Of a DNA stretch of 64,000 nucleotides, positions 1 through 64,000 are shown one piece after another. The number at the start of each line of letters is the position of its first letter. The first letter of the stretch is position 1. A model generated the notes under the pieces. The model searched no databases. It saw nothing but the letters and a program-made list of their open reading frames with translations, and had not been told where the DNA came from. The DNA is taken from positions 64,001 through 128,000 of IMG/VR virus record IMGVR_UViG_3300038415_000014; one strand, written 5' to 3'. Position numbers and translations under genes: made by a program. The DNA is from a virus.

Positions 1-285
1 GGTCTGAGCTATCGGGATGAAGTCTTCGTTGAGATCCGAACTTAGCTCCAACGACGAGTGGAACCCCAAGAGCTGGTAGATGGCTGGACCGTAATAGTCA
101 GCCGCTTGCTCTATCTGATTGATGACCCGAGACTGACCCCCTTTGAGTTGTGGGGGCAGTGGATTGGCATTTGAGCTGCCACTACTGACAGGGGCAAATG
201 TCTTCCCCTGAGCCGTCGTAGGATCAGTCGGGGTGTTCCCCCAAAAGTCCAAGTAGCCCTGTGGATTTGCTTCATTCCCTGCCAT
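1..285 (-). CDS. Hypothetical protein, 3'-truncated by window edge (probably baseplate region)
   Basis: Manual translation from ATG at 285 (MAGNEANPQGYLDFWG...) stays open for 95 codons to position 1; starts 10 nt after the stop of 296..1018. Confidence 0.5.
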   Translation of the reverse strand, partial: MAGNEANPQGYLDFWGNTPTDPTTAQGKTFAPVSSGSSNANPLPPQLKGGQSRVINQIEQAADYYGPAIYQLLGFHSSLELSSDLNEDFIPIAQT

Positions 286-295
286 GGTGATGCAC

Positions 296-1018
296 TCAAT
301 CTACGTTAATAGGATTCCCAGGGGTACCAAGAGCCGGCTGAGCCACTGGACTTCCACTCGTAGGATTCAGCGCTCCGACCGTAGACCTGTTCGTGGATTG
401 GAATTGAGCTGTCCTGAAGGGGACCAACTTCGCTGTCTGTGGGATCTGGTGAATGATTCTTTCGACCTTGAAGGTCCACGAGATCTTGAAAGCGAATGGA
501 CTCTCCTCGGTCTCTTCAACCGAGAAGCTCCTAAAAGTTCCGACGTAAGTCCCACGATCGTACATCAAAAGTATCCACCCTTGAAGTACAATGGCCCCAT
601 CAGGGTTGTACAAGCTGCCATTGTTCCTGTAGAGATCATACAGATCCCGGTAGCGATCCCAGGCAATGGTCCTTTGGCGCAGCAACGAAGACAACCCAGT
701 GTAGAGATTGATAAATGCCCCTGTTGACTGTTCGCAAGAGACCTCAGTCAAGTCATCACCCCAATGCCACTCGATGTACCCACCTCGTGAGGGGGCTCTC
801 TCGACCTTCTTGTTGAAGGTCTCATCAAAGCTCGATGGGTTCACATGCATGACTAGTGCATGTGGAAGGAGAGCCTTGTTGATATCAAAGGGTGTGGTAA
901 CTTGGAAAGCTAGTGGGACATAGTGTTGGCGCGTATCTGCCCCATGGACATAGACAGGCTTACCCAACGGTTCAATGGGTGTGAAGTTCGATTGGTTAGC
1001 TGAAGGGATGTAAGCCAT
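296..1018 (-). CDS. Baseplate/tail-tube-initiator-like protein
   Basis: Directly downstream of tape measure (stop/start overlap at 1018). The VNPSSF..K...SRGGYIEWHWGDDL segment resembles tube-fold baseplate proteins of contractile tails. Confidence 0.5.
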   Translation of the reverse strand: MAYIPSANQSNFTPIEPLGKPVYVHGADTRQHYVPLAFQVTTPFDINKALLPHALVMHVNPSSFDETFNKKVERAPSRGGYIEWHWGDDLTEVSCEQSTGAFINLYTGLSSLLRQRTIAWDRYRDLYDLYRNNGSLYNPDGAIVLQGWILLMYDRGTYVGTFRSFSVEETEESPFAFKISWTFKVERIIHQIPQTAKLVPFRTAQFQSTNRSTVGALNPTSGSPVAQPALGTPGNPINVD

Positions 1019-4000
1019 TAGTTGAACTTCTCCCTACGCTTGTACTCGTGGACCCCCTGAGCAACAACACGTTTGAGGTGGTTGGCAAGATCAGACCCAC
1101 CAATACCATCGACATGGAGGTGAATGTCCCCACCACCACCGGCTCCCGCGGGTAGGATTCGCTCCCCACGCCCAATAGAAGTCAGACCCCCACCAGGAGC
1201 TGGGTTGATGTTGGCGAGTCCTCCATTGATCCCAGTGACAACACCTCCAGCGGCATGTCCAACAAGATTAGCCTGATTGTTAGCTTTAGCTTGGTCCTGT
1301 TGCTTCTGGAAGGCATCAGCCATGGTGTTGAGGCCACCAAATCCAGAGTCCTTCATCTTCTTCAGGGTGTCCGCTGGATTCTGTGAGGTGTAGAGCGCGT
1401 ACTCGAACAAGGCTCTCTGAGCACCCTTGTAGATTACCTCCTGATACTCACCCTTAAGCTGGACCTTGTCGAGCTTGATGCCCTTCATCCTCATGGCTTT
1501 CCACAAGTCTTGAAGGCTATTGACCACAGCACCACCTGTGAAGTCGACTTGGTCCATGACCGCATCGTTCATCTTCTGCTCATCAGGTAGTGTGGGTGGG
1601 GTAAAGAAACCACCACCAGCGGGGGTTGCTGTGGCTGCTGGCGATGTAGCTGCCGGAGGGGCAGCAACAGGGACTGCTGCCCCTCCGGTACCAGGGTTCT
1701 CACTCTTGGCTGCAGCTGCTTGTTGACCAGTCGGAGCGGATGCGGGTGACCCACCAATACCCTTCAAACCAGAGGCTTGGTCCATCACCGTGGTCCTACC
1801 GGTGGCCCCGGTGAACCAAAGAGCCATTTTAGAATAGAGATCGGCTTCAGCCTTATCACTTAAGCCCCCAGCTGCTATAGAGGAGCCAACCGACTTTCCA
1901 CTCGCTTGAGCACTCAGTATCCTCTCAGCATCACTACCACCTATGCCAGCTTCCTTAAGTGCGCTGGCCAGATCATCGGCAACCTTCCCTGTCAAAGAAT
2001 CTGCGCTGAAGGCCCCAGCTATACTAGACTTTTGAGCTTCCTTCTTGGCGAGATCGTCCGGGTTAGTAGAGTGAAGTAGGGCGTCAATACCCTTGGCTGT
2101 AGATGAACCTGCTAGAGCCCCCATGTACTTGCCAACATCACCTTGAGAAGTACCCCAAGCAGCGTTAACATCAGCATTCTTTGAGGCTAGGGCTTGCTCT
2201 CTGATGGCTGACTTCTTACCAGACTTGAAACTAAGAGTGTCAGCGATATCCATCATAACACCATAGATTCGGTTGTACAGGGCATCGAAGATCAAGTCTA
2301 GCTTACTGAGCATGTCCTGAGTTCGTTGACCCTGCTGCTCACCCATCTCACGCATAGCTTTGGCGTCTTTTTCAGCTTGAGTCATGTTAGCCTCGGCGTT
2401 TTTATCGTCGAGACTCTTCCACAACTCGTCTTCAGTCATAGACGCGACCTGGTTTTTCAGGTAGTTCTTGTCACTCAGGGCCGCCTTCTCGTCATACTTC
2501 TTTAGCTTCTTCAGGACTGCAATGACGTCTTTACTACTGTCAGGGTCGTCAATCGCCCCCTCCAAGTCGTTCTTCTGCTGCTCTATTGCTCGCTCAATCC
2601 CAACGAAGGCTTCAAGTTGTTCTTCGCCTCCAGCTGCCAAAATCGCTGCTTGATGCCCTCGAACTCCCTGAGTCGAAGCCTCGGTGAACGACTTAGCCCC
2701 ACCTATTCTTAGGCCAGCTTTTTGAGCCTTATAGGCAGCATAACCCCCTGCGGTCTCCGCTGCTTGAGCTGCTCCATAAGCCCCTTGTTTCGATTGTTTA
2801 GCGGCCATTTCCAACTTCTGGAAGGCTTCAATCATCGCCCCAGCACCTTGGATCTTGCCAGCCTTCTCAAGCTTCCTCATGCTCTGGCCACCAACCGTTT
2901 TACCAGACAACAAGGATCGGGCAGACTTCTCATCAAGACCTGTAGCATCAACAACCTTGGACACTAGGTCCTTCAACTGGCCACTGATGTCATCCTGAAT
3001 AGCCTTGATCGCTGCAGGACCCCCAAGAAGCATAGACTTCAAACGATCTTGAATTGACTTTCCTTTGAAGCCCTTAGCGAACTCGGTAAGGAACTTCTGA
3101 GCAGTTCGAGGGCTCATCACCTTCCCCAACTGACCAAGCATCTTGGTGGTCTCTCCAATTCTCACCCCATAGAGGGCAAGGTCCGAGGAAACCCCACGAA
3201 GCATCGCAAAGAACTTGTTCTGAGCAATACCTGAGTCCTCAGCAGCTCGACCAATCATGTCGAACTCTTTGCCTAGATCATTCAACCCAGCGCCCATCTG
3301 CTGCATCATCTCAGCCTGCATCTGGGCGATCTCTTCAACCGAGACACCAAACAAGCGCGAGTACACAATGGACTGCTTGGAGATGTCAGTATAGTGGCCA
3401 AAGCTGACGGTCAACTTCTTCAGAGTTATACCCTCACGCTCCAAGGTATTGATCACCTGTTGGTGATCCTTGGCTGTGGTCCCCATGCTGAGGTTCATTT
3501 GCAAGTCAGTGGTCTCATCACGTAACCTACGTAGAGACTTGTCCAAGTTGTTCATGCCGATTTCTACGTTTTTTCCACCATCGGCATAGGTGTCCCAAGT
3601 AGATGCCCCCTCCAACACGGTACGGTTCATTTCCTTGACCGCGGCATCGGCATCAAGGAATAGCTTTACCAGGGCAAACATGGCGCTCCCCAGCATGGGA
3701 CCAAGCTTGGCTAAGCTACCAAGCAGTGGACCAATTCCCTGCATAGCTTTGCCGATGCCTTTAACAGCACCGCCCATCTTGCCACCCATCTCGCCACCCT
3801 TTGCAGATACCCCAGCACCCTTGGCCATTGCCATCTTGGCGAAGCCTTTAAGAAGGCTCCCGGACACTCTCCCACCAGCCTTAGCTAGTCCGAAGATGTC
3901 CTTCCCAGCCATCGAGCCAACAGCATCCTTGAAGCCCTCGGCTAGCTCGGCCCCCGTCTTGTGGGACTTGATCCCCTCAATGAACTCCTTGGCTTGCCTA

Positions 4001-4515
4001 GCTTGATCCGTACGCTTGTCGAGGTCCGCCGATGCTCCAGAGGATATCAGTTTTCTACCAAAAGCACCCCTCTTCTTGGTATAGTCCCTTTGAGCAAGAC
4101 GAACCAACTTTGAGCTGGACTTCCTCTCTTGCTTGAGTTGCTCCTCTAGAGCCTGCCTCTGCTCTTTGTCAGAAGTCTTACGTAGCTTTCGCTCTAGTTT
4201 CTGAATCTTCAGGTGCTCCCTTGTCACAGTCTGAGTGAGGCCCTTGTAGGACTTACCCATGTCATGGAAGTCCTTGTCGAACTTCTTCCGCTGTTTAGGG
4301 GACATCGAAAAGGATATGGCTCTGAGGGTACTCCTTGAATGGACTAGTTGCTTGTTGAAGTCACGGAGTGACTTCGAGTCGAAGGCCTTGATTTGAAGCT
4401 TGCTACTGACAGTTTTCCTCAGCTGCTTGTCGATCTTGGAGATCGCGCCCATCGCCCTTCGAGTCTCAAGCTCGATATTGAACGCTAGCTCAATATTCTC
4501 GCGATCAGTAGCCAC
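1018..4515 (-). CDS. Tail tape measure protein (1165 aa)
   Basis: Long Ala/Gly/Lys-rich helical protein with a hydrophobic segment (PLLGSLAKLGPMLGSAMFALVKLF). Follows tube and chaperones; GTG start with AGGAG SD. Confidence 0.8.
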   Translation of the reverse strand: MATDRENIELAFNIELETRRAMGAISKIDKQLRKTVSSKLQIKAFDSKSLRDFNKQLVHSRSTLRAISFSMSPKQRKKFDKDFHDMGKSYKGLTQTVTREHLKIQKLERKLRKTSDKEQRQALEEQLKQERKSSSKLVRLAQRDYTKKRGAFGRKLISSGASADLDKRTDQARQAKEFIEGIKSHKTGAELAEGFKDAVGSMAGKDIFGLAKAGGRVSGSLLKGFAKMAMAKGAGVSAKGGEMGGKMGGAVKGIGKAMQGIGPLLGSLAKLGPMLGSAMFALVKLFLDADAAVKEMNRTVLEGASTWDTYADGGKNVEIGMNNLDKSLRRLRDETTDLQMNLSMGTTAKDHQQVINTLEREGITLKKLTVSFGHYTDISKQSIVYSRLFGVSVEEIAQMQAEMMQQMGAGLNDLGKEFDMIGRAAEDSGIAQNKFFAMLRGVSSDLALYGVRIGETTKMLGQLGKVMSPRTAQKFLTEFAKGFKGKSIQDRLKSMLLGGPAAIKAIQDDISGQLKDLVSKVVDATGLDEKSARSLLSGKTVGGQSMRKLEKAGKIQGAGAMIEAFQKLEMAAKQSKQGAYGAAQAAETAGGYAAYKAQKAGLRIGGAKSFTEASTQGVRGHQAAILAAGGEEQLEAFVGIERAIEQQKNDLEGAIDDPDSSKDVIAVLKKLKKYDEKAALSDKNYLKNQVASMTEDELWKSLDDKNAEANMTQAEKDAKAMREMGEQQGQRTQDMLSKLDLIFDALYNRIYGVMMDIADTLSFKSGKKSAIREQALASKNADVNAAWGTSQGDVGKYMGALAGSSTAKGIDALLHSTNPDDLAKKEAQKSSIAGAFSADSLTGKVADDLASALKEAGIGGSDAERILSAQASGKSVGSSIAAGGLSDKAEADLYSKMALWFTGATGRTTVMDQASGLKGIGGSPASAPTGQQAAAAKSENPGTGGAAVPVAAPPAATSPAATATPAGGGFFTPPTLPDEQKMNDAVMDQVDFTGGAVVNSLQDLWKAMRMKGIKLDKVQLKGEYQEVIYKGAQRALFEYALYTSQNPADTLKKMKDSGFGGLNTMADAFQKQQDQAKANNQANLVGHAAGGVVTGINGGLANINPAPGGGLTSIGRGERILPAGAGGGGDIHLHVDGIGGSDLANHLKRVVAQGVHEYKRREKFN

Positions 4516-4518
4516 AGG

Positions 4519-5817
4519 TTATCTCCTAAACGGGGTTGCAGTAGGGCGAGGCGGGGGTAGAACCCTAATCTCAGAGGGGTCACGGGTGGTAGTACCCACC
4601 CCAGACGTTTGATAAGTGTTGTCACCTTGGTCCACATACTTGTTCAGGAAAGTCTCTAACCTCTCGTCAACCATCTCAGGGTAAACGATTCGCGAGGCGG
4701 CCGCTTGAGCGTTCAGTTGCTTCTTCCGCTTAACACGCTCCTCAACCTCGCTCTTGGTCAGACCCTGCATGTTGGTATCGGTCACATACGGGAGTGTGTT
4801 GTCCTTTCTCTTTTCCTCGTAAAGGGTCTTGAGCTTCTGCTGCCGTTCCTGTATCTGATCCCGTCTTCGTTGTTCTTCACGTGCAACAACCTCATCATGC
4901 CAATCGCGCTCCCCACGAAGGCTCTGCTCAAGCTGGGATGCCAACTCGTCTGAGGTTCGGGCTACCTTCAGGAAGTACCTTCCCTGTGTCTCAGCCTCTT
5001 CAGGGCTCTCATGAAGCAGCACTTGGCGGATGATCTTATCGCGCCTTTGAACTTTCTCCTCACGTTCCTTGACCCGTCGCTCCCTATCCTGGTTGTAGAT
5101 CTTGCGGATCTCTTTCCCAGCAAAGCATGAGCCAGTGAACTTAGCATTATCCCACTCACGCTCTGCTAAGTCTTTCAAGTCTTCATACTTATTGAGAGCT
5201 CTCCAAACGAGTTGTGCATAGTTTAGGCCAAGAATTTGAGTACCTGAAATTCCAGTACATGATGGGGACATCAAGTCTAGCCCGTCAAATTGCTTCCAAC
5301 GGTACCTGGAGTAACTCTCGACTTGGTAGGCTTCCGTGAGAGTCACAGCGTTCGAGGCTTTCTGGTTCACCTCGGACAAGTATTGGGTGATCTTGCTCTT
5401 GGCCCCTGCGGGGAGGGCAGCAAACATGTCTTCGAGCTGGGGTACCCATACATCCCTATCAGCAAGAATATTCTGCCCGTCGATCATGAACACTCCGTAG
5501 GCCATGAAGGCGCGGTAGTAGCGATCAATCGATTTCCCAGTGATGTCCCCTACGGGGCCTGACACCCACTGCAGGTACTCGAATTCCTTGTGATTAATCG
5601 ACTTGAAGACGAACTGGACACCATTGATGGTAGCTGGGAGGACGAGGAACCCCCTGAAGAGCAGACTCTCCACGTCACGGTAGATCCTAGGGTCTACCTC
5701 GGGTTCTTTCGGAGCAGTGATCCGAATGTTTTCGGGATCAACCTCTTCTGAGGCGACGGCTTCCTCGGCCCCCTCCACAAGTTGATTGATCCTGTCGTTG
5801 ATGGAGAGGTAACGCAT
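4519..5817 (-). CDS. Tail assembly chaperone-like protein 2
   Basis: Immediately before tape measure. N-terminal INGVQFVFKSI..KEF segment parallels IDGCEVVLRSL.PDEY of the upstream gene. Confidence 0.5.
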   Translation of the reverse strand: MRYLSINDRINQLVEGAEEAVASEEVDPENIRITAPKEPEVDPRIYRDVESLLFRGFLVLPATINGVQFVFKSINHKEFEYLQWVSGPVGDITGKSIDRYYRAFMAYGVFMIDGQNILADRDVWVPQLEDMFAALPAGAKSKITQYLSEVNQKASNAVTLTEAYQVESYSRYRWKQFDGLDLMSPSCTGISGTQILGLNYAQLVWRALNKYEDLKDLAEREWDNAKFTGSCFAGKEIRKIYNQDRERRVKEREEKVQRRDKIIRQVLLHESPEEAETQGRYFLKVARTSDELASQLEQSLRGERDWHDEVVAREEQRRRDQIQERQQKLKTLYEEKRKDNTLPYVTDTNMQGLTKSEVEERVKRKKQLNAQAAASRIVYPEMVDERLETFLNKYVDQGDNTYQTSGVGTTTRDPSEIRVLPPPRPTATPFRR

Positions 5818-5820
5818 GGA

Positions 5821-6897
5821 TCAAACCCTCGGGGGTGATCGGTACCTTGGATTAACCCCCCCTACTGGTTTTCTATCCAAGATAGCCCCAAGGCTATTGG
5901 GGTCAGGTCTAGCTTGGCCACTTTGCACAGCAGGAGACGAGATAGGCATCCCAGGAACTGACTCGGCTACCCTAGTCGAACTCTGGACACTACGACCCCC
6001 ACTAGCGACTGGGTCCGCCTCCAGCGCTTCCAGCTCGCGCGACCTACGCATCACATCAGGTGACAATGGGATTGCGGGGGCTGCTGGCCTGACTACAACT
6101 TCTTCAGAAGGGGCTGCTCGGGTCACCGGTGGTGTTACTGGGACCGGTACACTGACCGGCATTTGATTCAAGGGGACTCTGGGCGGTCTCTGAGCTGAAG
6201 ACGAATCATAGTCCGCAACCTGAGCTGAGTACGTCTGGAGTGGCGCTACGGGACTCTCAGAGGAGGTTTCTGGGGCCACCCTCGATAGCCGCTGATCTAC
6301 CGACTCAAGTTCCTCTTTCGAACTTCTTGACAGATAGCCTGCGTCATTGAGCATTCTGCCTGCCAGCTCAAAGGGTATCTGCCCTTCAAGTTCCTTGACC
6401 TCTAAGAGCAAGCGTCGGAACTTGTCCTCTGGGGTCTCATCTGGGAGTCGGAACTCAATTCCATCAATAGCCAAGGCTTCAGCCTTGTCGAGTACGTCCC
6501 CAAACTTACGAAACGCAGTATCGATTGCCGGAATGGACCAAGATCTCAGGATGTAGTCAGCTACGAACTTATGCCGTTCGATAGCGATGGGCCTGAGCTG
6601 CTTGACACCATCTACCTCTTCTTCGCTCTCGACCTCGACGAAGTCATACTCTCGAAGACTCTCGCCATTGATCTCTATCAGAGATCGACACAGATGTCCC
6701 TCCCTGTAAGCCTTGGCGTAAGCCGCGTCTTCAAGGTCCGCGATCTCATCCAAGATGGCTTGATACTCGTCAGGCTGTAGGCTACGCAGTACGACTTCAC
6801 AACCGTCTATCGTGAACTTCTCTTCTGCTTCACCTACTCGCTGAGCCTTCTGAATCGCATCTTGAATCTTAGTTGCTTTTAGTCTTTTCGTTGCCAT
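5821..6897 (-). CDS. Tail assembly chaperone-like protein 1
   Basis: Lies between tube and tape measure; FTIDGCEVVLRSLQPDEY is a chaperone-like start; GAGG SD; Pro-rich C-terminal half. Confidence 0.55.
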   Translation of the reverse strand: MATKRLKATKIQDAIQKAQRVGEAEEKFTIDGCEVVLRSLQPDEYQAILDEIADLEDAAYAKAYREGHLCRSLIEINGESLREYDFVEVESEEEVDGVKQLRPIAIERHKFVADYILRSWSIPAIDTAFRKFGDVLDKAEALAIDGIEFRLPDETPEDKFRRLLLEVKELEGQIPFELAGRMLNDAGYLSRSSKEELESVDQRLSRVAPETSSESPVAPLQTYSAQVADYDSSSAQRPPRVPLNQMPVSVPVPVTPPVTRAAPSEEVVVRPAAPAIPLSPDVMRRSRELEALEADPVASGGRSVQSSTRVAESVPGMPISSPAVQSGQARPDPNSLGAILDRKPVGGVNPRYRSPPRV

Positions 6898-6953
6898 TCT
6901 CGCACCTCAATTGGTGTGAGAAGGACTGAGCGGGAGAACGGGGAAAAGTAATT

Positions 6954-7053
6954 TACATCTACATCCCAGCTAGAACTTATGATCTAGGCTCCACAAGTGG
7001 AGATTGGGTCAAAACTGATCTGAATCTAATCTGATTTTACTACATCTACATCC
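6954..7053. repeat. 13-bp direct repeat TACATCTACATCC (two copies) in the tube-chaperone intergenic region
   Basis: Copies at 6954-6966 and 7041-7053; the 10-bp core CATCTACATC recurs at 52517-52526. Confidence 0.7.
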
Positions 7054-7114
7054 GTGTCCGCTGGTCCATCTCATCTATGCCTCGGAGATAACCATGTCTC
7101 AGAACCAAGCTATA

Positions 7115-7843
7115 TTACGGGAGCTGTCCAGTTATCGGCTGCGCTCCACCTGCAAACCTGAGAGAGTACCCAGCGCCGGCAGTACCACCACCACCTGGGG
7201 ACAGACCGGTGTCGATGAACTCTCCGTAGTTGGAGACTCCGTCGATGATGTCGGTCACTGTAACCGAGCTGTTCTCAGCCACGATAGAAGCGTCTGATGT
7301 GTAAGATACCGAGAAGCTGTTGAGCCAGCAACCCTCAAAGAACGTGAAAAGAGCCTTGATATCGTTGGTGTACATGTTGTTCACACCAGCGGGCTGAGTT
7401 GTTGCGTCCTTGGTCGCAATTGGGAGTCCAACGATGTCCTCTTTTGAGGAGAGCTCGCTGAACACGATCTCTTGCTTGATATCGAATGGCCATCGGTGAT
7501 GGCGCAACGACCTTGCAAGCCCTTCAACACCACCCTTGTACCCGAGTACTTGGAAAATGTTGACCGTGTACATCAAGGTACGATTCAAGGTCAGCGTCAT
7601 CGGCTCGGTGACACCAGGGACGAGTTCGGAGACCATGTCCCCGAAACCAACCCCACGCACCGGGTCAATTGTACGAGACTCGTCAAGACCAAATTCAGAG
7701 ACAGCACCTATCTGCTGAAACTTGTTCTTGCCGACCATGTAACCGTACACCTTATTTTTCTGCGATACTACGTACCGAGTGTTCGGAGCCGTCCCTTGCC
7801 TGTAAATGTAGGTATCGAGGTCACGCGGAGATCCCATGATCAA
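7115..7843 (-). CDS. Tail tube protein
   Basis: Tube-like motifs (FQQIGAVSEF..DESRTI, MTLTLNR, TFFEGCWLNSFSVSY); upstream of chaperones and tape measure. True start is probably the ATG at 7837 after a GGAG SD. Confidence 0.7.
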   Translation of the reverse strand: MIMGSPRDLDTYIYRQGTAPNTRYVVSQKNKVYGYMVGKNKFQQIGAVSEFGLDESRTIDPVRGVGFGDMVSELVPGVTEPMTLTLNRTLMYTVNIFQVLGYKGGVEGLARSLRHHRWPFDIKQEIVFSELSSKEDIVGLPIATKDATTQPAGVNNMYTNDIKALFTFFEGCWLNSFSVSYTSDASIVAENSSVTVTDIIDGVSNYGEFIDTGLSPGGGGTAGAGYSLRFAGGAQPITGQLP

Positions 7844-8568
7844 ACTCCAATTCCATTTAGGTTAGACTGAATCCCTTGGATCACAAACTTGAAGAACGAA
7901 GGGTCCTTTGCCCCTTTCTTGGAGTTGCATGAACTACAAGAGGGGACGACATTCTCTTTTGAGTGGGGTCCACCCTTAGAGATTGGGATAACATGATCCA
8001 TGGTCAGCTTAGCGTCAGACCTTCCACAGTAGGCGCAACTATGGTTGAACTCTGATAGAACGGACAACCATTCTTCAGTTGTAAGAGTATTCGTAACTTT
8101 AGCTAGATCAGCTCGCCTCTTCTGCCACCAACCAGGATTTCTGAGCCTCCAAGATTTGACCTTCTCAGTCACCGCTTCTGGGTTCTTACTCTCCCAACGT
8201 GAGCAGATAACCCTCCACTCTTCTGAGTGACTTTTAACCCAACTCAAGAAGTTCTTGTAGGCTCTCTCCCTGTTGGCGTAATACCAAGCTGACGCTCGGT
8301 CTCTAGCAGCCTGTTTCTGATCTTCTGTTCTAGAAGTAACCGCCCAAGACTCCCTTTTCTTACGATTCAAGTCAGTTCTACGAGGGGTTGCATACAGTTT
8401 CTGCAAGTCAGCGCAGCACTTCCTACATGCCGCCTTCTTTCCAAACTTACCTCTTGCTTGATCACCAAATTCCCCGAGCATCTTGAGGTCTCCGCACTCT
8501 GAACATACCTTTCCACCCCCAAGCGGTACTTGAGTCTCGGCAGCTTGGAGAATGGTTCTCTGGAGCAT
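7840..8568 (-). CDS. HNH homing endonuclease with N-terminal zinc finger
   Basis: CAYCG...LTMDHVIPISKGGPHSKENVVPSCSSCNSKK is a canonical HNH motif; N-terminal CSEC/CRKC. Confidence 0.9.
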   Translation of the reverse strand: MLQRTILQAAETQVPLGGGKVCSECGDLKMLGEFGDQARGKFGKKAACRKCCADLQKLYATPRRTDLNRKKRESWAVTSRTEDQKQAARDRASAWYYANRERAYKNFLSWVKSHSEEWRVICSRWESKNPEAVTEKVKSWRLRNPGWWQKRRADLAKVTNTLTTEEWLSVLSEFNHSCAYCGRSDAKLTMDHVIPISKGGPHSKENVVPSCSSCNSKKGAKDPSFFKFVIQGIQSNLNGIGV

Positions 8569-10046
8569 TAGGAGAAGTGAGTTTGGATCTTGTCAACCAT
8601 CCCAGACAGCTTACGTAGAGCTACGCTGAGAGATGGATCATCAAGGCTTGATGCCTCGATGAGGGTCGCCAATCTTGAGGCTATGATGTTCAAGTCTTTC
8701 TTGGCAATCTCGCCACCCTTCTTCGAACTTGCTTCGACGGTTCTCAGGGTAGACTCAACCTTGGACATCACTGAGTCAGCAATAGCCTCATTGATGAATG
8801 GGACATCCGCGGCAGCCAGCTTGTAATAGGTGTTGTTCTTGCTCTGATCCTTGCCAGCATAGGGATTCTCGACCTTCGTCGTCTTGGCAACCTCCTCAGA
8901 GGTACCTTCAACAGGGGCCGTACCCACATCAGCCTCGTCGGCTAACTTGTAGTAGGTGTCATTGTCGCTCAAGGGCTTGCCCTTGTACGGGTCATCAACC
9001 CCAGTAGCCTGAGCAACTGCAGGAGCAGGTCCAGAAACCTCCCCATCACCCTCAGCAGCCGTCTTGGTCTTCAGATCCCCATACTCACCATTACGGATGA
9101 CTTCCTCATATCTCTTCGCTAAACGATCAGCTAATGCTTTCTTGAGTTCCATGGGAAACATAGTCCTTGGGTTGGCTGAGAATTCACGTACATAGGCCTT
9201 GACCCCATCCTCAACCCAGTACATCCAGGCTTGAGGAGCCCTATCTGAGTTGTAATCACCAGACTCCATCTTCTTCTTCAGGTTGTTGATGACGGTCATT
9301 TTCTTGGAGTGCAACGAGCTCGTGTTCTCCATGAACAGTTCGAGGTCTTCAAGAACATCCTCGTCTACAGCCGCCTTAAGAGTCTTGCCAGCTACCTCCA
9401 TGAAAAGGTCGGAGGCAGTCGTGTGGAAGGTGGTTAGATCAGCCTCAGTGGCGCAACCGCAACCCTCAACCTTGGTTAGAGTTTCTTCAAGACTTGCCAG
9501 CTTGAAATAGAAGGCATGGTTGTCACTCTGCCCCTTGGGTTCCTTGCCAAGCTCTGACACAAGACGCTTCAAGGACTCAATTGAACCTTGAATCTGATCA
9601 TTGCTCTGAGAACCAGCGGCATGTTCTTTAGCTGTCTGCTCAATCAGAGCGATCTGACTTTCGAGCTCAGCAATCTGAGCTTTAATCGCTTCAGATTGAG
9701 TCTTTTCTGGGTCCATACTAGCGCCTTTACTTGGTTGCAGAGTCCCAGCAAGCGGGGCAATCACTGAAACAGTTGGGATAAACGGATCATCATAAGCCGC
9801 CCATCGTGCTCGCTTTGGTTTCAACATGTCCTCCAAAGCTGAGAGATCCACAGATATGATGGCCTGTTTGCTCTTGAGAAATGCATCAAGCGCACTTCGG
9901 CATTGGTATGATCCGCGTACTAGTGACGATACCAACTTGAGGACAGAAACAGACCCAAGATTGACCCTTCTTCCATCAGGAAGGTCAACATAATCTCGGA
10001 AACCATCAGTAGCTACTGTGACTAGGGATTGTTGAGGCATCTTCAT
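8568..10046 (-). CDS. Hypothetical modular protein, possibly capsid-internal
   Basis: Long ORF (the track starts at TTG 10094; ATG at 10046 or 10040 is more likely). Three related xN.xxYYKLA motifs. Confidence 0.75.
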   Translation of the reverse strand: MKMPQQSLVTVATDGFRDYVDLPDGRRVNLGSVSVLKLVSSLVRGSYQCRSALDAFLKSKQAIISVDLSALEDMLKPKRARWAAYDDPFIPTVSVIAPLAGTLQPSKGASMDPEKTQSEAIKAQIAELESQIALIEQTAKEHAAGSQSNDQIQGSIESLKRLVSELGKEPKGQSDNHAFYFKLASLEETLTKVEGCGCATEADLTTFHTTASDLFMEVAGKTLKAAVDEDVLEDLELFMENTSSLHSKKMTVINNLKKKMESGDYNSDRAPQAWMYWVEDGVKAYVREFSANPRTMFPMELKKALADRLAKRYEEVIRNGEYGDLKTKTAAEGDGEVSGPAPAVAQATGVDDPYKGKPLSDNDTYYKLADEADVGTAPVEGTSEEVAKTTKVENPYAGKDQSKNNTYYKLAAADVPFINEAIADSVMSKVESTLRTVEASSKKGGEIAKKDLNIIASRLATLIEASSLDDPSLSVALRKLSGMVDKIQTHFS

Positions 10047-10096
10047 CCAAGCGCGAGTACTCAGGACCCAACTACACTTGGCGGATAACAACAAGA

Positions 10097-10246
10097 TTAC
10101 TCAAGCTCTAACTCTTCCCAGTCAGGTGGCGGGCATGGGATCGTATCGCTGGCAGAGTCTGGTTCAAGGTCAGCGTCATACTCGACAAGGGTGAAGTCCA
10201 AAGCCCTGGTGGTATCTGATGTAGTATCTTTAGTGATAAGACACAT
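10097..10246 (-). CDS. Small acidic protein (49 aa), below ORF-track cutoff
   Basis: MCLITKDTTSDTTRALDFTLVEYDADLEPDSASDTIPCPPPDWEELELE fills the gap in the operon direction; SD is weak. Confidence 0.35.
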   Translation of the reverse strand: MCLITKDTTSDTTRALDFTLVEYDADLEPDSASDTIPCPPPDWEELELE

Positions 10247-10256
10247 TGGTCACTAA

Positions 10257-11102
10257 CTAGATCCCCAAAAATACTTTCAGCAGGTGGGATACTAGTACAT
10301 TAGTACCTACAGCAGGGGAATACACGAAATCACTCTCGTACTTCCACTCAGGAACCCCGCCAGATAGCGACTCAACCTCATTTAGAAAGGGTATGGACTT
10401 AGGTAAACTTTCCCAAGCTCGCTCATTTTTCCTGGAAGCTATCAGCTTGCGCCGACCTTCAACCTCGGGCCCCAGTAATACTCCTCGGAGGTGACCTTCA
10501 CGGTAAAGCACCTCCCAGGCGTCAAGTGTGAGATCCAATGCCTCAGCGAGTACGAACCCATTTGTCCCAACATCGAGTACCCTAACCTCGGGTGCGGACC
10601 CCCACAGGTTGGGAATTTTACCATCAGTCAGGTACTCCCCAGCCCACTGAACCATGATTGAGACTCGCTCACCGACCTCACGCTTGGTTAGGTTTGGTAT
10701 GAAAAACCGTGGAAATGCCTTAAAGAACCCGGATGTGATGGGGTCCAGGTGTGAAAGTAGTTGGGGCCCAAAACGATGAGCAAGATCCACTCCGTAGACC
10801 AGTCCAGGAGTAGCTGGTAGGATTAACAAGTCGCGCCTGAGGAACAAGGCTATCGCCAGGATAGTATCCGGGCCCCTAACTTCACGAGCTACGAATGTGA
10901 GTGGGAGCTTGGTTCCAATGATGAGGTCCTCAAACAGACGAGTAAGAGCTCCCGGAGAGAACTGGTCGAATCCCTCACCATGGTGCTCATAGATCCCAGG
11001 TCCTAGACTCTGAGGACTGACCCCTGTCTCAAAACAGACAGCCTCTGCACTAACAACAGGAGTTTCCGGACCAATGACGACCTGGAACTGTAGCTCTTCC
11101 AC
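10257..11102 (-). CDS. Hypothetical protein, possibly degenerate DHH-superfamily phosphoesterase
   Basis: YEHHG, GPDTILAIAL and VDLAH motifs in DHH-like order; GTG start. Confidence 0.4.
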   Translation of the reverse strand: MEELQFQVVIGPETPVVSAEAVCFETGVSPQSLGPGIYEHHGEGFDQFSPGALTRLFEDLIIGTKLPLTFVAREVRGPDTILAIALFLRRDLLILPATPGLVYGVDLAHRFGPQLLSHLDPITSGFFKAFPRFFIPNLTKREVGERVSIMVQWAGEYLTDGKIPNLWGSAPEVRVLDVGTNGFVLAEALDLTLDAWEVLYREGHLRGVLLGPEVEGRRKLIASRKNERAWESLPKSIPFLNEVESLSGGVPEWKYESDFVYSPAVGTNVLVSHLLKVFLGI

Positions 11103-11110
11103 CCAGGGGG

Positions 11111-11941
11111 CTACACCGAGTCATCCTCAAAGATGGAGGCAATGATGGGATCCACATCCGTAGCCTTCCACGAACTAGCCGTCTTGGCTACAACCGGAGG
11201 AGGCTCAGAACTCTTGCAGTTGCCTCCACAGGTGCATGTCCCTCCACAGGTGCACTCAGTATTCCCACAGGCTCCGTCACAGGCTAGCTTAGACTCAAAC
11301 ATCTCAGACTGAAGTGCTGCTCTGACTTGATCCCGGAGGATTGCGCGAACATCTACCGAGTCCGTCCCATCCTCGCTCGCGTATCGGCGCCCGAGCCCAT
11401 GGCCCAAGAGAGTCTCAATCACCTTGCTCGCTTCCTTGGAGGTGAGTGTTCTGACCTCACCCTCATCCACTGGCCATGATAGGTCAGTGTCCGTCCACTG
11501 CTCCTCAGAGGCCCCACGAGCTAGACTCAAGATGAACTTGACTTGCTTGTCCGAAGCGGTTGGTCCCTTGGAACCAGGTTCGGCGCCCCCTCGCTCATCC
11601 CAGTATTCAGCTTTCTCTTCATAGAGTTCGAGGTAGTCTTCGATCTTCTCCTGAAGAGAATTCTTCCAACTGTTGGTTCTTTTAACGATTGGGGCTTTTC
11701 CACTGACAAGAGGACGGTTTACCTTGGACCCGTAAAACTGTATTCGAATGGCGTCGTCACCAACGCCAGCCGCGCCACCCCAGGACTTGATTGAGGTCCA
11801 AACTCGAATGATCACAGTTGGACTCAGCTTCAAGTCGTAGTAGTACTCACTGTTCTGACTACCTTTCTCAGGGCGTAACGCGCGGAAAGCCCTCTTGAGG
11901 AAGGTCTCCATCTCGGTCAAAGAGATATCGACATAAGCCAT
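11111..11941 (-). CDS. Hypothetical protein with ASDKQ-type helical motif and C-terminal Cys cluster
   Basis: 276-aa ORF in operon; ASDKQVKFILSL and LTSKEASKVI helices; CDGACGNTECTCGGTCTCGGNC. Confidence 0.75.
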   Translation of the reverse strand: MAYVDISLTEMETFLKRAFRALRPEKGSQNSEYYYDLKLSPTVIIRVWTSIKSWGGAAGVGDDAIRIQFYGSKVNRPLVSGKAPIVKRTNSWKNSLQEKIEDYLELYEEKAEYWDERGGAEPGSKGPTASDKQVKFILSLARGASEEQWTDTDLSWPVDEGEVRTLTSKEASKVIETLLGHGLGRRYASEDGTDSVDVRAILRDQVRAALQSEMFESKLACDGACGNTECTCGGTCTCGGNCKSSEPPPVVAKTASSWKATDVDPIIASIFEDDSV

Positions 11942-11944
11942 GGC

Positions 11945-14900
11945 TTAGAACTCCTCAACGAAAGCTGGTGTCCAAATCTGTGAGGTGGAGGCTTGAACGG
12001 TCACCTCTTCAGGGTGATCCAGACTAGCTTTCTGAACATTTTCCCCGGGTGCAAGCCCTGCATCAAAAACAAATGGGCTGATACCCTTATTCATCGGGCA
12101 GACCACTTCAAGATTGACCGCAGCCCGAGTGAGAGCCACATAGGCCAGGTTCCTCTCCGCCTTCATCCGAGCTGCTTCAGCAACTGGGTCAGGAGGGGGC
12201 TCGTCTTCCTTGAGCTTGCGCTCCATTGGGAATAGTCCCTTGGGCATAAGAACTGTTACGTTCTTCCACTGAGCCCCTTTGACTGAATGCACGGTTGATA
12301 ATGAGATTGCAGGTGGCTTCTCCCTGCGCACACCCGGATCAAGCTTCTGCTGATCTTTCTCCCACTTGTCAGGATCAATTCGAAGGGTCTCAGCAATCTT
12401 CGAATATCGACTCAGCTTGTCAACGAACCCCTGAGCCACGGAGGGGTCAGTTAGGTTAGCCTGATCATGCTCGTTTGGCTTGGATAGCGCAAAGAGGAAC
12501 TGTACTGCACCAAGCCCCTTGGCGGTTTGAGCCTTCTCTCTGGTAGGCATCAAGCCCTCTTCCCCAAGCTCAGGGGGTGGAACCGAGTCCTTATCATCCT
12601 CGTCCACATCATCTTCGTCATCTGAGAAGATGGCCACGTCATCTGTGATCTGTTGTCTCAAGGATGTAGTCTCGGTCACATTTCTACCAAGTGACCTATC
12701 CCAACTGATGACATTGGACTGCATGTTGTCGAGGACGTAGTTTAGTAGTTCCTCAGTGGGCTTATTTTCGCTGATGGCAGCTCGAAGATCTCTTACGTTC
12801 TCAGACATTCCCCGAAGGTTGGACTCCATCTCATCCACCCGGTTCTTGTACATCCACTCGCCCTTACGATTGTCACCCTTGGCGTATGAGATGATTCGGA
12901 GACGATGAGGCAGCTTCAACTTGTCGGCTAGGACTCGGACGTACCTGGACTCCAAAAGGAGATCCGGACGTACCGACTTCACATCCACTCGCTCCCGTCG
13001 AGCCACGTCATTGAGGGCTTCATCAACCGCCTTCTCGATGTCGTCAGTACTCAAGAAGAGAGCCCGGTCCGGCTTCATCAGAGCGGCAACGAGAGACTTC
13101 TTCATCTTCTCGTAGTCGTTACCCACGGCCAAGTCGATGAATCCCAGGACCGCGCGAGACTCGGGGGCCTCCAAGAAACCCTTCCCTCCGCGACGTATGT
13201 ATGGGATTTCATTGATGATACAAGCTGTTTCGACGTCATTCAACTCAGCATTGGTTCTGGCAAGTACCGCAAAGTTCTCCGCATCAGACCCCTCATCGAT
13301 CTCCCGTCGGTACCTGCCAATGGTCTCAATGGCCGCCTCAACGTTGTCCTCTGGAGTGGAGACCTGAATCGATGCTCGACCTCGGTCCTTGCGCGGGTCA
13401 GCCAGCGAAGCCACCACTGTCCCATCACTGTCATGGGCGATGAGAGCGTTGGCCGCTTCGACAATTTCTGGCTGACACCGATAGTTGGTGCGGATGTTCT
13501 TGGTAGTCCAACCCTCATCAAGTGCTTGAAACAACTCTGGTTTAGCACCACGGAATTGGTAGATGGCCTGCTTCTCGTCACCCACCATCCAGATCGACTT
13601 GTCCTTGGAATCCTGGGTGATCTGCTCAGACATCATCGCGAAGATCTGATGCTGAATGGTATTGAGGTCCTGTGCTTCGTCGACCAAGATGTGGTCGTAC
13701 ATGCCCTGAATGATCGACTTAGCTTTGGGGTCTCGTTTCAAAATATCCCGGAGGATCTTGAGCATATCGTCAAGATCCCCGAGGCGCTCGCCACCCTTAC
13801 GGTTCCGATTCATGAAGTTCGCATAGGGCTTAGAGTCTGTACAAGGGGGCCGCCATCCGGGGATGTCTCCCTTGAGTCCAAGGTACATCTCGTACCAGAT
13901 ACACGCCTGAGCTTCTGCTTTGGAGGTAACCGAGGCTTTCGCCTGTTCGAGGGTAACGTCGTTACCTCGCCAAGCATTGAGGAGCAGGCCAGCCTTCTTC
14001 GCCTTGGGAGGCTCTTCGACCCACTTTCTTGGGTACTTGTACATCGAGACCAAGGAGTCGGGTCCGCATTCGATCCACATATTCCGAATCGTTTGAGACA
14101 GACTTGCTGGGTTGATGCTCTTCACCCCTTTACCGGAAGGGGCAATGAGGCGCGGGGGGCGGAGCATGTCCTGCTCCTCCCGAGTACCAAAGCCAGGGGT
14201 GTCCCTGGTCCCAACAATGAGTTTCGCGAATAGCGAATGCATGGTCCCGACTTGGATTCCGGAGGCCCCACCACCAACCTTCTTGGCGATCCTTTCCTTC
14301 AGCTCCAGAGCGGCCTTACGGTTGAAGGAGCAGGCCATTACGCGTGCTGGATTGATCCTAGCTTCCTTCACCAAGTAGTCGATGCGCGCGACCAAAGTAG
14401 TACTCTTACCACTACCCGCGCCGGCAGATATCCTAACCCGGCCACCGGTAAGAGCTGCTGATCTTTGCTCCTCATCCAAATCCCGTAGGGGAATCGGGAT
14501 GTTCTGGATGAGACTGGGATCGCTGATAGCCGCTACAGCTGCCGCGGTCGCTATACCGACCACCTTGGATTCCTTCGGTGGCTCATCAGGCTGTTGGTTG
14601 ACTTCCAATGACTTTCGGGCCGCCTCGGTAGCATTGGCCTGAACCTTGTGAATCATCTCGGCTCTAGATTCCTGATCCACCTTAGTGGATTGGGCTCCAG
14701 TCTCCGCTACCTCTTTGATACTTGTGGACTTGATCTCCGGTGCGGCCGAGACTTCATTCGAGGCGCTATCCACCGGTGAGGGGGCAAATGTACCTGAGCC
14801 TGATTGCTTGGCAGCGGCATCTATCCAAGCACGCATCCGGATGTTGATCAACGGAATAGCGGAAAATACGTCAAGAGCCTTGTCCGCGTCTTCGAGCATC

Positions 14901-15331
14901 GAGGCTGCGATTGCAGTCTTAACTTGTCGAACATACTTGGGATTATCCAAGATGCCCTTGACCGTCTGAGTCCCACCCCTGGTGAGGATAGTCCTAAACT
15001 GCAGGGCCCGTCTGGCCGCTCCCGCCGGGTTGAAGACCTTCAGGTTCAGAGCCCGACGCAACATCGAGATCTGGGCTGGTTTAGTCAGATGGGTTTCGAG
15101 GTATTCCCGGTACTGGTCGATCTGAGTATCTGCCATCCGAAGAATCTTGAGGCCGCGCTTGATGAGCGCATCCTCAGTATCGTCAATCCCAGATGTCTCC
15201 TCGGCGTACCTCTGATAGGTGTCGAGGGCCAAGAGGAAGATGATGTACTCAGCTACCTGAAACTCACCGATCTCCAGATCATCATCTTCAGGCTCACTGA
15301 CTGCTAGCTTCAGCTGGATCGGGATTAGCAT
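11945..15331 (-). CDS. uvrD: UvrD/PcrA/Rep-family SF1 helicase with about 280-aa N-terminal extension
   Basis: Q motif LDEEQRSAA, Walker A AGAGSGKS, FNRKAA, Walker B VDEAQD, VGDEKQAIYQFRGA, NYRC, LARTN, TVHSVKG and ERNLAYVALTRA are all intact. Confidence 0.95.
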   Translation of the reverse strand: MLIPIQLKLAVSEPEDDDLEIGEFQVAEYIIFLLALDTYQRYAEETSGIDDTEDALIKRGLKILRMADTQIDQYREYLETHLTKPAQISMLRRALNLKVFNPAGAARRALQFRTILTRGGTQTVKGILDNPKYVRQVKTAIAASMLEDADKALDVFSAIPLINIRMRAWIDAAAKQSGSGTFAPSPVDSASNEVSAAPEIKSTSIKEVAETGAQSTKVDQESRAEMIHKVQANATEAARKSLEVNQQPDEPPKESKVVGIATAAAVAAISDPSLIQNIPIPLRDLDEEQRSAALTGGRVRISAGAGSGKSTTLVARIDYLVKEARINPARVMACSFNRKAALELKERIAKKVGGGASGIQVGTMHSLFAKLIVGTRDTPGFGTREEQDMLRPPRLIAPSGKGVKSINPASLSQTIRNMWIECGPDSLVSMYKYPRKWVEEPPKAKKAGLLLNAWRGNDVTLEQAKASVTSKAEAQACIWYEMYLGLKGDIPGWRPPCTDSKPYANFMNRNRKGGERLGDLDDMLKILRDILKRDPKAKSIIQGMYDHILVDEAQDLNTIQHQIFAMMSEQITQDSKDKSIWMVGDEKQAIYQFRGAKPELFQALDEGWTTKNIRTNYRCQPEIVEAANALIAHDSDGTVVASLADPRKDRGRASIQVSTPEDNVEAAIETIGRYRREIDEGSDAENFAVLARTNAELNDVETACIINEIPYIRRGGKGFLEAPESRAVLGFIDLAVGNDYEKMKKSLVAALMKPDRALFLSTDDIEKAVDEALNDVARRERVDVKSVRPDLLLESRYVRVLADKLKLPHRLRIISYAKGDNRKGEWMYKNRVDEMESNLRGMSENVRDLRAAISENKPTEELLNYVLDNMQSNVISWDRSLGRNVTETTSLRQQITDDVAIFSDDEDDVDEDDKDSVPPPELGEEGLMPTREKAQTAKGLGAVQFLFALSKPNEHDQANLTDPSVAQGFVDKLSRYSKIAETLRIDPDKWEKDQQKLDPGVRREKPPAISLSTVHSVKGAQWKNVTVLMPKGLFPMERKLKEDEPPPDPVAEAARMKAERNLAYVALTRAAVNLEVVCPMNKGISPFVFDAGLAPGENVQKASLDHPEEVTVQASTSQIWTPAFVEEF

Positions 15332-15388
15332 TGATTTCCTACGCTGTTGACGTACTACACTGATGGGTATTTCACAAGAGATTTATGA

Positions 15389-17011
15389 CTACTTGCCTGG
15401 GTCCAGGACTCCTTCATCAATCAGCCGCCCAAGAAGATAGTCCGGGTCCGCGTAGGGCTCGTCTTCTCGTACCAGGAAGTAGCGAAGAGTTGGATCGGAG
15501 TGAATGAGGTTCTCCTTGATCCGGTCACGCTCTTGGAGCGCGAAGAACTGAGCCTCGTCTTTGAAGTAGAAGTTGGGGAAGGTCCAGTGTTGGTAACCAT
15601 GGAACTCAACCACCAAGTTGAACTTAGGGAAATACCCATCATAACGGAAAGACCACCCTGTGATCGGGTTCACTGCCCACTTTGGGGACCACTCGACCTC
15701 GTAGGCCGCTCCACCCAGAACCTGGGATAGGTTCTCCAAACATAAAGCTTCTTGAATATGCTTCCTAGATACCTCTAGCCCATGACGTTCGCACTCACGC
15801 TTGATAGTCACGAAGGCATGGTCCAGTGCGGCCATCGCTCTCCCAACTGAGATCTTTCCGTTCTTGAGCTTGAATGAGCTGAGCAAGTCCTTGTCTAGTT
15901 GAATTAGATCAACGGACCTCCAGAACTTCGTTGACCGAATCTCCTTCATGGAGGTAGCTAGCTTTTCAGCGGCCCTTGCTATCGATGGATCTGTGTCCTT
16001 GGTATGCCCTAACTTCCAACCAGCAGAGTTAGACATATTTCTTTTAGTTTCTTCAGTCTTGACTCGAATTAGAGAGTTGAGAGCGATGACTTGGGTTCCA
16101 GGGAAGACCTTTTGGTACTCACCCTCTAATTCTGGATGGGCATTACGAATGTGACTCACCAAGCTCTCAGCACGGTAACCACAAGCTTGGCAAGTCACAT
16201 AGTCTAGGCCCTCCACAAGAGTAGACCACCGGAGTTCCTCATCCAACTCAATGCAATCAGGACATCTTGACTCATGCATCCCAGGAGCGAAGGTCAATCC
16301 TACAAGTCGAGGTTTATTGCATGAGGGGCATCGAATCTCCTTAGTCAGACCCTTGCGAGGATTCTCTTGGTGCTGACGAGTAGCGATCTCAGATCTTGCT
16401 GATTTTAGGTTTTCTGATTGGACTTCAGCATTGGAGAACTTAGCTCGATACTCAACAATACTCAGGCTATGTCCAGAAGACACATGACGATCAATTCGAA
16501 CACCACGATGTCCACAGATTAAGCATCGAACGAAGTCAACACCTTCTTCTTGTCCAGCCCATACTGAGTCTTCTTGGGCTTCTTGATACTTGTCGTGCTC
16601 TCTGTCGTCAACCTGGGCAAGGTGCATAGCCAAACCCTTGATCCCTACACATCCCTGGTTACAGACCGGGCAAGTCCTATCCACCCCTCGTTCAGACTCT
16701 GAGCAAGTAGCACACAGAAGCTTTGTTGAACGAGCTTTTCGAATAAGGTTGACCTGGATGGAAGCCCCGCATGATATACAAGACTCAGTAACCTTCCTGA
16801 CTTGGTAAGTTGAACCCTTCTTGGAATGCCCTACAGCTGCTGCAGCCTTTGATTGGAGTCTCTTACCCCTAGTATCGAAAGCTTCCTTACCAAACCACTC
16901 AACCCATTGCTTTCGGAGGGTATTCGGGCTCGTCTTGAGACGAGCTGCTACTGCCTTGAAAGGCTCTTCAGTGTCAAAGGCCTGATGCGCCAACGTCCTC
17001 TTGTCCGTCAT
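15389..17011 (-). CDS. Multi-zinc-finger protein with C-terminal PD-(D/E)xK (Vsr/DUF559-like) nuclease; probable homing endonuclease
   Basis: Several CxxC pairs; two EG.D(F/Y)V.C..CG..H repeats; C-terminal FRYDGYFPKFNLVVEFHGYQH. The ATG at 17011 follows a promoter, whereas the track's TTG start lies inside that promoter. Confidence 0.75.
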   Translation of the reverse strand: MTDKRTLAHQAFDTEEPFKAVAARLKTSPNTLRKQWVEWFGKEAFDTRGKRLQSKAAAAVGHSKKGSTYQVRKVTESCISCGASIQVNLIRKARSTKLLCATCSESERGVDRTCPVCNQGCVGIKGLAMHLAQVDDREHDKYQEAQEDSVWAGQEEGVDFVRCLICGHRGVRIDRHVSSGHSLSIVEYRAKFSNAEVQSENLKSARSEIATRQHQENPRKGLTKEIRCPSCNKPRLVGLTFAPGMHESRCPDCIELDEELRWSTLVEGLDYVTCQACGYRAESLVSHIRNAHPELEGEYQKVFPGTQVIALNSLIRVKTEETKRNMSNSAGWKLGHTKDTDPSIARAAEKLATSMKEIRSTKFWRSVDLIQLDKDLLSSFKLKNGKISVGRAMAALDHAFVTIKRECERHGLEVSRKHIQEALCLENLSQVLGGAAYEVEWSPKWAVNPITGWSFRYDGYFPKFNLVVEFHGYQHWTFPNFYFKDEAQFFALQERDRIKENLIHSDPTLRYFLVREDEPYADPDYLLGRLIDEGVLDPGK

Positions 17012-17044
17012 GGTGTCCCAACCACTATAGTACAAGAGGACGTT
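16992..17044. repeat. Perfect 13-bp inverted repeat enclosing the -10 box and start codon of 15389..17011
   Basis: AACGTCCTCTTGT (16992-17004) and ACAAGAGGACGTT (17032-17044), with a 27-nt loop. Confidence 0.8.
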
Positions 17045-17051
17045 CTGTCAA
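17024..17051 (-). promoter_or_regulatory. Sigma70-type promoter
   Basis: TTGACA (17051-17046), 16 nt, TATAGT (17029-17024); 12 nt before the ATG at 17011. Confidence 0.65.
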
Positions 17052-17099
17052 GCAATCTGTTTGCTTACGGGGTCTGACTTATCGAAAAACCTAATAATT

Positions 17100-20000
17100 T
17101 CAGATACTTGCGCGCAGATTGAATGTCAGGACCAAATAGAGCAATGGGAAGATTGGTTGATAGTACGCTTCAGCATCCAATGTAGTTGGGTCATTGGCAT
17201 CAACCGTAGCCGAGATGCCGGTGAAGGCAGCCACGATCTCTTGCTGAATCAACTGCTTGAAGAACGAAGTCAGGCTGACTTCAACCTCGTTGGTCCTCGT
17301 GGACAAGAACTTGGTACCCACGAAGGCATCGAGGATCGACCTGGAACCCTTGGACACGTAGTCCGCGATCTGGGTCACCGTCGGCAGCCTGGTCAGGACC
17401 GAGGTCATGTTGGTCGTGAGACCCTGACGAATCCTGATGATGGGCTGCAGGTCTTCGAGGACTGTGATACCAGCGACAGCCGTCTGATTGGCCTCGACCG
17501 GATCCATGATCCTCGGGATTCGAGTGAACCCTTGGATATGCCTGTGCGTGTACGGGGTGGCTACGTCGACCGCCGGTGAGCAAACCGCGCCTGCTACTGC
17601 AGCCGCGTAGAACGTACCGTCAACCAACGACTCGTAGGTGTTGCCCAACTCGTCGGTGAATGTGACCACACCTGAATCTGGGTAGAGCGCTACAATCCTT
17701 GAGCTGAAGAGGTTCCTTGCAACCGTCTGAGCTGAGGTCGGAGTAGTACCACTCGCGAAGCCAATCATGCCCATTCGCTCTGACTGGTTGCGAATGTTGC
17801 TCATGACTTCACAATGCTGGGTCAGATACGAGTAGACCGAAGTGTCCGTGCTGAGTGGTACGAGCACATCGGGCTTGATGTTTCCCGGCAGAGGAGTGGC
17901 CAAGCCTTGGATTGCCGCGATGAAGTCGGCAGCTGACCCTTGGTTTGTATTAGTGACCTTCTTGACCTGGGTGATGCCTACCAAGACTGCTCCGTTGAGG
18001 ATCGCCAGGTACGCAGCCAGGGTGACCCGGTTGGTAGAGTTGAGCTCACCGTAGTTGGCTTGGATGGTCTTGAACGTCGTGTAGATCTTCGACGAGAAGT
18101 CCTGCTTCATGTACAGGTAACTGATGTAGTAGTAGTCACCATTCGCAGGTTCCAACCCGCTTGGGTTGAAGGTCTGGACGTTGGCCGTATCGTTCACCCC
18201 AACACCAACGGTATTGGTGACGATGGTCTCCAACCCCGGGATGTAGTAGTACGGAACCCCTGGGTTGACCAAAAAGGTCTGGGAGATGACTAGGGTGAAG
18301 GTACCATTCGTTGCGTACGGGGTTGTAGGAGCCGTTGCACACGGTAGGATCGTGAACCTCAGACCTGTAACAGCATCCATGTAGGTCTGTCCCGGGATAC
18401 CGGTACCAGACGAACCATTCGGGTTCGAGGATGTTACTACGAAGTTGTTGGTTGCACTCTCACCATTGTCACCGGAGGTACCCGGTACGATCCCAGTCCC
18501 AGCAGTAGAGTTGAATGCCGAGTGAGTACCATCGACGAATCCAACACTTGAGGCTACTGCGCCCACCGTAAGTGACTCAATAGTCAGATAGGTCTGATTA
18601 TTGATAACATCCGGATAGGCTACACAACCATTCACATTGGGGGTCGGAGAACCAGACCACGAAGTGACCGCAAAGTTAGCTGTACCCATGAGGGCATCAA
18701 CAACCTCTTGGACGCTCACCAAGGTCTGACTGGCAGACTGACCCTCAGTATACCCTAGGACTGAGTTGGCAGTACCACCTTGGATCAGAACAGCTGACTG
18801 AGGTGAGTTGTTACTGCTGGTGATCCTGACCTTGTTCAGATTACCCAAGGTAGCATCTGAGGCTGCGCCTTGAGACGTGATAACCGAGGTGATCTGGCTC
18901 GCAATCACTCCAGCCGATTGCGATTGAATATCAACCGCAACAGTACCGGCGAAGGTTGTGTCAGGTACGATACTCAGAGAGGCAGTCGATGACGCTGTAA
19001 TAGTAAACGTAGTCGTCGTATTGACTGCTGTTTCAGTGACTCCACCGAATGACAGCGTTACCCCAGTAGTTCCTGAGGTAGGAACAACGGTAAGGGTTAC
19101 CGTGTATACTGCACCGATGATCGCTGCCATCGGATTGGTTAAGGCTGCTGTATTACCACTTGTATGGGTGAAGGTGGGGTAAGGCCCCGCCCAGCCAGTA
19201 CCTGTAACCCAACCTGTGGTAGGCGTTATCTCGTTGCTGAGGGTGACCTGGAAGTCAACTCCGTTGACCCTAACCTTGAACACATCGTTCAAGCCAGTGG
19301 TGATATTGAACGGACCTGGGATAGACCCGAGCAAAGTAGCTGGCTTGTTGATCGCACCTGGGGTTCCAGAAGCAGTCTGGAACGTGGTGAACCCGAGGAG
19401 AGTCTCCGCTGTACCCTGATCAATGGTGACACTACTCTTCTGGTCGAAACCACCAGGTAGTGATGCCGGAGTCGAGTATCCTCGAATCACGAAGAAGGTG
19501 CTGCTCGACCCAGGACCTGGGATTGGTGTAAACAGGTAATTAGGAGCCGTTCCTGAGAACGCGGCGTTGGCATCGATGACGCCATTGACTGCTGTTGCTA
19601 CCCCAGCTGGGGTAATCGTACCTGCAGACAACGAAACCGCGATAGCCACTCCGTCAATGGTGAGGTTGAGGGTAGCCCCTCCAACCGGTATGGTGATGTC
19701 CCCACCACTCAGTGGAACTTCCTGGCTCACCAAGTAAGCTCTGGCAGCTGAGCTCAACAGAGTAGTTACTGGGGTTCCATTGACATTGGTCCTCCAGGTA
19801 TCTGAGGCGCCACTGTAGAACGAATAGGGCTGGGCTCCTAGGTTCGTGTATACAGCATTACGGGCTACCGTTTGACCGAAGGTGACTGTGACAGTCTCAC
19901 TCACCGGGGTCCCACCAACATGCATGGCATCTGGGATCTGCTCGACTCCCCGCGGCCACTGAACGGTCTGAGTGAGACCTCCGCCCTTGGTTCCAAAACG

Positions 20001-21707
20001 AACTTGGTACAGACCTTTGTTGAACAGGGTCGAGAACACGTTGTACTGACCAACCCCAAGCGGTCCTGGAACCGTATTGGTGAGGATGTACGTGTCGTCT
20101 ACAATCCTGTTGTAATAGAAGGTGGCGTAGACATTCCAATCTGGTGGTAGCGCAGTCTTGAGGGTGATCTTCTGGTTGGGTCCGTCAACCGCGAGTACGG
20201 TTGCCGCCGGACGACCAAGAGCATCTTCAAGAGTCCTACCCACACGAGCCACAACGAGGTCGGGTCGGTTCGTGACCAGGTCCTGACGGTTGTTGGCAAC
20301 CGCGTTGAACAAGGACTGCCCAAGAACTGTGTCACGCCCGTTACCTGTTGTAGGAATCTCAGGTAGGAGGAACACGGTGTTGCTGACAACCGCCGGGACC
20401 ACCGTAGTGTCAACGAACGGGGCGCATTGTACTAAGTACAACTTGTCATCAACCAGGGTCGGAACAATCTGCGAGGAAGCGAAAGGTTCGGTCCCAGGAG
20501 TGTTCAAGGTCGAGGACACCGAGTAGCTAGTTCCCCAATGAACGATTGAGACGTCTGGGGTCGGGTTCACGACTACGAAGTCTTGGTTCTGGATGTAGTC
20601 TGAACGACCAGCGCTGATACCACAACGAATGACGCTCGTCACCAACGTGTTGGGGAGGTAGTCGAACGTATCCTGCCAAGTATTGGCCCAGTAGTTGATC
20701 GTGACCACGGAGCCAGGAGGGGGCGCCAGAGCCAGGGTAACAATGCCATTAGTCCCGTCTACTGCGGTCGGGATGACCTGGACATTGTTGACCTTGACCA
20801 CGACCTTAGAGGTGTCCGTGGTAGTGATGCCGCCAGAGGTTCCGTCTACGATGGGGCGTTGAAACACTCGGAACTGAGTATTGCCATTTGCAGATTGACC
20901 TGCAGACAACCCGAGGATGCCATTGATCGTCCCTGACCCGATACTCACTGAGGAGGCTGCTGTTAGGACCAGATGATTGAGACCTTCGTTGTCCGTAAAC
21001 ACCGAAGTCTGGAGTCCAACAATAGCAGCTGCGTCGATTTGATTCTTCAAGCTCAAAGCTGTTGAAGACCCAGCAATGAAAGTAACAGTCGTGGAGGACC
21101 CACCGTTCACTCCGACAATCAGAGTATCGTTGACACTCGCCACGATGACGAATGGCTCGAACCCTGGGGTCGTGATAGATGGGTTGACCGACGATACCTG
21201 AGCGGATACATCGTCCGTGAAGGCGGTGTCGCCTCGGTGAAAGTAATAGGTGACCCGGACTGTGTCCGTTGGTTGCGGGGGAACTTGAAGGGTGATCTCA
21301 CCCAAGGATCCAAGCACACTTCCAATAGCCACCGGGCTACCATTCACGGTCACGGTTACGGATCGAACATCATTAGTGACGCGGCCCATGCCTTGGCCGT
21401 CTACTATCGGGATGTTGCGAACTTGGAAGGTTACCCGAGTCCCATCATTTGCCCCAAGAACTGGGTTGTTGGGGTTCGTGTTGTCCACGATCCAGCGCAA
21501 GGTTACGTCTTCACTGACGATCTGTTCATCGAGCGTAGACGAAGAACCGCGCACCATTTCGAGGTCATCTTGCTCCAGCTCTTCCTGACCGACACCAATA
21601 ATGAATGGTAGTCGGAGGCCAGCAATGAGCGAAGCAACGTTTGCCTCGGTCAGAGTGCGGGAGTAAACACCTGGAGGAAGGTATGTCGCGAAAGGGCCGA
21701 AACTCAT
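17100..21707 (-). CDS. Tail sheath protein, unusually large (1535 aa) with inserted beta-rich domains
   Basis: Typical sheath N-terminus (YLPPGVYSRT) and C-terminus (GITVLE...IRIRQGLTT...QIADYV...YQPIFPLLYLVLTF); AGGAG SD. Confidence 0.88.
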   Translation of the reverse strand: MSFGPFATYLPPGVYSRTLTEANVASLIAGLRLPFIIGVGQEELEQDDLEMVRGSSSTLDEQIVSEDVTLRWIVDNTNPNNPVLGANDGTRVTFQVRNIPIVDGQGMGRVTNDVRSVTVTVNGSPVAIGSVLGSLGEITLQVPPQPTDTVRVTYYFHRGDTAFTDDVSAQVSSVNPSITTPGFEPFVIVASVNDTLIVGVNGGSSTTVTFIAGSSTALSLKNQIDAAAIVGLQTSVFTDNEGLNHLVLTAASSVSIGSGTINGILGLSAGQSANGNTQFRVFQRPIVDGTSGGITTTDTSKVVVKVNNVQVIPTAVDGTNGIVTLALAPPPGSVVTINYWANTWQDTFDYLPNTLVTSVIRCGISAGRSDYIQNQDFVVVNPTPDVSIVHWGTSYSVSSTLNTPGTEPFASSQIVPTLVDDKLYLVQCAPFVDTTVVPAVVSNTVFLLPEIPTTGNGRDTVLGQSLFNAVANNRQDLVTNRPDLVVARVGRTLEDALGRPAATVLAVDGPNQKITLKTALPPDWNVYATFYYNRIVDDTYILTNTVPGPLGVGQYNVFSTLFNKGLYQVRFGTKGGGLTQTVQWPRGVEQIPDAMHVGGTPVSETVTVTFGQTVARNAVYTNLGAQPYSFYSGASDTWRTNVNGTPVTTLLSSAARAYLVSQEVPLSGGDITIPVGGATLNLTIDGVAIAVSLSAGTITPAGVATAVNGVIDANAAFSGTAPNYLFTPIPGPGSSSTFFVIRGYSTPASLPGGFDQKSSVTIDQGTAETLLGFTTFQTASGTPGAINKPATLLGSIPGPFNITTGLNDVFKVRVNGVDFQVTLSNEITPTTGWVTGTGWAGPYPTFTHTSGNTAALTNPMAAIIGAVYTVTLTVVPTSGTTGVTLSFGGVTETAVNTTTTFTITASSTASLSIVPDTTFAGTVAVDIQSQSAGVIASQITSVITSQGAASDATLGNLNKVRITSSNNSPQSAVLIQGGTANSVLGYTEGQSASQTLVSVQEVVDALMGTANFAVTSWSGSPTPNVNGCVAYPDVINNQTYLTIESLTVGAVASSVGFVDGTHSAFNSTAGTGIVPGTSGDNGESATNNFVVTSSNPNGSSGTGIPGQTYMDAVTGLRFTILPCATAPTTPYATNGTFTLVISQTFLVNPGVPYYYIPGLETIVTNTVGVGVNDTANVQTFNPSGLEPANGDYYYISYLYMKQDFSSKIYTTFKTIQANYGELNSTNRVTLAAYLAILNGAVLVGITQVKKVTNTNQGSAADFIAAIQGLATPLPGNIKPDVLVPLSTDTSVYSYLTQHCEVMSNIRNQSERMGMIGFASGTTPTSAQTVARNLFSSRIVALYPDSGVVTFTDELGNTYESLVDGTFYAAAVAGAVCSPAVDVATPYTHRHIQGFTRIPRIMDPVEANQTAVAGITVLEDLQPIIRIRQGLTTNMTSVLTRLPTVTQIADYVSKGSRSILDAFVGTKFLSTRTNEVEVSLTSFFKQLIQQEIVAAFTGISATVDANDPTTLDAEAYYQPIFPLLYLVLTFNLRASI

Positions 21708-21764
21708 GATAAATCTCCTGACTCAAATAGTCTGAACAGGTCTGATTTCGATTTGATCTTAGAA

Positions 21765-21782
21765 GTAGCCTGTCAAGGCTAC
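21765..21782. promoter_or_regulatory. 7-bp-stem hairpin in the sheath 5' leader
   Basis: Minus strand GTAGCCT-TGAC-AGGCTAC; a TTGACA spans the loop, but no matching -10 is seen. Confidence 0.35.
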
Positions 21783-21884
21783 CTAATAGATAGAACAGTG
21801 GTTCATCTGAGTCTGGATTTACATTTCATGCCCGGCCCTTAGAACCGGATGAACTTCTTAACTTTGACTACGCGGAACAAGACT

Positions 21885-22322
21885 TTATTGGGCGGGCTTC
21901 CCTGGCTGTTGTCTTTCGATGTCCACAGCCAGATCTACAAGTTTTGCGCGAGCATCCAGTTGAGGCTGGCCCATTGCTGCATAATCTGTATAGCCGTCAC
22001 CATCTAGTCGCTCAAGAGCAGCACTCCCACCAACCTGCCTCACTTGCTTCTTGACTTTATCCCTCTCCCGATAAGTAGCCCATCGAGCCTCAGCACTTCT
22101 ACCGACTACCTTGTCTGCACTTGGGTAGTCTTGATCATGGACTCCTGAGTTAGCTGGGGCAGTACCACCAGCGGCGAACCCGAATCCGAAGGCTGACTTA
22201 TCAAACAGCCTAGGTGCTTCCTCCTTACATGAAGGGCATGGGTGAGTTGGGTGGTCCCCCATCTTCAAAGTACGGTCAAACCTAGTCGAGCATTGTTGAC
22301 ACTCGAAGGTGTAGCGAGGCAT
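21885..22322 (-). CDS. FmdB-like zinc-ribbon protein
   Basis: MPRYTFECQQC...CPSC is the FmdB-type N-terminal signature. Confidence 0.75.
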   Translation of the reverse strand: MPRYTFECQQCSTRFDRTLKMGDHPTHPCPSCKEEAPRLFDKSAFGFGFAAGGTAPANSGVHDQDYPSADKVVGRSAEARWATYRERDKVKKQVRQVGGSAALERLDGDGYTDYAAMGQPQLDARAKLVDLAVDIERQQPGKPAQ

Positions 22323-22334
22323 ATTGAACCCCTT

Positions 22335-23498
22335 TCATCCGATCCGTTCGTAATTTGCATTTCGCCCAGGTATAGTGGGCGTAGTATTGAAGAAAAGTGA
22401 AGCTTGTGAGAGAGCTTGGATGCTTGGGGTTCCATCCGACTTCGTGTATGCCGACACTTTACTGATCGTGTACGGTATCGGGATATGCATCTCCCAGTCA
22501 GATTGAATCTGAACTGTCATCGAGGAATTGTAGTAGTACAACTCGGCGGAGTCATCGTAGATCTCTTCTGACTCACCACCCATCGAAGTATCCATCACTT
22601 CGAGGCCCTCAAAGGACAGAGCGCTACGCTTCTCTCCCCAGAGGTACATGAGCACTAGGTCAGCGATCTCCTCCGACTGCATTGGGTCCCGAGAGATCAC
22701 ATCGAGGTCGAATGATATATCGAACCGTCCACCATAGGCTTGCGCGGTCTCTACTCGATCCGAGTACACGACGATGGCTTGCTTGTCACCAGTCTTGCCC
22801 CTCTTACCAAAGGCGAGTACCACACCAGGAAGGGTCTTCCAGTCCGCCATGTTCCAAGCCCACCTGATAGGACCAATCGAGGGGGCCGCATACCGGTATC
22901 CAGCTGTGACTATGGTCCCAGGGAAGAAACCACTCTTGAAAGTGATCTCTTGGTTAGCATAGTCAACAGTATAGTCTGAACCCTCAACAAGCAATTGGTT
23001 TCGGTTCGCCCACAACCTCAGGGTTCCTTGGACGGGCTGATTCTGGATAGCGGCTGAGATTACAACTCCAGATTGAGTTTGAATGATTGGCTCATCGTTA
23101 ACCGTCAGAAGAGGGTCAATGATGAACTCCCCAAACTCCCCAGGCATTGTAGGGGCCGAAAGACACTCTATATAGTAGACCCCAGCGGGGATAGGCATCC
23201 CCCCGCACTCCTTGACCTTGTTCAGATCCTCTCTGACCCACTCAAGTAAGTAGGCTGGCTCATTGTAGTACGTCAACATGACGTGGCTCTCAATGGTTCC
23301 AAGGAAGTTCTGAGGGGATACTTGAACCTTGTTCGCAGAGGACCCCTTCACCACGATGCCATACTGAGGTCGCTCGTCAAAGGCAAATCGATTCTGTATA
23401 AACGGTACGATCTTTTCGAAGACAGGATGCCTAGAAAAGCTGTCCTGCAACTCAAGTATGAGCCGGCGCTTCAACGAGGATATCAGGTAGAAGTACAT
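22335..23498 (-). CDS. Tail completion/terminator-like protein with inserted beta domain
   Basis: Position upstream of the sheath; FDISFDLDVISRDPMQSEEIADLV and YNSSMTVQIQSDWE fit the terminator-type alpha/beta pattern. Confidence 0.55.
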   Translation of the reverse strand: MYFYLISSLKRRLILELQDSFSRHPVFEKIVPFIQNRFAFDERPQYGIVVKGSSANKVQVSPQNFLGTIESHVMLTYYNEPAYLLEWVREDLNKVKECGGMPIPAGVYYIECLSAPTMPGEFGEFIIDPLLTVNDEPIIQTQSGVVISAAIQNQPVQGTLRLWANRNQLLVEGSDYTVDYANQEITFKSGFFPGTIVTAGYRYAAPSIGPIRWAWNMADWKTLPGVVLAFGKRGKTGDKQAIVVYSDRVETAQAYGGRFDISFDLDVISRDPMQSEEIADLVLMYLWGEKRSALSFEGLEVMDTSMGGESEEIYDDSAELYYYNSSMTVQIQSDWEMHIPIPYTISKVSAYTKSDGTPSIQALSQASLFFNTTPTIPGRNANYERIG

Positions 23499-24535
23499 CA
23501 GTCCTTGTACTCATGGCCAGCGAGAACCAACAACCCATCGGCTACCGCATCCAAAGGTCGCTCAACCCTGAATACCTTCGAGATTGGGATTGGGAATCCC
23601 TTCTTCCTGATGGTGTTGAACTCCTCATTGAACACATCCATGAAGCCACCGGCTAAAGAAGTACCTCCAGAGACAACTAGGGGTATCTCATCCAAGTGAT
23701 CGTTTTGCTCTTGCTTGACTCTCTCAGAGATCTTCTCTAGACAATGACGGATCATCGTCCTGACATATAAGGATATTGCTTCAAGATCAGCATTTCCAAC
23801 CGGTGGAGTTGCGAGGTTGAACCCACCCTTCTCTTTCAGGGTACACATCCTCGCCGCTGTTGACCCGACTGCCTTTGCTGAGTGCAGGTCAACCCAGTCA
23901 CCACCACCTCGGGCGATGGAGAAGTTCAATCCCTTGATGCCATAAGAGGCAAGGGCCACATTGCACAAACCTGACCCAAACGAAATAGCTAACCCAGAAA
24001 ACTCAGTGTCAAAGCACTGAGAGTAGATGATGGCCATAGCCTCATTCGTGGACTGAGCCTTGTAACCAAGTCTAGTGATGATCTGATTGAACGAGTTTTC
24101 ATGGAACTTTACATCCTGATCCGGAAGGTCAATGGGGTCAGCTGGAACACTGTAGAAGCAGGGCTCATCCTTGCACGCCGGCTTACCTAATACGTTCTCG
24201 ATTAGGTTGTTGAGGACATGCTGAGCCTTTATGGCTCCTGGAGAGATCAATCCCTTGGAGAGGGGCCGCTTGACCTCCTGCTTGAACAAGTTTGCCATTT
24301 GGAAAGACTTGTCCCCGATGACTACGACTTCGCTTTGCTCCGGGAACTCTACGAAGGTGATGTTACTCATCTTCAGAGTCTTTTCATTCTCGGCATCAAT
24401 CTCGATATAGGCGTCTTTGACCCTCTTGTGATCGATCCCACCACTCTCATCGTACCTAGCGGCTACGAAGTTCATGGTACCTACATCCAAGCCTACTCCT
24501 AATGACTTATCTGACATCTGGGTATTCCTTTTCAT
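23498..24535 (-). CDS. Actin-fold (MreB/FtsA/ParM superfamily) ATPase
   Basis: All five actin motifs are present: phosphate-1 GLDVGT, connect-1 NEAMA, phosphate-2 ISFGSGLCNV, adenosine VVSGGTS, connect-2 AVADG. Start may be the ATG at 24517. Confidence 0.85.
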   Translation of the reverse strand: MKRNTQMSDKSLGVGLDVGTMNFVAARYDESGGIDHKRVKDAYIEIDAENEKTLKMSNITFVEFPEQSEVVVIGDKSFQMANLFKQEVKRPLSKGLISPGAIKAQHVLNNLIENVLGKPACKDEPCFYSVPADPIDLPDQDVKFHENSFNQIITRLGYKAQSTNEAMAIIYSQCFDTEFSGLAISFGSGLCNVALASYGIKGLNFSIARGGGDWVDLHSAKAVGSTAARMCTLKEKGGFNLATPPVGNADLEAISLYVRTMIRHCLEKISERVKQEQNDHLDEIPLVVSGGTSLAGGFMDVFNEEFNTIRKKGFPIPISKVFRVERPLDAVADGLLVLAGHEYKD

Positions 24536-24551
24536 CTAATTTGATTGGGTT

Positions 24552-25253
24552 TTATGTTAATCGCTGTCTAAGGAGGTAGAGGTGACCCTCATGCTTGTCT
24601 TCGATGCCGGCCAACATGTTGTCGACACCCCGAGACAGGTCTCCCCTCTCCTTCATAACCTTGGCGATCTCAGTCATACAAGCCATGAACTCACTCTCAG
24701 CTAAAAGACTGACTTCAAGGTATGCTTTCGGGTTCTCACCCCCAGGGTTGGCTACTCCATCCCCACAGAACTTCTTGACGATGTGAGCTACGATGCAGCT
24801 CTGAAGACCTGGATGCATCTTGTCCAGTGGGACTCCGGTCCCTACAGCCTTCTCTGCCACCCCGTCTATATCCTCAGCGGTCTGATTGTACAGGCGCTCA
24901 AACAAGAGGTGGTCAGCGAAGTAGGTCTCACCGTAGGTCAACCAATGGTGGTACTGGTGGATGGTGGCGAGCGCCTTCAGGAAGACAAGAGCTGTGGGAA
25001 GCCCGTAACCAACCCCATGAGCCATCTTGGCAGCAGTCGCCACCAAGGACCTTGTCGAGGCTTGCTTGTCTAGGCGAACCTTCATTCCAGGAAGGTAGGG
25101 CGGTCCGTGGAAGAATGGGTTGTATGAAGACGGGTCCTGCCAAATGACGAAGGTCGCATCATCCGGAGGAGTACCCGGGTTGCTGACCCCTGGGTGATCC
25201 GGGGTCGGTGAGAAGGAAGGGTCCATCCCAGCAGTCTTCCAACGCGGGTCCAT
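24552..25253 (-). CDS. dps: Dps-like ferritin-fold protein with N-terminal extension
   Basis: HWLTYGETYFADH..DGVAE gives H, H+12, D+27, E+31, the spacing of the Dps ferroxidase ligands. The ATG at 25253 overlaps the upstream TAA. Confidence 0.75.
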   Translation of the reverse strand: MDPRWKTAGMDPSFSPTPDHPGVSNPGTPPDDATFVIWQDPSSYNPFFHGPPYLPGMKVRLDKQASTRSLVATAAKMAHGVGYGLPTALVFLKALATIHQYHHWLTYGETYFADHLLFERLYNQTAEDIDGVAEKAVGTGVPLDKMHPGLQSCIVAHIVKKFCGDGVANPGGENPKAYLEVSLLAESEFMACMTEIAKVMKERGDLSRGVDNMLAGIEDKHEGHLYLLRQRLT

Positions 25254-26125
25254 TAGGCTTTTCCTAGGCGTTGTTCTAGTTGTTTGGCTACAATGGTACA
25301 TTCTTTGGCCAAACCAAGTATCTCTGGCTGTACCTCGGTCATCACGAAGGTCGGGTCTTCAGTGTGACCAACCCCGATCTGTTGCATCCTCTTTGAGCGC
25401 TGTTCGCACTCCTTCAAAGCCTTGATAATCTTGTCGTACTGCTCTTTGAGAGCCTTAATCGCTGGGTGATCCTCACCCTCTTTGATGATCTCAGCTGCTA
25501 ACTCCCATTGTTCCTGAGAGGTCGCGCTCTTGGCTACTGGTGTTGGAACAGCAGACTTCTTCGGTACGTTGTAGTTCACCTCGAACTGAGCTGTATCCTT
25601 GAGGCGTTCCGCGAGTTCCTCTGGACCCATACCCTCATCCTGAAGTGTGGTAGCAAAAGCTGGGTCGTACCCTTTGGCTGACAACATAGTCTGCATTTCT
25701 TGAAGGAACTTACTTGCAGGATCTGGGGCTACCTCCAACTTCAGCTCTTTGCCCACCTGACTCAGAGTGAACCTCTGAGGCTTGGCCGGGAACGTCTTGC
25801 CAGTGAACGGGGACTTGACCGTACCGGTCAACCGCTGATCACAGTAGAAGTCCCTGCCCTCGGGGTCCACATAGCGCCAGAGGGACCCTTTAATCTTGGC
25901 ATCCCCAGCCCGAAGCTCTTTGCCAATGTCACTCAGAGATTGACGAATCGGCTTTGGGGTGAAAGCCCTACCGGTGAACGGAGAGCGAATCGTACTCGTA
26001 ATGCGCTCCGAGAGATAGAACACGATCCCTTCGGTGTCCACATACTTCCAAAGTATTGCGGCAGCTATCTTCTCAACGATGGACCCTACCCGATTTAGAA
26101 GTCTGTCCTTGGCGCTCATGGTCAA
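25253..26125 (-). CDS. Hypothetical protein with tandem about 48-aa duplication
   Basis: LWKYVDTEG..SPFTG..GKELR and LWRYVDPEG..SPFTG..GKELK. Confidence 0.75.
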   Translation of the reverse strand: MTMSAKDRLLNRVGSIVEKIAAAILWKYVDTEGIVFYLSERITSTIRSPFTGRAFTPKPIRQSLSDIGKELRAGDAKIKGSLWRYVDPEGRDFYCDQRLTGTVKSPFTGKTFPAKPQRFTLSQVGKELKLEVAPDPASKFLQEMQTMLSAKGYDPAFATTLQDEGMGPEELAERLKDTAQFEVNYNVPKKSAVPTPVAKSATSQEQWELAAEIIKEGEDHPAIKALKEQYDKIIKALKECEQRSKRMQQIGVGHTEDPTFVMTEVQPEILGLAKECTIVAKQLEQRLGKA

Positions 26126-26153
26126 TCTCCGTAACTGTCAGATCCTAAGTACA

Positions 26154-26822
26154 TTAACTACGCTTCCCCTTGCGTAAGTTCTGGAGTGCTTTGCCCGCGG
26201 CCTGTGCAGCGCTCCCGTCAACCTTGTCCTCTTTAACGACCATCTTCTTGGTGGGACCGAAGGTTGGAACAAAGACCGGTATATCTTCTTCCACTGCTGG
26301 CTTAGTCGGAAGTACCTCACTCGAACTAGCTTGGATCACAACCCTACTCGGAAGGTTATCGATCTTGCTCAGAATTGTGGACAACTTTGAGTCTTCCTCT
26401 TTGAGCTTTGTAATCTCGGTTCGAAGTTGGTTACTCTCTGCCAATAACCTGCCGCATTCAGCACGAGATTCCCCTAGATCTCTAGTCAGCCTCTGAACCT
26501 CAGCGGATGAAGCCATCAACTCGACCATGGCTTTTTGAATTGTGGCCCTCAGCTCTACCAACTCAGTTGAGTCAGGTGGTGATTCAACTGATCCCTCGTG
26601 TTCACTTTTCGGCTGAGTCGATAGGGTGCTATCCAACCTTGGGTTTGAATCAAGCTTGATGATACGCTTTTGAGACATGAACCTGCCCAAGTCTCGCGAG
26701 TCACAGGCTAGGTTACCTGGAATCGTAATCGGACGCCCTCGTGGTACACTAAAGTGTATATCCTCGATGACTAGATCCTCTCTAACGGCTTGAACAATCA
26801 TATCGCCTTGGCTCGGAGTCAT
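26154..26822 (-). CDS. Hypothetical coiled-coil protein
   Basis: Heptad-like central region; ATGA overlap with the upstream gene. Confidence 0.7.
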   Translation of the reverse strand: MTPSQGDMIVQAVREDLVIEDIHFSVPRGRPITIPGNLACDSRDLGRFMSQKRIIKLDSNPRLDSTLSTQPKSEHEGSVESPPDSTELVELRATIQKAMVELMASSAEVQRLTRDLGESRAECGRLLAESNQLRTEITKLKEEDSKLSTILSKIDNLPSRVVIQASSSEVLPTKPAVEEDIPVFVPTFGPTKKMVVKEDKVDGSAAQAAGKALQNLRKGKRS

Positions 26823-27325
26823 GACATTCTGATCACTTTCTTAGCTGCATTTTTAGCGGCCATCGCAACCTCAGACACGATGGCCTTTCTGATTTGGGTC
26901 TTGGCTTCCTTCTTTGCCTTCTCAATGAAGTCGTAAGGTGGACGTCCTGGGTGTATCCACTTTCCGTCTTTCATCGATTTGATGGTCGCCGATCTGAAGA
27001 TTAACTCACCTTGTTCAGTGATAATAGGAATAGGAGCCCGAGCCTTGGTCAACCACCTCATTTGACCCTTGCGCTGTCCTCTCATCAAGTGTGTGAAAGC
27101 AGGGTGCTTAGAGTAAAATGTAATCGATGAGGGCCCGGTCTCTACCATGAGGGACTTGGAGAGAGCTTTCTTGGCTCGATCTGAAAAGGTGGATTGGACC
27201 AGCTTGTCCCGTAACCTACGAAGTACACTATGCTTTACCCGATTCAGGGCATTATCCGGACTAGCCCCCAAGCCTCGAAGGAGGGGCTTACCGTAGAGAG
27301 AGGCTAGCTTGTATTCTTGAGCCAT
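26819..27325 (-). CDS. Basic neck/tail-completion-like protein
   Basis: Highly basic, with a WIHPGRPPYDFIEKA motif like HK97 gp10-type completion proteins; follows the neck gene. Confidence 0.45.
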   Translation of the reverse strand: MAQEYKLASLYGKPLLRGLGASPDNALNRVKHSVLRRLRDKLVQSTFSDRAKKALSKSLMVETGPSSITFYSKHPAFTHLMRGQRKGQMRWLTKARAPIPIITEQGELIFRSATIKSMKDGKWIHPGRPPYDFIEKAKKEAKTQIRKAIVSEVAMAAKNAAKKVIRMS

Positions 27326-27327
27326 TA

Positions 27328-28677
27328 TCAGTAGTTAGAGTTCTTCCAAGCCAAAGTGCGCCCTCGGTACTGGCGTTCCTTCGGAGTATTGGGATCATCT
27401 GTGATGCGCTCGGAGGCTTCATACTCAGGGCCACTCGGGGCAAACTGGGTTGCCGCAAACTTGATGGGGTTGCCCACAGGGACTTGATACCGAATGTCCT
27501 TCTCGTCGAAACAGTTGATTGTAAAGTGCTGTTGTAGGACTGTCCCACGATTCGAGGGCCTTCTCACAGCTCCGATACTGTAACGGTCCCCATCAATCTT
27601 CAGGATGAAGTCCCTCTGGTTGAGGATCGGTTGCGGGCCTGTGAAGACTTCATACGAGGTAGCTACTGTCCGTCCTGACTCGACCTGGGTTATCTTGACC
27701 TCTGCATCAGGTGGGGCAATGAGGATCTCGTAGGGTCCCTCGTAGCCGCCGATTATCCCAGTCGCGTAGCACTTCAGACAATCCCCCAGGGGTTGCTTGT
27801 GGGTCTGGTCATAGCAAGGGCATTGAATACCAACGACCTTCTGTAGGTAGACCTTCACGCGCTCGCCACCCTGTTCGAGAATCCAACGGTTGCGTCGAAT
27901 TGCTTCCCTCCAGTAGTTGTCGAGCTTCTCGACCTCCAGAGTGTTGGTAGCCGTAGCGTGCGCTAGAGGGGTCTCCACCAGGCTATCAGGGGTCGCTTCA
28001 GCCCAATTGCTCGTGACAGGGTAGCCCACGGTTGTGACTCGATAGAAGATACGCTGAGCTAGGTCCGTCTTCACGAGATCCCTCGTGTACCGATAGGTAC
28101 ACGTTACCCGACTCGTGGAAGTCGGGATCACTGGGATGATGTTCTTCTGGAGAGCGGTATCCATGTAGACGTGGGCGTCGATCTCGATTTCCCCAGTCTG
28201 CCCGTTCACCCAGAAAACCTTGGCCTCTACCCCATCCACGTAGACCCTGACTTCATGCGGGCTGTTGGTTGGGATTCCACGAGCTGCCTCTCCTACGATG
28301 GGGTACCTGTCTGTCTTGAACACATAGCGCGGCCCATCCTGCCCAGTAGCCTGAGTCCCAAAGAGGATGAACGAGTCCGTGACGTCTTCTTCGATTATCA
28401 GCTCGTTATCGGTCTGGTCCTGCCAAAAAGTTGATCCAATGGGGAGTTCTGTGATCCTCTTGTAGGGGCCAAACTCTGAATCAAAGCTACGATAGACGTT
28501 GACCCCCAACAGCTTGAATCGGCTATTCAACATGAGGATAGATGGGTCATCCCATTGGAGGTTGATAATCCCAACTAACCCACTCGACATGAACAGATTC
28601 AACGGCGGAGCTGGCCAAGGGATCTTGGTCAGCTCCGTAAGTCCCGGCGTCCTGTCACGATTGCTCACATCCGCCAT
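27328..28677 (-). CDS. Head-closure/neck protein with Zn-binding insert
   Basis: WILEQGGERVKVY..C.C..CLKCYATG..GGY, QRDFILKIDGDRYSI (closure-type beta barrel); position in the neck cluster. Confidence 0.55.
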   Translation of the reverse strand: MADVSNRDRTPGLTELTKIPWPAPPLNLFMSSGLVGIINLQWDDPSILMLNSRFKLLGVNVYRSFDSEFGPYKRITELPIGSTFWQDQTDNELIIEEDVTDSFILFGTQATGQDGPRYVFKTDRYPIVGEAARGIPTNSPHEVRVYVDGVEAKVFWVNGQTGEIEIDAHVYMDTALQKNIIPVIPTSTSRVTCTYRYTRDLVKTDLAQRIFYRVTTVGYPVTSNWAEATPDSLVETPLAHATATNTLEVEKLDNYWREAIRRNRWILEQGGERVKVYLQKVVGIQCPCYDQTHKQPLGDCLKCYATGIIGGYEGPYEILIAPPDAEVKITQVESGRTVATSYEVFTGPQPILNQRDFILKIDGDRYSIGAVRRPSNRGTVLQQHFTINCFDEKDIRYQVPVGNPIKFAATQFAPSGPEYEASERITDDPNTPKERQYRGRTLAWKNSNY

Positions 28678-28735
28678 GTTGAGTAGTCCTCACTAAGGGC
28701 TCCCAATAAGGTGAAGTTTGAGCATGCTACCTGAA

Positions 28736-29113
28736 TCAACCCACAGGGGTGTTCGGCGCCGATTGACCCGACCTGATACTATCAAGCTCAGCTTGAGTGA
28801 GGGCCTTGAGTTGTCCTGTAGCTGAGTCAATCGAAACCGGTTGATTCGGAGACAACCCACGCTCAATGAGAACCCTCTCGAACAACTTCTGGCGCTCGTT
28901 ATCAATCGCACTGGCTGAACGGATCAATTTGACCCTCTCCAGCTCAATGTCCAACAAGCGGTCACCTACTCGAAGACGAGACTCGTTGAGTAAGTTGAAT
29001 CGACCCTTGGTCTCGTCATCGACTGGGTCATCTATAGTAAGTCGCTTCTTCTCTGGGTCAATCTGGGTATCCATCTGAATATCTCCCGAAACGGTAACAG
29101 TCACTTCCAACAA
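28736..29113 (-). CDS. Hypothetical protein
   Basis: 125-aa ORF in the operon direction filling the gap. Confidence 0.6.
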   Translation of the reverse strand: MLEVTVTVSGDIQMDTQIDPEKKRLTIDDPVDDETKGRFNLLNESRLRVGDRLLDIELERVKLIRSASAIDNERQKLFERVLIERGLSPNQPVSIDSATGQLKALTQAELDSIRSGQSAPNTPVG

Positions 29114-29118
29114 GTAGA

Positions 29119-29334
29119 TTAGTCAGGGCATCCTGCGCACCCTCTACGGATGATGTAGGAAATGGAAGGGGCTTGGTCTGGTACTAATTGCAGAACCCCA
29201 TTGACAAACCTGAGTTTGACCAATCTAGCCCCTCTTAGCTTCAACTTGTCGGTACCTTCATTGACTGCACTCAAGCACTTACCAAGGTCATCCGGTAACA
29301 GCACTTCATTGCACTCAAAGGGTACTGGGAACAC
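29119..29334 (-). CDS. Small hypothetical protein
   Basis: 71 aa; GTG start 5 nt after TATACT (possibly leaderless). Confidence 0.45.
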   Translation of the reverse strand: MFPVPFECNEVLLPDDLGKCLSAVNEGTDKLKLRGARLVKLRFVNGVLQLVPDQAPSISYIIRRGCAGCPD

Positions 29335-29368
29335 GAGTGAGTATACACCAAGAGTAGTCGTTCACTCA

Positions 29369-30262
29369 CTACACCCCTAGGAACTTTGAAGGGGCTAGAA
29401 CACCTCGTCCCACGTAAGGACCAAAGCTCGACCTGATACCAGCCCCGTACTTGGGCTGCTGTAAGCCCTTGATGTATTTCACGGTAGCCTTGGCGCGCTC
29501 TAGCTGCTTGTCGAATTGATCAGCAGCCCCTTGCTTCAAGGACTCATACTTGCTTGACTTGTCCAAGTTCAAACTGACCCCACCAATGGAGTAATCGAAC
29601 TCGTCAGCGATCCAATTGGCTTGGAGAGCCCCAATGGCATGAACCTGAGCCCCCATTAGAAGAAGGGTTCTCCACTCAGGCCGTTGCTGCATCAAGTGAT
29701 CTACATGATTGAATGGGGTTCGAGGAGGAGCTGCAATAACCATGTCCAAAGCAAAGTCTATGAATTGAGCAAGCTCTTCACTTTCCCAGATGTAACCAAA
29801 GACCTTGCTAAATTGGTCGATAGTCTCTTCGTGGGCTGGAGGGCGGAACTTGTAGTTCCGGTCCGGGTTCGCATCTCGGAGCATGAACCTCAAGTTTTTG
29901 ATTAGCTCAATCTGGTAACCTGAGAAGAAGTCGTTGGGTGTCGCCACCTCACGATCCTGGATGTTGAACTCTTGCACCACCGACTGAAGAGGACCACCCA
30001 GCATCTCGCGCATGGTCCACCGGACTCGATAGTCTCCAATGTTAGCATCGAGTGGGACAACCAAGCTAACGAAGTACTCACCTATGGAGGAGTTGACCGG
30101 GATCCTCCTCTGGGGGCCAACGAGCACCTCTTGCCCAGTGGTATTGTCGTAGATGGCGTAGTTGATCTCTGCCGCATTGACAGGGTGGCCAGAGGAGTTG
30201 GTCAAGAAGATGTTCAGATCACTACGACCCAGTTGCTGACCTCTTAGAAACGAAGTTCCCAT
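29369..30262 (-). CDS. Head-tail adaptor (neck) protein with N-terminal Ig-like domain
   Basis: IKNLRFMLRD...ELAQFIDFAL...DEFDYSIGGVSL resembles a helical adaptor; N-terminal domain paralogous to 30266..30754. Confidence 0.55.
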   Translation of the reverse strand: MGTSFLRGQQLGRSDLNIFLTNSSGHPVNAAEINYAIYDNTTGQEVLVGPQRRIPVNSSIGEYFVSLVVPLDANIGDYRVRWTMREMLGGPLQSVVQEFNIQDREVATPNDFFSGYQIELIKNLRFMLRDANPDRNYKFRPPAHEETIDQFSKVFGYIWESEELAQFIDFALDMVIAAPPRTPFNHVDHLMQQRPEWRTLLLMGAQVHAIGALQANWIADEFDYSIGGVSLNLDKSSKYESLKQGAADQFDKQLERAKATVKYIKGLQQPKYGAGIRSSFGPYVGRGVLAPSKFLGV

Positions 30263-30265
30263 GTA

Positions 30266-30754
30266 TCACCACCCTCTGGAATTTGCGCAACCACAAGGGT
30301 TAGGCCTGCAGCACCACCGGCAAAAGGGTCGAATGCCCTCATCATGCTCTCCACCTCTCCGACCCATCATTCCTACTCCAGGAGGAAAATACTGAGCAGT
30401 GTCGAATACTTCGAACCCAAACTGCTCTTCCATAAGCGGTCCTTGAAAATACTCCTGAAGTACCCAATTCACGAACCACTGTCCTGGCTGCCCACACTCA
30501 CCGGCGCAGCCCGTGACATAATACTCCCCCAGGGCCGCTTGAACTGGAACTCGATGGCAACAACCAGCGATAAGAGGGTGATGGGGAACCGCCGGACGGT
30601 CCTCGTAGTGCTTCTTTGGTTGGTAAAGGAGAGTGTACCTGACGCTATGAGGGTCAAGTGGGTTACCAGCAGTGTCGGTGATGTAGATGGGCAGATCCCC
30701 GCGCTGGAACGGGTGACCCCATTTGAACACACCTGGACTGGACTTAACTATCAT
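30266..30754 (-). CDS. Ig-like virion protein, paralogue of the adaptor N-terminal domain
   Basis: FQRGDLPIYITDTAGNPLD vs LGRSDLNIFLTNSSGHPVN; GEYYV vs GEYFV; Cys-rich tail. Confidence 0.65.
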   Translation of the reverse strand: MIVKSSPGVFKWGHPFQRGDLPIYITDTAGNPLDPHSVRYTLLYQPKKHYEDRPAVPHHPLIAGCCHRVPVQAALGEYYVTGCAGECGQPGQWFVNWVLQEYFQGPLMEEQFGFEVFDTAQYFPPGVGMMGRRGGEHDEGIRPFCRWCCRPNPCGCANSRGW

Positions 30755-31157
30755 CCTTACCTACGGGTCCGACAAATGAAACCTTCAAGCCTCCGCCAGG
30801 GGGCTCGATTCCCGTCCCAGAGTGCACATCGTAATCCTGTCCGAGAACCTGAAGCGCGGGCGGGTAACTCAACAGGAGTCGCCAATACCCTGTAGCATTA
30901 GGACGCCATCTGATTCCGTACAACCCGGTAGAGGTCGGATCAAAGTAGACCTGCCCAGAGGTTACCTGAGAATCAAGTACCCCATCACCCGACACGAGGG
31001 GCCAAGAGAGAACATTGTTCTCGTAATAGACTTCCAGCTCCAATTGAGAGTGGATCAGATCTGTGACTCGGGTATATCCGTCACTCACCTCAAAGAACTG
31101 AGCCAGGTCGTACACGACCTGGTTGTTGTATACGAGCCGTCCTCTAGTCGTTTGCAT
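30744..31157 (-). CDS. Beta-rich virion protein, paralogue of the 31190..31843 C-terminal domain
   Basis: SWPLVSG..QVTSGQVY..GLY..RW.PN..GYWRLLLSYP. Confidence 0.7.
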   Translation of the reverse strand: MQTTRGRLVYNNQVVYDLAQFFEVSDGYTRVTDLIHSQLELEVYYENNVLSWPLVSGDGVLDSQVTSGQVYFDPTSTGLYGIRWRPNATGYWRLLLSYPPALQVLGQDYDVHSGTGIEPPGGGLKVSFVGPVGKDDS

Positions 31158-31189
31158 GTCATTGGATAGCTTCTAACAAATGTTCCTGA

Positions 31190-31843
31190 CTACCTCTTGA
31201 TGAATGACGCACGTATACCAGATGAGACTGGAACGAACGTTGGCAAAGCCACATCATAAGCCAGAGACACCGCTTGGTCATACAATGGATAGGTAAGGAG
31301 AATCCGCCATGAACCAATCACATTGGGGAAGAACCGAACCGTGTAGAACCCACTCAGGAATTCAGTCCAATACACTTGCCCTGCAGTGACTTGAAGATCT
31401 TGAACAGTCGCCCCATTCACCAACGGCCAGCTCACCTGAGACCCATTGAAGAACAACTTCAGGTTCAAGTCAGCTACGGTGACTCCTTGCGAGCGGGTCT
31501 TACCATCAGGCCTGAAGAAGTCCACCTGGTCGAGCACCAGCCTACTGACGTTGACATTCCTACTCGGAGGCTGATACCGGATCGGAGATTGAACCCCAAG
31601 ACTGACTGTTGGCTCTGGTACTAGCCCTGAGGATCCATCAAATCGTGCGCGAGCAGTATACTTGACCCCCGCATGGGCTGAGAACGAGGAAGAGCCCACC
31701 AGGTTGGTTCTTCCAGCATACTTGACCCTAGCATGAGCTGAGAAGGATGATGACCCTCCTAGACCTATTGCAAATGCTTCAGAAGCATGTGTGTCTAGAG
31801 AGGAGCTACCCGATAAAACAACACTCAGATCAATCAAAGCCAT
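31190..31843 (-). CDS. Beta-rich virion protein with short N-terminal repeats
   Basis: GSSSFSAHA.VKY twice; C-terminal SWPLVNG..QVTAGQVY..GFY..RF.PN..GSWRILLTYP. Confidence 0.7.
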   Translation of the reverse strand: MALIDLSVVLSGSSSLDTHASEAFAIGLGGSSSFSAHARVKYAGRTNLVGSSSFSAHAGVKYTARARFDGSSGLVPEPTVSLGVQSPIRYQPPSRNVNVSRLVLDQVDFFRPDGKTRSQGVTVADLNLKLFFNGSQVSWPLVNGATVQDLQVTAGQVYWTEFLSGFYTVRFFPNVIGSWRILLTYPLYDQAVSLAYDVALPTFVPVSSGIRASFIKR

Positions 31844-31882
31844 TGGTCACCCTCGGAAATCACCCCGTTGGGTACTCAATGA

Positions 31883-32293
31883 TTAGGTCTCGTTGACAAT
31901 GACTGCGCCAATTGCGAACGAAACCTGGTCACCTATGCCGACAATCTTTTGGACAGCCAAGGGTCCCTCGTAAAGCATTGTACCGATACCGAGGGTAGCA
32001 ACATCCATAACACCCGCCCAACCGATGGTACCCCAAGCGCCGACTGCAACGGAGTAGGTGATTGCAACGGAGTTCGAAACCGAACCACTGGCAATTGTAC
32101 CCCAAGTCAGAGCCTGCCGAGCATAGTCACCCGAGGTTGGGACTACTTCACCTGTGATGATCCCAGATACTGTTGGGTCTGTCGTGAAGAGAGCGAGGTA
32201 TACAGTGGCTGGCCAAGAATAGCCGAACTGAGCATTGTTCTTCAGAACCCTATCAAGGACCGAGTTTGCCAATGTGGTGGTCTTTGCAGCCAT
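31883..32293 (-). CDS. Small beta-rich minor tail/fibre-type protein
   Basis: YLALFTTDP...YARQALTW...AWGTI...GPL...IGDQVSF, a pattern common in phage minor tail proteins; AGGAG SD. Confidence 0.65.
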   Translation of the reverse strand: MAAKTTTLANSVLDRVLKNNAQFGYSWPATVYLALFTTDPTVSGIITGEVVPTSGDYARQALTWGTIASGSVSNSVAITYSVAVGAWGTIGWAGVMDVATLGIGTMLYEGPLAVQKIVGIGDQVSFAIGAVIVNET

Positions 32294-32396
32294 TTCGGTG
32301 TCTCCTACCTATTACCCTAGGACAAGTGATCTCTGACCTGCTACCAACAGAAGCATCAATAGATTGTTGGCGGAAGGCCGTGCTCACCCAAACGGC

Positions 32397-32657
32397 TCAA
32401 GAAGCGGTCATGTGGCAGATCGACTTTAATGATTTCACGTTGTTCGCGTAAGGTTGGGCAGATACCTTGGCAGTGTTGTTGAACCAACCCACTTTCAACT
32501 CCTCGATATTTGCAATCGAGGTGTCGAAGACGAAGAACATCCGATTCCCAGATTCTCGGTCCGTACGCTTCAGCGGAACTCCAGCAGTCTGCAAATAAGC
32601 AGCGAAGTACAAGTCCGCGGTACGAAATTCCTTAGAACCATTCTCTTTAGCTGACAT
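32397..32657 (-). CDS. DUF5659-like small protein
   Basis: FRTADLYFAAYL..G..L..R.FFVF..Y.NNVKSLK pattern. Confidence 0.6.
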   Translation of the reverse strand: MSAKENGSKEFRTADLYFAAYLQTAGVPLKRTDRESGNRMFFVFDTSIANIEELKVGWFNNTAKVSAQPYANNVKSLKSICHMTAS

Positions 32658-32710
32658 TTATGCCTCATTTGGGATCTGAATTTTATGTGAAATCTGGGTA
32701 TACATCTAAG

Positions 32711-32734
32711 CAGGCCCGACTCGCGCCGGGCCTG
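32711..32734 (-). terminator. GC-rich hairpin with GNRA (GCGA) tetraloop after 32753..33871
   Basis: CAGGCCCGGC-GCGA-GTCGGGCCTG, 10-bp stem with one wobble; U-tail is weak. Confidence 0.55.
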
Positions 32735-32752
32735 AGGAGGACATGAGGACAA

Positions 32753-33871
32753 TTACAGAGCGTACTTGTTGGAGATCATGTCGTTAACTTCGACAATGAC
32801 CCAAGTCTTGCCAGTGGTCGGGACGGTCGGAATGGTTGCCGTCGCGGCAATGAGCGAAGCCGGGACAACAATCGAGGTGTCCGAGATAGTACCACCAGCA
32901 GCCAAGATTTGAGCACTAGTGATACGTCGACCACCAAGACCACTGATGATCACGGTTGAGGTATAGAGACCATACCCTAGCAAGCCACCTGAGGCGCCAT
33001 TGATGGTAAGGCTACCTGAGAGGGACAGGCTGGTGATGACCGGAGTCAAGACCGTGTAGAGACTGGTTGATGTCGAGGAGGCATTCACATCTTGAACGAC
33101 CTGGATGGCTTGCCCTGCTGACGCCGGAGGGTGATTGAGGTCACCTCTTGAGTCAGGACAGAAGCTCGAAGACAGATATCCGTGAATAGAACCAGCCAGG
33201 AAGCTCTTCTTGACCGAGTCAGTCTCCACGAAGTGGTAACCGAGCATGTTCTGAAGGGCAACTACCTGAGCGTTGGAGGCGCCAGCTAGCCCTATGATAG
33301 CCTTGATGGCCGTCGCAGAGATGTCTATTGTGGGGACCGGAGTACCCCCGGCGTAACTGGGAACCGTGGCCGTGATCAGAGTAGCTGCAACCTCCACCGC
33401 CACACTGACTGAAATGGTACCATTGAAGTCAGTTGTTGGGGTGACAGCCAGGGTGGCTGTGGTGGAAGCAGCAAATGTAACTGAAGTGGTTCCGGAGATA
33501 GCACCAGTAGTCCCACCACCAAAGGTAGCCGTCACGGTACCAGCAGTACTGCCAGTGATTGTGATGGTTAGGGTGTAGACCTGAAGAGCTACAGCGGCCA
33601 AGGTGTTGGTTAGAGCTGTAGTATTCCCAGTATTGTGGGTAAAGGAGTTGTAAGTCCCTGTCCACCCAGTAGCGGTCCACCCAGTCGACTTGAGGAGCTG
33701 GTTGAGCCCCTGAGCATCCAAGTACTTCTGAATGTTGGTTCGGTTCGGACGAGAGACATACCTGGTCTGTCCCTTAGGAGACTCAGTTGTCGGATTGTTC
33801 TGCGAAGTCGATTCGACGTCCGAAATGAAAAGAGGGTTCTTGATATCGCTTCGGATAACTACTAGAAACAT
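32753..33871 (-). CDS. Thr/Ser-rich virion surface protein with one IPT-like repeat
   Basis: Shares a 95-aa module with the sheath and the AGGT.S.TSIVVPASL motif with 34260..35798. Confidence 0.65.
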   Translation of the reverse strand: MFLVVIRSDIKNPLFISDVESTSQNNPTTESPKGQTRYVSRPNRTNIQKYLDAQGLNQLLKSTGWTATGWTGTYNSFTHNTGNTTALTNTLAAVALQVYTLTITITGSTAGTVTATFGGGTTGAISGTTSVTFAASTTATLAVTPTTDFNGTISVSVAVEVAATLITATVPSYAGGTPVPTIDISATAIKAIIGLAGASNAQVVALQNMLGYHFVETDSVKKSFLAGSIHGYLSSSFCPDSRGDLNHPPASAGQAIQVVQDVNASSTSTSLYTVLTPVITSLSLSGSLTINGASGGLLGYGLYTSTVIISGLGGRRITSAQILAAGGTISDTSIVVPASLIAATATIPTVPTTGKTWVIVEVNDMISNKYAL

Positions 33872-33886
33872 TGAGTCCTCCTGAAC

Positions 33887-34252
33887 TTAGACCGGCTGCA
33901 AATGGCCACGAGCTTGATCAATCTTGAGGTAGCGTAGGATGTTGCCGTAAACGGTATAGAAGTCCGCTACCGCTTGGCCAAAGGCAAGCTGATTAGCCAA
34001 GCGAACATACTTTGCACGTCGAAGGATGAACTCAAGATGACGTACACTCTTCAGGTAAAAGGCGGCCCTCTCAAGAGTCTTGAACTCTTCTTCGGAAGCC
34101 TTCACGAGTGAGTAGCGCTGGTTCATATCCTTGACGAGCTTCTGAGTTTGAATAGGTAAAAACAGATGCTTGGGACGCCAAACGTTGTCAATCCTCTGGA
34201 AATCTCCTGTGGTCTCCTGATCCAGGATCTTGATGAGATTTGGCGTCCCCAC
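33887..34252 (-). CDS. Hypothetical basic protein
   Basis: 121-aa ORF in the operon direction. Confidence 0.6.
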   Translation of the reverse strand: MGTPNLIKILDQETTGDFQRIDNVWRPKHLFLPIQTQKLVKDMNQRYSLVKASEEEFKTLERAAFYLKSVRHLEFILRRAKYVRLANQLAFGQAVADFYTVYGNILRYLKIDQARGHLQPV

Positions 34253-34259
34253 TTAGCAC

Positions 34260-35798
34260 TCATGACGAAGTTAGAGCCACAGCGGGAGTTGACGTGTGTG
34301 TGTTCGCTGTAACTGCTGCTGAATCGACGGTTATGGCGATCCCAGACGGAAGGGCCGCAACTGGAATGACAATCGAGGTTGCAGTGAACGTGGTGAAGCT
34401 GGTAGCCGCTACAGTACCCGCATGAGTCCCAGTGATAGCTACTGTGGTCAGATTCGGCAGAACCGAGAGGAACCCTGTACCGGTCAGGGTCAGGATTCCA
34501 GCAGCAAAGACTGCCTTGCTGACCGTAGGAGTTGCTAGGGTTGCAGTCATCGTGTAGGCTGCAGTCGTCATAGCATCAGCTGTAACCGCCACAGTGCTCG
34601 TCCCGATGGTGAGAACCGGTAGTAACGAAGCCGGGACAACAATCGAAGTAGCACCAACGCTTCCACCAGCTGTTGTGATCTGAGAAGAAGTCAGGGTTAC
34701 AGTAGTCGCCCCAACGACGGTCACCGAGGTCACATCCGGAGCCAAGGAGAGGAAATTGGTACCACCGATGGTTAGGTTGCCTGTACCACCGGCATCGACT
34801 ACGCCGGTCGCGATAGTCGGAGTCGCAGAGGTGATCAGAACAGCTGTAGAGGTCGTAGAATCAGCTGTAACCGATACTGTTGTGGTTCCGACTGCAATAG
34901 TCGGGAGCAAACTCGCCGGGATGACAATCGAGGTGTCGGCAAAACTTCCTCCACCTGCAGCAGCAATAGCAGCAGCCGTGAGAACCGTCGATCCTACTGT
35001 CACCGTTGACAGATCCGGAGCCAGCGAAACGAAGTGAGTACCAGTAAGGGTCAAAACTCCGGTACTGACTACAATCACCGCGGTAGTGATGGTCGGAGCC
35101 GCAGAGGTGATCAGAGCCGTAGCTGACTTGTTGTTTGCATTGACCGTCACAGTTGTCGTTCTGACCGCAATGGTTGGAAGTAAACCAACCGGAATGACAA
35201 TCGAGGTTGCAGTAAAAGTTCCTCCTGCCCCTGTGATGGTAGCCGAGGAGAGCGTTGTGGTACCAATCTTCACCGAGGATACATCCGGGGATACCGAGAG
35301 GAATGTAGTACCAGTGATGGTCAGAGCTTCTGGACTAACCACAATAACTGCTGAGCTAATTACCGGAGCTACTGTAAGGGTAGGGTCTATTGTAGTCACG
35401 GTGATGAGGGGATAGGTTGCATGCCCAGCAATTGTACTAGCTAAAGCTGCAATGACTCCATGATCCTGACTCAATAGAACCCTGTCCGAAAGGTTCACAT
35501 CAATGTACCCAGGAACTGTGGTGCTATGAACCCCACCGGGTAGGATCTCCCATAGTGGGATGTAACACTTTTGCTTCGGATAGTTAACTTCAGGGAGAGT
35601 ACTGGAGTCACGCCCTGCAGTACTACCATCTCTTCGATAACTGGCTGGGGCCAACTTACCGCCCGCGACTAGTACAGGGCTGCCATTGACCCTAGCCCTA
35701 ACCAGCCCACATCTTGCAGATTTGTTGGGGAGTCCATCGTCAATATCACTGACGAGGATAGAACCTGAAATAGTCTGGTTATGGATGAGCCTCAGCAT
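34260..35798 (-). CDS. Thr-rich virion surface protein with four IPT/TIG-like Ig repeats
   Basis: Four units of about 90 aa: P.I...LT(I/L).GT.F.S..PD...TSIV(I/V)P..L; AGGAG SD. Confidence 0.75.
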   Translation of the reverse strand: MLRLIHNQTISGSILVSDIDDGLPNKSARCGLVRARVNGSPVLVAGGKLAPASYRRDGSTAGRDSSTLPEVNYPKQKCYIPLWEILPGGVHSTTVPGYIDVNLSDRVLLSQDHGVIAALASTIAGHATYPLITVTTIDPTLTVAPVISSAVIVVSPEALTITGTTFLSVSPDVSSVKIGTTTLSSATITGAGGTFTATSIVIPVGLLPTIAVRTTTVTVNANNKSATALITSAAPTITTAVIVVSTGVLTLTGTHFVSLAPDLSTVTVGSTVLTAAAIAAAGGGSFADTSIVIPASLLPTIAVGTTTVSVTADSTTSTAVLITSATPTIATGVVDAGGTGNLTIGGTNFLSLAPDVTSVTVVGATTVTLTSSQITTAGGSVGATSIVVPASLLPVLTIGTSTVAVTADAMTTAAYTMTATLATPTVSKAVFAAGILTLTGTGFLSVLPNLTTVAITGTHAGTVAATSFTTFTATSIVIPVAALPSGIAITVDSAAVTANTHTSTPAVALTSS

Positions 35799-36092
35799 CT
35801 AACAGCTCCTAGCTAGTGAGTGGACAGGGTTCAATGGGATAAGCCCTATAAGAAGATCAACCGGGGACCAACTCGCCGGAAGGAGTTCAGTCAAGCTGTC
35901 CTTGGTCATACTGCTGTAGGGCATAAAGAAAAACTCAAGCCAACGCTGGGGTGCAATAAGTGACCAGTTTTCACTAGGTCACGGGTCCTCAGATACTCTA
36001 GTGGCCTGTCGGTGTTTGCAGGTCTACGGGCCTATTTAGAAAGATAGCCATCCTTCTAGCTGATAATAGGTGACTTAGGTGTAGGAGTAGCC

Positions 36093-39000
36093 ATGACTAT
36101 TGCTGGCATCAGAGTCCTCACCATCGGAAAGACATTCAGTCTACCCCACAATGTCGCGCATATCGAAGGTACAACCCACCTACTCGAAACAATCGCCACC
36201 TTTAGACCAGATGTCATAGTCACCCCCGAGTATGTACCAGGAGCGCTCACTCAGGCTTGCCACGAGTTGAGGAAACGGTGGATCCATGTTCCGCCTGACG
36301 TGTCCGCTGAGGAGCTTTGTTCACTAGTCGAGGGATGCTACTCGTTCAACCTTTGGACTGAGAATCAATTCGCAAAAGATCACCCGATGGTCTCTGTATA
36401 TACCCCTACTCATGACTCAGGAGACTACCTGCAGGATACATTCCAGTCGCTGCGAGGTCAGACCTATGCCAACTGGGAATGGGTTGTCGTAGATGACCAC
36501 TCCTCAGACAAGACCTGGGCCAGGCTCCAAGAGTTCGCAGCCCAGGATTACCGAGTTCGACCATTCCAAAGTGGTATGCACCTAGGTAAAATAGGTGCAC
36601 TCAAAGACCTGACTACCAGACTCTGCAGGGGAAAGTACCTTGTTGAACTAGACCACGACGATATGCTTACAGAAACAGCTTTGGATGAGGTAAAGAATGC
36701 CTTCGAAGCTCACCCTGATGTTGGTATGGTTTACACAAATAGTGCTTCGTTCTATGAGAACGGGAACCCTCAACGATTCTCAGGATCACCATGGGATGAT
36801 CCCAATAGGTACCGCGAGGTTGAGTACCACGGGCGAAAGTACTTGGAGTGCAGCAACCCGAATATTTATGATCGATTTGGACCACATTTCACTCAGGTAT
36901 TCGGTTGGTTCCTCACAGTAGGCCCCCACCACATCCGGGCGTTTCGAGCAGACACCTTCCGCCAGCTGGGAGGCTACAACCCAGAGCTACCTATCGCGGA
37001 TGACTGGGACCTGTATGCCAGGTTCTTCCTAGAGTCTAAGTGCTTCCACATAGACAAGCTCCTGTACTTGTATCGGTACCGAGATGGTTTTGGCAATGTT
37101 ACCTTCCAACGCCTCCAGTCCATTCAAGACCACTTGGCCCTAGGTCGAAACCACTACGTTGAAAGATTCAGGAGGAAGAACGAGGAGCTACTGGCTAGCC
37201 AAACCCCTGTCTTCGTGGTCAACGACCCAACACCAAAACCTTGCCCAGATGAGAGCCCATCCGCCAGTATCTCATTCGTTGTTCTAGATGCCACTGGCAA
37301 GGATAACGCGGTTGACTGCCTGAAGAGCCTGAAGCTCTATGCCCCTGATGCAGAGATTATCCTAGTCGAGAATGGTTGTGATTCAAAAGCTCGAAAAGAG
37401 GCTCATACTGCTCTGACAAGCTCTCATAACCTTGGGTTCGGAGCTGGATGCAACTTAGGTGCTAGTGCGGCCACCCGTCCGTACTTGTGCTTCATTAATG
37501 ATGATGCAGCCCTCGTGGACGCGGAGACTATCCCAAAGCTCCTAGTTGCTGCCAAGATGAATGCCATTGCTGGGGCCTACTCGGACCGGGCAAAGCCTCC
37601 TCAAGGAGACTGGTCACCTGAGTCAGCACCAAAGGCGGACCAAGTTCTACCCATGGTAGCCGGGCTCTGCATGGTGATGTCCAAGAGCCTGTTTGACTCT
37701 CTCGGAGGGTTTGACCCACGCTTCTTGACCTGGGAGGATGATGACCTCTGTGTCAGGGCTAGACGCCGAGGGGCGAGCTGTGTAGCTGTCGGAGGAACCT
37801 TCGTTCATCACAAGGGTCACCAGACCTTCGAGGCCATGAAGCTCGACCATGTGGCGGTCGAGGACAAGAACCATAGGCTATTCAACCTAAAGCACCCAAA
37901 GATCAAGATCATTGCCATTGCCAAGAATGAGGAGAACTGCATTGTCGAGTTCTTCAAGCAGTTCGAGTCAATCACACACGATTGGTACATGCTCGACACG
38001 GGCTCGACAGACAGAACAATAGAACTGGCTGATTCTATTGGAGTTAGAGTGGAATCTGCTCCGTTCGTGGACTTTGCCACTACCCGCAACCAAGCTTTGA
38101 ATACCTTTGACCCAAAGGAGTGTTGGACTGACTCAGAAGGTAGCTGGGTTATCATGCTCGACCCTGACGAGCGCTTGGACAAGCAAACCATCGCTGCCAT
38201 CCCTGAACTGATCTTCAACAGGCGTATCGTCTCGCAGAGCGCGTTTGATACTTATCTTGCACCCCTGACCGCTGTATACCCAGACGGAAGTAGAAAAGAA
38301 TTTGTAGCCAAGCCATTCCTTTTCAAGAACAACAGCACCTCCAAATGGGTTTTCAAGGTTCATGAGAAGTGGGTAACTGAGGACCATTGCTCGTGTCATG
38401 GTCAATGCGCGATAGTCACCAACGCACTCATCGAGCATCGGATTGAGTTCCACACAGGCAAGCATCGCGATGGGGCCGAAGACCTGTACTCCAGGTTGAT
38501 GTCCGAGGAGCCCTACTTCCAAGACCCAGAGTACAAGGCCAAGATGCGTGAGGATCATCCCATACTCGACTATGATCACACGGATGACCCTCGGATAGCC
38601 AAGATCCAAGCGGGTCCACTGGTCAGCGTGGTAATCCCAACGTACAAGAGAACAGACTTACTAAGAAAAGCCGTACTCTCTGCCCTAACTCAATCGTACA
38701 AGACGCTGGAAGTCATTATTGTTGGGGATCACTGTCCAGAGTTGGATTCGGCTGCGTTCGACGTGAGTCCCTACTCAGAAGAGCCACGAGTCAGGGTCAT
38801 CAATCTGGCAGAGAACCATGGGGCTGGTGGAGCAGAGCCCAGGAACATAGCCATCAACCTAGCTACCGGGCAGTACATCGCCTATCTGGATGATGACAAC
38901 ACCTGGGCGAAAGACCACGTGAGCAACTTGCTGACTACCATCTTGGCGGAGAAGTCTGTCTGGGGTTGGTCGTCGATGATGGTCAATGGGGTCGACCTGA

Positions 39001-40061
39001 ACTTCGATCGGCTTGAGCGTGGTAAGATTGACACCTCGTGTGTCATTCACCACAAGAGCCTAATCCAGAAGCATGGGGTTTGGAAGCCAAGAACCGAGGC
39101 AAACTATTGGCATGACTACGAGTTGTTCTCACGCTGGAGAAAAGAGCCTCAGACGGTAACTGGATACCCGTCAGTCAGCTATAATGCGAGTGCTTCTGGG
39201 CAAGGAGCCTTCCTGGCTAGCCTGACATCTTCAGACCAAGTCACTGACCTACCATTTGAACCTTCTGCTGCGATACCCCCTGAACCAAACCTACTGACCA
39301 TCGGCATCCTGAGTCTGGAATCCCGTGCTGATATGCTCAGCAAGTTGCTACAGGAGCTTGAGCGCCAACAAGCGACTCTACCCTCCTCTAACTCCGTAAA
39401 GATCGTACTTGAGGTGGACAATGGGGATGCCACTGTTGGGGGCAAGCGTCAGAAGATCATAAACGAGTGCAGTACTGAGTACTTGTGTTTTGTAGATGAT
39501 GATGACCTGGTAGAACCAACCTACCTGCAGTCAGTCCTACGGGCTCTCAAGGGCAAACCTGACTGTGTCACATTCAAGGGCATAGTCACCACTGACAACC
39601 ATAACCCCGAGCAGTTCCGCTTGTCCTTGCACTACCCAGCAGGAGCTTGGTCCAAGGATGCTCAGGGGACTCACATGAGGACCCCGAACCATCTGTGTCC
39701 AATGAAGATTGAGATAATGAGGAAAGTGACCTACCGAGACATTACCTCATATGAGGATGCTCTCTGGGGCATGTGGATCCACCCACTCCTGCATAGTCAA
39801 TGCCATATTGACGAGGTCTTGTACCACTACCGATACAGCCCAACCGGGTCAGAAGCAGCCAAGAGAGCACCGAAGCTCATTCCAGGGAAGCTGTTTGAGC
39901 TAGGGGCAGACGGGCTCTTCTATGACTTGAATGGAAAGTCCTACGCCCCCGAGAAGGCTCTTGAGATACTCAACGACCTGATTGGTGCGACCAGACCCCA
40001 GGATGTGACTGCCTTCACACTACGATACCCTGTTCTGTTCAAAGAACTACCAAAGCCCTAG
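36093..40061 (+). CDS. Multidomain glycosyltransferase with five tandem GT-A (GT2-like) domains
   Basis: Domain starts VSVYTPTH, ISFVVLD, IIAIAKNEE, VSVVIPTYKR, LTIGILSL, each followed by an acidic DxD-type motif (LDHDD, INDDA, LDPDE, LDDDN, VDDDD); AGGAG SD. Confidence 0.9.
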   Translation: MTIAGIRVLTIGKTFSLPHNVAHIEGTTHLLETIATFRPDVIVTPEYVPGALTQACHELRKRWIHVPPDVSAEELCSLVEGCYSFNLWTENQFAKDHPMVSVYTPTHDSGDYLQDTFQSLRGQTYANWEWVVVDDHSSDKTWARLQEFAAQDYRVRPFQSGMHLGKIGALKDLTTRLCRGKYLVELDHDDMLTETALDEVKNAFEAHPDVGMVYTNSASFYENGNPQRFSGSPWDDPNRYREVEYHGRKYLECSNPNIYDRFGPHFTQVFGWFLTVGPHHIRAFRADTFRQLGGYNPELPIADDWDLYARFFLESKCFHIDKLLYLYRYRDGFGNVTFQRLQSIQDHLALGRNHYVERFRRKNEELLASQTPVFVVNDPTPKPCPDESPSASISFVVLDATGKDNAVDCLKSLKLYAPDAEIILVENGCDSKARKEAHTALTSSHNLGFGAGCNLGASAATRPYLCFINDDAALVDAETIPKLLVAAKMNAIAGAYSDRAKPPQGDWSPESAPKADQVLPMVAGLCMVMSKSLFDSLGGFDPRFLTWEDDDLCVRARRRGASCVAVGGTFVHHKGHQTFEAMKLDHVAVEDKNHRLFNLKHPKIKIIAIAKNEENCIVEFFKQFESITHDWYMLDTGSTDRTIELADSIGVRVESAPFVDFATTRNQALNTFDPKECWTDSEGSWVIMLDPDERLDKQTIAAIPELIFNRRIVSQSAFDTYLAPLTAVYPDGSRKEFVAKPFLFKNNSTSKWVFKVHEKWVTEDHCSCHGQCAIVTNALIEHRIEFHTGKHRDGAEDLYSRLMSEEPYFQDPEYKAKMREDHPILDYDHTDDPRIAKIQAGPLVSVVIPTYKRTDLLRKAVLSALTQSYKTLEVIIVGDHCPELDSAAFDVSPYSEEPRVRVINLAENHGAGGAEPRNIAINLATGQYIAYLDDDNTWAKDHVSNLLTTILAEKSVWGWSSMMVNGVDLNFDRLERGKIDTSCVIHHKSLIQKHGVWKPRTEANYWHDYELFSRWRKEPQTVTGYPSVSYNASASGQGAFLASLTSSDQVTDLPFEPSAAIPPEPNLLTIGILSLESRADMLSKLLQELERQQATLPSSNSVKIVLEVDNGDATVGGKRQKIINECSTEYLCFVDDDDLVEPTYLQSVLRALKGKPDCVTFKGIVTTDNHNPEQFRLSLHYPAGAWSKDAQGTHMRTPNHLCPMKIEIMRKVTYRDITSYEDALWGMWIHPLLHSQCHIDEVLYHYRYSPTGSEAAKRAPKLIPGKLFELGADGLFYDLNGKSYAPEKALEILNDLIGATRPQDVTAFTLRYPVLFKELPKP

Positions 40062-40732
40062 AAGTCACACCCAAAAAGTACAGAGTTACCTGGTCCAGCA
40101 CCCCCGTACGGAGCTATGGATGCTATTACCTCAGCGGCAAGTGTGAAGTTTGGACTACTGTTCCAACCAGCATTATTAATGCCAGGGGTTGTAGTAGTAG
40201 TTAGACCGCCTGCACCGGCTATGTTGCTTGATGAGGGGTTGGTTAGCATTGAAGTGTAAATAGGTGTCAATGTAGTACCTGGAGTCACACCTACAAAGTC
40301 AAAGAGCCAAGCATTAGCAGCAATAGTGGTGATAGTCGTAGCTATGCTAGCAGCGGAGGCCGCGGTAACTGATTTAGTAACTCCTGGAGCTGTTTGAGCA
40401 GCTCCAAGTAGCGAGATAGAACCCCCTCCAGTATAAGTTGTGGACCCAGACGAAGTTACGATGATGTTATAGGTTCCAGAGGCTGGAAGTTGTGACTCTA
40501 GTGCATAATAGATTGCTACTAGCAGACCAGTGCTACTTAGTACAGAAACAGCTAAGCTTAGGGTTACACTATTATTGTAAGTTACCTGATTCAAGGTTGG
40601 ACCTGAACCAGCCATAACAGTACCAACCAAAAGGATGCGATTGTTGCCAGACGCGCCAATGGTATGACTAAAAGTCACCTGGTTGCTTGTAACAGCAGAA
40701 CCAGCACTAGAATAATCGTAGCTTAGGGCCAA
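40058..40732 (-). CDS. Beta-sandwich fibre-associated protein
   Basis: S/T/A/G-rich beta protein downstream of fibre genes; TTG start; stop overlaps the convergent glycosyltransferase stop. Confidence 0.55.
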   Translation of the reverse strand: MALSYDYSSAGSAVTSNQVTFSHTIGASGNNRILLVGTVMAGSGPTLNQVTYNNSVTLSLAVSVLSSTGLLVAIYYALESQLPASGTYNIIVTSSGSTTYTGGGSISLLGAAQTAPGVTKSVTAASAASIATTITTIAANAWLFDFVGVTPGTTLTPIYTSMLTNPSSSNIAGAGGLTTTTTPGINNAGWNSSPNFTLAAEVIASIAPYGGAGPGNSVLFGCDF

Positions 40733-40736
40733 AGAA

Positions 40737-41330
40737 TTAACCTATCTTAGCAATGCACAACCTAGCCCGACGACAGTGTACAGTCACGGCCCCGACATTC
40801 TTGTATTGCAATAGTAGGGTTACCGTGGCCCCATCGACCACAGTAAAAGGTACCACTACACTGAATACATGCGGAACCGCTTGTTCCCAAGAGTCTTCAT
40901 ACAAGGCAGAACCATTGTATGATAGCAAAGCATCACTGAAGGTGCTGGCTACGAGTGTATCCAAGAAATGCTCACAATCCAAAGTTCCAAGATAGGTACC
41001 AGCAGGCAAGGGGCCTGCATTGAGGGTTAGTTTAGTCACATAAGCACTACCAGAGGTAGTGGTGTCCGAGGTATCCGTTGCCTGCACCAACGTGGAGCCG
41101 AATACAGCACCTGTATGAGCGGCCACGACCGCATTCAGGGCGGTGATATCAGAAGCCGACAACTCACCAGTAAACGTGAGAACGACTGCGGATCCAGTTA
41201 GCTGAGGTTGGCCTGCTAATGGAACACTCAAACTTGCCGCTACGATCTGAGCAGCTAGAACTGGTGAGTTCACTACGTGATTGGGAAACTCTGTGAGTTG
41301 GTAGGTTTCGGTAGAAGTCAGTGAAGGCAT
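40737..41330 (-). CDS. Fibre-associated virion protein
   Basis: T/A/V-rich; DITALNAVVAAH linker followed by a beta domain. Confidence 0.55.
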   Translation of the reverse strand: MPSLTSTETYQLTEFPNHVVNSPVLAAQIVAASLSVPLAGQPQLTGSAVVLTFTGELSASDITALNAVVAAHTGAVFGSTLVQATDTSDTTTSGSAYVTKLTLNAGPLPAGTYLGTLDCEHFLDTLVASTFSDALLSYNGSALYEDSWEQAVPHVFSVVVPFTVVDGATVTLLLQYKNVGAVTVHCRRARLCIAKIG

Positions 41331-41339
41331 GTGATTCTC

Positions 41340-42413
41340 CTAGGGTGCAAATGCTTTAGAGATAACTGCGTAGATCTGGGACCCGTTGTAGTAGATAGCC
41401 ACTATATCCTGAGACCCATTGGGTGTGCTTAAGACTAAATTAGTAGCCTTGCCTCCAGGAGCCCATACAGCTGTTGGCCATGTTAGGATTCGGCTACCTG
41501 TACCGTCTTGTACGACACGCAAAATGTAGTTACCTACCCCGGGGAAGGTGATCCCTGTGATAGTAACGCTCCCTCCGAGCAAGACCATCTGCTTTTGACC
41601 ATTCGAGAAGGAGATGGCAAAGTTAGACGTGACAGCTGTACCACTGTTGATTTGATACTCTGCCGAAAACGCGACATATACCTCACCTGTTGCTGTTGTC
41701 GGGAAGTTGCCTTGGAAGCCTTGGTTGCCTTGCCACCCTTGAGCGCCTTGCCATCCCTGATTGCCTTGGTTACCCTGGTTTCCTTGCCAACCTTGCCAAC
41801 CTTGATTGCCTTGGACGCCCTGGACTCCGGTTGATCCAATAGCGCCCTGGAAGCCTTGGTTGCCTTGATTACCTTGTCGGCCCTGCTGGCCTTGGACGCC
41901 CTGGATCCCTTGGACTCCCTGGGTACCTTGCCATCCTTGGTTGCCTTGATTCCCTTGCCAGCCCTGAGATCCGACAAGGCCCTGGTTGCCTTGCCATCCT
42001 TGAACGCCTTGACCTCCGACGTTCCCTTGGTTGCCCTGCCAGCCCTGGGGGCCCTGCCAACCTTGATTACCTTGGTTGCCTTGCCAGCCCTGAGGGCCCT
42101 GATCCCCCAGCGCACCTTGCCAACCTTGGTTGCCTTGATTACCCTGGTTGCCTTGCCAACCCTGAGGGCCCTGGACTCCCGTCCCCTGCCATCCTTGGTT
42201 GCCTTGGTTGCCTTGATTCCCTTGCCAACCCTGAGCACCCTGAGGGCCCTGGATCCCGGTTCCCTGCCAACCTTGATTACCTTGGTTGCCGGTTGATCCG
42301 ACATCTCCCTGATACCCCTGATTGCCTTGAGTTCCGGTTAATCCGGTGAGACCTTGGTTGCCTTGCCAACCTTGGTTGCCTTGGTCTCCTTTCAGGTTGT
42401 TGACAAGATACAC
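41340..42413 (-). CDS. Collagen-like fibre protein with C-terminal beta domain
   Basis: About 75 G-X-Y triplets; C-terminal VVQDGTGSRILTWP..DIVAIYYNG typical of phage fibre tip domains; GGAGG SD before GTG. Confidence 0.85.
   Translation of the reverse strand: MYLVNNLKGDQGNQGWQGNQGLTGLTGTQGNQGYQGDVGSTGNQGNQGWQGTGIQGPQGAQGWQGNQGNQGNQGWQGTGVQGPQGWQGNQGNQGNQGWQGALGDQGPQGWQGNQGNQGWQGPQGWQGNQGNVGGQGVQGWQGNQGLVGSQGWQGNQGNQGWQGTQGVQGIQGVQGQQGRQGNQGNQGFQGAIGSTGVQGVQGNQGWQGWQGNQGNQGNQGWQGAQGWQGNQGFQGNFPTTATGEVYVAFSAEYQINSGTAVTSNFAISFSNGQKQMVLLGGSVTITGITFPGVGNYILRVVQDGTGSRILTWPTAVWAPGGKATNLVLSTPNGSQDIVAIYYNGSQIYAVISKAFAP
41703..42389 (-). repeat. Coding 9-nt-period repeat (GGx xxx CAR), G-X-Q collagen
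   Basis: Repeated ccttggttg/ccttgcca units on the plus strand. Confidence 0.9.
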
Positions 42414-42446
42414 TCACGCCTCCCGCCAGGTTAAACCGACTGTGAA

Positions 42447-43124
42447 TTAGCGTGGGTTTGCGTATGTGAACTGGCAGGAGAACGCGCAGGTAGCTCCCGA
42501 ACCTCGAATCCAGAAAGAGGAGACAATACCTTCGAATCCGATACTCTCTTGGCTTGATGCTTGACCTGGAACAACAATTTCAGGGCCACCTTCCTGAAAA
42601 GCCACATACAAGTTCACACTAGTACTCAGATTCCTAACTCTGAAGTTAGACATCTGCCGCGGGAGGTCAATCTGTAGCGAATCGGTGATCGAAGATCCAG
42701 ACGGAGCTGTAGAGTTAAACCCAGCTTGTTCATTACCTACAAACGGCGGAAGGACTAGCGTAGGTGCGCTTGGGGCTGGGTTACTAGCAAACTCACTGCC
42801 ACTTGCGTCAACATAGACTAGCTTCAACCAGAAGTGACTTGTATCTGGTATTGGGTGAGCAAGAAGGCTTGACGACGGCTTTAGGAGAAGCTGTACGTTA
42901 TTACCAGGTTGAATAGGGTTCTGAGGTCCGGCGACTGCTGGATCAACAAATCCAGTATTAGTAACGGTAATTATCTCAGCTGGGGCTGTGAAGTTGGGAT
43001 CATCGTCTGTATCAGTATAAAAGCGATACTTCAGTACGCCGGTCTTTTGAAAGTCCAACAAGGGCGTTACTAGATGAATGAAGCCTGGCTTGCGTCGTAG
43101 GATTGAGAAGAGGCGTCCGCTCAT
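42447..43124 (-). CDS. Hypothetical beta-rich virion protein
   Basis: 225-aa ORF; ATGA overlap with the upstream gene. Confidence 0.6.
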   Translation of the reverse strand: MSGRLFSILRRKPGFIHLVTPLLDFQKTGVLKYRFYTDTDDDPNFTAPAEIITVTNTGFVDPAVAGPQNPIQPGNNVQLLLKPSSSLLAHPIPDTSHFWLKLVYVDASGSEFASNPAPSAPTLVLPPFVGNEQAGFNSTAPSGSSITDSLQIDLPRQMSNFRVRNLSTSVNLYVAFQEGGPEIVVPGQASSQESIGFEGIVSSFWIRGSGATCAFSCQFTYANPR

Positions 43125-43537
43125 GATGTCACCACCTGTGGGCTTTTGACAAGAGGATCATAGGTCGACGCAGAGGCATCACCTTTTTCCTTCCGAGCTA
43201 GTTCTTGAGCCTCTCTCCAAGTACCAGTCTCTTCGCCCTTGTAGTTAGGTTGAAGACTAGCCTTGAACACGTGGTCTTTCTCCTTCTTAGCAACCTCTTC
43301 GCGACGCTTCTTTCGATAAGCGTTTTCTTTGATGGACTTCGTAGCCCACCCACCGGACTCTCCTTCTTTCAGGATGAATCCAAGGTTACCAGGAGCGAAA
43401 CCAATCTTAGCCTCAAGACCACAATTGCTGCAGGTTAGAGTCTTCTCCCCTGCTTGTACTGCATCATAGTCGGCATAGGAGAGCCGTCGGTCTTTGCTAG
43501 TTCCACATTCGAGACAGTCAATTTTGTAGGTGGGCAT
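43121..43537 (-). CDS. FmdB-like zinc-ribbon protein (second copy)
   Basis: MPTYKIDCLECG...CSNCG; the ATG at 43537 follows a GAGGA SD. Confidence 0.7.
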   Translation of the reverse strand: MPTYKIDCLECGTSKDRRLSYADYDAVQAGEKTLTCSNCGLEAKIGFAPGNLGFILKEGESGGWATKSIKENAYRKKRREEVAKKEKDHVFKASLQPNYKGEETGTWREAQELARKEKGDASASTYDPLVKSPQVVTS

Positions 43538-43552
43538 GACTTCCTCATACAC

Positions 43553-44407
43553 CTACTTGCCCTTTTTCTTGACTGGTATGGACCACCCGCGAACTTTGGA
43601 CATCACAGCTGCAACATGCTTGCAAACCCTATTGATTCGCGCTGGGTCTTTGATATCAGGTGTGGATGCTGTACCCGTGGGTCTTCCATCAAGATACTTC
43701 TCACCCTTGGCGTGGTATTCTGAACCCAACCACCTCCATGCCTTGCACGAACACGAGAAATTAACTTCCATCTTGGCAATGGCAGTCATGTTCCCCTTTC
43801 GGGCCGCCTTGAGCTTGACCATCTTGGGTCCATGACCACAATCCACCGAAAAGATCCACCTGAGGTTAGGAACGTCAGCTCTCTTGGTGACAGCCACACA
43901 AGTGGCTGCCCGTTGAGTCACCTGTGGATTCAAACCCTGTTCAATCTCAGAAAGCTTCGAGGCTATTCGTACCGGGGCTTCGAAGGATACCGGAGCCTCA
44001 TGAGCGCACTTGAGTAGCCAGAGCTGGGCCACATTCTCAACCATCGCAGCGTTATGACGATTGGGAATGCCATCTCGGTATGGATACCTAGTGATGGAAT
44101 CATCATCTACGTGAGGGCCTGGGCGTCGATAGGTAGGCCTAGCGTACTGGTGGTCCCTCTCATCCGGCTTGGTCTGGTCCTTCAGCAAGTCGTCTGCTTT
44201 ATCACGACGATACATCGACTCGTCTTTGATGTCAGGCTTACGCTCATCCTCTTCCGATGGCTTCGAGAAGGTCGAGGTCCCCGGGATGTCAGGGTCCAAT
44301 CCAACTCCCTTCTCGGAAGGACCACCCCCAGGGAGCCCAGACTCAGCCACTGGAGAACCTCCAGCTGCTGGCCCGTACGGGGGTCGAAGAACGAGAGGTT
44401 GGATCAT
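43553..44407 (-). CDS. SWIM zinc-finger protein with low-complexity N-terminus
   Basis: FSCSCKAW...VCKHVAAV (CxC...CxH). Confidence 0.75.
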   Translation of the reverse strand: MIQPLVLRPPYGPAAGGSPVAESGLPGGGPSEKGVGLDPDIPGTSTFSKPSEEDERKPDIKDESMYRRDKADDLLKDQTKPDERDHQYARPTYRRPGPHVDDDSITRYPYRDGIPNRHNAAMVENVAQLWLLKCAHEAPVSFEAPVRIASKLSEIEQGLNPQVTQRAATCVAVTKRADVPNLRWIFSVDCGHGPKMVKLKAARKGNMTAIAKMEVNFSCSCKAWRWLGSEYHAKGEKYLDGRPTGTASTPDIKDPARINRVCKHVAAVMSKVRGWSIPVKKKGK

Positions 44408-44411
44408 GCGC

Positions 44412-45077
44412 TCACTTCGCGAAGTCGGTTACAGGCCTCAGCATATTTATCTTTTCAGCGGCATGCATCACAGCCTCTGATGCTGGCCAAGGTCCGTTTT
44501 CAGGCTCCAACTGACCTAGAGCCGTAGACATACTGTGGAGCGCTGAGAAGAAGTACCTCTTTGGGTTTTTGGGGTTCTTTCTAGCAAGCTTCAAAGAGGC
44601 AATCGCGGTATCAACCTCTAATTGATACCGTTCGAGCAACTCCTTATCAAGAGCAGCAGACTTGAAGTTGTCCTTGTGCTCGTCGTGCATCTCCTTCCAC
44701 TTCTTGGAGTCTGACTCACCCATATTCTGAGTCGGGTCCGCTGGCTTCCCCTCCTCAAACCGACTCCGACGAGCTTCTTCCGTAGCGAAGATGTTCCAAC
44801 GTGCATTGTTCATGAGCTTACCTTTGAGGGATCGAGGAACACTTTTGGGGATCTTGTGGGATGCTTCGGTGAGTTTACTTGCAACCTCGGTGAGACCAAG
44901 GTTTTGGAACATCATGCCTAGGGTTTGGACCGCGGTTGCCGTGTTCAAGAAGACCATCTGCCAACTATCAGACTTTGCAGAACTAGCAGCATCATCAAGC
45001 ATCCTAATAGCGTGCTTGAGGTTATCTTGGACCAGCTCAGACTTATCTGGGCTGACTGCGGCTTCGACAACGGTCAT
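44412..45077 (-). CDS. Hypothetical helical protein
   Basis: 221-aa ORF; ATGA overlap with the GIY-YIG stop. Confidence 0.65.
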   Translation of the reverse strand: MTVVEAAVSPDKSELVQDNLKHAIRMLDDAASSAKSDSWQMVFLNTATAVQTLGMMFQNLGLTEVASKLTEASHKIPKSVPRSLKGKLMNNARWNIFATEEARRSRFEEGKPADPTQNMGESDSKKWKEMHDEHKDNFKSAALDKELLERYQLEVDTAIASLKLARKNPKNPKRYFFSALHSMSTALGQLEPENGPWPASEAVMHAAEKINMLRPVTDFAK

Positions 45078-45946
45078 GAGACCCCCAGAGTAGCTTGAGC
45101 CTTTCTGGCTTTCTTTTCAGCTTGGTATCTTCGATTCTGATCACGACGTTTGGCTCGTTGGAGTCGAACTTTGAGTGGTAAACTGGCATCCCTTGCAACA
45201 GCTCTTGCTGATGCAATGGCTCGCCCCTTACGCAGCCCCTCAAGGTTTGCCCTCTGCCATTCAGGGTCTTCATGCTGGATACGAAGTTGTTCTAGGTTAG
45301 CCTTACGCCACTCAGGATCAGATAGCTTTCTCTGAGCTGCTTTTGAACATGCTTCGATGTAATCAAGGTCTTCAGCCCTTCTCCTAGCTCCCTCAGCCAC
45401 GTTCTTGCGCCAGCTCAGGTCTGCAGTTCGTTTATGAACCCCTTCTCTTAGCTTCTCTTGACACTCAGGGTCTTCAGATCTTCTTCTAGCCGCCTCGACC
45501 ACATTCTTATGCCACTCAGGAGTTGCAGAACGCCTACGAGAGCCTTCTGAACATGCCCTATGCCAATTAGGGTCTGCCTTTCTCTTACTGGCTCCTCGCA
45601 TCAACTTATCACGAGCTTCTGGAACAGAAAAGTCAACACCCTCACCACCGTTAGTTAGGTTGTACCCGTTTGGTACAGTACAACTATGAGATGCAATCTG
45701 AGCAACTTCAAACTTCAACATCTCCTCGACTGTAGACGCGGTTTCAAGACACTCAATCTTGAAGTTGCTAGCTCCATACTTTCGAATAGCTCGATGAAGG
45801 GCTAGAGGAGGATTACTTTTCTTTGCTAGACTCAAGTGCTGAGCCCATCGATGCCTAATGGATACCCTGGTACAACCGACATACCTCTTCCCGTTCACGA
45901 GATTCGTGATTAGGTAGACATACCCAGTAAAAGCAGTGGAATCCAT
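45074..45946 (-). CDS. GIY-YIG homing endonuclease
   Basis: GYVYLITNLVNGKRYVGCT...R.AQH...E...GYNLT, followed by about 18-aa helical repeats. Confidence 0.9.
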   Translation of the reverse strand: MDSTAFTGYVYLITNLVNGKRYVGCTRVSIRHRWAQHLSLAKKSNPPLALHRAIRKYGASNFKIECLETASTVEEMLKFEVAQIASHSCTVPNGYNLTNGGEGVDFSVPEARDKLMRGASKRKADPNWHRACSEGSRRRSATPEWHKNVVEAARRRSEDPECQEKLREGVHKRTADLSWRKNVAEGARRRAEDLDYIEACSKAAQRKLSDPEWRKANLEQLRIQHEDPEWQRANLEGLRKGRAIASARAVARDASLPLKVRLQRAKRRDQNRRYQAEKKARKAQATLGVS

Positions 45947-45969
45947 GAAGCTACTACACCAGATCTATA

Positions 45970-46863
45970 TTACTGATGCTTATCTTTTACGACGGACTTA
46001 TTTTTCTCCCACTGGTCTGCTATTTCCTGTAGATCTTCTTCACTGAGTGACGGATTCGCAGACTTAAAACCTTTCATCACTTCCTCCCTGGAGTTAGCCT
46101 GGATGGGTCCCATCGCTTCAAGGGCCTGCTGGGCTGTCTGAGACATGGCCATCAGAACCCGGTGAAGCCTCAATCTAGCAACTTCTGGGGGGATGCGAGC
46201 TGCCTGGACCTCATCAGCGATCCGGCGAAGGGCGGTTGCGATATGACTGGTGGACGCGGCTCTGAACATGGATGCTCTCTTTCCTTTGGGTGGTATCGAA
46301 GAAGGATGCCTGATCTTACTCAGGGCCTTATTAGCGAGTTCCTGAATATCCTTAGCTTTCCCCTGTAGTGGGGCTGGCAAAGAACTCTTGAGGTGAGCTA
46401 CCTCAAGTAAAAGATCCTCTAAACTGTTGGTGATGTCATTGACATCGCGAATGTTCAACTCTGCAGCCATCTTCTGAGCATTTTCAGGTCGAGGCTGAAT
46501 GAATGGAGACCTACGGTCGATCTGACGTAGGCGAGTATTACGAAGCACGTCTTCCAGCTCCTCTACCTTCTCGGGCTTGAGCTGGGACTTCAACTCTTCA
46601 TAGTCCAACCGAGAAGCTGCCAGCGCTGTGGCAGCCAGAGCCTTGTCAAGTTTGAACAATGAGTCTGGTATCCCATAGATGGTATCCCCCGCAATCTCGT
46701 AGAAGTGGTCTCGGCTCGGGGAGGTAGATATCAGGCGGACTGCCTGACTAACGAACTTCTTGAGCTGCTCACAACGAAGGCGGGCGTCAGTGAGCTCTTC
46801 CATTATGTAAATGAGAGCTCCTCCCTCTTTGTGAATGGTACCCGTCTGGTTGTCGTTGTCCAT
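45970..46863 (-). CDS. Hypothetical helical protein
   Basis: 297-aa ORF in operon. Confidence 0.7.
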   Translation of the reverse strand: MDNDNQTGTIHKEGGALIYIMEELTDARLRCEQLKKFVSQAVRLISTSPSRDHFYEIAGDTIYGIPDSLFKLDKALAATALAASRLDYEELKSQLKPEKVEELEDVLRNTRLRQIDRRSPFIQPRPENAQKMAAELNIRDVNDITNSLEDLLLEVAHLKSSLPAPLQGKAKDIQELANKALSKIRHPSSIPPKGKRASMFRAASTSHIATALRRIADEVQAARIPPEVARLRLHRVLMAMSQTAQQALEAMGPIQANSREEVMKGFKSANPSLSEEDLQEIADQWEKNKSVVKDKHQ

Positions 46864-46872
46864 CGAACAGAA

Positions 46873-46912
46873 GAAGCTACAAGAGGACTAACGATCACCC
46901 TCTTGTAGCTTC
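46873..46912 (-). terminator. Perfect 14-bp inverted repeat followed by TTCTGTT; terminator or regulatory stem
   Basis: GAAGCTACAAGAGG (46873-46886) and CCTCTTGTAGCTTC (46899-46912), 12-nt loop, 9 nt upstream of the ATG at 46863. Confidence 0.6.
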
Positions 46913-46940
46913 ACATTGATGCACTAGATGCGAGAGTAAC

Positions 46941-48236
46941 TCAGCTCTGGAATACCTCTGGGAACTCTTCAATGAGGATCTTCTTGAAGTCATCGCTCTC
47001 AGCAGCGAAGACGGCCCTGATGATGTCAGGGCGAGTTTCATAGTTCAGGCGAATCATTGCCAAACGACGCTTCCAATGGTCGGAGAAGTTGTAGTCCATC
47101 GGGAAGTCCTTGCAGATGGCCTGGGCGACTATCCTACGGTAGTCAGCGGTTCCATCACTTTCGATACGAGACTTTGGCTCGTCACCGGGAAGCATCGACG
47201 TCTGCTGAGGTACGGACTCCGCCTTAGCTTGCTGGTGGAACCCAGTCTTCGGGCCATTGGTGGTCCTGAAGGTGATACCCTCTTGCTCGATGACGGACTC
47301 TCTAGCCGGTCCGTCTGACCCTGAAGCATCGTATACCTCGGTCCCGCCACCAGAGGTGACCCCGACCGAGATCCCCTCAACAGTCTTCGTCTGGGTAGGA
47401 GCAACCTTCCCTACAATGGGTGAACCAGACGCGCTGACCATTCGAGCCTTGGGCTGTGGAGTAGGATCTGACCGTTTCATACCCGGCTGGTTCCTACTCG
47501 CCAGGTTACTGGTAACCGCTGGTGGAGGAACATACCCTGGGGTCCTACTCTGAATGTCATCAAGACGAGCAGCCTTCTCAGCTTTATAGATCGCTTGATC
47601 CTCAGGGCTCATCCTGGCTAATAGCTCCTCCTCAGTGATACCCTCACCAGGTTGGATCTTGACCAGCTCAGCGTCTCGGATGGCTGTACCAACCGTGTTG
47701 GGGGTCACCTGAAGACCGGTCTTAGCCGCAGTCTTGAAGGTTCTAGGGACTTCTTGCCCGAACTCTGCCCCTCCAATGATGTCACTACTAGTACCGCGAG
47801 CAACGTAGGCCCCCGCGCGCCCTTGAGATTGTCGAACCTCGTTGGTCCTCTGTTGGGCTGCATGAGTCCTAGCCGAGCTACTCATTACTACTCGCTCGTC
47901 AGATTCAACAGTAACAATGGCATTCCTCTTTGGCGGAGAGAGTGGGTTTGTACCTAGGTCATTCGCAGCACGAACCCCAATGTTTGCCGAAGGGGCTGCT
48001 TGTGGGGCTGCCTCTGGGTCATAAACCTCAGCTGGGACAATCCAACCCATTCGAATCGCGCCCCTCAGAGTGGGGAGTATGAATCGGTTGCCATCAATCT
48101 CGACATTGGTCCCATCGAACAGGATCTCCATCCCGTCGTACACACTATGATTGGTCCCCCCTAGAGCAAACGACTTCGTCGAGATGAAGCGCTGCATTTT
48201 ACCTGGTACAAATCTGATCTGAGTCTGTAGTTCCAT
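46941..48236 (-). CDS. Hypothetical protein
   Basis: 431-aa ORF; folded-looking termini with a low-complexity centre; GGAG SD. Confidence 0.75.
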   Translation of the reverse strand: MELQTQIRFVPGKMQRFISTKSFALGGTNHSVYDGMEILFDGTNVEIDGNRFILPTLRGAIRMGWIVPAEVYDPEAAPQAAPSANIGVRAANDLGTNPLSPPKRNAIVTVESDERVVMSSSARTHAAQQRTNEVRQSQGRAGAYVARGTSSDIIGGAEFGQEVPRTFKTAAKTGLQVTPNTVGTAIRDAELVKIQPGEGITEEELLARMSPEDQAIYKAEKAARLDDIQSRTPGYVPPPAVTSNLASRNQPGMKRSDPTPQPKARMVSASGSPIVGKVAPTQTKTVEGISVGVTSGGGTEVYDASGSDGPARESVIEQEGITFRTTNGPKTGFHQQAKAESVPQQTSMLPGDEPKSRIESDGTADYRRIVAQAICKDFPMDYNFSDHWKRRLAMIRLNYETRPDIIRAVFAAESDDFKKILIEEFPEVFQS

Positions 48237-48292
48237 CTTGGTCTCCCATAGGGTAGGTTTACCCAGTTACCTATAGGGGGCCTATAAACGAC

Positions 48293-48793
48293 TTATCGAT
48301 GGTTGACAGATTTGATGCAGAACTCACATGAGGATTTCGGCTTGTTCTTATGCCACCTCAGATGTGTATAGTATCGCCCGCGACTAGAGATTTCTTGCGA
48401 GCTAATACGAGATACACTCTTGCCTCGGAGTACTGATTTTTCCCCAAAGTACTCATATGGTAGTGGCCCTCCAAATTCCCAGAGGAGTATCTCCTCTATC
48501 CTCTGGAAGCCAAGGCTCTCTCGACAACGATTGATCAGGTCAAGCCCATCGCGGGAGATCCTAAAGAACTCTCGACCAAGGGTTATCTGATCTGCTTTCA
48601 GCAACTCATGAACATAGCTCTTGGACGCCTTGGTCCAAGCGAGTAGCGCTACGCTACGGAACGTACCCCTCTTAATGTTGATTAGCCCCTTAGTAATGCA
48701 ACTACTAGACGTGACCTTGACTACATTCGGCTCAACTAGAACGAAGTAGGTTCCCTTACAAGATGGGGCGGGCAGGTCTACAATGATTCCCAT
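48293..48793 (-). CDS. Possible degenerate T5orf172/GIY-YIG-like nuclease with C-terminal HxxxH-CxxC finger
   Basis: YFVLVE..VKV...VHELL...GREFF resembles T5orf172; ends HLRWH..CEFC. Confidence 0.35.
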   Translation of the reverse strand: MGIIVDLPAPSCKGTYFVLVEPNVVKVTSSSCITKGLINIKRGTFRSVALLAWTKASKSYVHELLKADQITLGREFFRISRDGLDLINRCRESLGFQRIEEILLWEFGGPLPYEYFGEKSVLRGKSVSRISSQEISSRGRYYTHLRWHKNKPKSSCEFCIKSVNHR

Positions 48794-48807
48794 CGATGTT
48801 AAGCCAC

Positions 48808-48851
48808 TAGGTGTCGTGGGTTAACCGAGAAGGCAAGACCCACGACACCTA
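48808..48851. terminator. Perfect 14-bp inverted repeat just downstream of HU
   Basis: TAGGTGTCGTGGGT (48808-48821) and ACCCACGACACCTA (48838-48851), 16-nt loop, no U-tail. Confidence 0.55.
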
Positions 48852-48862
48852 CCGATGAAAGA

Positions 48863-49216
48863 TCACTTCTTGGCGGTCTTCTTTGCCTTGGGGGCAGCCG
48901 GTGTCTTCGGGGTTGCAGCAACCACGCCGACTTCCACCTTGATGGCCTTGAGGAAACGCGCCTTCAGCTTCTTGGACGGTGGCTTGGCAGCAACGAGCAT
49001 CTCTTTGCCCGTGGACGGGTTACGAGCTTTGCGCTCTGCCTTGGCCGGTACATTCACAAGAGCGAACTTTACGACGCCTGGGAGTACGAACTTCTTGTCC
49101 TTCTTCAGGCTCCTGGCGGCAACGGTGTTAAGGGCAGTCAAGAACCCCTTAACATGGGACTTGGTGGTACCTTCCATCTCAGCAGCAACAGCCGCAATCA
49201 GTTCCGTCTTAGTCAT
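48863..49216 (-). CDS. hup: HU/IHF-family DNA-binding protein with Lys/Ala/Pro-rich tail
   Basis: MTKTELIAAVA...LPGVVKF...RKARNPSTGKE; true ATG at 49216 after an AAGGA SD; tail PKTPAAPKAKKTAKK. Confidence 0.92.
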   Translation of the reverse strand: MTKTELIAAVAAEMEGTTKSHVKGFLTALNTVAARSLKKDKKFVLPGVVKFALVNVPAKAERKARNPSTGKEMLVAAKPPSKKLKARFLKAIKVEVGVVAATPKTPAAPKAKKTAKK

Positions 49217-49329
49217 ATCTAATATTCCTTCTGATTTGGGTTTTTCGCGGAAGGAACACTCTCCACTCCGTCTACTGGGGATAACTACACCGCCAATGAG
49301 TGATTCATCGGGGTGGTAGAGAAATAAAT

Positions 49330-49788
49330 CTAGGACCCCTCTGCGAGCCCTTCGGCAGGTGGATCTGAGCCTGCCCACAAGTCGGTTAGTTCTACTTGTG
49401 GGTGGGATGTGATAGTCAACATAGCCTGTTGAGCAAAAGCGGTATCCTCCTCGCGAGACCTAAGGAAACATTCTACTCTGGCCTGGACTTCATCATAGGC
49501 TGCTGCCAAAGCCAGTTCCTCAGTGTGGGCCTCTCCTTTGAACTCCTGACTAAACACGTTCTCGAAGACATTAGGAGCGGCGTCACTTTCGGTACCCTGA
49601 TCAAGGATACTCAAGTCACCGGTGTATCGGTCCCCCGATAACTTGACGGTTACTTCCCAAGTAGAGCCAGCTGGAAGCTCCTCGACAGGGCTACTTTTGA
49701 AAGTGAAGGTAACTGTTGTCAGAGCATTGCGATTGATCGCCTTACCATAGATGTGAAGGGCCTCGGAAATGGTAGCTAGGATGCTCAT
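49330..49788 (-). CDS. Hypothetical acidic protein
   Basis: Likely ATG at 49788 (MSILATISE), 8 nt after TGTACT. Confidence 0.55.
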   Translation of the reverse strand: MSILATISEALHIYGKAINRNALTTVTFTFKSSPVEELPAGSTWEVTVKLSGDRYTGDLSILDQGTESDAAPNVFENVFSQEFKGEAHTEELALAAAYDEVQARVECFLRSREEDTAFAQQAMLTITSHPQVELTDLWAGSDPPAEGLAEGS

Positions 49789-49869
49789 GCACCCTGAGTA
49801 CACCGGAAGTAAGAGGCGACAGGACCCAAGGGGATAGAAATCCACCCTTGGGTCCTGTCTCAGCTGTGG

Positions 49870-50817
49870 TCATGGTTCTTTATCGCGCGAGGGGCGCCCA
49901 ACCACCCGCTCATGCTCGATACCGTGCTTCTTCAGGTGACGGTTGATAGTGGATGCACCTACCCCAGTTAGTTTGGCCATCCTTCGAATCGGTACTCCTT
50001 GGGAAGCCATCTGACGAAGAGGCTCCTCAGGAGCCTTCTCACGAACTTGATAGTGTGGACCTTGAAAACCGAAGTTCAACTTGTAGTGCATGAACTCAGG
50101 CATGTGAGGCTTGACCAAGGAAATGAAGAGATGGGCTTGGTCCTCGCCCTCGAAGATGAACTGACCTGTACTGCCTTGACCAGGAGCCCATCGAGGTTTG
50201 AGGCTGAACTTACGAAAAGTGGTCTGTGCAACCTCTCTACTTTCTGGCTTCATACCGAAAGTGATGACGGGCCACCATGCGGCTGATCCGTCATCCATGA
50301 ACCAAATAGCGAGGGCGATGGCATCAACCAAGTCAACCACCTGAGATTGAAGCTGCTTGGGTCCGGGTTCTGGGTAAAACAACTCATGCCATGGGAGCAT
50401 GGTTGCGTGCGAAACGGTCTCAAATCGCCACCCCTCGTACTCTTCATCCTGAAGAGTCCAAGTTACAGGACGCAACCCTAACTGAACCCAAGGTCCCCAC
50501 TCCTTGCTCTTCCACTCCAAGTACTCTCTCTGATCCTCAGCGTGGTTCTCCATGTAGCGAGCGACATGAGTGCTCTTTGAGATCCTGCCGTCCCCAAGCA
50601 TTGAACCAACAAGAACAGATCGAAGCCGACCTTCAATAGGTAACACATCGTGTCGCTCGGTTCGACATAGAGTCTCGATCCCCCAACGATGCCTCCATCG
50701 ACGGATATGCTTCAGTGGACACCCTACCTGAGCAGCAATCTCAGAGTCCGTAAGCTTGGTCTCCAAATACAGAGTTCGTAATTCAGCTTCAGAGATGGGG
50801 CATGGTACAAGCTTCAT
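49870..50817 (-). CDS. Free-standing LAGLIDADG homing endonuclease with flanking HTH motifs
   Basis: VLVGSMLGDG and ALAIWFMDDG motifs; HTH-like termini. True ATG at 50817; the track's TTG is the -35 box. Confidence 0.9.
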   Translation of the reverse strand: MKLVPCPISEAELRTLYLETKLTDSEIAAQVGCPLKHIRRWRHRWGIETLCRTERHDVLPIEGRLRSVLVGSMLGDGRISKSTHVARYMENHAEDQREYLEWKSKEWGPWVQLGLRPVTWTLQDEEYEGWRFETVSHATMLPWHELFYPEPGPKQLQSQVVDLVDAIALAIWFMDDGSAAWWPVITFGMKPESREVAQTTFRKFSLKPRWAPGQGSTGQFIFEGEDQAHLFISLVKPHMPEFMHYKLNFGFQGPHYQVREKAPEEPLRQMASQGVPIRRMAKLTGVGASTINRHLKKHGIEHERVVGRPSRDKEP

Positions 50818-50822
50818 GCTGT

Positions 50823-50850
50823 ACAGTACCACTAAGCTTTGAGGTGTCAA
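50823..50850 (-). promoter_or_regulatory. Sigma70-type promoter, probably yielding a leaderless mRNA
   Basis: TTGACA (50850-50845), 16 nt ending TGG, TACTGT (50828-50823), then 5 nt to ATG. Confidence 0.55.
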
Positions 50851-50882
50851 TGATTAGGCTCAATATGGAGCATTAAAGAGGA

Positions 50883-50912
50883 AGGCCGGGAGTCCTTTCG
50901 GAAACCCGGCCT
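50883..50912 (-). terminator. Intrinsic terminator-like hairpin after the major capsid gene
   Basis: AGGCCGGG-TTTCC-GAAA-GGACT-CCCGGCCT followed by TCCTCTTT. Confidence 0.7.
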
Positions 50913-50935
50913 ACACTCAATTCAGCCTATTAGGC

Positions 50936-51808
50936 TCAGACTCGTGTTACCACTAGCCTGGTGAGGCCCCGGGGGTTGAAGGCCCCAATGCCCACGTTCT
51001 CAAAACAAGAGAAACCGATTGTCCGGGCTTTCGGGTCGTCAGCCGACAGAACCGTCAGCTCAGTTCGAACCGGGAACCTGCCGAAGTTCTCGGGCTCCGA
51101 AGCGATGTAAACGAATCCGGCGGGGACCAACCTGCTCGTGATGATCTGGGCTCCCCATAGGGTTGCCTGGAGACCAGTCTTGAGTAGGACAGCCTGGCTC
51201 TCGATGTCTAGGATGTCACGACCGAACTTGCGGATGTCCGCGTAGTCCGTCGCGTTCATGTAGATACGAGCGACCCTAAGGTCGTGACGCTCTACCTCAG
51301 CAAAGGCATCCGCGAGGATGCTTTGGCTGATTGGAGCCACGACGTTGAGGTCGGGGTTCGTCTGACCTGGGAGGGTGTCGAAGCCGGAAACCGCGATCGA
51401 GTCAAGGACTGCGAACACGCGCTCATCTTCAGCGGCCTGGATCTGGGCTTTCGCCAAGTCCTGAGCGCGTTCGATGAGATCGAATCGGCGTTCCTTGATC
51501 TGAGTGAGGGGGATCTCGGGGTTCGAGGCAAGCTCGAACAACGGGAAAATTACGCGACGAGGTTTCTGTATGGCAAGTATGTTCTCACCCTCTTCACCAA
51601 CCACGTAGGCGGTGACGTCGGGATCCTTGTCATAGATGGGGAGAGCCCCGTCTGGGAGTTGTTCAACTAAGAAGGTCTTGCGACCCACAGCTGTGTAGTC
51701 CCTGCGGAGACGCAGAGGCTGAATCATCGAGGCGGCAAGCTTGGCTCGGCCAGCTGCGGTCTTGATGTACTCGGAGATGATCTGCTGCTTGATGTCGTTG
51801 CTAACCAC
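50936..51808 (-). CDS. Major capsid protein (HK97-like fold), 290 aa
   Basis: Follows scaffold and decoration genes; HK97-type features (AQIQAAEDERVF spine helix; GLQATLWGAQIITSRLVPAG..Y); terminator downstream. Confidence 0.85.
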   Translation of the reverse strand: MVSNDIKQQIISEYIKTAAGRAKLAASMIQPLRLRRDYTAVGRKTFLVEQLPDGALPIYDKDPDVTAYVVGEEGENILAIQKPRRVIFPLFELASNPEIPLTQIKERRFDLIERAQDLAKAQIQAAEDERVFAVLDSIAVSGFDTLPGQTNPDLNVVAPISQSILADAFAEVERHDLRVARIYMNATDYADIRKFGRDILDIESQAVLLKTGLQATLWGAQIITSRLVPAGFVYIASEPENFGRFPVRTELTVLSADDPKARTIGFSCFENVGIGAFNPRGLTRLVVTRV

Positions 51809-51837
51809 GGTAGTCTACCTTTCTAAGGGTTTTAGCC

Positions 51838-52473
51838 TCAGATCCTCATATCCAGGATCAACATGGGGGTGGTGGCATCGACAGCTGCCTTGAGAACACC
51901 AACGACCGTGGCAGTACCACTAAAGCCGTTTACTGTTTCCATGGCGTCAGCGAGGACGTTAGTGATCAACCCATTTACAGAAGCGTAAAGGAGATCACCA
52001 GGTGTATAGGTGATGAGGTTTCCCTTGGAAGCACCTAGTTGGACCTGAGTTTCGTAGACAGTCAGACCTACGCAAGACCCAGAGCCACAAACGTACGGGC
52101 CACGACCTGATGCTGGACCAGGTGTATTCTCGTAGGCATTTCCTGCTGCATCATTCAAGAAGATGCCAAGAGGGCGAAGGCCAGTTCCATAGCCTGAGGG
52201 AGGATCTCCTGGGCTGCTGGCGACGGGTCCACCAACCACGTTGTTGCCAGCGGCAGGACGTGTGAAGGCGATTGACCCTCCCAAAACACCAGTCTTCGTG
52301 ATGCCTGAGAGTGTAGTGCTTTTTTCTGACGAGCCCGTTACGACTGGAGGATTCAGTTGAGTGAAGGAGTCGCCCGTGAGGACACCCACGCTGTTGCGGG
52401 TGACGACATGGAACAACTGAACTCGACTACTGGTTTCCTTAAAGTCGCCCGAGCTTTGACCGTTCATGGACAT
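51838..52473 (-). CDS. Head decoration/cement protein
   Basis: Directly upstream of the MCP; Gly-rich beta protein ending YTPGDLLYAS.NG.IT...VVGV, a cement-like pattern. Confidence 0.65.
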   Translation of the reverse strand: MSMNGQSSGDFKETSSRVQLFHVVTRNSVGVLTGDSFTQLNPPVVTGSSEKSTTLSGITKTGVLGGSIAFTRPAAGNNVVGGPVASSPGDPPSGYGTGLRPLGIFLNDAAGNAYENTPGPASGRGPYVCGSGSCVGLTVYETQVQLGASKGNLITYTPGDLLYASVNGLITNVLADAMETVNGFSGTATVVGVLKAAVDATTPMLILDMRI

Positions 52474-52561
52474 ATTTGAAATATTCCTGTTGGGTTAAAG
52501 GAGAGCTAACTTCATTCATCTACATCTAGGCAGTCACTGAAGACTGAGAGTTCTCTAGGAG

Positions 52562-52583
52562 GGGGGTCACTTGCGTAACCCCC
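52562..52583 (-). promoter_or_regulatory. GNRA (GCAA) tetraloop hairpin between scaffold and decoration genes
   Basis: GGGGGTTAC-GCAA-GTGACCCCC. Confidence 0.55.
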
Positions 52584-52597
52584 TTACCTATGAGGAC

Positions 52598-54154
52598 TCA
52601 TTGATCCGTTCGCATACCGAACGCTTCACGTACGTCTGGAGCTGAGTTCCAGAGACTGGAGAGATCGGCGCCTTGTGAGGAAGCAGTTCGGTTTGATCCA
52701 CCAATCTGACTAACGCCAGCTGTTGGACGAGTTCCGACGGTCCTCATTGAAGCAGTTCGAGTGACGTGAGCTTGCTTCTGTTGCTGCTGCCCTTGATCCT
52801 GGTCTTGCTGACCAGCGGCTTCCTGAGCATTCTTGTATTCAGGGTTGCTTGCAAACAACTGACGAAGGGTGTCGTCTTCCTCTGGAGAGAGTTGGACTTC
52901 GCCAACATCCATACTTGGGGTGTCCAACTGGATGTCCATGTCAGCCACTGGCTCGATCTGACCCTGCTCGGCGAGCATCTGGTCGATCTCACTATTGCCC
53001 TGCTGCTGATACTGAGCTTGTTGCTGCTGCATCTGAGCCAAGCACTGTTGCGCAGCCTGAATCGGGTCCTGACCCTGTTGCATGGCTTGCTGAACCGCTT
53101 GCGCGACCTGCTGAGCCTGCGACTGTTGCTGCATCTGAGCCTGTTGCTGTTGCTGACCGGCTTGCTGTTGCTGACCGGCTTGCTGCTGCTGAGTCTGAGC
53201 CTGTTGCTGCTGCTGACCAGCCTGTTGCTGCTGCTGAGATTGAGCCAACTGCTGTTGAATCTGCTGAGCCTGCTGAAGCAACTGAGCGAGCTGTTGCTGC
53301 ATACCTTGCTGCTGCATCTCGGCTTGCTTCTGCTGACCCTGATCCTGTTGCTGCTGGTCTTGTTGAGCTTGCTTCTGCTGTTGCTGGCCCTGGTCCTGCT
53401 GACCCTGGTCTTGCTGAGCTTGCTTCTGCTGTTGCTGACCCTGATCCTGCTGACCCTGATCCTGCTGAGCTGACTTCTGCTGACCCTTGTCATCGTCCTT
53501 CTTGCCAGCTGCCTCGTCCTTCTTCTTCTGAATGTTCTCAAGGAACTGAGGTGGGATCTTACCAGCTTGTACCTGCTGACCCTGTTGCTGCTGATCCTGC
53601 TGGGCAGCTTGTACCTGTTGCTGCTGATCCTGCTGATCCTGCTGGGCTGCCTGTACCTGCTGCTGCTGATCCTGCTGATCCTGATCCTGAGCTGCGAGGC
53701 GAGTGTAGGTAGCCATCACCTCAGTATCGGGTAGATACATGAGGGAGAACCCCTGGTCCTCGATTTCGACTGGAGAAGCGGTCTTGGGTAGCATCTTGCG
53801 GGCGATTGCCACGCAAAGAGCTGCCTTCTTCGTAATGACTTCTTCAGTAGCCGTTTTCTCGGCGTGGTTGAAAGTATCTCCCCTCATCTCAGGCATGCCG
53901 ATCTCGTTCCGTCGCACCTGGCCATTGGCATACTCGGCTTCCCAAGTACCAGCGGCTGGGTGAACATCTTCAGCAAAATCCGAAGGGTTACCAATGACAT
54001 AATCATCGGCAGCGGGCTGCTGATTGACGTGATCTTGATTCATCAGATAGGGGTCGGCAACTTTCAAACCAGCCCTCTTGGCGATTGCATTTACGTTCCA
54101 AGTTGAGCGCTCACGAGGCATGGAGGAGATCCTTTCCTTAGTTCGAGAAGCCAT
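52598..54154 (-). CDS. Scaffold-like protein with very long Gln-rich tract
   Basis: Between protease and decoration/MCP; roughly 300 residues dominated by Q, D, A and G. Confidence 0.7.
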   Translation of the reverse strand: MASRTKERISSMPRERSTWNVNAIAKRAGLKVADPYLMNQDHVNQQPAADDYVIGNPSDFAEDVHPAAGTWEAEYANGQVRRNEIGMPEMRGDTFNHAEKTATEEVITKKAALCVAIARKMLPKTASPVEIEDQGFSLMYLPDTEVMATYTRLAAQDQDQQDQQQQVQAAQQDQQDQQQQVQAAQQDQQQQGQQVQAGKIPPQFLENIQKKKDEAAGKKDDDKGQQKSAQQDQGQQDQGQQQQKQAQQDQGQQDQGQQQQKQAQQDQQQQDQGQQKQAEMQQQGMQQQLAQLLQQAQQIQQQLAQSQQQQQAGQQQQQAQTQQQQAGQQQQAGQQQQQAQMQQQSQAQQVAQAVQQAMQQGQDPIQAAQQCLAQMQQQQAQYQQQGNSEIDQMLAEQGQIEPVADMDIQLDTPSMDVGEVQLSPEEDDTLRQLFASNPEYKNAQEAAGQQDQDQGQQQQKQAHVTRTASMRTVGTRPTAGVSQIGGSNRTASSQGADLSSLWNSAPDVREAFGMRTDQ

Positions 54155-54163
54155 ATAAGAACT

Positions 54164-57088
54164 TCATCGAAGTCCGAGAGAGAACAATTTACCTTTGGTG
54201 ACCAATTGAACCATCTCAGAGTTAGTGAGGGTTCGGCCCAGTACCTCACGACAAGCCGCAAGGTAACTATCTACATCTGGATATGAGGCCGTCCCGCCTA
54301 GAGCGATCACGGTCCTATAAATTCGAGCATCGCCCGCCATTGAGGATTTCTTTTCGGTCCTCTCTATGAGGCGATTCATGACGAGAATTTCTCGCCCTGA
54401 GAATCTATTTGCTTTGCCTACAGCTTCCCACCCACCCATGTCATGCAGGATCAACCCTGCTAGAACACTTCTAGCTTTGGATGGGTCTTTAACGTTGGCT
54501 AGTACCATTTTAGATCGCTCACGCCACTTGGCGTAACGTAGAGCTGACTTGATAAGAGATTCATTGGACCTATTCTCGTCCAAGGTACTCTCCTCTCCCT
54601 TGTCGGAGTCGGAGATGTCTTTCTTGACCTTGTTAGTGACCTCGTCGACCAGAGAATGGTACAAATCATTGATGACTTGTTTGAAGGGTCGTGTTGAATC
54701 CTCAGTAGATGGAGTAGAGGAAGGTGAGCCCCCCATTTCAGATTGACCAGGGAAATCCTGCTGAGCAGAATTGATCCGAGCCCTGGGTGCGTCTTTAATC
54801 TGTTGTAGACGCGACCTGTGAGCCTCAGCAGCCCGAGCGGTACCCGAGAATGGTGGGGGTACGCGAAGGGCTCCTAGCGATGGACCGTCGTGCAGATACG
54901 CTAGGTAGTCAGCAGGCTTGGCTACAGCTCCAACCCCAATGGGGGCGAGGCGAGCGGCCTTCTGCATGAGGTTAGGGTCGAAGACCTCTGTGGGTCGCAT
55001 GTACGCGACCTGAATCTTGTGGCGGGCGGCCTCAGCCAACTCGGCTGTCTTCGGGTCGAGGATGGACCTTAATACAGCTCCGGAGAATGCCGGGTGTGCT
55101 ACCCATGAGCCCTCTATGAACTTGACGGACCCGGGTTCCTTGGTGATGTGCCCGCAAAGCTCAGCTATCTTGCGACGCTGACCCTTGGCATCGAGGAACC
55201 AGTTGCCTTTCTCATACTTGATGTGACGGCATAACTGGGTTTCATCCTCGGCTACGTTGCCACACTTGGTACAGATGGTGAAGCTGACGTGGCAATTCCC
55301 AACAGCTACCCCACCAACCTGGTAGGAATGATCCTCTTCCACCTCTATGTTGTAAACGGCCCCTTCATACTGGAAGGGTTCAATACCAGTGATGGGGAAG
55401 ATCACAATATCATCAAGAACACGTAAATGGCGATCGTGTACCTGAGTCGGAGCCTTTGCGCAAACCCCAAGCAATGGATCTGAGGCTGACTTTGAGAACA
55501 TCAGATTGAAATGAGCTAGTTTCCCAGTATCTGGGTGACGAATAGACTCACCATTAACAACGGCCACCTCAATCGTAGAAGCCCCACCCCCAAAAAAACA
55601 CTCAATTCTAGCTGGCAGGTCACATTGGATTGCTAGAAGATGAAGCTGACAAATCAGGTCGTAAGAGGTCGTAGTACCAGCTACTGAACCACTTACCTGG
55701 AGACCGCCATCACCATTCAACCAAGCCCCTAGTATATTTCTGTGGGACTCCGCTGACCACTGCATAGCCTCTGAACTCAGATGCTTCCGATGACTATACT
55801 CACCACCATGCTTTTTGAACCAGGATACTAGATTCTTCCCAGTGACATGAACAACACAGGTACATCGATCAACTCTGTCCTGAACCCATGGGATACAGCC
55901 AGGGAAAGATTCTTTGAGTAGCTGAACTGTCTCTTCAACTAGGGTCAACCTCTCAGTCAGGGAGAAGTTGAACTGAACCTCTACAGGATTACCTCTCTTC
56001 TTTAGAAAAGAACCCTCAGCCAAAAAGTACCCGAGAAGTCTCGCCCGAGCTACCCCAGGGTCCCCAACCACCTCTGTAGAGAGCTTTGGGAATACAACGT
56101 AATCCCCAACCTGGAGTTCATCTGATCTAAGCTTTTCAATCTTTAGCGAGGATATCTCTTCAAGCTGACGTTTTCGATCCCTGGCCTCTTCAATAGAGTA
56201 GCTACCGTTAGGATTCAGGACACGAAGCTGATGCCCAACCCTAAACCTCTTAGTCATTCTACGAACTGGGTCACGGTCACTCACTTCCAAAGTCTGACCA
56301 CAACCACAAGCACAAGTCCTAGATGGACGTACTACGTAGAACGGGTGGTTATCTGTAGTGGGTATTGCATCTGGTATCCCAACTACTTTGATACGACGCA
56401 TCCCCCACTTACCGATGTGTATCTGCTGATTCAGGACTTCACGGGATCTACCCTTGTGAGTCAGAACCATCTCCCCAGGCATAACATCTTTGATTGAAAC
56501 CCGCCGACCATCTGCCAAAGTAACGGGGGCTTCTGGTAAGAAGCAACCCATACTCAAAGTACTGAGCTGGCCACTCGTGATAGCTTCAATGAGAGACTTG
56601 TGCTTGCGGTCGGTCGCAATGAGAATGTCAACGTAGACGGACTCCCCGATGTCCCGAGCGGCGGCGTCAATGATCTTGCCCTTGGACAGCTCTGGGATCT
56701 GGATGTGCTCGACGTAGTTCTCACCACCTATGAAGGTACGGAAGGACGCGAGTAGTAGCTTGCGCTCCCAACAGTCCTGGTTGTTGTTAACATACTTGGC
56801 TGTACCCGTAGTTACATAGAAATCCGGGAACTGCCTATTAATCTGAAGTCCATCAAACATCTGGTTACCAGTAGGCAACCCAGGCTTCTCGGTATCCACC
56901 GAGGCAATGATGGTACAATGACTTAGGAGGTACTGGGCAGGGTCATACTGTTGAAGTATGATCTGAGACGCTCTCCGTACCTCGAAGGTAGGGGCAGGGG
57001 CGAAAGCCTTCGAACGAACATCGTCCCACCCAGCTTGAGTGATAACTGGGTTCGTAAATGTAGCTTTGGCGTACTTGGAGAAACCCAT
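54164..57088 (-). CDS. Prohead protease precursor interrupted by an intein
   Basis: Position between portal and scaffold; H..P...GKI, LSMG|C and E.SWV..PA fit an assemblin/HK97-type protease; the ATG at 57088 overlaps the upstream TAA. Confidence 0.75.
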   Translation of the reverse strand: MGFSKYAKATFTNPVITQAGWDDVRSKAFAPAPTFEVRRASQIILQQYDPAQYLLSHCTIIASVDTEKPGLPTGNQMFDGLQINRQFPDFYVTTGTAKYVNNNQDCWERKLLLASFRTFIGGENYVEHIQIPELSKGKIIDAAARDIGESVYVDILIATDRKHKSLIEAITSGQLSTLSMGCFLPEAPVTLADGRRVSIKDVMPGEMVLTHKGRSREVLNQQIHIGKWGMRRIKVVGIPDAIPTTDNHPFYVVRPSRTCACGCGQTLEVSDRDPVRRMTKRFRVGHQLRVLNPNGSYSIEEARDRKRQLEEISSLKIEKLRSDELQVGDYVVFPKLSTEVVGDPGVARARLLGYFLAEGSFLKKRGNPVEVQFNFSLTERLTLVEETVQLLKESFPGCIPWVQDRVDRCTCVVHVTGKNLVSWFKKHGGEYSHRKHLSSEAMQWSAESHRNILGAWLNGDGGLQVSGSVAGTTTSYDLICQLHLLAIQCDLPARIECFFGGGASTIEVAVVNGESIRHPDTGKLAHFNLMFSKSASDPLLGVCAKAPTQVHDRHLRVLDDIVIFPITGIEPFQYEGAVYNIEVEEDHSYQVGGVAVGNCHVSFTICTKCGNVAEDETQLCRHIKYEKGNWFLDAKGQRRKIAELCGHITKEPGSVKFIEGSWVAHPAFSGAVLRSILDPKTAELAEAARHKIQVAYMRPTEVFDPNLMQKAARLAPIGVGAVAKPADYLAYLHDGPSLGALRVPPPFSGTARAAEAHRSRLQQIKDAPRARINSAQQDFPGQSEMGGSPSSTPSTEDSTRPFKQVINDLYHSLVDEVTNKVKKDISDSDKGEESTLDENRSNESLIKSALRYAKWRERSKMVLANVKDPSKARSVLAGLILHDMGGWEAVGKANRFSGREILVMNRLIERTEKKSSMAGDARIYRTVIALGGTASYPDVDSYLAACREVLGRTLTNSEMVQLVTKGKLFSLGLR
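55295..56545 (-). mobile_element. Intein (417 aa) with DOD/LAGLIDADG endonuclease
   Basis: Starts CFLPEAPVTLADG, block B THKG/TTDNHPF, LAGLIDADG LLGYFLAEGS and LGAWLNGDGG, ends VYNIEVEEDHSYQVGGVAVGN, +1 residue Cys. Confidence 0.93.
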
Positions 57089-57819
57089 TAGGTGGCCCCT
57101 ACTCCAAACCATTGATGAGGTTCACCACTGGGTCCCAGCACAGAGACAGGATCAATGATGTACAAGCATTTGGGACAAGCGAAGACCTTATGGCGAGCGC
57201 CCTCCTGCATTCTGTAGGTAGAACGTCTCATCCGGTTCGAGCACTTGGGACATGAGGGGCGACCCGCCTTGATGTCCTGAGTCGTAGCTCGATACTGCCT
57301 GTTCTGGGATATCCAGTAAGCGGCAGACTTCTGAAGGTGACCTTGGATTCGAAGCTCACCCGCATTATGTGCAAACGAATAGAACTTGGCTACCTCTGTT
57401 CGGAGGGCATCATCATCCACGTTGGGGTAAAGAGCGCGATAGAGGTTATCATATGCGATGACCTCGCTCGCGCCCTTATGCCAATGTTTGGCCAGATCTA
57501 CATAGATCGAGGGCTGGAACTGCTTACTCCAGAGGGAATTTGAGGAAGCTTCCTTCCTAGCCCTCTCGATTTCTACAGTCATGTAGCTTTGATCAAACTG
57601 AGGAGGCAAGTACTTGATGAACTTAGGTGACACCCTAACAATGTCATCCGGAAACACGCGCTCGTTACCGAATGGCCATTGGACATCGAGTACGCCAAGA
57701 CCCTTGTGGACGGCGGTGACCGTACCAACATAGGGAGAGAGATCCCCATCGATGACGTCGATCTTTTGGACCACATCACCTTGGTTGAACTCTTTTGTTA
57801 GCTTCCAATAGTCGATCAT
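57088..57819 (-). CDS. Hypothetical protein: SH3-like N-terminus, C-terminal zinc ribbon
   Basis: FNQGDVVQK..VGTVTAV..LDVQWP; CPKC...CPKC; the ATG at 57819 overlaps the upstream TGA. Confidence 0.7.
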   Translation of the reverse strand: MIDYWKLTKEFNQGDVVQKIDVIDGDLSPYVGTVTAVHKGLGVLDVQWPFGNERVFPDDIVRVSPKFIKYLPPQFDQSYMTVEIERARKEASSNSLWSKQFQPSIYVDLAKHWHKGASEVIAYDNLYRALYPNVDDDALRTEVAKFYSFAHNAGELRIQGHLQKSAAYWISQNRQYRATTQDIKAGRPSCPKCSNRMRRSTYRMQEGARHKVFACPKCLYIIDPVSVLGPSGEPHQWFGVGAT

Positions 57820-58295
57820 TGAAACCCGTCCCGCCACCTATTCAAGTAGGTGATAGCTGAGGTCAACAGCTCAACATCATCCTTGGCGTTACCAAGCACT
57901 CGATTACAACGGTTATGAATCAATCCTCTAACGCACTTCCCGCAAGACCCGTATCCAGGGCAACAGTTCTGATCATGGTCAATAGTGACGGACATCGGCT
58001 TCTGACCCCTTGGAAGCATTGGTTTTCCGCACATAAGGCATAAACCACCTTGTTTCTCCCAAAGGGCATTGAAGTCGACATTGTAGTTAGTATTGCGCTT
58101 GATCCGTAGATACTTGGTAGGGTCTGCCGACTGCCAATTACAAACACGCTTGGACTCACACGATTTGCAGGCGGCTACTAAACCATCCTTGTTCCTGGAG
58201 TCCCTTGTGAAGTCATCCGGGACGACCTTATCCAAACCACAGACGGAACACGCCTTGGTTGGTTTCTGGTCTGCTCCAAGATGGGTATCCATCAC
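57816..58295 (-). CDS. Endonuclease VII-family (HNH-type) nuclease, probably homing
   Basis: QGGLCLMC...IDHD..C...C..CVRGLIHNRCN..LG..KDD..LL..AI.YL. Confidence 0.88.
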   Translation of the reverse strand: MMDTHLGADQKPTKACSVCGLDKVVPDDFTRDSRNKDGLVAACKSCESKRVCNWQSADPTKYLRIKRNTNYNVDFNALWEKQGGLCLMCGKPMLPRGQKPMSVTIDHDQNCCPGYGSCGKCVRGLIHNRCNRVLGNAKDDVELLTSAITYLNRWRDGFQ

Positions 58296-58303
58296 TTAGG
58301 TCC

Positions 58304-59383
58304 TTACGGAGCGAGAGGGCGACCGGTGGTGGACTTGCCAGTTTCTACCGCCTGGCTCTGATCATCCTTGAACAAGCTCATGTACTGGTTCTCGTCGGCA
58401 TCCGTCTGGATGGGAGCCATCGGAGCATTGAAGGTATCCATGTAGCTCTCATCTGAGTCCTTCTGGAGAACCTTGGCTTGCTTGAGAACATGGACCTGGC
58501 GCTTGAACATACTTTCGGGTCCGTAAGCATGGAACTCGACCTCGTCAGCAACCTTGTCGATCTCATTGACGACAGCTCGGGCCGCTTCAAAGTTCATCCC
58601 CCACTTTTCATGGTTATCCTGGATGACCTGAGCAATACGGTCTAGACGAGCAAGAACTTTGCTGGCTTCTTCCTGAGCAAACTTAGCAGTCATGTCATTT
58701 CCCTCTGGGGTTCTAGTTGAGGATTCGTGTACCGTTAGTAGGGGATTTGTTTGAGTTTCCCCCGCTAACTTAGCTAAAAGCATGTTGTATAGGTCTGCAT
58801 TCACTACAGCGCTGTAACGACCGTCCCCTGCAGATCGAATGGCTAGATCTAAGGCAGCTCGAAATCGAGCATCGGGGACCATTCCCTCAATCGCCTTTGA
58901 TAGGACTGATTGCTTTAGCCACTCTCGCGCGGAGGCAAGAAGAAGATCATAGTCCTTTGCAGTCAAGTCCCGAACAGCACCTTGTTCCCACCCAACATAA
59001 GGTGCGAACCCTTCATGACCTGCGGGATATGGCTCAATACCGTGATACATTGAGGTCCTTTGGGGTTGTTGGTCAGAGTCGTTTATCAGCATGGATGCAT
59101 CCACCTGTGCTTTGACCAAGGGATAAGAAGAATAGGGGTTGGTTTCCTGAGCCCTGACGGCTTGCTGAACCAGCCTACGAAAGTTCTTCGCTGACCCACC
59201 AATTTCCCTTCGATTCTTTGATAGATCCTTGTCGCTCTTGCTCAAGTCTGGATCTCGTTCAGCATCCATCTGCTCTCGACGTCGGTCGTGACGAGGAGGC
59301 TTGTCCTTTGGCAAGGGATGGACGAGGCGTTCAACCTCTTCATCCTCACGCTCGTGGAGCTCCTTGGTGCTTGTAACTTCCAT
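58304..59383 (-). CDS. Hypothetical head-associated protein
   Basis: 359-aa ORF directly downstream of the portal; modular with charged linkers. Confidence 0.7.
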   Translation of the reverse strand: MEVTSTKELHEREDEEVERLVHPLPKDKPPRHDRRREQMDAERDPDLSKSDKDLSKNRREIGGSAKNFRRLVQQAVRAQETNPYSSYPLVKAQVDASMLINDSDQQPQRTSMYHGIEPYPAGHEGFAPYVGWEQGAVRDLTAKDYDLLLASAREWLKQSVLSKAIEGMVPDARFRAALDLAIRSAGDGRYSAVVNADLYNMLLAKLAGETQTNPLLTVHESSTRTPEGNDMTAKFAQEEASKVLARLDRIAQVIQDNHEKWGMNFEAARAVVNEIDKVADEVEFHAYGPESMFKRQVHVLKQAKVLQKDSDESYMDTFNAPMAPIQTDADENQYMSLFKDDQSQAVETGKSTTGRPLAP

Positions 59384-59436
59384 AACCTGTTTTGGTCAGA
59401 CCCTATCTAGTCCGAACCCAAAAGGACTATTGGAGG

Positions 59437-61242
59437 TTAGAACCTAGACTCAGGTTCCTGAGGTGCTTCAGTCTTCTTCAGGTGAAGGTAATCAGCAATC
59501 TTCTTTGATACGTCAGTTTCTTCTACCAGTTTACGACCTACCTCACCGTAGATGCCTCTCATCACCTCATTGAACGTTGCATCGTTCACGGTGAACATGT
59601 CCCTCTCAAGCTTTTCCTTGGTATCCATTGGATCAATATTGAAAAGCTCAAGGATCACATCAATACTGATGCTCCCCTTCTGATAGAGATTGAACAGAGC
59701 ATCAAAGGTATCCTGCGAATCACGGAGAGCCAATCGAGTGAAGCTGAGACGTGGGTATAAGACAACCTCGTTGCCCCATTCATCCTCTTCAACGAAACCC
59801 TTTCTACGGGCGACTGGTTTGAATAGGTACTTCTCAACATATTCCTGAATCATCTCTCTGAAGAGCAAGTACCTAGTGTTGAGAACTTCGAGTTTTACAC
59901 GGTCACCAGAGAACGTTGACTCACCATTGAGTAGTGACTCTGTCACCCCAAGACCAGCAAACATTTGCTTGTCTGTGATCTCGTATTCGGTAGACAAGTC
60001 CAAAAGACGGTCACGCGCTCCGATATCCTCCCAGTGGACCTCGTAGTTCGTGATGATGCTGTAGTCAGGATCAACCAGAGACAAGTCAACTTGCTCACGT
60101 AGGTCCTCGACGTCCAACTCAGACAACCCCTCACCCCAGATGAGGCGCTTGGGGGTCATTGCACGGGTAGCAATAAGAGTCTGGGCCTGACGGAGCTTCT
60201 CTCTATAGTAGAGGGTCCGGAGACACCTATCGAGGATGCTGGCGCCCAAGTCCTCCCCAGCACCCCTTCGAGCTGCTAGGTGGTAACAGAATGAACCCTC
60301 ATCAGGGTCAGTACCTAAGGGGATCAACTTGCCGGATTCGATGTATTCACGTACCTCGGCCGGTATCTCTTCGACCATCTCCTGGGCGCGCTCATCACCG
60401 GCCTTGGCCTGAGTGAATAGAACCTTGTCCCGGTCACTAGGGATCAACTCGATTCGAGTCTTGTCCGTGAACGAGAAAGTTGTAAGCTTTACCTGGTCAA
60501 CGGGGAGGATGACCAGCTTGGACCACCCCTTGTAGTGCTTCTGGTAGTAAGCCAGGTCGCGCTCTTCATGGTCATCATAGGGCGAGACAACCTCTTCATC
60601 GGTTTCCGTACCTGAGCCGTCCTCATTAAGGACAGCCTTCGGGCGCCTCTCAACTCGGTTCCCGATATCGACCGGGATGTCAACGGATGAATCCTCAGCG
60701 AACAAGAACACGTTACCATCCAGCCAATAGTGGTGAACAGCCGTGATTAGTCGCTTGAAAAGATCAACCTTGTCACACATCCGCTCGAAGTAATCGAGGA
60801 TGTATTTTCCGTAGTTGTCCGCGCTCTTGAAACCCTGCGGACAAGTCCGAGGACGGGGGGTTGCCAACCTGACCTTTGATAGCGGCAACTCAGTGTGAAT
60901 GTCGATAGCTTGACCAACAAGTGGATCTGAGTTGTAAAAGTGGCGGTAAATCTCCCTCTTCTCTCGGAGGGACTGGGGTAGCTCAAGAAAGTCAGTGGAT
61001 AGCTGAGGAGAGAAGAACGAGCTTACTCCAGAGAGAGCAGTATTGGTTCCGGCGCCCGTGGGTACTGGGCCTCCATAGTTGCCCATCCCGCTCATATTCG
61101 AGGTACGAATACGCCGAGCTAGACGTTCCTTCTCGGTCAAGTTGGTGAACTTACCCTTTGCGGCGTAGGGGGCATACTGCCTACTGGTAGAGCTCCACGG
61201 AGGGGTGAACCCGCTCGGAGGAACATTGGTAAATCTAGCCAT
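59437..61242 (-). CDS. Portal protein (601 aa)
   Basis: Upstream of protease/scaffold/MCP; DPLVGQAIDI.TE and SILDRCLRTL..REKLRQAQ..IA helical wing/stem patterns. Confidence 0.75.
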   Translation of the reverse strand: MARFTNVPPSGFTPPWSSTSRQYAPYAAKGKFTNLTEKERLARRIRTSNMSGMGNYGGPVPTGAGTNTALSGVSSFFSPQLSTDFLELPQSLREKREIYRHFYNSDPLVGQAIDIHTELPLSKVRLATPRPRTCPQGFKSADNYGKYILDYFERMCDKVDLFKRLITAVHHYWLDGNVFLFAEDSSVDIPVDIGNRVERRPKAVLNEDGSGTETDEEVVSPYDDHEERDLAYYQKHYKGWSKLVILPVDQVKLTTFSFTDKTRIELIPSDRDKVLFTQAKAGDERAQEMVEEIPAEVREYIESGKLIPLGTDPDEGSFCYHLAARRGAGEDLGASILDRCLRTLYYREKLRQAQTLIATRAMTPKRLIWGEGLSELDVEDLREQVDLSLVDPDYSIITNYEVHWEDIGARDRLLDLSTEYEITDKQMFAGLGVTESLLNGESTFSGDRVKLEVLNTRYLLFREMIQEYVEKYLFKPVARRKGFVEEDEWGNEVVLYPRLSFTRLALRDSQDTFDALFNLYQKGSISIDVILELFNIDPMDTKEKLERDMFTVNDATFNEVMRGIYGEVGRKLVEETDVSKKIADYLHLKKTEAPQEPESRF

Positions 61243-61736
61243 TAGGGTAACTCCTCGCCATACAAGTCATCAATATCCGAAGTCGTTGTCTCCACTAGGC
61301 CCTGACTCACTAGGTCAACTTCCTCACTAGACATTGGTGGTATCCCATAAAGGGCTTCCAAAGGGTCTTTTCTGGCTTCGTGGGCTTTCTGCTTATCAGC
61401 CTCAACTCTAGCCAAACGTTGACTTTCTAACTGCCTTTGTCGGTTCCTATCCTCTGCATCACGAGAGACCACTGTCAGGATTCTATTTTCAACCCCAGCA
61501 GTTCGACGAGCAGCCTGGAATACCATCCCGGAGAAGCGCTTTCCTGAGTTGGCAATCGAGATGTACGAATAAGACGACTCATCCGCCATCCGCCTAGCCT
61601 TAGCGTAAAGGGTGGCATAGACCTCATTCAACTGTGCAGAATGATCCACCATCAGGTCACGAATACTGACAGCCTCTTCGCAAAGCTCTTCGATGCTCAT
61701 CTGAGCTGCTGGTTTTGAGGGCTGGTTAGAGGGCAT
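61242..61736 (-). CDS. Hypothetical helical protein
   Basis: 164-aa ORF; TAATG overlap with the portal. Confidence 0.65.
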   Translation of the reverse strand: MPSNQPSKPAAQMSIEELCEEAVSIRDLMVDHSAQLNEVYATLYAKARRMADESSYSYISIANSGKRFSGMVFQAARRTAGVENRILTVVSRDAEDRNRQRQLESQRLARVEADKQKAHEARKDPLEALYGIPPMSSEEVDLVSQGLVETTTSDIDDLYGEELP

Positions 61737-61739
61737 GGT

Positions 61740-62258
61740 CTAGATTGACGTTTGAAGACCTAAGTAATAACTGTTCAATACCTTGGGGATCTGAGCTACA
61801 AAGCCAACGAAGAAACCTGGTGCTAAAGGGTCATGAGTAATGGTCAATTCGTCTTCGTTAGTGAAGAAACCTCTCTTCGAGAAGTAAACAAGATCACCGC
61901 AGTGGTAAACTATAGGGACTAGAGGTCCTCCACCAGTACGTGACGCATAAGTATATTGTTCATAGGTGCTAGTGGACATGAGAGCCCTACCGCTCATCAT
62001 AACCCCGTACTTGTAAGTCGTAGGTTGGTTAGTCATGGAAGTATACTGATCTGCAGACTCATCACTCCCCCAAAGCATGAATCCGCCGTACAATCCAGTT
62101 GAGAACGTTACGACGTTGTACTGAAGCGATGAGGATACCCATTGAACCCCTTGTCCTCCAGGCCATCCCAGGTCCACCATAGCCTGGTCCACGATAACAG
62201 TCTGTCGATCCCCAGCTATGAAGATGACGACGTCACGATTCCTAACGATCTCAGTCAT
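61740..62258 (-). CDS. Cement/decoration-like paralogue 3
   Basis: GWPGGQGVQW, GFMLWGSDESADQ, YHCGDLVYFSKRG. Confidence 0.65.
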   Translation of the reverse strand: MTEIVRNRDVVIFIAGDRQTVIVDQAMVDLGWPGGQGVQWVSSSLQYNVVTFSTGLYGGFMLWGSDESADQYTSMTNQPTTYKYGVMMSGRALMSTSTYEQYTYASRTGGGPLVPIVYHCGDLVYFSKRGFFTNEDELTITHDPLAPGFFVGFVAQIPKVLNSYYLGLQTSI

Positions 62259-62264
62259 AGGTGC

Positions 62265-62792
62265 TCAGATTGAGGTTTGGAGGACTATGTAGTTGTTATT
62301 CTCAGAAGAGGGGGTCTGAACAATATTCCCAATATAATAAGTGTTCGGAGCCCTTGGGTCCCCAGAAGGAGTCCATTCATCTTCTGTAGTAAAAAGACCT
62401 CTAAGGGAAAAGAGAACCCTAGCCCCTACTGGATAGACCAAGGGTACCAATGGCCCTACTTGGCGTGATTCCCAAGTGTATACCTCGAAGGTCCTTGTGG
62501 CGATCAACCAACTACCTCCGCAAAATACTGCATTCCCATAGGCCTGTTGATTGCCAGTTATTGCAGTGAATTGGTCAGAAGACTCATTACTCCCCCAAAG
62601 GAGAAAACCACCGTAGGTACCATCTGAATAGTCAACAAGAAACTCATCAATATCCGAATCTATCCAGCGTACGCCTTGCCCGCCTTGCCAACCCTTATTG
62701 ATCATGTTCTGAGAGATCGAAGTTGGATAGGCATCTCCCTTCTCTAAGACATAGACGTCTCTATCACGTGGGAATTCAAGGGTAAATGTCAT
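62265..62792 (-). CDS. Cement/decoration-like paralogue 2
   Basis: GWQGGQGVRW, GFLLWGSNESSDQ, YPVGARVLFSLRG. Confidence 0.65.
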   Translation of the reverse strand: MTFTLEFPRDRDVYVLEKGDAYPTSISQNMINKGWQGGQGVRWIDSDIDEFLVDYSDGTYGGFLLWGSNESSDQFTAITGNQQAYGNAVFCGGSWLIATRTFEVYTWESRQVGPLVPLVYPVGARVLFSLRGLFTTEDEWTPSGDPRAPNTYYIGNIVQTPSSENNNYIVLQTSI

Positions 62793-63325
62793 ATACTCAC
62801 CTGGATCCCCATGTAATACTCAGTAGTTGCAGTTGGAACCTGAGATACATACCCAAGGTAGTATGTGTTCAACCCTCTGGCAATGAGCGCTGGATCTCCA
62901 GAGTCAACCCACTCGGTAATCTCTTTGGTCCAGTAACCCCTGGTTGAGAACACTAATCTGTCACTCGCGTTGTAGACAAGAGGTACGAGTGGCCCTCCAG
63001 ACTTCCTAGAGAGGTAGGTGTATTGCTCGTAGGTCCTAGTCAGGATCATCCACCCACCACAACCAACCGTAGCGAACTTGTAGTAGGGCTGGTTCTCAGT
63101 CATCGCAGTGAATTGGTCTGCTGACTCATTACTCCCCCACAACATGAATCCAGCATAGTAACCGTCTGATGTAGTTACCAGGAACTCATCCGTAGTAGAG
63201 GGTGTCCACATAACCCCCTGACCCCCAACCCATCCGGTAAGAACCAAGGACTCAGAAACTGTAACTGGAAACGCTGAACCCTTCTTCTGGATGATACAGT
63301 CTCGGTCATAGAGCACTTGGGTCAT
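62789..63325 (-). CDS. Cement/decoration-like paralogue 1
   Basis: GWVGGQGVMW, GFMLWGSNESADQ, YNASDRLVFSTRG. Confidence 0.65.
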   Translation of the reverse strand: MTQVLYDRDCIIQKKGSAFPVTVSESLVLTGWVGGQGVMWTPSTTDEFLVTTSDGYYAGFMLWGSNESADQFTAMTENQPYYKFATVGCGGWMILTRTYEQYTYLSRKSGGPLVPLVYNASDRLVFSTRGYWTKEITEWVDSGDPALIARGLNTYYLGYVSQVPTATTEYYMGIQVSI

Positions 63326-64000
63326 TAGAGGGTCTCCTGCTTCTTCTTACGCCCAGGTAGCTGAGCCCAAGCAGAGACGATGTCCTCAAGCAGCTGGTTC
63401 TGTTTGATGTCACCGTTCATAAATCCCTCCCAAGAACCACCCTTTTGCCTAAACACCAAACGGATTGACTCGAAGTCTAGGTCCTCTGTAACGAAATCCT
63501 CACCTAACAAGTGGTCCACTAACTGTCGGATGATTCGATGAGAGAAAATCAGAGGTGGATTTACCTCAGGGTCTAACCCAGCCGCCTTCTCATTGAACTT
63601 CTCGATTACAGTACCATCCTTCAAGTAGGCATCCTCAAGAGCTGGAACCAAGTATTGGCTCCTCAGCGTGGAAGCTTCGTGGCCCACAGCTTCAGCAGCT
63701 CCCTCAAGCGCCTTCTTGAACTCAGACTTCAGAATCTTGTCTTTCCCAGATCTGTCGCTAGGAAGCTTGGGACCCTTGGATCTGATAGCCCGAAGCCTCT
63801 CTTGCATCTCCCGATTAGCGTGTAGCCCTCGAAGGTCCTTCGCTGTAATATTGAATGAGCTCAAGTACTCATTGACTTCCTTTGAGCCAACGCCTTCGAA
63901 GAGCCCTCCAGTATCCTTCTCGACAGAGTCATAGGCAGCTTTGAGGGCGGGTAGGATCTTGGCATCGTCAACTACCTTCTCATGCTTGACACCGGACTTG
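63325..64000 (-). CDS. DNA topoisomerase IB catalytic domain, 5'-truncated by window edge
   Basis: The frame stays open upstream of the track start: KSGVKHEKVVDD...LF...VNEYL..FNITAKDLR...VGHEASTLRSQYL supplies the catalytic K, K/R, H and Y. Confidence 0.85.
   Translation of the reverse strand, partial: KSGVKHEKVVDDAKILPALKAAYDSVEKDTGGLFEGVGSKEVNEYLSSFNITAKDLRGLHANREMQERLRAIRSKGPKLPSDRSGKDKILKSEFKKALEGAAEAVGHEASTLRSQYLVPALEDAYLKDGTVIEKFNEKAAGLDPEVNPPLIFSHRIIRQLVDHLLGEDFVTEDLDFESIRLVFRQKGGSWEGFMNGDIKQNQLLEDIVSAWAQLPGRKKKQETL

Follow-up and report, generated by a model that had tools for sequence, protein, structure and literature searches.

GmaR, the Listeria flagellin O-GlcNAc transferase, and SunS and ThuS, the S-/O-glycosyltransferases of glycocins, belong to a clade of GT2 enzymes that modify proteins and peptides. 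Giant bacterial proteins with several GT2 modules are chromosomally encoded and their functions are largely unstudied. In C. difficile, SgtA (a GT-A domain with TPR) is encoded immediately upstream of bclA3 and transfers beta-O-GlcNAc onto Thr residues of the collagen repeats (PMC7157674). In the chlorovirus PBCV-1, A111/114R, which carries three transferase domains, makes the core glycan that every chlorovirus shares, variable decoration being added by other enzymes, and A064R combines two transferases with a methyltransferase (PMC9614988). Mycobacteriophages glycosylate their capsid and tail-tube subunits with transferases of their own (Freeman 2023, as cited in PMC12619734); the citing article describes a few separate enzymes of one domain each, which modify C-terminal extensions of those subunits, with no collagen-like fibre involved.

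We analysed a window of 64,000 nucleotides (positions 64,001 to 128,000) from IMGVR_UViG_3300038415_000014, a 183.5-kb piece of an uncultured phage of about 0.5 Mb, and used the whole 183-kb record and a complete 512-kb relative for comparison. The gene under study and its neighbours are given below in window coordinates.

32753..33871, minus strand: Thr/Ser-rich protein, 372 aa, with one C-terminal copy of the ~92-aa repeat of the 34260..35798 protein
34260..35798, minus strand: Thr/Ser/Ala-rich protein, 512 aa, with four tandem ~92-aa repeats, beta-sandwich-like
36093..40061, plus strand: multi-glycosyltransferase gene, ATG ORF, 1322 aa, soluble
36093..36377, plus strand: N-domain, residues 1-95, small alpha/beta subdomain with predicted packing against D1
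36378..37247, plus strand: D1, residues 96-385, GT-A, with DxD D187-D190 and a D303/D304/D306 motif
37248..37892, plus strand: D2, residues 386-600, GT2, with N469/D471 and E548-D551 (EDDD) motif
37893..38597, plus strand: D3, residues 601-835, GT-A of GmaR/SunS/ThuS type, with KNEE, DTGSTD, DPDE and HE
38598..39272, plus strand: D4, residues 836-1060, classical SpsA-like GT-A, with DxD D933-D935
39273..39878, plus strand: D5, residues 1061-1262, GT2 module, mobile within the family
39879..40058, plus strand: C-terminal tail, residues 1263-1322, small, helical and poorly conserved
40058..40732, minus strand: small Ser/Thr-rich gene, 224 aa, downstream of the collagen gene
40737..41330, minus strand: small Ser/Thr-rich gene, 197 aa, downstream of the collagen gene
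41340..42413, minus strand: collagen-like fibre protein, 357 aa (Pfam Collagen E 1.2e-34; PHROG tail-fibre families)

The transferase gene carries AGGAG 7-11 nt upstream of its ATG and encodes a 95-aa N-domain, five GT2/GT-A domains and a 60-aa tail. An earlier note, made from the sequence, had recognized a single polypeptide with five GT-A domains starting at about 36387, 37269, 37900, 38620 and 39290. These positions correspond to residues ~98, 393, 603, 843 and 1067, where the first strands begin, and the domains were confirmed both by five separate Glycos_transf_2 stretches in the full-length protein (Pfam; 219 bits in total) and by the positions of the motifs: the acidic LDHDD (186-190), INDDA (467-471), LDPDE (689-693), LDDDN (932-936) and VDDDD (1134-1138), WEDDDL of the second domain (547-552), and AKNEE (610-614), DTGSTD (635-640) and VHE (756-758) of the third. 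The note had regarded degenerate motifs in most domains as contrary to its reading; the catalytic motifs of all five domains are instead either invariant among relatives or conserved to at least 90%. In 18 relatives there is no variation at D187-D190 with D303/D304, N469/D471 with E548-D551, D690/D692/E693 with H757/E758, or D933-D935; for D5, at least 90% of 53 modules keep D1135-D1138 and E1221/D1222. The five modules are predicted to transfer sugar from nucleotide sugars. No hydrophobic segment was found along the 1322 aa (19-residue windows; highest mean hydropathy 1.3), and the transferase thus lacks a membrane anchor; no TPR was matched by Pfam over the same length. The description of this gene as the only one on the plus strand holds for large, unambiguous genes, but there is also a conserved 72-aa plus-strand ORF at 29162-29380, which gene calling recovers in a relative.

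The domains had been taken for different GT2 subtypes, and the analysis supports this. When domains were scanned singly with Pfam (gathering cut-off for PF00535, 23.3 bits), D1 scored 80.4 bits, D4 78.0 bits, D5 29.2 bits and D2 29.9 bits (PF13641, 29.2; Glyco_transf_7C, 23.0). The structure predictions proposed in the note matched the GT-A fold, a single Rossmann-like alpha/beta/alpha sandwich, for D1, D3 and D4. D1 is closest to the two-domain polymerising synthases K4CP and PmHS2: it matches K4CP by profile (E 5.7e-39) and by fold (2z86_B, Z 24.6, rmsd 3.6, 252 residues aligned), as well as heparosan synthase 8vh7 (Z 24.4). In the predicted model of residues 1-390 (pTM 0.86), the N-domain, for which Pfam gave no match, reaches a pLDDT of ~85-94. 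D2 matches 6p61 (2.4e-11) and 5hea (4.3e-10) by profile. D4 superimposes on SpsA 1h7l (Z 23.7, rmsd 2.2, 189 residues aligned), and structure comparison aligns D4 and D5 together with both domains of heparosan synthase 2 (8vh7). This two-domain alignment and a beta-alpha-beta pattern suggest a GT-A fold for D5, which otherwise matches phrog_14775 (E 4.6e-47) and, by profile, TarS (2e-7).

The likeness of D1 to polymerising synthases would suit synthesis of an oligo- or polysaccharide that stays free or is secreted, or of a glycosylated small molecule, and a weak TAGT match of D4 would suit glycosylation of DNA bases, an alternative already raised in the earlier note. We nevertheless consider such products highly improbable: for five modules that all differ and do not repeat, a defined oligosaccharide is a better fit than a polymer, and the gene is situated among structural genes. 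A TAGT-type DNA-glycosylating transferase was rejected as a candidate, the TAGT match being sub-threshold (16.3 bits against a cut-off of 27.5). DNA glycosylation is unsupported because five records, including the complete 512-kb relative, contain no thymidylate-synthase-type hydroxymethylase (Thymidylat_synt family). A Tet_JBP search gave no match, and neither did its own control.

D3 scored 19.9 bits alone, under the cut-off, while still forming one of the five stretches in the full protein. We accept it as a glycosyltransferase because of its matches to phrog_13126 (E 3.8e-14), to GmaR (PDB; E 5e-5 with the single sequence, 1.5e-25 by profile) and to the fold of ThuS (7msk_B, Z 17.9, rmsd 3.0, 205 residues aligned). 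ThuS (6.9e-17) and SunS (1e-14) follow GmaR among the profile matches, the next family reaching only 3e-7. With the KNEE, DTGSTD, DxDE and HE motifs in common and a far better match than to other solved proteins, D3 is by sequence a member of the protein- and peptide-glycosylating clade of GmaR, ThuS and SunS. It differs from these enzymes in being one module of a five-module chain, and no substrate-binding extension, such as the TPR of GmaR and SgtA, is attached to it in the fused protein.

The 1322-aa transferase is a member of a large phage-restricted family, and its identical domain architecture was found on many independent contigs. A survey of domain number among relatives, as the note had suggested, showed that the core N-D1-D2-D3-D4 is fixed, whereas the D5-type module may stand at the end, be inserted behind D1, or be missing; the family further includes GT2_5 and Methyltransf_24 modules. 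D1 is the best-conserved domain by identity. The N-domain is always accompanied by D1, and this N+D1 unit has thousands of relatives, mostly viral (75-84% in the ESM Atlas clusters that match residues 4-379). A polypeptide of five or more GT2 domains is not unique, since bacteria encode multi-GT2 proteins of up to ~4200 aa. These giant proteins (1200-4200 aa) likewise carry several GT-A modules per chain, and the D2-D3 pair recurs in them. However, identity to them and to K4CP and PmHS2 is only 21-33%, and the N-D1-D2-D3-D4 order is missing.

The gene indeed sits, as had been noted, among Thr/Ser-rich proteins and next to a collagen gene, and both composition and ORF order agree with that description. 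The fibre gene lies 1.3 kb from the transferase gene and encodes 75 Gly-X-Y triplets and, behind them, a globular C-terminal part of 120 aa; nowhere else in the 183-kb record is there a Gly-X-Y run. Five other whole records (103-512 kb) have their collagen loci at 1.3-6.5 kb from the transferase, and no or one further collagen locus elsewhere. The Gly-X-Gln collagen-like fibre gene is also the only neighbour common to distant relatives. Collagen ORFs were found in the flanks (up to 10 kb) of 41 of 78 phage loci with a D1-type transferase, at a median gap of 1.3 kb, and 27 of these 41 have the collagen gene upstream and in the same orientation. When the loci were dereplicated at 60% identity, 14 of 24 D1-type phage clusters retained a collagen gene (binomial p 7e-9 against a 10% background). 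As controls, distant phage loci with D3 only had one in 3 of 28 cases, and bacterial loci in 7 of 80, among which three are phage-like MAG contigs and three BclA loci. Since transferase relatives adjoin collagen-like fibre genes in many phages, the phage's own fibre is the part most likely to be sugar-coated.

This arrangement resembles SgtA/BclA3 and the BclA-type exosporium glycoproteins of Bacillaceae, where a soluble GT-A gene likewise stands directly beside the gene of a collagen-like surface fibre. In Bacillaceae, a gene with Collagen and BclA_C domains is directly followed by one whose product has D2-like, D3-like, TPR, GT2_5 and Methyltransf_24 modules, and the BclA-adjacent proteins of Peribacillus and Cytobacillus have all of these except the TPR in common with the phage family. 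Small phages carry a cassette in the order collagen gene, D1 gene, D3-like gene with TPR repeats, TPRs thus occurring in these stand-alone D3-like genes as well as in the Bacillaceae proteins; in some such cassettes the collagen Y position is Thr (56-63%) or Ser (94-97%). However, BclA is a spore protein with Gly-Pro-Thr triplets, whereas the fibre described here belongs to a phage and has Gly-X-Gln triplets with few Thr. The phage transferase further differs from the SgtA/BclA systems as a fused protein without TPR that adds a phage-specific N+D1 unit and has five modules rather than one to three.

The same surroundings could be read in another way. The transferase might act during infection on a lipid-linked or cell-wall glycan of the host (O-antigen, capsule or S-layer glycan), blocking superinfection or keeping progeny from sticking to debris, and its adjacency to the fibre gene would then reflect a shared host-range cassette only. 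D1, D4 and D5 do resemble polysaccharide and teichoic-acid enzymes (K4CP, heparosan synthase, TuaG, WcaA, PglI, TarS), soluble GT2 enzymes often work on undecaprenyl-linked intermediates at the membrane, and hypervariable genes follow downstream of the collagen gene, as a host-range cassette would predict. Pelagimyophages also have glycosyltransferases in their tail-fibre region, which the authors ascribed to modification of the host O-antigen (PMC7029224). We nonetheless find action on the host surface rather unlikely. The transferase has no membrane segment, its D3 clade is directed at proteins and peptides, and no flippase, polymerase or priming transferase was found among the neighbours scanned with Pfam. 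Moreover, the collagen pairing is specific, being rare among distant D3-type phage transferases, and parallels the proven BclA3-SgtA pair. The core is kept throughout the family although its phages turn up in MAGs labelled with very different taxa, for which a phage-borne acceptor fits better than diverse host glycans. O-antigen conversion of the Gtr type (GtrA/GtrB/GtrX) was rejected: the C-terminal membrane helices of the bactoprenol glucosyltransferase GtrB are absent, and the PHROG matches that name the N-terminal part of D1 GtrB-like are limited to residues 100-206, the generic nucleotide-binding half.

It was also considered whether the acceptors might be other virion proteins (those encoded at 34260-35798, 32753-33871 and 40058-41330, or the capsid or tail), with the collagen fibre as a bystander. 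On both flanks of the transferase, proteins contain 27-29% Ser+Thr, against ~10-15% elsewhere and typically ~12%. Within 4 kb of the transferase, 4.3% of ORFs encode proteins of at least 24% Ser+Thr, compared with 0.8% at greater distances. The ~92-aa repeats of the 34260-35798 protein number four here and two in close relatives, and a variable repeat number is typical of exposed decoration proteins. The mycobacteriophage capsid and tail-tube subunits, as reported through the citing article, offer a precedent. However, the Thr/Ser-rich Ig-like repeat proteins, which the earlier note had favoured as acceptors, are confined to this lineage and two close relatives, the repeats being absent from distant relatives that have the same four-domain core. 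The genes at 40737-41330 and 40058-40732 are unique to this genome, and the latter overlaps the transferase gene at their 3' ends. We therefore hold acceptors of this kind to be distinctly unlikely. The proposal of a virion glycan stands in that a virion protein is the best-supported target, given the D3 clade and the fibre linkage, but the candidate partner becomes the collagen fibre and not the Thr/Ser-rich repeats.

On balance, opinion tips slightly towards the phage's own fibre being glycosylated stepwise from nucleotide sugars of the host. A cytoplasmic, soluble enzyme with five transferase modules, active during late infection, would assemble an oligosaccharide step by step on a phage structural protein, the likeliest acceptor being the collagen-like Gly-X-Gln fibre. 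D1 to D4 would build a core glycan common to the whole huge-phage family, and the movable, less conserved D5 would add a lineage-specific sugar. The module contacting the protein could be D3 or the N+D1 unit; acceptor protein and residue, order of domain action and sugars used are all put forward here as predictions. Epimerase (PF01370) and NTP_transferase (PF00483) genes are absent from the complete 512-kb relative and from the whole 183-kb record, extending the note's remark that nucleotide-sugar genes were missing from the window, so the donors would have to be host-derived. PBCV-1 A111/114R and A064R, likened here by description, are also soluble viral multi-domain transferases that add one sugar per domain to a virion-protein glycan, and their core with variable decoration parallels the fixed D1-D4 with variable D5 and methyltransferase modules; they differ in belonging to a eukaryotic virus, in making N-glycans on the major capsid protein and in having at most three domains. 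With mycobacteriophages, in so far as the citing article describes them, the likeness is that a phage modifies structural proteins of its own by transferases that it encodes itself.

It is to be noted that several observations speak against glycosylation of the fibre. Its collagen region is rich in Gln and poor in Ser/Thr: Gln occupies Y in 84% of triplets and Thr in 5%, X is Asn in 35% and Trp, Phe or Tyr in 25%, there is no Lys, and ~10 Ser/Thr are spread over the 75 triplets, so an O-glycosylated Thr per triplet in the manner of BclA cannot apply. To our knowledge, no GT2 enzyme glycosylates Asn, Gln or Trp. The missing substrate-binding TPR of the fused D3 likewise counts against this reading. 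About half of the D1-type loci, including that of the 735-kb phage LR756501, have no collagen gene in the fetched flanks. Co-location in a host-range cassette could account for the linkage without an enzyme-substrate relation, and since transferase and fibre gene lie on opposite strands, co-transcription is excluded in this lineage.

Glycosylation of the phage's own fibre may serve fibre stability, shielding or host recognition. In its most specific form, which we regard as very unlikely, the four conserved modules would make a family-wide core oligosaccharide that receives a lineage-specific cap, on a fibre that is Lys-free, poor in Ser/Thr and rich in Gln, Asn and aromatic residues, with N+D1 as fibre-directed initiator and a non-canonical linkage, for instance to an Asn/Gln amide or to Tyr. 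If true, such a linkage would be a protein-glycan chemistry undescribed for GT2 enzymes, and huge phages would carry a self-contained glycan assembly line.

The record from which the window derives, a virus entry in IMG/VR, is 183,533 bp long and was given a completeness of 38% by CheckV, implying a genome of about 0.5 Mb. A relative, whose multi-transferase orthologue is 82% identical, has a genome that is complete at 512,571 bp and bears terminal repeats. Nearly all genes of the window lie on the minus strand; they include a helicase gene, and the features that bear on the following analysis are listed below.

Features of the window
29162-29380, plus strand: 72-aa open reading frame
32753-33871: Thr/Ser-rich protein of 372 aa (27% Ser+Thr) with one copy of a ~92-aa repeat at its end
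34260-35798, minus strand: Thr/Ser-rich protein (29% Ser+Thr) with four copies of the same ~92-aa repeat
36093-40061, plus strand: multi-transferase of 1322 aa, with AGGAG upstream of the ORF
40058-40732: Ser/Thr-rich gene (28% Ser+Thr), convergent with the multi-transferase
41340-42413, minus strand: collagen-like fibre protein
45074-45946, minus strand: GIY-YIG homing endonuclease gene (phrog_314, E 2e-29)
59437-61242: portal gene

The multi-transferase had been described as the only plus-strand gene, which is not strictly the case since the 72-aa ORF is on the same strand and conserved in the two close relatives, one of which has it annotated as a gene. The 3' end of the multi-transferase gene overlaps that of its convergent neighbor, and no hydrophobic segment was found in the 1322-aa protein. 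An invertible segment, which might have accounted for the orientation of the gene, was rejected: inverted repeats are only short and imperfect and none flanks it. Promoter and terminator scans returned nothing above chance. The order of the GIY-YIG gene and its adjoining gene is reversed in the 512-kb relative, which suggests that this endonuclease gene is mobile.

The earlier note had proposed five glycosyltransferase domains in one polypeptide, and this was confirmed: Pfam detects five separate Glycos_transf_2 stretches, and the domain coordinates and motifs quoted in that note are all correct. When scanned singly, D1 (residues 96-385), D2 (386-600), D4 (836-1060) and D5 (1061-1262) pass the Pfam gathering score, while D3 (601-835), at 19.9 bits, falls below the cut-off of 23.3. 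Despite this sub-threshold score D3 is clearly a GT-A domain, as it matches phrog_13126 (E 3.8e-14) and Listeria GmaR, both as a single sequence (E 5e-5, with aligned KNEE, DTGSTD, DxDE and HE motifs) and in a profile search (E 1.5e-25). AlphaFold models were computed for residues 1-390 (pLDDT 87.6, pTM 0.86) and 601-1322 (pLDDT 83.9, pTM 0.60), thus covering D1, D3, D4 and D5. The D1 model resembles chondroitin polymerase K4CP (Z 24.6) and heparosan synthase 2 (Z 24.4), D3 the glycocin transferase ThuS (Z 17.9) and D4 SpsA (Z 23.7), and D4 and D5 align jointly with both domains of heparosan synthase 2. D2 was judged by sequence, with three matches to the Pfam GT2 clan and profile matches to 6p61 and 5hea. 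Among 18 relatives the acidic motifs of D1 to D4 do not vary, and the D5 motifs are conserved to 90% or more in 53 modules. The N-domain taken by itself yielded no usable match in a feature search of the ESM Atlas.

A search of 5.8 billion proteins retrieved 285 relatives of near-equal length, the best 120 of which all score above 860 bits, many of them on contigs of 100-512 kb. Architectures were assigned with domain HMMs built from close relatives.

Domain architectures of the multi-transferase family
N-D1-D2-D3-D4: 62 proteins
N-D1-(D5-type)-D2-D3-D4: 38 proteins
N-D1-D2-D3-D4-D5, with or without the tail: 13 proteins

Some members carry additional GT2_5 and Methyltransf_24 modules. Conservation is highest in D1 and lowest in D5 and the C-terminal tail. 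The unit formed by the N-domain and D1 also occurs as a stand-alone protein of ~330-450 aa or within two-module proteins, with 4275 representatives at E<=1e-30 among 1.84 billion 50%-identity representatives, and the ESM Atlas clusters matching its whole fold (TM 0.87 and 0.72) are 75-84% viral. In one phage locus (L146), D4-, D5-, D2- and D1-type modules are encoded by separate genes. In L087, a locus with a 76%-identical relative, the multi-transferase gene is directly followed by a 423-aa gene (14008-15279) with another D5-type module, apparently an extra module that was duplicated or split off.

Among 185,579 species genomes, true family members were found on three MAG contigs only, all with phage-like neighborhoods. 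These contigs, 40-152 kb long and assigned to cellular MAGs of Promethearchaeota (L007), Desulfobulbaceae (L008) and Vampirovibrionaceae (L009), carry the member beside Gly-X-Gln collagen genes and are probably mis-binned huge-phage contigs. The remaining matches were generic bacterial multi-GT2 proteins of 21-33% identity, often with a D2-D3 pair; as these reach ~4200 aa, a chain of at least five GT2 domains is by itself no distinguishing feature. At L051, L082, L034, L037 and other bacterial loci, in Ignavibacteria, Bacteroidota, Verrucomicrobiota and Geobacter-type genomes, numerous GT2 domains are strung together in one protein of 2000-4200 aa, which often ends in a conserved D2-D3-like pair. 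Against GenBank phages, megablast of the gene returned no match and a protein search only distant ones; no collagen gene lies near those in Synechococcus phage S-CRM01 and the 735-kb LR756501.

The collagen-like gene is the sole neighbor common to the window and distant relatives. Its product (357 aa) comprises 75 Gly-X-Y triplets, with Gln at 84% of Y positions, Asn (35%) or Trp/Phe/Tyr (25%) at X and no Lys at all, followed by a 120-aa C-terminal part, and is the only Gly-X-Y run of the 183-kb record. In five other phages, searched over their whole records (103-512 kb), the collagen loci are 1.3-6.5 kb away from the transferase, and at most one further locus lies elsewhere in the record. A collagen ORF was present within flanks of up to 10 kb in 41 of 78 phage loci with a D1-type transferase (median gap 1.3 kb); 27 of these 41 have it upstream and on the same strand. 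When the loci were dereplicated at 60% identity, the association was present in 14 of 24 clusters (binomial p 7e-9 against a 10% background). The controls gave much lower proportions, 3/28 for distant D3-only phage loci and 7/80 for bacterial loci, the latter including the three phage-like MAG contigs and three Bacillaceae loci. We conclude that the family is linked in a conserved manner to Gln-rich collagen-like fibre genes, a previously undescribed association; we found no paper on the family or on a collagen-transferase linkage in phages. The other transferase-linked fibres have C- or N-terminal modules in common among themselves, none of which is found in the fibre of the window. In the fibres of the window, L091, L095, L096, L098 and L007, Trp/Phe/Tyr occupy 16-55% and Asn up to 52% of X positions in Gly-X-Gln and Lys is nil, which gives the triple helix an unusual surface, one that may bind carbohydrate.

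Of the solved proteins related to D3, the best three are GmaR, ThuS and SunS, the next family being orders of magnitude behind; their substrates are flagellin (GmaR) and glycocins (ThuS, SunS), and in all three cases a protein or peptide is glycosylated. In small phages, cassettes run from a collagen gene to a D1 gene and a D3-like gene with TPR repeats, the latter with the architecture of GmaR and C. difficile SgtA. The sgtA gene lies immediately upstream of bclA3, and SgtA puts beta-O-GlcNAc on collagen-repeat Thr (PMC7157674). In Peribacillus and Cytobacillus a Collagen + BclA_C gene is directly followed by a protein with D2-like, D3-like, TPR, GT2_5 and Methyltransf_24 modules, a set overlapping that of the phage family. 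At L018 5068-13189, L028 8115-12496 and L020 8744-11824 (Cytobacillus, Peribacillus and a Bacillota MAG), the protein adjoining the BclA-type gene has two GT2 domains and TPR repeats, with Methyltransf_24 added in Cytobacillus and Peribacillus and GT2_5 also in Cytobacillus; these are candidate exosporium glycosylation enzymes.

Judged from sequence, the best-supported reading is that the multi-transferase adds sugars to a phage structural protein, the collagen-like fibre being the most likely acceptor. To this extent the virion-glycan interpretation of the earlier note stands; its Thr/Ser-rich partners are real but conserved in close kin only. Outside the window these proteins occur in two close relatives only, where the homologues of 34260-35798 (L092 8734-9669 and L087 8774-9715) have two ~92-aa repeats versus four, and both genes at 40058-41330 are confined to this genome. 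Ser/Thr-rich neighbors are not characteristic of distant members and were rejected as conserved partners beyond close kin; such lineage-specific proteins are a possible target, compatible with the fibre as a further one. The case for the fibre as acceptor is weakened by several points: that of the window is poor in Ser/Thr, a TPR part is absent from the fused D3, and about half of the D1-type loci have no collagen gene in the fetched flanks. Moreover, transferases also cluster in the tail-fibre regions of other phages, where they were interpreted as host O-antigen modifiers (PMC7029224). Remodeling of the host surface therefore stays a serious rival to fibre glycosylation. DNA glycosylation found no support, no thymidylate-synthase-type gene being present in five records, including the complete 512-kb relative; in a Tet_JBP search the control itself gave no response.

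If the fibre is indeed the acceptor, D1 to D4 would build a conserved core glycan and D5 a variable addition. The earlier note had seen no nucleotide-sugar synthesis genes in the window, and PF01370 (Epimerase) and PF00483 (NTP_transferase), as well as PF00534 (GT4), were found neither in the 183-kb record nor in the complete 512-kb relative. Because Epimerase and NTP_transferase genes are missing in this lineage, the donors would be nucleotide sugars of the host. Such genes are present in the more distant relatives G003 and G004.

Virion glycosylation has so far been documented mainly in mycobacteriophages. The nearest viral precedents of the multi-transferase are the three-domain chlorovirus enzymes A111/114R and A064R (PMC9614988) and, in the account given in PMC12619734, mycobacteriophage virion glycosylation (Freeman et al. 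2023); among virus-encoded multi-domain glycosyltransferases it is a new, five-module variant. In huge-phage surveys, glycosyltransferases appear only as abundant auxiliary or host-manipulation genes. If the proposed role is true, phage-encoded glycosylation of tail or whisker fibres would be widespread among uncultured phages, and the glycans could influence host recognition, fibre stability and shielding from host or environmental factors. The Bacillaceae loci indicate candidate enzymes of BclA-type exosporium glycosylation. The one-, two-, four- and five-module forms, together with split and fused versions and one position-changing module, offer a natural series for dissecting step order in multi-module transferases, and the Gln-rich, Ser/Thr-poor fibres pose a concrete question of linkage chemistry.
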